A DNA stretch of 20,000 nucleotides, from positions 178,389-198,388 of the forward strand of contig PS015099.1 in assembly GCA_048213135.1 (NCBI GenBank), in the 5' to 3' direction. A program made the translations under genes and the position numbers. This document shows, one piece after another, positions 1-20,000 of the stretch (positions are counted from its first letter, which is position 1; each line of letters starts with the position of its first letter). The notes below the pieces were generated by a model, which was not told the origin of the DNA, ran no database searches, and was given only the letters and a program-made list of their open reading frames with translations. The DNA is from Reclinomonas americana ATCC 50394. Lineage: Eukaryota.

Positions 1-1737
1 GTGCCGGGGACGCTGACTGTTGGTGTGTTAACCTTCATGTGTTTTATAGAGTGCCATCTCTCTCTCTCTCTCTCTCTCTCCCCTTCTGCGTTTTTTGTAG
101 ATGCTCATGCTGATTTGTGGTGTGTGTGCAATGTGCAGTGGCTTTGGCGGAGTCGTTTTCGCCATCGTTAATACATCCGAACACTGCTGGCCAGACGGTG
201 ACAGTGACTGGGCGTGCGTTGACGGCAAGTGATACTGTGCGATTGGTGTCTGGCGGAACGTGCGTGAGTGGCACAACGACGTACAACATGACGAGTGGAG
301 CGTTGGGTGGGTCGGCTGGAGCGCGCACGCTGACCGTGTCGACGGGCAACACCAGTCTCGCGGCCGGATCGTATCTTGTGTGGTTCGTTTGTTGCCCTCA
401 TTTTTGTTTCTCTTCGTGCACTGCTTGTGTGACAATCCTCGTGTTTGTGTTTGCAGTTACTTGTACGGCGGAACAGGGACGCCAGTGCAAGTTGGCAGCA
501 CATCGCTTCTCGTCAGCAACGGTGAGTTCATTTACTCATGATAATATTAGCCAGCACACATGATTATTGACTGTCGTATTCTCGATCATATCAGCGTCGT
601 CGGCAACGACAAACGCCGCGTCAGCAGTGTCGTCGCTCACTGCGACACTGAATGGCCTGGTCACCAACGTTTCTGCTTCGGCCAGCAACAACTACTTTGA
701 GCTCGCGGTCGACAGCGGGGATTTCTNNNNNNNNNNNNNNNNNNNNAGATGGATCACACACTCAGCAAGACCTGAACCCACAACGCCATGTAAGATGCTC
801 TATCCGCCCGACAATTCACAGGACCTCCCTTTTCTTCTTCTTCCACTCACCGGTGGCGTACAGCCGATTACCGTTGACGACGACGCCAAACTGCACACAA
901 GAGTTGCGCCTCAGTTCGTTGTGCTGGAATCACAATACAACACAGCAAACGAAATCAATGAAGAACTACAAACCACATATTGCAACAGCGCACTCGCCAG
1001 TGGCCCGTTCACAGTGCCAGGCCCATGAACGACAGTTGAAACATCCATACTCGACAGGTCGAGTTGACGAATACTACCATGGCCGCCTTCGGCAACGTAC
1101 AGCACATCGCGCGTGATATCCAGAGCCACGCCGAATGTCGACTGGAAAGTCGCACTGAGCGCAGCTCCGTCATCTGATCCAATCACCCCAGTGCCCGCAA
1201 TCGTCGTCACTTGGTTCGTGGTCAGATTGATTTGTCGAATTATCATACTGATGCCAGAGCCAACATACAGCATATTGCGTGCCTGGTCCACCGCAAAGGA
1301 AGATGGCTGATTGAATGTAGCCGTCGATAAACAATCGCCGTTGGTGGTGCCGCTCGTATTTTGATGTCCGCAAAACAACGTCGCGCCAGTTCCGTCGCTC
1401 TTGATGCGACTGTATACGCGAACCTAGAAATCAGAGTCCGCATAACAGTCAACGAGCGTANNNNNNNNNNNNNNNNNNNNNNNNNNNNNNNNNNNNNNNN
1501 NNNNNNNNNNNNNNNNNNNNNNNNNNNNNNNNNNNNNNNNNNNNNNNNNNNNNNNNNNNNNNNNNNNNNNNNNNNNNNNNNNNNNNNNNNNNNNNNNNNN
1601 NNNNNNNNNNNNNNNNNNNNNNNNNNNNNNNNNNNNNNNNNNNNNNNNNNNNNNNNNNNNNNNNNNNNNNNNNNNNNNNNNNNNNNNNNNNNNNNNNNNN
1701 NNNNNNNNNNNNNNNNNNNNNCGTACGTACGTACGTA

Positions 1738-1797
<60 letters not shown>

Positions 1798-3259
1798 CTC
1801 GTGGATACGACAGCTGCCCTTGCGACGAGCGCTGCGGCGACAGCCGTGTCCACGTACACGGCTACAGTGAACGGGTCGATCACGAACAACTCTGGTGCGA
1901 CGAGCAGCAACTATTTCGAGTTGGCGCGATCGAGTAGTGATTTCACGACAGCGTCGTCGGTGACGACGTATGCTGGCACGCTGGGCACTCCTGGAACAAC
2001 CAATGGACCGCTTGCGAGTGCGCTGTTCAACGATCCGCGAGTTACGTCTCTGCTTCCTGCGTGATTGCTTGTGCTTATGAGCGACCGCGAATGATATTTC
2101 TCCTGACACTTGATTTCGTGATGCGTTTGCACTGCAGGGCATTGTTGGCGACTCTAAAGGCGATTTGTACCTTGTGGAAGCAGGGTTGCGTGCCTTTGCT
2201 GCGTCTTGCGCCGATGAGCCGGCGATCACTTCTCGCTGAATCTCTCTCTCTCTCCCCCTCTCTCTCTCCTATTCCTTGCTCTTGCGCAGCAATAACTGCA
2301 TTCGGTTTATCGATGTGTCGTCGGGCATGGTGTCGACGTTTGCTGGTGTGTGTGGAGCAACTGGAGCATTGGTGGATGGTGTGGCGACTACGGCGCGGTT
2401 CAACGGGTTCGTGTGGTTTTTTCATTTGAGGCTGTCGTTAGATTGAGGTCGGAGTGTGTGTCTGACATGTCGTCGATAATGTTTCGTGCGTGTGTGCAGT
2501 CCACGAGGCCTCGCCATTGATCTGGAGTCGAGCACGCTGTTTGTTGCTGATGTGCGTGAGACACCGGGCGATTCGTTCGCCTTGTTTCTATGTCATGTGT
2601 ACGCTAGTTACCACGATGCACACTTCTCGTTCCTTCTTGCCACCTTGCTGCGATTCTGTTGTTCTATTATGTCATTCCTTTTGAAAAAAACACGAATTCT
2701 CTTTATCTTGACTTGGCTGTAAACTGTTGGCCATGTGCGTCTCTGTGAACTCACTTCTGTTTTCACAGTCATCAAACAACGCACTACGACGAGTGTCGTC
2801 GACTGGGTACACAACGACGCTGGTCACGAGCAGTAGTGCGACACCGGCTCCGGACTTCATCTACAGTGTGGTGTACGACGCGGGCAACGAAGTGTTGTAC
2901 TTTTCCGAGTTCATCCAGCATGCTGTGCGGTGAGTGGCTGGTGGAAAGTAAGCCTGGAGCAGCAGAGTGCAAGAGAGATTTTATTTATCAGTGAGTTGGT
3001 AGGATAATGTCAGAAAGTGCCAGGCTGACCATCTCTTTTGTGGCTTTCGTGTTTGTGGTGGTCTTTTTCGACGGGGTTTCTATCTCTATGTCATTTGCGT
3101 TTACTGAACCCTCTGTGTNNNNNNNNNNNNNNNNNNNNNNNNNNNNNNNNNNNNNNNNNNNNNNNNNNNNNNNNNNNNNNNNNNNNNNNNNNNNNNNNNN
3201 NNNNNNNNNNNNNNNNNNNNNNNNNNNNNNNNNNNNNNNNNNNNNNNNNNNNNNNNNNN

Positions 3260-3317
<58 letters not shown>

Positions 3318-5558
3318 AGTGGCTTCGGCGGAGTCGTTTACTCCATCGACGATCACGCCGAATACGGCCGGGCAGACGGTGACGGTGACTGGGCGAGCAT
3401 TGTCAGCAAGTGATGCTGTGCGATTGGTGTCTGGCGGAACGTGCGTGAGTGGCACGACGACGTACAACATGACGAGTGGAGCTGTGAGTGGGTCGGCTGG
3501 AGCGCGCACGCTGACTGTGTCGACGGGCAACACCAGTCTGGCGGCCGGATCTTATCTTGTGTGGTACGCTCACTGTATTGCGTTTTGTGACTCTCCTTGT
3601 GCAGTACTTGTGTGTCACCCTCGTGTTTGTGTTTGCAGTTACTTGTACGGCGGAACGGGTACGCCAGTGCAAGTTGGCAGCACGTCTTTAACCGTTGCAA
3701 CAGGTGTGTTCTATGTTGTATCACTTTGCATCCATTTTCCCGCTTTTCACTCTCTCCTTTGGCAACAGGAACAAGCGTGACGAGCTTCACGCCGAGCAAC
3801 ATCATTGCGGAGACGAGTGGAGTGCAAGTGACTGTGAGTGGCAGTGGTCTGGCGGATGCGGATGTGGTGCAAGTTCAGAGTGCGGGATCGTGCACGGGTG
3901 CTGGCACCGTGCTGTCTCTCGTTTCGACGGCTGCCGATGGACTGACCACGATTCGGCAAACCACGAGCACGTCGCTTGCGGCGGGATCGTACTGGGTGTG
4001 GTGCGTGTGTTTGTGTCGTTCGGATTGGAAGACATGCATGTGTGCAACGAGCGAAGAAGCGTTCGTGCTTTAGCAAGCAAGCAAGAGAGTTAGAGAGAGA
4101 GAGAGGGAGAAGAAGATCTACGAACGAGATTGCATGTTTCGTCTTGAACTGATCAGACTGGCGTGTGTTTCTCGCACAGCATTCACTTTGCGAGCGCGGG
4201 TGCGGGTGTCTGGCAGCAAGTGCCGGGCGTACTGACAGTAGGTGCGTGTCTGTGTGGCATGTGTTGAACTGAGAACTGTCACCCTTCTTCTCTCTCTCTC
4301 TCTCTCTGTGTGTGTATGTGTGTGTGTATGTGTGCGTGTGTATGTGTGTGTATATGTGTGTGTTGTGTGTGTGTGTTGTTTTTCGTAACGAGTTGACCTC
4401 ATGCTGATTGTGATGTGTGATGTGCAGTGGCGTCGGCGGAGTCGTTTTCTCCGTCGACGATTACACCCAACACGGCTGGCCAGACGGTGACGGTGACTGG
4501 GCGAGCATTGTCAGCAAGTGATGCTGTGCGATTGGTGTCTGGTGGCACGTGCGTGAGCGGCACGACGACGTACAACATGACGAGCGGAGCAGTGGGTGGG
4601 TCGGCTGGAGCGCGCACGCTGACTGTGTCGACGGGCAACACGAGTCTGGCGGCCGGATCGTATCTCGTGTGGTTCGTTTCTGCATTCAGTGTGCGACTCT
4701 CCTTGGGTACTGTTGTTGTGACATCCTCGTGTTTCGGTGCAGTTACTTGTACGGCGGAACGGGGACGCCAGTGCAAGTTGGCAGCACGTTGCTTCTCGTA
4801 AGCAATGGTTTGTTCGTTTTCATGATATTATCCTCATTACGCATGATTATTGACTGATGTATTCTCGATCGTCTCAGCGTCGTCGGCAACGACAAACGCC
4901 GCGTCAGCAGTGTCGTCGCTCACTGCGACACTGAATGGTCTGGTCACCAACATTTCTGCGTCGGCCAGCAACAACTACTTTGAGCTTGCGGTCGACAGCG
5001 GGGATTTCTCGACGGCGTCCGCGGTCAGCACCTTTGCTGGCAGCTATAATACCAACGGTTTCAAGAACGACGATCGACTGCATGCGATGTTCAATGGCCC
5101 ACTTGTTGAGTAACTGATCGCATGATTTACCATGCAACATGCTATGTATGAGTTTTTTTCCGATCTTGATCTCATGTGTTTTCATTTGTTAGGGAATGAC
5201 AACGGATGCACGCGGCAATCTGTATGTCGCCGACTACCTGTTGCGTTGATGCCCGCATGTATTGCCATGATGACGCAGACCTGATTTGACTCTGGTGTGT
5301 GCTTCCGTGCAGCAATCAATGCATCCGATTTGTCGACATTCACTCTGGAGATGTGTCGACATACACTGGCGGATGTGGCCAGACGCACGACTATGTGAAC
5401 GGCGGTCCGTCTGTTGCTCGATTCTATAAGTTGCGTTGAATTGCTGCTGTTGTGCGCGCGCGGGGTTCCTCTCTCGTTANNNNNNNNNNNNNNNNNNNNN
5501 NNNNNNNNNNNNNNNNNNNNNNNNNNNNNNNNNNNNNNNNNNNNNNNNNNTCCTCCTC

Positions 5559-5621
<63 letters not shown>

Positions 5622-8600
5622 TTTCCCGTTGTCTTTTGCTTTCCGTCGCCGCTGATCGCTTCCACCACACAGGCCGACAACAACGCCGTTCGTAAAGTGA
5701 CCTCAGATCGGACGACGTCCACCTTGGTGGACAACAGCACCAATTTGAATGGCTCGCCTCTGATCGACAGTGCGTTCATTGTCGCCTACGATTCATCGTC
5801 GCAATTCGTGTACTTTAGCTCGTACAACACGCACACCATTCGGTACGTAAAGTCGCGTATTAACTGTGTTTGCACTCTGACCCCATTATTTGGCGCACAC
5901 AGTCGCATCAAGAGTGACGGGACTGGCGCGATTGTGTTCTGCGGACAACACACGACGGGTGGCACTACCGATGGCGACTGCGCGACGGCAGCTAAATTCA
6001 CTCTACCGTCTTCGATTGCGGTCGATCAGGCACGCAATGTGCTGTATGTCGGCTCTGGTTCCAACGTGGTAATTCGACAAATCAATCTGACCACGAACCA
6101 AGTGACGACGATTGCGGGCACTGGGGCTGCTGGATCAGGTGATGGAGCTGCACTCAGTGCGACTTTCCAGTCGACATTCGGCGTGGTTCTGGATATCACG
6201 CGCGATGTGTTGTACGTTGCCGAACGCGACCGTGGCAGCGTCCGCCAGCTCAACCTGTCGAGCATGAACGTCTCGACCGTTGTCAACGGCCCGAGTGGCA
6301 GTGTCAACGGGCCACTGGCAAATGCGCAATTCAACTTTGCGGTGAGTATCTTGCTTCTCTGCTGCGCTATGGTTTCTCTCGTGAGTCCAAAGGAATGGAC
6401 TGACACGCTACTCTTGTGTGCAGTTTGGCATCATCGTCGACGGTAATCGGTTGTATGTCACCGGTGAGTCAGAAAATGAGCAGAGGGGAGGGCTTGTGAA
6501 CTGCTGGAGGTATTGAGCATCTTACACGTGGGATTGTTGGTACAGACTTCAGCGCATGTGTGGTCCATCTCATCAAGTTGCAACCATCAACTGCACGGAT
6601 CACGGCATCGCCGAGCACGACCGGGGCCGGCTCTTCTGCGTCGATATCCAAGGCTGTCGCGCAACTCAACAGCGGAGCGACGTACTACTTCCGTGCGGTG
6701 ACTGTGTTGTCCGACTCGACGGTGCTTACCGGATCGACGCTGTCGTTTACGAGTGCGTCTGCGCGTGTGTGTATGATATATATTTGTGATTGATGGACTG
6801 CAATATCTAACACATGCCGTGATGTGGTATGCAGCAACTGGAGCACTGACGACAGGGTTCTCGCCGACGTCGATTGCAGCGACGACGAGCAATGTGCAGA
6901 TTGTGGTGACGGGTGTGAACTTGTTGGCGAGCGATGTGGTGCAAGTGGAGTCTGGAGCGTCGTGCAGCGGCAGTGGGACGGCGCTGACGCACGTGTCGGT
7001 GTCGAGTGACGGGACAACGAAAACAGTCAAGACGCCGAGTCCGTCGACGGCACTGACGAATGGATTGGACTCTGTGTGGTACGTGGGTGTGAAGGAAGAG
7101 AGGGAGAGGGAGATAGGAAAGGGGAAGAAGTAGAAGGAGCAGAAGAAGAAGGAAGAGAGAGAGAGATAGGACGAAGGAGATGGAGAGAGAGAGAGAGAGT
7201 GAAGAAGAAGAGAGAAAAATGAGGAGGTGGACGAGGATAGAGAGTTGTGGAACTCGGTGCGTTTTCTGACGTATTGTTCTTGTTGATGTCACTGTTATTA
7301 TTGCTGTTGTGCGTGTTCAGTTACTTGTATGGAGGCGTGGGCGCGGCGGAGCGTGTCGGAACGACGTCGCTTGTTATCGGCAATGGTTTGTTGGATGTTC
7401 GGGGCGCATTTTGCCTGTTGTCGCATGTCGTTGATATTTCTCTCTCTCTCTCTCTCTCTGTGGGACAGCTGCCCTTGCGACGAGCAGCGCGGCGACTGCA
7501 GTGTCTACGTACACGGCGACGGTGAACGGGTCGATCACGAACAACTCTGGTGCGACGAGCAGCAACTATTTCGAGTTGGCGCGATCGAGCAGTGATTTCA
7601 CGACAGCGTCGTCGGTGACGACGTATGCTGGTACGCTGGGCACTCCTGGAACAACCAATGGACCGCTTGCGAGTGTGCTGTTCAACGATCCGCGAGTTGC
7701 GTCTCTGCTTCCTGCGTGATTGCTTGTGCTTATGAGCGACCGCGAATGATATTTCTCCTGACACTTGATTTCGTGATGCGTTTGCACTGCAGGCTATTGT
7801 TGGCGACTCTGAAGGCAATTTGTACCTTGTGGAAGCAGTGTTGCGTGCCTTTGCTGCATCTTGCGCCGATGAGCCGGCGATCACTCGTCGCTGACTCTCT
7901 CTCTCTCCCCCCTCCTCTCTCTCTCTCTCTTCTTCCTTAATGCGTGTCATTGCTCTTGCGCAGCAATAATTGCGTTCGGTTTATCGATGTGTCGTCGGGC
8001 ATGGTGTCGACGTTTGCTGGTGTGTGTGGAGCAACTGGAGCATTGGTGGATGGTGTGGCGACTACGGCGCGGTTCAACGGGTTCGTGTGGTTTTTTTGAT
8101 TTGAGGCTGTCGTCAGATTGAGGTCGTGTTGTGTGTCTGACGTGTCGTCGATAATGTTTCGTGCGCGTGTGCAGTCCACGCGGCATCGCCATTGATCTGG
8201 AGTCGAGTACCCTGTTTGTTGCTGATGTACGTAAGATTATTAACTCTCTCCCTATCTCTGTTCCTGTTCCCGTGACTCTGTATTCTATCGATTCATTCCG
8301 TTTTCATCCCCTTCGTTGCTGTATTCGCTTCTGCTTGGCTGTTGGGTATTGATCTTCTGCGTCTCTGCGTGCTCACCCGCTTGCCGTCGTAGTCGTCAAA
8401 CAACGCCATTCGTCGCGTGTCGTCGACTGGGTACACGACATCATTAGTCACGAGCAGCAGTGCCACTCCCGCTCCAGACTTCATCTACAGTGTGGTGTAC
8501 GATGCGGGCAACGAGGTGTTGTACTTCTCCGAGATTAACACGCATACAGTAAGGTTAGTGGCAGGTGGGAAATGAGCATGGTACAGCCGAATGCAAGGGA

Positions 8601-10447
8601 GTAGAAATTATGTTTCTGTGTGGAGTGTGATCCTTGAGCAGCATTTGTACTCATCTCTGTTTGAGCTGCCCTTCCGCTTCTCCGTGTGCTTCTCTGATAC
8701 AACTGTCGGCGATGGAACACGTTCACTCATGATTTTATCTTTGTATTCCCCCCTTTTTCACAGGCGTGTGAACGCCGACGGCTCGTCCCTCACACTACTG
8801 TGCGGTCAATACGGCACTTCTGGCGCTGCCGACGGCGACTGCTCAACCACTACACCGACATTCAACGAACCCGCGGGACTGGCACTCGACCTGTCAGTCA
8901 ACAAACTATACGTGGGGTCACGTAACGGACGTAAGATTCGTCAACTGGACTTGGCGGCGAGCCCACTGCAGCTTGGCACTCTGGTTGGCCAGGATACTAT
9001 TGGGTACACTGTGGGCCCCGCTGCAACTGCCAAGTTCTCCGATCCACGCGCGCTGTACCTGGACGAAGTGCGACGGATTCTGTTCATTGCAGACGTGTCA
9101 GTCGGCGTCAAGCAACTCGATCTCAATACCATGATCGTGTCGGCCCTCACAGTTGCTGCCCTAAGCGCACAGCCTGTCGACGGACCGTTGATGGATGCCA
9201 TTGTGTCCACGCCGGTGCGTGCGAACGTAGTGGAGTGTGTATTATTATCTTCCTTTCTCTCTCCCCCTCCCTTCTCTCTGGTGCGTATGCGTGCGCCTTT
9301 GAGCGATATTCGTGCTTGCTCGTTAGTCGATCGTGTTCACATCTTTATGAATTGTAGCTTCGTGCGCAACAGCTAGTTGCCGTACAGTATGTGGCAATGT
9401 GTGTCACTGATGTACTTACTTGCTCTTTTACAGTTTGGCATGTATTTGGCGCAAGGCAATCAACTGTATGTGACTGGTCAGTTGCAGATTTTTTGCGCGC
9501 TCGGCTGATTGACGGCGACTGTCTCGCTCACTGTGTTCATTTGTATTAGAGTTTATCGGTTCTCCTGGAATTGGCAACATCATTCGATTGATCACGCTTC
9601 AGCCTGGAGAGTGCCGCATCACTGCTGGTCCACCGACAAGTGCGTCTGGATCGACCGTCAGCATCAGTGATGCACTGTCGCAGCTGACGCCTGGATCGGC
9701 CAACTATTTCCGTGCGGTGACTGTGCTGTCGGATTCGACTGTGGTGGCCGGGTCGACGCTGTCGTTCACGACGAGTTGCGTTGGCGGAGTGGGTGGTTCC
9801 CTTTGCGCAACTCATGTTGACTTTGCTCTCGTCCCGCGTCGTGATTAGATGTTGCGCCATCGACGACGAGCTTTTCGCCGAGCAGCATTACTGCGGAGAC
9901 GAGTGGCGTGCAGATTGTTGTGACGGGCACTGCGTTGGTAACGTCGGATGTGGTGCAAGTGGAACTGGGAGCGGACTGCACTGGCGCGGGTACAGCACTG
10001 TCGTCGGTGTCTGTGGGCGGCGGCGGGACGACGAAGACAGTGCAGACAAGTGGCGTGTCGCTGGCAGTGGGATCGTATGCTGTGTGGTGCGTTTTGCGAA
10101 GAGACCAGGAGAGAATTGGAGAGAGAGGGAGAGGGAGAGTACGAGAATGCGGAGAGGGATGAGAAGAGTCGATACATGAGATGTCAGTGCGGTTGTTTGC
10201 GTGTTTGAGGGAGGCGATGAGAAGAAAAGAGGTGACGGTTGTTAGAGGATGTAGTTGTTGTGTTGGGTGTTTGCATTGACGAGTAGCTGGGGTCAATAGA
10301 TAGACAGTGTGGAGCAAGATGGAAGAGGGAGAGTAGAGTATGGCATCATCAAGCCGACTTGGTACGAAACTTACTTCTTCGATCTTTACAGCATCCAGTT
10401 TGGAGGAACGGGACTGTGGAGCACTGTGCCGGGGACGCTGACTGTTG
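1..10447 (+). CDS. Giant repetitive, probably extracellular protein (5' and 3' partial): Ig/IPT-like domains alternating with FN3-like domains that contain inserted NHL beta-propellers
   Basis: Phase-consistent exons: 1-22, 139-382, 457-521, 595-726(gap), 1814-2040, 2138-2184, 2290-2406, 2500-2551, 2769-2929, (gap), 3320-3563, 3639-3703, 3769-4000, 4160-4221, 4428-4671, 4743-4807, 4878-5104, 5193-5239, 5313-5429, (one exon probably in gap 5480-5550), 5673-5842, 5903-6341, 6424-6463, 6546-6752, 6835-7078, 7321-7385, 7469-7695, 7793-7839, 7964-8080, 8175-8226, 8393-8553, 8764-9214, 9434-9476, 9550-9774, 9849-10086, 10392-10447. NHL motifs include FNDPRGIVGDSKGDLYLVE, FNGPRGLAIDLESSTLFVAD, FNEPAGLALDLSVNKLYVG and FSDPRALYLDEVRRILFIAD. 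No start, stop, signal peptide or TM segment is visible; continuity across the gaps is assumed. Confidence 0.85.
139..521 (+). repeat. Ig/IPT-like module type X, copy 1 (other copies 3320-3703, 4428-4807)
   Basis: ESFSPSLIHPNTAGQTVTVTGRALTASDTVRLVSGGTC...LAAGSYLVC|YLYGGTGTPVQVGSTSLLVSN; near-identical DNA in three copies, two Cys, exons of 244+65 nt each time. Confidence 0.85.
747..1409 (-). CDS. Inverted fragment of the NHL propeller type A (second half), paralogous to 5903-6570
   Basis: Minus-strand exons 1409-974, 890-851 and 771-747 match plus-strand exons 5903-6341, 6424-6463 and 6546 onward in sequence and intron phase (RIKSDGTGATLFCGHQ...FAVDQARNMLYVG...FQSTFGVALDITRDVLYVAE). N gaps lie on both sides. 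Confidence 0.85.
1722..1791. repeat. (CGTA)4 followed by a (CT)n microsatellite in an intron at a gap edge
   Basis: Seen directly; similar (CT)n tracts at about 56-81, 5560-5618 and 7438-7459. Confidence 0.95.
1814..2929 (+). repeat. FN3::NHL module type B, copy 1 (truncated by gap 3119-3259)
   Basis: Exon sizes 227/47/117/52/161 nt, identical to 7469-8553; very high DNA identity including introns up to about 2551. Confidence 0.85.
3263..3315. repeat. (GT)n microsatellite directly upstream of a 3' splice site
   Basis: Seen directly; a compound (CT)n(GT)n tract also lies at about 4286-4378. Confidence 0.95.
3769..4221 (+). repeat. Ig/IPT-like module type Y (related copies 6835-7385, 9849-10447; the tail of another at 1-22)
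   Basis: TSFTPSNIIAETSGVQVTVSGSGLADADVVQVQSAGSC...GSYWVC|IHF...VPGVLTV; the same phase-2 intron splits the Cys codon as in type X. Confidence 0.8.
4878..6752 (+). repeat. FN3::NHL module type A, near-complete copy (copy 1 starts at 595)
   Basis: ATTNAASAVSSLTATLNGLVTNISASASNNYFELA [NHL blades] ...SISKAVAQLNSGATYYFRAVTVLSDSTVLTGSTLSFT. Confidence 0.8.
7469..9774 (+). repeat. FN3::NHL module type B, complete copy
   Basis: ATSSAATAVSTYTATVNGSITNNSGATSSNYFELA [about six NHL blades] ...SISDALSQLTPGSANYFRAVTVLSDSTVVAGSTLSFTT; eight phase-consistent exons. Confidence 0.85.
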
Positions 10448-10619
10448 GTGTGTTAACCTTCGTGTGTTTTATAGAGAGTGCAATCTCTCTNNNNNNNNNN
10501 NNNNNNNNNNNNNNNNNNNNNNNNNNNNNNNNNNNNNNNNNNNNNNNNNNNNNNNNNNNNNNNNNNNNNNNNNNNNNNNNNNNNNNNNNNNNNNNNNNNN
10601 NNNNNNAACCACGGCTCAC

Positions 10620-11855
10620 CCGGTGCAATGCCATACATGAACGACGACACGAGCAGCAGTGGGTAGTAATAAACAGGGGCACCCGTGCCGTCCGACGTGT
10701 TGGCCAAGTCATCGAGAATCACGAGGACCACGCCCGTGAAGGCCGCCAGCGACGCCAGCAACTTCTTCAACGAGTAACTGTCACACGGAGCGTGAGAACT
10801 AAAGGACACGGGGAGGAGGCGCGCGTCTGAACACCAACCGCTCCGTGGGTCCGACGAAAAAGTGGGCCAGAACCATGGCGAACACTGTGCCAGCAGCCTG
10901 GTTGAGAGAGAGAGCGCGCGCGCAGCAGAGGAACAAGAACAGGAGTGCACGCAACGCGGTGCCGTGGACATGAAAATGGCCGCGCTGCCAGCATTGATTC
11001 CCGCCGACTGCAGCAACAACAACGAAGGAGTGGTCAGACACGCAGCGGCCAGCCAACTACAGATGACAGACACCCAAACCTCCGCCTCCATGATAATGAT
11101 ACTCGGAATGAGGGAATTGGTGACCGCCAAGAACATGACTCTCCACAAGCCGCTGACCGTGAACAGCGCCAAGCGTAGCCTGCGTTCCGCGCACACGCCA
11201 AGACAGCGTCAGAAGAGCACACACATACACACAAACAGCGTTTGGCGAGGGGGCAAGACTGAACTTGGGTCGAAATGAGGGCACAAACAACGAGTAGCCG
11301 AGCAAGAAGAACAGCAATATGAGACCGCCACTGAGCAGTCGCACAGAGGCCATGCAAATCTGTGTGGACGAGTGAGTGAGTGAGTGCGTGCGTGAGTGTG
11401 TGTGTGTGTGTGTGCGGCAGAGTGCAAAGCTCGCGTACCGGAGGGAACCATCGGGCCAACAGCTGCAATGGAAAATGCGTGTCAGAGAGCATGCGCAGGC
11501 ACGTGCGTGTGTGTGAGTGTGAGTGTGACAGACACGCACCTTGATGAGAATGTACACCATGCCCAGCAGAATCAAAAACGATCTGCAGACACACCTCAAT
11601 GAGTCTCTCTCTCAACACACACACACTCTCTTTCTCTTTCGCGCGTAACATGTATCCAAAAAAGTTGAGGAGTTTCGTCGCCAGTGACAGTGGCGGCGCC
11701 CTTCTTACACTCGCCTGTGTGATTGCGCTCTTCAGCGAGTGCCTACTCTGTTGCATTGTGGCTGCCTTCTGGTCGGTGAGAGTGGCCACTGCAGAAGGCG
11801 GGACAGTGGTGGTGCCTCCCAGTGGCGGAGGCAGTAATGAGCCTCGTTGTGACAT
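10620..11855 (-). CDS. EamA/DMT-superfamily (drug/metabolite) transporter, 3' partial (runs into gap 10491-10606)
   Basis: Exons 11855-11650, 11582-11540, 11462-11439, 11359-11265, 11179-11080, 11007-10956, 10884-10839, 10777-10620 give ...FFGYISFLILLGMVYILIKLLARWFPPICMASVRLLSGGLILLFFLL...FLAVTNSLIPSIII...INAGSAAIFMSTAPLFAMVLAHFFVGPTERYSLKKLLASLAAFTGVVLVIL...; this matches the EamA pattern P...A..R / G.AA...T.PLF...LA......E....K......GV. Confidence 0.85.
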
Positions 11856-12493
11856 GCGACGACAATGAGTGTGTGAGTGTGTGGGTGCGAGAAGTGGGAC
11901 GTCGTGAAGTCGGTTTTTTGTGCGAGAGAGCAGGGTTTCTGCTTCGTTGCGTGTTGTTGCTGCTGCTGGTGTTGTTGTTGTTGTTTTACTCGTATGCGAG
12001 GGCAATCGCGGCGAGAGTGTGCGAGGGGAGCGCGATTTGACTGCAGGCGCGCGGGGCCGAGAACTCCGATCGCAAATGCGACAATATCACGTCCGCGACC
12101 CTCTCGACATTACGCCGGCAGTACGAGGTATGTGTGTACAACATAAGCGCGTTGAGGCTGTGCAAGTGTCATGGACTCTATTTCGACGATCGTTGTGAAT
12201 TTGTGTGACTTTTGCGCTGACAAAGCCGACGCCCGCACAGCAGACCGCCGTCTCCAGTGCCGAGAGATAGAGAAGCCACAGTACTGGCTGATAAGTCTGC
12301 TTCGTGAACCGTAGAGAGCCATCGAAGCACAGCGGAGGATCGAGAACGAAATGGTGTGGAACTCCTTCTCGACATCAATACGCAAGCAACGACAGAGTAG
12401 ATGCAGTGGATCCGCAGCGCGTACTGAAGACTGTCGCAACGACTGCGAAACAGTGTCAAAGCATTCCACAAAGGCACAGCGCAAAAGCTCTGA

Positions 12494-12815
12494 CTGCGTG
12501 ACATAAAGCTTCCAAATTGCGACTTGGTGTTACAGCTCCCCTTCACCTCTCTTCGCGCCTCCACGACAGAAGGCTCCGCCCACGTGCACAGAGCGACGAG
12601 GTGCTGCGGCTCCCTTCAGACGCCATCGCTGTGAACAAGTGAATGCACAGCGAGGATGCACGACCTCCGCGACATAAAGCTTCCAAACAGCGACGCAGTG
12701 TCGCGGCTCCCCTGCACTCCATCGCCGTGAGTAAGCTCTTCCTCCGTGACAGAAGGCTTCCCAGCGACGCAGTGTTGCAGCCTTTCTCCACGCCATCGCC
12801 ATGAACAAGCCTTTT
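12494..12815. repeat. Degenerate four-unit tandem repeat (about 65-105 nt units, ABAB arrangement) in the divergent intergenic region
   Basis: Units start at about 12494, 12559, 12665 and 12742. Units 1 and 3 share GACATAAAGCTTCCAAA, units 2 and 4 share GACAGAAGGCT; GCGAC..GTG...GCTCCC and CCATCGC..TGA..AAG recur. Confidence 0.75.
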
Positions 12816-13650
12816 CGAATCCTCACCAGTCTTCCTCGTGCGCGCACGCAAGCAAACGCCCAGCTCCAACAACAAGCTTCCTCCGTGTATCTCCCTTCCA
12901 CTCCCCGAGTGAACGCCTCCAGCCTGTTCCTTCTCCTTCTCCCGCTCACCGCAACTACGTTTTTCCCCCTCCGTCTGCCACCTTCCACACACGCACACAC
13001 ACAGACATTCACTCATGCACATCCTCAATACGCCCCTTCAAGTTCGGATGCGTGAAGAAGGCCACCGCCAGCGAACACACATCGTCGGGCTTCTCATGCA
13101 AACACTCTTGCACAAACTGCAAAGCGACGAAAAATTGAGCGCGCCCACTCACTCACACACTTACTCACTCAATGAGCGCGCACGCAACTGCTGAGATCAT
13201 TCTCCGCAGCTCAGGATGCGCGCGCATATACCGCTCATTCGCAATACGAAACGCAATCTGCAACAATGAGTCAGACACTCTCTCTCCTCTCTTTCTCTCT
13301 CTCTGACACACACGTACACACCTTCTGCGCATTCAACTGCTGTTGCTCGCCAATAGAGAGCGACGTGGCCGACACTTCCTCGCCGCTCATCTCCAACACA
13401 ACCGCTGATGACTCATCACGCTCCAACCAATCTGTCCCATTGTCCGCCCTTATTTTTCCGATACGATGTCTCAAGCAGCGACTGTGGCCCGAGTGCGCTT
13501 ATCCCGACATTCGCCCGTGTGCCTGTACGCACAGGAACCCTGGACACCGACCGACTCGACAGCAAAGTCTCCTCTTTTCGTCCTCTTTCTTCTTCTCCTT
13601 TTCTTTACCTAAAGTTGCACTCTCTTACGTTTATCGGAGAGTCAACGATA

Positions 13651-16600
13651 ATGGTCCGTCTTGCGTCGGTGTTGTTGGTGTTGTTGCTGGTGCTCTTTGT
13701 GTCGTGCTCCTCTGTGGATGCAAGTTGCGACATTTTTCTTCTCGTTGTTTTGCCCTTCGTCGCGATCGCTCACAACAACGCTCTCTGCACAGGGAGAACG
13801 GTCAAGTGCGGACAGAGTTGAGTGCAGCGATTGCTTTCTGTGCGCGGCACTGCATCGCCACACCACTGACCGTGTACACACACACGCACAGCATCTGTGA
13901 GCGATACTAATGTGCAGGCGACGATCACGTGCGGAGGTCAGGTGCGGCCACTCGGTAACGCCATGCCGGTGGCGATCAACTCGGCTTCCTGGGGTCGAAG
14001 CATTGGTGAGAAGTTTTTCCGCGGCCATGAGAAGCCAGGACGACCCTTTGTTGGTGACTGACCTCGCTTGTTTGTGTGTGTCAGTGACCTCCACGTGCCC
14101 GATCTCGTCGATGTTTGGCAACACGCGCGTCGACTCACAAACGTGCGCTCCGTCGGATGTGGATGTGACGAGCTTTGTGGCGGCGGCGTGCGCTGGACAA
14201 GCGTCGTGCGCTGTCAGTGTGGCGGATGATGGCCCGCTCAACCGCGTGGGCCAGAGCGCCAATGGCGCGCTCAACGAGCCGTGCCCGGCCGTGTACAAGT
14301 ACTTGACGGTCGACTTCACGTGCAGCTGCGTGGCGGGCTTCATGGGAGCCGCCTGCGAGTGCAACCAGGCCACTGACTGGTGAGACGCGCTTTCATCGCC
14401 CTCGTCAGTATTTTCTCGTCCTCATTTCTCTCCCCTTCCCCTCTTGCAGCAACGTGCAGACGGTGCTTCCCAGTGGTCTGCCGGCCGGCACGTGCAACCC
14501 GAACGGCACGGTGGCCGGTGGCAACCTGTGCTTCTGCCAGCCGGGCTTTTACGGCGCGGCTTGCCTCGGCACGTGCAACTGCAAGAACGGTGGCACGTGC
14601 GCTGATGGCGCCTCGGGCGACGGCAAGTGCACCTGCCCTGCCGGTTTCTATGGCGCCGACTGCTCGGGCGTGTGCCCTACCTGCCTCAACGGTGGCACAT
14701 GCAACCAGGGCTCTCTGGGCGACGGCAAGTGCACATGCCCGGCCGGCTTTTTCGGTGCCGACTGCTCGGGTGTGTGCCCGCTGTGCCAGAATGGTGGCAC
14801 ATGCAACCAGGGTGCGCTGGGCGACGGCAAGTGCTCGTGCCCAGCCGGCACCAACGGCCCGCTGTGCCAGTGCACCAACGCCGGCACATGCAGCGGCTAC
14901 GGAGTGTGCCAGTCGGATGCGCAGTGCCTGTGCAACTCTGGCTTCCAGTCGCCGAACTGCGCCAACTGCCAGACGGGCCGGTACGGACCCGCTTGCGCCG
15001 GCCTCTGTTCGCAGTGCGATGTCGGCGGCACCGAGACGTGCAGCGAGGGCATCACTGGTCTCGGCTGCGTGTGCAAGAGCGGTTTCACCGGCACGCTGTG
15101 CGATCAGTGCATTGCGCAGGCGTTTGGTGCTGATTGCAGTGGCCGGTGCGCTGCTTGCGTGGTGGCCAACACGGTGGAGTGCGTGCCGGGTCGCTCTGGT
15201 GCCGGTTGCGTGTGCAAGCCAGGCTCGACTGGCTCGGCTTGCCAGTACACGGACGCGGTGACGTGCAGTGGCAAGGGTGTGGCGCAGACCGACGGATCGT
15301 GCGTGTGCACAACTGGCTTCGATGCCAGCAAGTCGTGCAGCACGTGCTTGCCGGGCCTGTTTGGTCCGACATGCACAAGCCAGTGCAGCGCTTGCTACGG
15401 TGCCGGCACGGCGACATGCTCGGAGGGTGTGTTTGGCACGGGCTGCCAGTGCAAGGAGGGCTTCACTGGCCCGCTGTGCGACAAGTGCGCTCCTGGTCGG
15501 TACGGACCGCAGTGCGCCGGCCTGTGCAGCGAGTGCTTGTCCAACGGCACGACGTCGTGCTCGGAGGGCCTGCTGGGAACCGGCTGCGCGTGCAAGCCTG
15601 GTGTTGTGGGCGACAAGTGCGACATGTGCAACCCGAACAACATCAACAGCTGCACGGACTTCAACAACGGCATCTGCGATCCGGTGACGAAGAAGTGCGG
15701 ATGCCGACCGGGCATCAACGGACCGTTCTGCGAGTGCCGTCCGGTGGAGTCGTGCAGCGGGCAAGGCACATGCAATGCGGATGCGACCTGCAACTGCTTC
15801 TATCCGTATGGTGGCTCTGACTGCAGTCAGTGCATCAACGGCATGTACGGCCCGAAGTGCGACAAGGGTTGCAGCGCGGCCACCACCTGCAATGGACACG
15901 GCACGTGCGACGGCAACGGCAACTGCGTTTGCGCCGACGGCTTTACTGGCCCACGTTGCAACACTTGCAAGTCGGGCTTCACGGGTCCGGACTGCGTGCC
16001 GATCCAGCGACAGACTGGCTGCCAGGACGACAACAATGCGGCAACTACGAGTGACGGTACAATTGTGGTGGCATGCCCGGCTGGCCAGTACGTGTTTGCC
16101 ATTTCGGCCAACTGGGGCCGCACCGACAGTTGCGTTTTTGAAAGGGAGAGAGTTGAGAAGAATCAGTTTGCTCATGTTAATTCCACACAGCCACGACATG
16201 CCCGAAGCCGCTGGGCAGCAGCTTGCTGACCAACACCACCACATGCATCAAGGACGTGACGGCGCACTTCCAGGGTCTGTGCAATCAGAACCCGCCGACG
16301 TCGTTCTGCTACGAGTTCCTGGCCAGCGGCGGCAACCTGGATCGCTTCCCGAACAACACGGGCTCAGATCCGTGCCCGTCGCAGTACAAGTTTGCGTCGG
16401 TGGCGTACGGATGCACAACGCGCAACTGCTCGAACCGCGGACGATTGGACGGAAGCGGTGCCTGTGTGTGCAACACTGGGTTCTCGGGCGACAACTGCCA
16501 GAACACCATCCCAGTGCCGCCGATGTGCGACGCCTCGGATCCGTTCGCCTGCAACGCCCCTCACAGTGGCTTCTGCAACAAGGACACCAGTCGCTGCGAG

Positions 16601-17363
16601 TGCTTTGCTGGCATTGGTGGACCCGACTGCTCGTGCCGTCCGCTGGAGACGTGCAATGGCCATGGCCTGTGCAACACCGACGGCTCGTGCTCGTGCTTCG
16701 CGTCGTGGAGTGGCGCGCGCTGCGATGTGTACGGTGGCCCACCGAATCCACCGATTCCGGGTGGTGGCCCGTGTGCGACGGATGCCGAGTGCAACAGCCC
16801 AGTGCCGAATGCATTCCTGTTCAGCGGCGTGTGCGTGGCCGGTCGCTGCCAGTGCTACCCGGGCATCAATGGCAAGAACTGCGAGTGCCGACCGGTGGAG
16901 ACGTGCTCCGGCAATGGCCAGTGCAACAGCGATGCCACATGCCGCTGCCACTTGGGCTGGACTGGTCCGAGCTGCAACGTGCGCGATCCGCAAACGGTTC
17001 CCCCGCCACCGCCGCCACCGCCACCACCGGTTCCGTTCCCGAACCCCTACCTCTGCGCCAGTGGTGAGCACACATTTCCTCTCTCTCTGTCCTTACGCGC
17101 GATGCTTGTCATACTAAGTGCACTTGAATGCTTGCGCAGACCTGGACTGCCGTGCGCCGTTCCTGCCCGACTGGCCCACACTGTACAACGGCACGTGCAA
17201 TCTGGCGACTAACACTTGCCAGTGCTATCCGGGCGTCGGTGGCGCTCACTGCACATGCCGACCGGTGGAGACCTGCAATGCCCGTGGCACGTGCCGTCCA
17301 GACGGCAGCTGCGAATGCCAGCTCGGCTGGAGTGGCGATCATTGCGAGGTGCCACCGACGTAA
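13651..17363 (+). CDS. Secreted 1093-aa protein with two SUEL-type (Gal/rhamnose-binding) lectin domains and multiple EGF/laminin-EGF-like repeats
   Basis: Exons 13651-13723, 13793-13816, 13892-14005, 14085-14379, 14450-16128, 16191-17063, 17140-17363 (3282 nt, TAA stop). Signal peptide MVRLASVLLVLLLVLFVSCSSVDA. SUEL1: ASWGR...C...VAAACAGQASC...EPCPAVYKYLTVDFTC. SUEL2: ANWGRTD...DPCPSQYKFASVAYGC. No TM segment. Confidence 0.92.
14574..14872 (+). repeat. Three tandem 102-nt (34-aa) EGF-like repeats
   Basis: C.NGGTC..G..GDGKC.CPAG..G..C; NGGTC codons begin at 14586, 14688 and 14790. Confidence 0.9.
14968..15630 (+). repeat. Four 47-aa laminin-EGF-like repeats in two pairs around one EGF
   Basis: C..GRYGP.CAGLCS.C...GT..CSEG..G.GC.CK.GFTG.LCD.C recurring in the 14454..16229 ORF. 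Confidence 0.8.
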
Positions 17364-17582
17364 TCCGGGCTCTCCCGATTATGTTTGGTTTGATTTCGGT
17401 CTGTGTGCATAGTTTTGCTTTTTTTATCCTTGCCAGAGTTCTCTCTTTTCCTCCTCCTCCTCTTCTTCTTCTTGTGTCGCAGAAAAAAGTGTACGAAGTT
17501 TGTTTTTCTTCATTCACCACCACAATCAATCGGCGACTGCAACACAAGAAGCCAAAGGTTCCCCACTCGCGCCGTACAATCA

Positions 17583-19938
17583 TTAACGTTGCTGCGAGTA
17601 GTTGCCGTATCCATACGGAGGTTGCTGTGTGGCAGTGCGACTTCCCTCAGTTTGCGACAACAAGAGACAGGAGAAGAAAGGAGTCGGTCGAACCTGCGCG
17701 CCAGGGTACGCTTGTTGCGGCTGCATGTACTGCGGGTACTGGTTTCCGTAGCCATACGCTCCGTACTGCACACATTGTGAGCAAGAAAGAGGAGGTGGTT
17801 GAGTCAGCAAGGGTGCACACGTGCGACGTACCGGTTGCGCCGCCGGCTGTCCGTAGCCAGCGTAGGGGTTGGGTTGCGCCACTTGCGGGTGCTGTTGGTG
17901 CATCGGCGGCTGCGCTGGAGGCGCGCGACGAGGGTCGTTCCACGTAGTGGTGCGCGTGTTGTGATCCACAAAGTACGTTCTGCAAACGTATCAACAGTGT
18001 GAATGCAACAAAAAAGACTGCGGCGGGTCGATTACGGTCTGCTCACCGGCCTTGAGCGTCAATGCACTCCTCCCAGCCCGGCGGCAGAGAATTGGCGGCG
18101 TTGGCGTTAGCCTCCGCCAGCTCTTGTGCGTACCGCATGTCCTCCTCCTCCTGCAGGCTGCGCACGAACAAGCAAGTAAACATGGTGAAAAACAGGTCGA
18201 CGCGTGCGAGTCGCAATACAGACAACAAAGTGACGCAACCGGCGCTGCTCTTCCTCCATCTGCTGTGCCTCCAGCGCCACGCGCTCGGCCTCCTCGATTT
18301 CACGCTGCCGTCGCTGTTCCTCCTCCCTGCGCCACTGCGCCTGACGAGCCTCTTCTGCCGCGCGACGACGCGCCTCCTCTTCCGCCGCCCGCCGACGAGC
18401 CTCTTCTTCTACTGCCCGACGGCGCGCAGCCTCTTCGGCCGCACGACGACGTGCCTCTTCCTCTGCAGCCCGGCGGCGCAACTCCTCCTGTCGCAACCGC
18501 TCCTCCTCGGCCGCAATACGACGAGCCTCCTCCTCGGCACGCCGCATGTCTTCCTCTCTCCGACGCGCATCTTCGGCATCAGCACGGCGAGCCACCTCCA
18601 ACGCCACTGGTAGATGCAACGAAGGAATGTGTAAGTGACACAGTCCAACGGAGATATGAGAGAGTGCACACACTGCTCAACTTCGTGCATCATCAACCAT
18701 CCTGCGCCGAATCTCAATGCGTGGATCCGACCACGAGGTGGTCTTGTTAACATGATCCACAAAGTAGTTACGATTGTGCGTGGCATCGAAACGCATCACC
18801 CAGCCGTCTGGCAACGGGAGTGCTTCCACAGGCGGCACGGAAATGCCCTGCACACACATGCACACATGAGCACAAGAAATCGACATGTGCGTGCGAAACT
18901 GCAGCTGCCCGCAGCTCACCGTCTCATCAACAACAGCCACTGGTGCGACAGGTCGAGGTCCTGACGTTGGTGCAGCAGGAGCAACGGGTGTAGCCGGAGC
19001 GGGCGCCATTGGAACGGCGACGGGGACAGCGGAGGGGACGGGAGGGACTGGAGGCGCATACGGAGTCGGAACGGCGGCGGGAATGGGAGCAGCAGCAGCG
19101 GCGGCGGCCGAGTTGGCGGCTTGTGCCACTGTGGAGCCGTTGGAGAAGTCCAACACGACAGGTGCGGCTGGCGGCAGCGAAGGGACGCCGGGAATTCCAG
19201 AACCTGCACATACCACGGATTGAGTGCAACCATCAACCATTCTTCTCCTGGCACTCGTACACGCAACGAAGCAGGCCAATGGCGGTCTCGGCATTGCGCA
19301 TCTTGCTCCATTCAGCGTCAGCAACTTGACCCGGTGGTGCAGCAGCACCCGGTCCGATCTGCATACGTGCCATGTCTTCCGTAACCAGCGTCACGCCGAC
19401 CAACCCCCTGATTAACAGTCGTCATATGTGAGCACGCATACACACACAAACGTATCGACGGATGGACAGGCACGCACGGTGGAGGTACTGGACGATCCCA
19501 CTGCGTGACACGAGTCACGTCATTTTGATAATATACACGCCCACTGGCCACATCCAACCGCTCAGTCCAACCCTCCGGCAGCGGAGCTGCGAGCGGAACA
19601 AAGCAGTCAGCTCACATAGTCACCCATGTCATTGGCCATGCGGAATAATAGACGCACGCATGGCTGCGGCCACTGGAACCGTGACAGCGGCCACGGAGAC
19701 TGCCGCCGCCGATGGCGCCAGCTGCATCACTGGCTGCATGGGTGTGAGCATGGGTGTGGGTGCGGCGACAGGCGACGGAGCTGCTGCTGCTGAGGCTGCG
19801 GCTGGAGAGGAGCTCGACACGGCGCGTGACGGACTGTTTGGTCCCGCCAGGAAGCCACCCATGGCACCGCCAGCGTTGCGCACCTGAACTGGTGCCCCAT
19901 CGACCGCAAAACCACCACTGCCGGACCCGGATGCGGCG
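17583..19938 (-). CDS. Multi-WW-domain scaffold/adaptor protein (5' partial) with Pro/Ala-rich linkers, an E/R single alpha-helix and a Y/Q/P/G-rich tail
   Basis: Exons 19938-19658, 19586-19478, 19407-19268, 19203-18920, 18847-18682, 18606-18240, 18157-18047, 17979-17832, 17765-17694, 17624-17583 (TAA). WW domains: [92 protein letters not shown]. Confidence 0.9.
18240..18606 (-). repeat. Charged E/R/A single alpha-helix exon with about five 9-aa repeats (AAEEEARRR)
   Basis: EELRRRAAEEEARRRAAEEAARRRAVEEEARRRAAEEEARRRAAEEARQ; alternating E3/R3 pattern typical of ER/K helices. Confidence 0.85.
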
Positions 19939-20000
19939 CTGGTGGTACCACCACAGGTGAGGACCACGTGAGTAAGCGAGTGCGCGGAATCAAGTGCTCA

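Follow-up and report, generated by a model that had tools for sequence, protein, structure and literature searches.

In the window, the whole 20-kb stretch of DNA analysed here, 5' splice sites come in two spacings. There are 57 donors, of which 39 have the form GTNNG and 18 the form GTTNNG, with none of any other kind. The second form (GTT donors below) mostly lacks the G that normally ends the exon. We consider this class best explained by a recognition helix placed one base deeper into the intron, and give this reading a probability of roughly 55%. Judged from the DNA, a shifted-register donor class is probably real and probably genome-wide; its use in RNA, the pairing of U1 in the shifted register, the role of U6 and the frequency over the whole genome are what we infer.

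The window is part of a protist-like nuclear genome and comes from a gapped draft assembly, with 609 N across five gaps; the piece at 757-1460 is probably misoriented. Gene models were built donor by donor:

1..10447, plus strand: gene A, very long and modular, in which IPT/TIG-like domains (weak TIG match) and NHL-like propeller blades alternate; interrupted by five N gaps and modelled as four fragments split by them; 33 donors, 8 of GTT type
747..1409, minus strand: fragment A', a piece of gene A, paralogous and inverted, that lies between two N gaps; its 2 donors (973, 850) are ordinary
10607..11855, minus strand: gene B, membrane-protein-like and interrupted by a gap; GTT type in 3 of 6 donors
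13012..13390, minus strand: gene C, a complete 81-aa ORF in 3 exons for an RIIa-domain protein, matching PDB 9d5n_CR ("RIIa domain-containing protein")
13651..17363, plus strand: gene D, a complete ORF of 1093 aa (ATG to stop) whose secreted product combines two SUEL-lectin domains with many EGF repeats of the teneurin/laminin type; GTT type in 3 of 6 donors
17586..19997, minus strand: gene E, which continues beyond the window and encodes a protein with a Glu/Arg-rich coil and three WW domains; GTT type in 3 of 8 donors

In these models of the 20-kb window, which are our own, every fragment and gene translates in one frame without a stop. The first-pass annotation spoke of four genes; the window has five, the small gene C having been missed. 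Homologue searches with gene B gave no detectable relatives.

All 17 GTT strings of that annotation (16 firm, 1 tentative) are present with the coordinates, strands and -1 bases given for them, and all serve as donors in our models. Its estimate of 16 shifted donors among about 58 becomes 18 of 57: the same 16, the tentative one at 11264 and an unlisted one at 13188 on the minus strand. Each of the five genes has at least one, so the description as a major second donor class holds within the window. Outside the repetitive gene A the GTT type makes up 10 of 22 donors. The sample covers five genes in 20 kb, and gene A contributes 8 of the 18 GTT donors, at only 4 independent intron positions.

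Every donor is GT (57/57) and every known acceptor AG (54/54; 50 CAG and 4 TAG). We call removal of an intron obligatory for the frame if it contains an in-frame stop or its length is not divisible by 3, and this holds for 16 of the 17 GTT introns with a known acceptor and for 33 of 37 others. The shortest called intron has 60 nt. On these features we lean towards regarding the GTT introns as genuine U2-type GT-AG introns, the donors of which would occur in two spacings, GT-NN-GT and GT-T-NN-GT. U12-type introns were also considered. Their donor is a long conserved sequence of the [AG]TATCCTT kind, and nothing like it is found in any of the 57 donor strings.

The two classes differ clearly in the last exon base. 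G stands at -1 in 2/18 GTT donors and in 34/39 normal donors, which bears out the earlier counts of 2/16 and about 36/41. Fisher's test gives p = 4.2e-8 on raw counts, 4.7e-5 with paralogues collapsed and 1.2e-4 when each of the 33 paralogue groups contributes a single row. Seen from the exon, 16 of the 21 donors without -1G are of GTT type, against 2 of the 36 with it. The share of G at -1 in the GTT class (2/18) equals that at -2 of normal donors (4/39) and is far from that at their -1 (34/39); at the normal-donor rate, the probability of at most 2/18 is 6e-13. Further, A is enriched at -1 of GTT donors, with 10/18 against 7/39 at normal -2 (p = 0.006), in exons that are 19% A.

The intron side of the motif is displaced as a whole. 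Columns +3 to +7 of the GTT class match +2 to +6 of normal donors with a KL divergence of at most 0.29 bits, while comparison in the same register gives 0.8-5.6 bits. Column +1 of the GTT class matches normal -1, and the sole mismatch is the T found where the normal +1G would be. All 18 GTT donors have T at +3 followed by a normal-type tail. The proposal that a GTT donor is the usual motif displaced, with +1G in place of -1G, is thus backed both by the column match and by the loss of -1G.

The extra base is specifically T. Counting both strands, there are 19 instances of GTTGCGT, GTTGAGT or GTTACGT, of which 14 serve as donors in our models. The other five are at 15205(+), in an exon of gene D, at 11946(+), which is intergenic, and at 17798(+), 6670(-) and 8926(-), all antisense to genes. 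Preceded by GTA, GTC or GTG instead, these tails are found 31 times and never as a donor; of the plain hexamers 18/83 are donors. A second-order Markov model predicts 11.6 occurrences (sd 3.5) of the three heptamers, so that the excess is only modest and the signal lies in where they are rather than in their number: 14 of the 15 sense-strand heptamers inside gene models stand exactly at the exon end that the frame requires.

These regularities would be expected if the U1 5' end first, and probably U6 next, were seated one base deeper into the intron than usual. The intron +1G would then take the slot of the exon -1G, opposite U1 C9, and +3U, +4R, +6G and +7U would take the slots of +2U, +3R, +5G and +6U. 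In this arrangement +2U would face U1 C8 unpaired, while an A at exon -1 could pair with U1 U10; pairing with U1 position 10 would predict the observed enrichment of -1A. The cut would fall 5' of the only available GU, one base upstream of the point predicted from the helix, because the intron has to begin with a G for catalysis. The last base of the exon would be freed from the requirement for G, so that the class could be used where the coding sequence offers none. In normal donors there is no A preference at -2 (7/39), which indicates that pairing to U10 is not generally selected.

It should be kept in mind that the nearest-neighbour energies were computed with a human-type U1 5' end, which may not be that of this organism. 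With this end the mean for GTT donors is -0.35 kcal/mol in the canonical register, -1.2 in the shifted register and -1.0 in the bulge register, against -6.4 for normal donors. The canonical-register energy, again for human-type U1, is 0.0 in 16/18 GTT donors, and 6/18 have no stable duplex predicted in any register. On the same basis 10/18 pair better in the shifted than in the canonical register, 6 equally and 2 worse, the latter being the two with -1G. Human-type U1 pairing alone leaves the strength of GTT donors unexplained.

Energies near zero for most GTT donors with standard U1 (human-type 5' end) would also suit a real class that works outside standard U1 pairing. Either the U1 or U6 snRNA would be a variant, with a changed 5' end or a changed ACAGAGA spacing, or the conserved +6G and +7U would be recognised chiefly at the U6/U5 stage, across a single flexible spacer base. 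The latter would be an extreme form of an exon-independent, NN//GURAG-like donor class, and the anti-correlated exon and intron signals described in the available part of PMC11732430 resemble the loss of -1G seen here. However, if the variant were a U1 with an inserted A, -1G would still be paired with C9, at odds with 2/18, and the enrichment of -1A is most simply explained by pairing to U1 U10. We regard an explanation outside standard U1 pairing as rather unlikely. The 20-kb window contains no snRNA gene, neither U1 nor U6.

Another possibility is that U1 pairs canonically from -1 to +2, loops out one U of +2/+3 and resumes pairing from +4 to +7, with the cut unshifted. An extra U placed behind the GU of a normal donor gives exactly this motif, and tolerance of T alone as the extra base suits a bulge that slides between two identical U's. 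The predicted energy about equals that of the shifted register (means of -1.0 and -1.2 with a human-type U1 5' end), and for the two GTT donors with -1G the bulge is best or tied. Bulges at +2/+3 and at +3 are also on record for human sites, with 68 and 51 predicted according to Table 3 in the available sections of PMC4856993. However, a bulge keeps exon -1 opposite U1 C9, and -1G should be preferred as in the 34/39 normal donors; it is seen in 2/18 (P = 6e-13). It also gives no reason why donors without -1G should favour GTT over plain GT (16/21), or why -1A should be enriched. Since a bulge should retain the preference for -1G, its loss favours the shifted register over a bulged U, which we judge unlikely.

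The class could, finally, be an artefact of choosing junctions by frame, if nearby ordinary donors or retained introns yield the real mRNAs. This makes it necessary to look at the individual sites. Those of gene A, with one ordinary donor for comparison, are as follows (the slash marks the exon end):

2041..2047, plus strand: GTT donor A/GTTACGT, phase 0, intron of 97 nt; the junction restores the F..P..[ILV]..D blade spacing of intron-free blades
2185..2191, plus strand: GTT donor G/GTTGCGT, phase 2, intron of 105 nt; one of the two with -1G; blade spacing
5105..5111, plus strand: GTT donor T/GTTGAGT, phase 0, intron of 88 nt; divergent paralogue of 2041 and 7696
5240..5246, plus strand: GTT donor T/GTTGCGT, phase 2, intron of 73 nt; divergent paralogue of 2185 and 7840
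5430..5436, plus strand: GTT donor A/GTTGCGT, phase 2; acceptor lost in the gap 5480-5550
6753..6758, plus strand: ordinary donor A/GTGCGT, a comparator without -1G; paralogous to 9775
7696..7702, plus strand: GTT donor A/GTTGCGT, phase 0, intron of 97 nt; blade spacing
7840..7846, plus strand: GTT donor T/GTTGCGT, phase 2, intron of 124 nt; blade spacing
9775..9781, plus strand: GTT donor A/GTTGCGT, phase 1, intron of 74 nt; paralogue of 6753

The junctions at 2041, 7696, 2185 and 7840 yield an ungapped blade spacing identical to that of three intron-free blades. The sole in-frame alternative to 2041 would remove conserved residues, the alternative to 5240 at 5222 would remove the conserved blade core, those to 2185 have no donor-like motif, and 5105 has no in-frame alternative donor within 60 nt. 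The diverged paralogue keeps GTTGAGT (at 5105) and GTTGCGT although the introns can otherwise no longer be aligned with those of its paralogues. In the near-identical paralogues 7840 and 2185 the donor is the same while the -1 base differs (T vs G).

The sites of the other genes, again with one comparator, are:

10949..10955, minus strand: GTT donor C/GTTGCGT of gene B, phase 1, intron of 71 nt with the acceptor at 10884
11258..11264, minus strand: GTT donor A/GTTCAGT of gene B, tentative
11643..11649, minus strand: GTT donor T/GTTACGC (+7 is C) of gene B, phase 2, intron of 67 nt
13182..13188, minus strand: GTT donor A/GTTGCGT of gene C, new; phase 0, intron of 72 nt with an in-frame stop
13724..13730, plus strand: GTT donor A/GTTGCGA (+7 is A) of gene D, phase 1; after the signal-peptide exon
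13817..13823, plus strand: GTT donor A/GTTGAGT of gene D, phase 1; after a 24-nt micro-exon
14006..14011, plus strand: ordinary donor G/GTGAGA of gene D, a comparator; equivalent place in the first SUEL domain
16129..16135, plus strand: GTT donor A/GTTGCGT of gene D, phase 1, intron of 62 nt; inside the second SUEL domain
18233..18239, minus strand: GTT donor G/GTTGCGT of gene E, phase 2, intron of 82 nt; ambiguous
18675..18681, minus strand: GTT donor A/GTTGAGC (+7 is C) of gene E, phase 1, intron of 75 nt with an in-frame stop
19261..19267, minus strand: GTT donor C/GTTGCGT of gene E, phase 1, intron of 64 nt

The junction at 13188 is gap-free against 9d5n_CR, with residues 3-21 of exon 2 corresponding to chain residues 25-43 and residues 1-24 of exon 3 to 46-69. 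The donor at 16129 has the same place and phase as 14006, and both flanking exons match domain 3 of the lectin 5h4s_A. Alternative donors to 18681 have no donor-like motif, and the same is true of the sole other in-frame donor for 19267, at 19237 (G/GTTGATG; acceptor 19167).

About six GTT donors have in-frame alternatives (11264, 18239, 11649, 10955, and 13724 or 13817), and it is from these that mis-calling draws its case. Several with ordinary motifs exist for 11264 (11288, 11228); for 18239 there is 18223 (T/GTCTGT) with acceptor 18150, and for 11649 there is 11622 (T/GTGTGT), which would leave an intron of only 40 nt. The donor at 10955 hinges on the acceptor: the frame is kept only with 10884 and broken by the nearer 10897, which is in frame with an alternative donor at 10950 (GTGCAC, without +5G). 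For 13724 there is no in-frame alternative donor; its intron, 69 nt long and free of stops, could stay in the mRNA without breaking the frame. Together with 13817 it flanks the micro-exon, and at least one of the two is needed to reach the lectin exon in frame. Where homology is silent the choice between in-frame alternatives was made partly by motif, which makes the reasoning circular there.

Ten GTT donors at six independent positions are however fixed by evidence free of the motif (blade spacing, the solved homologue, paralogous intron positions, the sister lectin domain), yet all ten carry GTT followed by RMG(T). The placing of 14 of 15 sense heptamers at frame-required exon ends, and the conservation of the heptamer between paralogues with otherwise diverged introns, also speak against mis-calling, and we find it quite improbable as an account of the class.

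Paralogous introns can change class, as had been proposed for 6753 and 9775, which have the same phase and the same place save for one extra codon upstream. The same is seen at 5430, which shares its intron position with the ordinary donors 2407 and 8081 (G/GTTCGT) of paralogous modules, and for 14006 vs 16129. A spurious T after GT from homopolymer errors has next to no chance of being the explanation: the assembly is a gapped draft (609 N, five gaps) with one piece probably misoriented (757-1460), but such errors would not single out donors without -1G, recur at 18/57 or be common to diverged paralogues.

A single register is commonly assumed for the 5' splice site, and displaced or bulged pairings are rare exceptions in human cells, the proof of which required suppressor genetics. 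Tentatively, and at slightly less than even odds, we propose that a large share of introns here is spliced through a second regular donor class, with U1 and then U6 placed one nucleotide deeper and the cleavage site uncoupled from the helix by one base as a selected state. If this is true, register would be an evolvable and selectable property of a spliceosome, and donor architecture would be tied to coding constraint, with the last exon base freed from G. There would be hundreds or thousands of natural substrates for the placement of the cut relative to the U1 and U6 helices, and hence a natural system for what fixes the cleavage site. Gene prediction would also be affected, since about a third of the true donors in this organism would be scored wrongly by donor models trained on a single weight matrix.

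What would be new is the occurrence of shifted-register donors as a common class; the mechanism is already known as a rare one in humans. The shifted-register 5' splice sites of human genes were reportedly described by Roca and Krainer. According to the available sections of PMC4856993, they reflect an experimentally established mode of U1 pairing in human cells, and all validated non-canonical registers together account for 1.5% of 201,541 sites. Among the 38 papers in the collection searched that cite the shifted-register paper, none is, by its title and the start of its abstract, about such a class in a microbe. The human sites resemble the GTT class: they are cut at GU, with every U1 pair moved by one position as proposed here, their exon -1 is not G, they look poor in the canonical register, and the test oligonucleotide of Table 2 also has -1A. 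In contrast to that human rarity, the class here comprises 18/57 donors. Further, unlike in human sites, +3 is always U here and would pair with U1 A7, leaving a single mismatch at C8; the class is also tied to a missing -1G, and paralogous introns can switch between it and the ordinary class.

The human bulge registers at +2/+3 and +3 share with our donors the look of a normal donor with one extra U after GU (PMC4856993, Table 3, in the sections available). However, a bulge keeps -1G paired with C9, while here -1G is found in 2/18, and in human only those 68 and 51 sites are predicted.

Finally, the available part of the review PMC11732430 argues for two donor classes with anti-correlated exon and intron signals, determined by U5 loop 1 together with the U6 ACAGA box rather than by U1. 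As in that model, there is here one class with a strong exon end and one with a free exon end and a strong intron signal. The U6-biased NN//GURAG class itself does not fit: the exon end of GTT donors is free (16/18 lack -1G), but when they are read in the usual register all 18 have T at +3, and +5 is never G, being C in 14 and A in 4. Normal donors here differ from the two-class model in having both -1G (34/39) and +5G (39/39). Both classes of that model, as given in the available part of the review, share one common register, whereas the exon-independent class in the window has an extra U and its intron signal one base deeper.

The window, eukaryotic nuclear DNA with many short introns, has about 53% G+C and is interrupted by five N gaps (609 N). 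Apart from its own sequence, the analysis draws on a small number of solved homologues and on the literature. Five genes were recognised in it. Their exon-intron structures were derived from six-frame ORFs, enumeration of frame-compatible junctions and reading of the sequence, while domains were assigned from Pfam and PDB searches. On translation of the finished models every fragment or gene has one stop-free frame. The models are as follows.

1-10447, plus strand: gene A, very long and modular, with IPT/TIG-like domains and NHL-like propeller blades; gaps cut it into four fragments
747-1409, minus strand: A', an inverted paralogous fragment of gene A
11855-10607, minus strand: gene B, membrane-protein-like, with no detectable relatives
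13390-13012, minus strand: gene C, an ATG-to-stop ORF for an 81-aa RIIa-domain protein
13651-17363, plus strand: gene D, 1093 aa from ATG to stop, with a signal peptide, two SUEL-lectin domains and many teneurin/laminin-type EGF repeats
19997-17586, minus strand: gene E, three WW domains and a Glu/Arg-rich coil

Parts of the window are repeated. Read on the minus strand, the piece at 747-1460, which lies between the gaps 727-746 and 1461-1721, encodes a paralogue of gene A's segment 5903-6570 with identical intron positions; either the scaffold was put together here in the wrong orientation or the piece is a genuine inverted duplication. Within gene A the modules 1814-2930 and 7469-8553 are almost the same, introns included (they differ for instance at 2045/7700 and 2184/7839), whether through recent tandem duplication or through an assembly that was collapsed and duplicated, and this lowers the number of independent donors. 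Further, perfect (CT)n / (GT)n microsatellites of 26-35 copies lie in introns at 1741-1792, 3262-3315, 4307-4376 and 5562-5618. Three of the four directly adjoin N gaps, for which they probably account. Between genes C and B, at 12664-12804, a 74-nt unit is repeated 1.9 times with 77% matches in a region without a convincing ORF. An Rfam scan of the window gave no family reaching its gathering score.

The models contain 57 donors, and these fall into two classes without remainder: 39 are ordinary (GTNNG) and 18 have the form GTTNNG, that is, an ordinary-looking donor with an extra T after GT. In the ordinary class T is found at +6 in 32 of 39 donors, and in the GTT class at +7 in 15 of 18. The GTT class was first described in a first-pass annotation, whose 17 GTT strings are all in place; its 16 firm donors and the tentative one at 11264 are kept here as donors, and one that it had missed, 13188(-) in gene C, is added. 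The observation of GTT donors is thus confirmed and slightly enlarged. All five genes have at least one GTT donor (A 8/35, B 3/6, C 1/2, D 3/6, E 3/8). Acceptors are known for 54 introns and are CAG in 50 and TAG in 4; the introns are mostly 60-125 nt long.

The triplets that follow GTT are GCG (12), GAG (3), ACG (2) and CAG (1), and every one of them is also found after GT in ordinary donors, where GAG (10), GCG (9), ACG (6) and GTG (4) are joined by others, including a single CAG. In general T at +3 is unusually common: besides the GTT class, nine of the 39 ordinary donors read GTT[CTAG]GT in the normal register, all of them with G at -1, the last exon base.

The heptamers GTTGCGT, GTTGAGT and GTTACGT occur 19 times on the two strands of the window, modestly above the Markov expectation (11.6, sd 3.5), and 14 of these occurrences are called donors. 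Of 83 occurrences of the plain hexamers GTGCGT, GTGAGT or GTACGT, 18 are donors, and of 31 occurrences of identical tails after GTA, GTC or GTG none is. The heptamers therefore predict donors better than the canonical hexamers do, and the extra base must be T. The five heptamers that are not donors comprise one in an exon of gene D (15205), one intergenic (11946) and three antisense to genes. The first of these, at 15205-15211 on the plus strand in the long EGF exon and preceded by G, is the only sense-strand GTTGCGT in a gene model that is not called a donor; either the motif alone is insufficient or this is a cryptic or alternative site. In the last exon of gene E, and outside the 57 donors, a 48-nt in-frame pyrimidine-rich stretch (17645-17692, minus strand) starts with G|GTTCGA and ends with GAG, and may be an optional intron.

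The two classes differ clearly in the base at -1. Ordinary donors have G there in 34 of 39 cases, compared with 2 of 18 for GTT donors, where A (10), T (4) and C (2) make up the rest (Fisher p = 4.2e-8). Seen from the exon, GTT donors are 16 of the 21 donors without G at -1 and 2 of the 36 with it. As gene A is made of paralogous modules, its introns were grouped into 11 positions. When each combination of group, class and base is counted once the difference is 2/16 versus 17/21 (p = 4.7e-5), and with one row for each of the 33 groups the association has p = 1.2e-4. Further, donors 2185 and 7840 have G and T at -1 before the same GTT donor, which suggests that this base is free in the GTT class.

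When positions +3 to +7 of the GTT class are set against +2 to +6 of the ordinary class, the columns differ by 0.02-0.29 bits (KL), as against 0.8-5.6 bits in the same register. The G at +1 of a GTT donor then corresponds to the ordinary G at -1, and the sole clash is the T at +2, opposite the slot of the ordinary +1G. By these column frequencies the GTT class amounts to the ordinary motif offset by one position. Such a class would fit a register of U1 pairing shifted one base further into the intron, as demonstrated at a few human sites (PMC4856993). We give this reading a probability of roughly 0.55. It had been proposed in the first-pass annotation, and both the column match and the composition at -1 support it; the altered snRNAs which that annotation went on to suggest are hypothetical.

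The alternative is a bulge, in which a U at +2/+3 is looped out and -1 still lies opposite C9 of U1. Bulges at this place are also known in humans (PMC4856993 Table 3), but a bulge predicts that -1 stays G, whereas G at -1 in the GTT class (2/18) is about as frequent as G at -2 in ordinary donors (4/39). At the ordinary -1 rate the probability of two or fewer in 18 would be 6e-13. Further, A at -1 is found in 10 of 18 GTT donors compared with 7 of 39 for position -2 of ordinary donors (p = 0.006; exons contain 19% A), a rise that would reflect selection for pairing to U10 of U1 once the C8 pair is lost. The loss of G and the gain of A at -1 together mean that composition favours the shift and disfavours the bulge.

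For every donor we also calculated the best duplex in three registers (canonical, shifted and +3-bulge) with nearest-neighbour parameters, using the U1 5' end of PMC4856993, which may not be that of this organism. In the canonical register the mean is -6.4 kcal/mol for ordinary donors and -0.35 kcal/mol for GTT donors; the latter have means of -1.2 in the shifted and -1.0 kcal/mol in the bulged register. The shift beats the canonical register in 10 of 18 GTT donors, six form no duplex in any register, and the canonical register is better in the two with G at -1. With predicted binding this weak, standard U1 pairing alone does not make GTT sites strong. The gap could be closed by pseudouridine effects (PMC3950712), by U1-C and other proteins, by a U1 5' end that differs in this organism, or by U6 and U5 having the leading part, for which PMC11732430 makes a general case. 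After U1, U6 would probably also be displaced by the one base.

That most GTT sites were mis-called as donors we consider improbable. Among GTT introns whose acceptor is known, 16 of 17 need removal for the frame to continue, and ten GTT donors, at six independent positions, have support that does not depend on the motif. At 2041/7696/5105 and 2185/7840/5240 the spliced blades align without gaps with three blades of this protein that lack introns: the F..P..[ILV]..D spacing is equal, as is the interval between the L-Y/F and I/V-R pairs, the third module (5105, 5240) being read by eye. The two introns of this diverged module have lost their alignment with those in the other modules, yet both begin with a GTT heptamer. 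The intron position of 5430 is common with 2407 and 8081 in sister modules, that of 9775 with 6753, and 16129 agrees in place and phase with 14006 in the sister SUEL domain. The exons flanking 16129 both match one domain of lectin 5h4s_A (PDB), in alignments that end before the junction and leave the exact spacing unproven. At 13188 residues 3-21 of exon 2 and 1-24 of exon 3 align with 25-43 and 46-69 of the RIIa protein 9d5n_CR, with weak E-values (0.005 and 0.025), indicating a gap-free junction.

Other searches added little. Gene B, a multi-exon, hydrophobic protein, has no Pfam match, and single-exon queries found no relative in either protein library, apart from one uninformative match of an exon to a repetitive protein of 2495 aa in the representative library; its three GTT junctions are therefore without a homology check. 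For an exon of gene D the sole match was a transcriptome protein with 29% identity, the last exon of gene C (padded to 47 aa by open frame) had no match in the protein library, and an exon of gene A found one 28%-identical relative in metagenomes, on a 2.9-kb contig that is uninformative for donors.

GT-AG pairs within 60 nt were scanned as alternatives for 17 introns, leaving out 5430, whose acceptor lies in a gap. For 5105 and 13724 there is no other frame-compatible pair, and for most other GTT introns the alternatives have no donor-like motif or delete conserved residues. Competing alternatives remain at 11264 (11288, 11228), 18239 (18223 with acceptor 18150) and 11649 (11622, a 40-nt intron). 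Donor 10955 keeps the frame only with acceptor 10884 and breaks it with 10897; its in-frame rival, 10950 (GTGCAC) with 10897, is less favoured since no other donor among the 57 lacks G at both +5 and +6, and no other intron would be as short as its 53 nt. A 24-nt micro-exon separates the introns that begin at 13724 and 13817. The first of these is stop-free, with a length that is a multiple of 3, and the lectin exon is reached in frame only if at least one of the two donors is used. At ambiguous sites the choice of donor is partly motif-based and so circular, a problem of which the ten independently supported sites are free. U12-type introns are ruled out, as their motif is in none of the donors, and for a cut in the canonical register, with introns starting TT, no AG acceptor keeps the frame.

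How the class might arise is suggested by paralogues. Donors 6753 (A|GTGCGT) and 9775 (A|GTTGCGT) differ by a single T, which bears out the class switch noticed there in the first-pass annotation. Insertion of a T within the intron would be frame-neutral and would convert an ordinary donor to the GTT class. Elsewhere class and -1 base change together, as between 2407/8081 (G|GTTCGT) and 5430 (A|GTTGCGT), or 14006 (G|GTGAGA) and 16129 (A|GTTGCGT). The benefit of the GTT class would be to free the last exon base from G.

On this window, that GTT donors form a major class genome-wide, with the cleavage site uncoupled from the recognition helix, is a proposal we hold at a little under even odds. 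A literature search, with most subscription journals outside it, turned up no organism in which a GTT or shifted donor class is described as frequent, and among papers on shifted base-pairing to U1, judged by title and the start of the abstract, none concerns a protist or an abundant class. Shifted and bulged registers are described as established but rare (PMC4856993): the validated non-canonical registers reported for human together make up 1.5% of 201,541 sites, compared with 18 of 57 donors here. The two-class model of donors, AG//GUNNN versus NN//GURAG, as presented in PMC11732430, likewise includes a class independent of the exon, which however keeps the usual register.

Follow-up and report, generated by a model that had tools for sequence, protein, structure and literature searches.

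The window, a 20,000-nucleotide stretch of contig PS015099.1 of Reclinomonas americana ATCC 50394, raises the question of whether an NHL β-propeller can be encoded within a loop of an FN3-like β-sandwich, with two sequence-distant flanks forming a single domain, and whether such a module is repeated along one protein. The whole is best explained, and in our judgement probably so, by a spliced chain of Ig-like domains in which NHL propellers are nested in split FN3 domains, forming a putative multivalent adhesion or recognition protein.

By its sequence, the locus is one very large spliced eukaryotic gene on the forward strand, predicted to begin upstream of base 153 and to extend past 10108; it runs on towards the N gap at 10491–10606, and its 3′ end was not found in the window. 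The product is probably modular and extracellular, a location drawn from the domain types because neither a signal peptide nor a membrane anchor nor an end of the gene lies in the window. The protein chain would alternate IPT/TIG-like Ig domains with a compound NHL-in-FN3 module, through the following features:

153..523, forward strand: IPT/TIG-like Ig domain, exon 153–389 with last-strand exon 455–523 (tblastn self-matches; 87% DNA identity to 4398–5009)
591..725, forward strand: module 0 (A-type), its opening, N-terminal FN3 half, truncated at the N gap 727–746
747..1422, reverse strand: NHL exons of an A-type module, reversed and flanked by two N gaps (tblastn, blastn)
1810..2939, forward strand: module 1 (B-type), with its opening FN3 half at 1810–2049 (92% DNA identity to 7439–8236)
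2135–2182, 2288–2407, 2501–2557 and 2769–2939, forward strand: NHL exons of module 1, the remainder lost at the N gap 3119–3259
3325..4812, forward strand: three IPT/TIG-like Ig domains, 3325–3564 with tail 3637–3708, 3774–4007, and 4433–4678 with tail 4741–4812 (self-matches, Pfam TIG)
4874..5107, forward strand: opening FN3 half of module 2 (A-type; strands A, B and C), continuing into the first propeller strand
5311..6465, forward strand: NHL propeller exons of module 2, 5311–5424, 5673–5849, 5904–6326 and 6424–6465, with an N gap at 5480–5550 (Pfam TEN_NHL, E = 1.1e-4)
6560..6757, forward strand: closing FN3 half of module 2 (C′, E, F and G strands)
6849..7390, forward strand: IPT/TIG-like Ig domain, 6849–7085 with tail exon 7316–7390
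7462..7695, forward strand: exon 1 of module 3 (B-type), with the opening FN3 half, the closing (‘velcro’) strand and the start of blade 1
7793..9476, forward strand: NHL propeller exons of module 3, 7793–7839, 7964–8080, 8175–8226, 8393–8553, 8764–9214 and 9434–9476 (splice model, GT–AG introns between; PDB NHL matches)
9550..9774, forward strand: exon 8 of module 3, with the last propeller strand followed by the closing FN3 half
9849..10108, forward strand: IPT/TIG-like Ig domain 3′ of module 3

Translations of the window contain four copies of the opening half-motif (591–725, 1810–2049, 4874–5107 and 7462–7704) and two of the closing half-motif (6560–6757 and 9573–9776), all on the forward strand; the remaining two closing halves lie in assembly gaps, and NHL blades sit between opening and closing halves. 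Searches of the window by tblastn with pieces of 7462–9776 recovered both halves of the copy at 4878–6757 (opening half, E = 3.7e-22, 51% identity; closing half, E = 3.3e-23, 61% identity) as well as the copy at 1810 (E = 2e-47); the repetition is genuine, with chance excluded. The sequence-only reading had described a repeated module of NHL blades between FN3 halves, which the translations, these self-matches and the NHL matches bear out. Its count of at least four modules is correct for opening halves; a closing half is reached in two only (4874–6757, with a 71-N gap inside, and 7462–9774), modules 0 and 1 being cut by N gaps. A splice model of 7462–10108 derived from the sequence removes eight canonical GT–AG introns to give 530 codons, free of stops and N gaps, and leaves ~335 residues between the two flanks, close to the ~330 first estimated. 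The scaffold contains five N gaps and one seemingly inverted piece, 747–1422, which matches on the minus strand in tblastn (1408–983, E = 6.5e-26) and is 78% identical in blastn to the reverse complement of 5890–6570; it is probably a contig placed in the wrong orientation in the scaffold.

The same module occurs in bacteria. Six bacterial proteins each contain three units of opening half, ~310–336 residues and closing half; end-to-end matches to the module were found in 7 of 392 proteins scanned, and 12 of 80 genome loci cover module residues 1–437 or more, one further locus being cut by a contig end. All but one of the end-to-end loci are labelled Verrucomicrobiota, and the architecture is thus not unique to the organism of the window. 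These uncharacterised multi-NHL proteins (P0049, P0387 and P0046, the last named ‘choice-of-anchor D domain-containing protein [Akkermansiaceae bacterium]’) carry, three times per protein, a collinear module of FN3 strands A–C, six NHL blades and FN3 strands C′–G, to which the window module aligns end to end at ~30% identity. They differ from the window gene in being intron-free and in having HYDIN/choice-of-anchor-D-type Ig domains where the window has IPT-like ones. The spliced product of the window aligns to positions 14–441 of the 443-position HMM of bacterial split modules (116.3 bits). The repeats are present, their exons join by splicing in a single frame, and the module is collinear with its intron-free bacterial counterparts.

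By sequence, the window propellers belong to the NHL-repeat family (PF01436/TEN_NHL). The ORF at 5676–6341 gave 642 matches (best E = 9.1e-102), all with PF01436 NHL repeats and none near-identical among proteins of 390–2000 aa, and, in the PDB, the exon at 8765–9214 matches SOQ1 (E = 2e-12) and NHLRC2 (E = 1.6e-8) in their NHL domains; Pfam scores of window pieces fall below the cut-offs (TEN_NHL, 21.8 bits versus 27.1; NHL, 13.8 versus 20). The spliced window module aligns across the entire propeller of the bacterial module, and the blade count is read from the AF2 model of the latter, the core of which superposes on solved six-bladed NHL propellers with Z up to 43.0 (rmsd 1.6, 304 aligned) and for which the top Foldseek match is the teneurin-like protein 9ifo. 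The VIA-align comparison of this model covered residues ~51–383, and rows of Foldseek or VIA cannot reveal a discontinuous FN3 match. The architecture could be right and the propellers nonetheless enzymes, of the six-bladed lactonase, lyase or amidating-lyase type, arrayed on a scaffold. Pointing that way are the names of bacterial relatives, ‘sugar lactone lactonase YvrE’ or ‘SMP-30/gluconolactonase/LRE family’, together with their Pfam matches to SGL and Vgb_lyase; the names are automatic, however, and the best solved matches of the window exon and the bacterial model are SOQ1, NHLRC2, the teneurin-like protein and the NHL domain of TRIM71, with no lactonases, so that this alternative is weakened and appears unlikely.

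The segments on either side of the propeller are each homologous, by sequence, to one half of a contiguous FN3 domain. They correspond to the N- and C-terminal halves of a contiguous bacterial FN3-like repeat, ‘..SA.LNG.V...G....YFEYG....L.PGTTYYFRAVA.N..G...G...SFTT’, which matches Pfam fn3 and Pur_ac_phosph_N and is uninterrupted, ~100 residues long and arranged in tandem, whereas in the window an insert of ~335 residues separates strand C from strand C′. The insertion site maps to the C–C′ loop, and the FN3 domain of the window, unlike an ordinary one, is not contiguous in sequence. A profile of the closing half, made from two window sequences and searched against 1.84 billion proteins at E ≤ 1e-3, yielded 153 proteins, the best at E = 7.9e-31 and most of them tandem arrays of ~100-residue FN3 domains; among the 150 matches listed, 120 have a spacing of 80–125 aa, 128 match the contiguous-domain HMM and 6 contain NHL. 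In the 51 matches of at most 700 aa, Pfam fn3 was found in 28 and Pur_ac_phosph_N in 39 (E ≤ 1e-5). The protein P0253 reached 153 bits on fn3. Through these significant profile matches, the closing half of the window corresponds to the C-terminal half of FN3 domains that are contiguous and arranged in tandem.

Against an HMM built from 18 pairs of joined halves from bacteria, the window halves score 12.6–21.5 bits singly and 20.4–33.1 bits when joined, the maximum in 400 shuffles being 6.6; this HMM aligns over its junction to contiguous 82–88-aa domains in 5 other proteins. When the flanks were joined without the propeller, as the sequence-only reading had proposed, hhalign matched the joined halves (2 window and 18 bacterial) to 8 contiguous domains with a probability of 96.4% (E = 1.2e-9, 92 columns), with 0.2% for the reversed control. 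Scored directly with the contiguous-domain HMM, the window halves are marginal (6.0–10.1 bits versus a shuffle maximum of 7.6), and the link from the window to contiguous domains therefore depends on the closing-half search and the transitive profile comparison. Pfam gave no match to the window flanks alone, the opening-half exon 7462–7695 had two matches at E ≤ 10 among longer proteins, both to NHL blades only, and HMMs from the few half-copies of the window gave weak matches only in the first 120 proteins searched.

Confidence values, strand order and homology suggest that the flanks pair in one sandwich. The AF2 model of the bacterial module (pLDDT 88.3, pTM 0.87, flank blocks mostly 85–91) has the strand order A, B, C, 24 propeller strands and then four or five strands, and a model of the contiguous FN3-like domain (pLDDT 83.2) matches the RsgI4 sensor domain (TM 0.73) and then many FN3 domains. 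Folded as two chains, the window’s own halves scored 0.49, compared with 0.02 for the best of three controls, with at least 88% contact agreement between runs and a partner pLDDT of at least 69. This was graded as weak support: 51 of 78 solved complexes attained the mark, as did 2 of 108 mismatched pairs, and scores of 0.60 or less within it came from 5 of the 78 complexes and all 4 passing mismatches (of 180). The pass may also mirror the likeness of FN3-like halves to solved FN3 structures.

The flanks might instead be separate, small β-units capping or packing on the propeller or pairing with a neighbouring domain, their FN3 likeness being the remnant of a broken domain. The weak two-chain result, the position of the window halves near the shuffle range of the contiguous-domain HMM, and the judging of flank contacts in the AF2 model by confidence and strand order are compatible with such an arrangement. 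We nevertheless regard it as distinctly unlikely: FN3-type conservation persists in both halves, between the A- and B-type copies of the window (57% and 62% identity) as well as among bacterial modules; once joined, the halves can be aligned from end to end with contiguous domains; the bacterial model is confident for either flank; and each closing half is set apart by whole Ig-like domains from the opening half that follows, which makes pairing of halves between modules implausible. That the two flanks together make up a single FN3-like sandwich carrying the propeller in a loop, the central proposal of the sequence-only reading, is supported by the closing-half profile, the joined-halves alignment and the collinear, confidently folding bacterial proteins, and no sign of the flanks failing to fold together was found. 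It is scarcely credible that wrongly joined pieces of the scaffold, or an array of decaying pseudogenes, from which no such protein is made, mimic this module, despite the gaps, the inverted piece and the lack of a near-identical protein in the databases searched, given the gap-free, stop-free stretch with eight in-frame canonical introns, the collinearity with intact bacterial proteins, and A- and B-type modules that have diverged to ~40–60% identity yet retain open frames.

Domains interrupted by other domains are known from Gram-negative RTX adhesins (AhLap, FrhA and MpIBP), in which split Ig-like domains are described as projecting ligand-binding domains off the adhesin axis, the stalk β-sandwich being interrupted by a whole inserted domain with its N and C termini together; the inserts named in the cited passages are lectin-like, RTX β-roll, vWFA and peptide-binding domains, with no mention there of a propeller (PMC12077191, PMC10865825). 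Those adhesins are bacterial proteins with type I secretion and RTX repeats, whereas the window has an FN3-type sandwich, an NHL insert, a module in at least four copies and a eukaryotic gene with introns. RTX nonapeptide repeats, a type I secretion signal and an N-terminal retention domain were absent from the ORFs and Pfam scans of the window, the ends of the gene lying outside it or in gaps. By analogy, the gene product would work like an RTX adhesin without being a member of that family.

In teneurins, bacterial teneurin-like proteins and the TcB/YenB toxin subunits, extracellular six-bladed NHL propellers adjoin an FN3-type domain, as is predicted for the window. The NHL propeller of YenB is reported to be itself inserted, within a YD-repeat domain, and the teneurin FN-plug is described as an unsplit domain upstream of NHL (PMC5851990), in contrast to the FN3 domain of the window, which NHL splits. 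The window lacks the teneurin order of FN-plug followed by NHL and then the YD shell, and its ORFs and frames contain no YD shell, YD/Rhs repeats, TTR or toxin domain. The supposition that the architecture is not a characterised family also stands: the literature searched yielded neither a paper on an NHL propeller inserted in FN3 nor a described family of this kind, and in the bacterial split-module proteins Pfam annotates NHL and not the NHL-in-FN3 module. The principle of split-domain display is already published for RTX adhesins. Cut in two, the FN3 domain escapes profiles, so that split-module proteins are annotated as plain NHL-repeat proteins and split-domain stalks are under-counted in domain databases.

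In the preferred reading of propellers nested in a spliced Ig-like chain, a six-bladed NHL propeller would be inserted in the C–C′ loop of FN3, strands A–B–C leading into ~335 residues of propeller and strands C′–E–F–G completing the sandwich. The first propeller strand would close the last blade, bringing the two propeller ends together. The FN3 and Ig domains would form a stalk, with each split FN3 holding its propeller off the axis as in RTX adhesins, and the propellers may serve as binding surfaces of a multivalent adhesion or recognition molecule; we infer both the multivalent binding and the sideways orientation by analogy. Recognition of the split defines the domain boundaries, a soluble construct needing both flanks, and the propeller face opposite the junction is a likely binding site, as argued for RTX adhesins.

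The presence of the module in a eukaryote and in Verrucomicrobiota offers a test case of gene transfer versus repeated origin of compound modules. In a similarity ranking for the window propeller, the split family occupies ranks 63–117 of 141, no nearer than other bacterial NHL propellers, so that a shared origin of the insertion by descent is not established. A tentative reading, possible though not probable, is that FN3 split by NHL forms one conserved unit, a ‘propeller display cassette’ of single origin, moved between Verrucomicrobiota-like bacteria and the eukaryote, where it would have gained introns and been multiplied, together with IPT-like spacers, to yield a giant, multivalent receptor at the surface. 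It would then be a eukaryotic counterpart of bacterial split-domain adhesins and, after teneurins, the second case in which eukaryotes took over a bacterial NHL-bearing surface module for recognition at the cell surface.

The domains between the modules appear IPT/TIG-like on sub-threshold matches. A profile of the six IPT-like exons found nothing below E = 0.3 among PDB sequences, and 3 of the 6 copies match Pfam TIG (PF01833) at E ≤ 1, the best at E = 5.6e-4 and 20.3 bits versus a cut-off of 20.9; the scanned exons do not include the last strand, which is coded by a separate exon. An EGF-rich ORF adjoins the gene, with 356 database matches, the best at 41% identity.

The modular gene lies on the + strand and encodes a chain in which split-FN3 modules alternate with other Ig-like (IPT/TIG-like) domains; the evidence set out below supports each module as an FN3 domain with a complete NHL propeller inserted in its C–C′ region. 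The repeats were inventoried from stop-to-stop translations with rulers, from tblastn of the pieces of module 7462–9776 against the window and from DNA self-comparison. The opening motif described in the sequence-only reading is present in the translations at 591–725, 1810–2049, 4874–5107 and 7462–7704, and its closing motif at 6560–6757 and 9573–9776. The repeated module is confirmed, and the proposed count of at least four holds for opening halves (four) but not for visible closing halves (two), the missing ones falling at N gaps. The tblastn pieces recover all pieces of the other copies with their order kept, including the opening half at 4874–5107 (E = 3.7 × 10−22) and the closing half at 6560–6757 (E = 3.3 × 10−23), with blade exons between them. 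The same search located six Ig-like exons between modules (153–389, 3325–3564, 3774–4007, 4433–4678, 6849–7085 and 9857–10108), each with a short exon for the last strand beyond the following intron.

DNA self-comparison resolves the modules into two alternating types, A and B. The A-type copies (104–726 and 4398–5009) are 87% identical and the B-type copies (1776–2561 and 7439–8236) 92% identical, introns included, which points to recent duplication of a multi-kilobase super-unit. The window is part of a draft eukaryotic scaffold with five runs of N (727–746, 1461–1721, 3119–3259, 5480–5550 and 10491–10606), and its coding frames are split into short pieces with (TC)n and (TG)n microsatellites between them. 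Long microsatellites of both kinds lie inside introns and adjoin several of the gaps, for example at 1722–1800, 3260–3310, 4290–4390, 5551–5620 and 7440–7460; they probably caused the gaps. The segment 747–1422, bounded by the gaps at 727–746 and 1461–1721, matches the A-type blade exons at 5890–6570 in reverse complement (78% identity) and is probably a contig placed backwards in scaffolding rather than a true inversion.

For the module at 7462–10108, in-frame GT/GC…AG pairs were enumerated between the conserved cores of the genomic sequence, and one canonical GT–AG intron per junction keeps the frame:

Predicted introns of module 7462–10108 (all GT–AG, frame kept)
7696–7792, + strand, intron
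7840–7963, + strand, intron
8081–8174, + strand, intron
8227–8392, + strand, intron
8554–8763, + strand, intron
9215–9433, + strand, intron
9477–9549, + strand, intron
9775–9848, + strand, intron

The donors are GTTGCG (three times), GTTCGT, GTACGT, GTTAGT, GTGCGT and GTCAGT, and the predicted spliced product comprises 530 codons free of stops.

The propeller itself is recognized by homology. The open reading frame at 5676–6341 has 642 protein matches at E ≤ 1 × 10−3 (best 9.1 × 10−102), all of them bacterial-type multi-NHL proteins at 26–45% identity, and the exon at 8765–9214 matches the NHL domains of the solved structures of SOQ1 (E = 2 × 10−12) and NHLRC2 (E = 1.6 × 10−8). Pfam scanning of single window pieces gave no match above the Pfam cut-offs.

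That the two flanks are halves of one FN3-like domain, with the propeller in a loop, as the sequence-only reading had proposed, is supported by profile matches, hhalign and structural models. When a profile built from both closing halves of the window was run against 1.84 billion representatives, 153 proteins matched at E ≤ 1 × 10−3 and 19 at E ≤ 1 × 10−10 (best 7.9 × 10−31). Among the 150 proteins listed, 120 carry at least two matches spaced 80–125 residues apart, 128 match a hidden Markov model (HMM) of the contiguous domain over at least 70 of its 94 positions, 105 have the closing-half match in the C-terminal part of that domain, and only six have an NHL propeller. The contiguous motif given in the sequence-only reading proved to be the consensus of the 51 matches of at most 700 residues, among which Pfam (E ≤ 1 × 10−5) identified fn3 in 28, Pur_ac_phosph_N in 39, PhoD_N in 20 and FN3_DSCAM in 15. 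In the database protein P0253, which scores 153 bits on fn3, the window-profile match at 113–141 corresponds to fn3 profile positions 43–81.

An HMM of 18 bacterial joined halves aligns across the junction to contiguous domains of 82–88 residues in P0094, P0082, P0070, P0061 and P0109 (10.3–20.6 bits), and scores 12.6–21.5 bits on each of the window halves, in the correct half of the model, against at most 6.6 bits for 400 shuffles. By hhalign, the joined halves (2 from the window and 18 bacterial) align with eight contiguous domains over 92 columns at 96.4% probability (E = 1.2 × 10−9), compared with 0.2% for a reversed query. Against this, the contiguous-domain HMM alone gives 6.0–10.1 bits on the window halves, barely above shuffled sequences (7.6 bits).

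The same split occurs in bacteria. As read from the matches, P0049, P0039 and P0047 each run from an FN3-like N-terminal half through six NHL blades to an FN3-like C-terminal half; iterated local HMMs place three split units in each of six proteins, with inserts of 309–336 residues, and 7 of the 392 stored proteins match a module HMM end to end. Pfam reads only NHL in the bacterial split proteins, leaving the FN3 halves unread. In P0387, a contiguous FN3-like domain (547–643) directly precedes two NHL-split copies (645–1067 and 1190–1591) in one chain, so that the uninterrupted and split states can be compared within a single protein. Among species-representative genomes, 12 of the 80 loci kept cover the 443-residue module from residue 1 to at least 437, and one further locus is cut by a contig end, a count that is no census, one of the two search patterns being specific to the split-module bacterial family. 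The locus labels are Luteolibacter, Prosthecobacter, Akkermansiaceae, Verrucomicrobiaceae, Verrucomicrobiota and one Chloroflexia; all full-length loci except the last are labelled Verrucomicrobiota. The exception, L002, lies in a metagenome-assembled genome and is a full-length module with 74% identity to the Verrucomicrobial query; its label may reflect a binning error or transfer. The window's spliced module aligns with positions 14–441 of the 443 in the bacterial module HMM (116.3 bits), and the window and bacterial modules are therefore collinear through both junctions. The window propeller shows no special closeness to the Verrucomicrobial split family (ranks 63–117 of 141 by best-domain score).

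The bacterial module, modelled from P0049 (808–1250) and four relatives (pLDDT 88.3, pTM 0.87), has predicted strands at 12–18, 25–31 and 39–45, followed by 24 propeller strands between 54 and 380, and finally strands at 386–389, 399–405, 414–422, 427–429 and 433–436. Its core matches NHL propellers with Z up to 43.0, and the top Foldseek entry for the module is 9ifo, a teneurin-like protein. The model of the contiguous domain (pLDDT 83.2) has the seven-strand FN3 order and matches the RsgI4 sensor domain first (TM 0.73), followed by FN3 domains of integrin beta4, contactin-5, CD148, titin and others; its profile matches titin FN3 repeats by sequence (E = 5 × 10−5), and it has sub-threshold Pfam matches to the FN3 clan. 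Mapping the hhalign alignment onto this model puts the insertion in the predicted C–C′ loop, between strand C (32–39) and strand C′ (51–54). In standard FN3 topology, the C–C′ loop sits at the C-terminal pole.

The window's own sequence was tested directly only once, by folding its halves at 7462–7623 and 9600–9773 as two chains: the score was 0.49, against 0.02 for the best control, at least 88% of contacts agreed between runs, and partner pLDDT was 69 or higher. Of 78 solved complexes, 51 reached the mark, as did 2 of 108 mismatched pairs; at scores of 0.60 or below, just 5 of the 78 solved complexes reached it, together with all four of the mismatches (of 180) that passed. The fold weakly supports pairing of the halves as one domain, and the pass may stem from likeness to solved FN3 structures.

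An RTX adhesin was rejected because the part of the gene in the window has no visible RTX repeats or secretion signal and contains introns. Teneurins, as described in PMC5851990, have an FN-plug before the NHL domain and a YD shell after it, unlike the split FN3 here; in the same source, YenB offers a precedent for an NHL propeller as an inserted domain. Full-text literature searches returned no paper describing an NHL propeller within an FN3 domain. Split-domain display is already known; what is new is its form with NHL in FN3, seen in both a eukaryote and Verrucomicrobiota.

The first propeller strand (..VTTYAG..) would close the last blade, and so bring the propeller ends together, as an inserted domain needs. 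The FN3 and IPT-like domains would form the protein axis, with each propeller projecting off it and its exposed face binding a ligand, which would make the protein a multivalent molecule for adhesion or recognition. The propellers may alternatively be catalytic. From the domain types alone, the modular protein is inferred to be located outside the cell; the ends of its gene fall outside the window.

Both neighbouring genes are of eukaryotic type:

Genes neighbouring the modular gene
about 13901–17363, + strand, EGF-repeat gene with teneurin-type and laminin-type EGF (Pfam EGF_Teneurin, 72.1 bits; EGF_laminin, 58.2 bits)
about 17586–19611, minus strand, WW-domain gene with three Pfam WW matches (24.7, 40.3 and 45.5 bits)

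The EGF repeats of the first gene are preceded by a SUEL lectin match below threshold (21.2 bits; cut-off 31.4). This gene's closest database relatives are only 41% identical, and its product is likely to be another extracellular protein. An arginine/glutamate-rich stretch lies at 18110–18676, in the region of the WW-domain gene.
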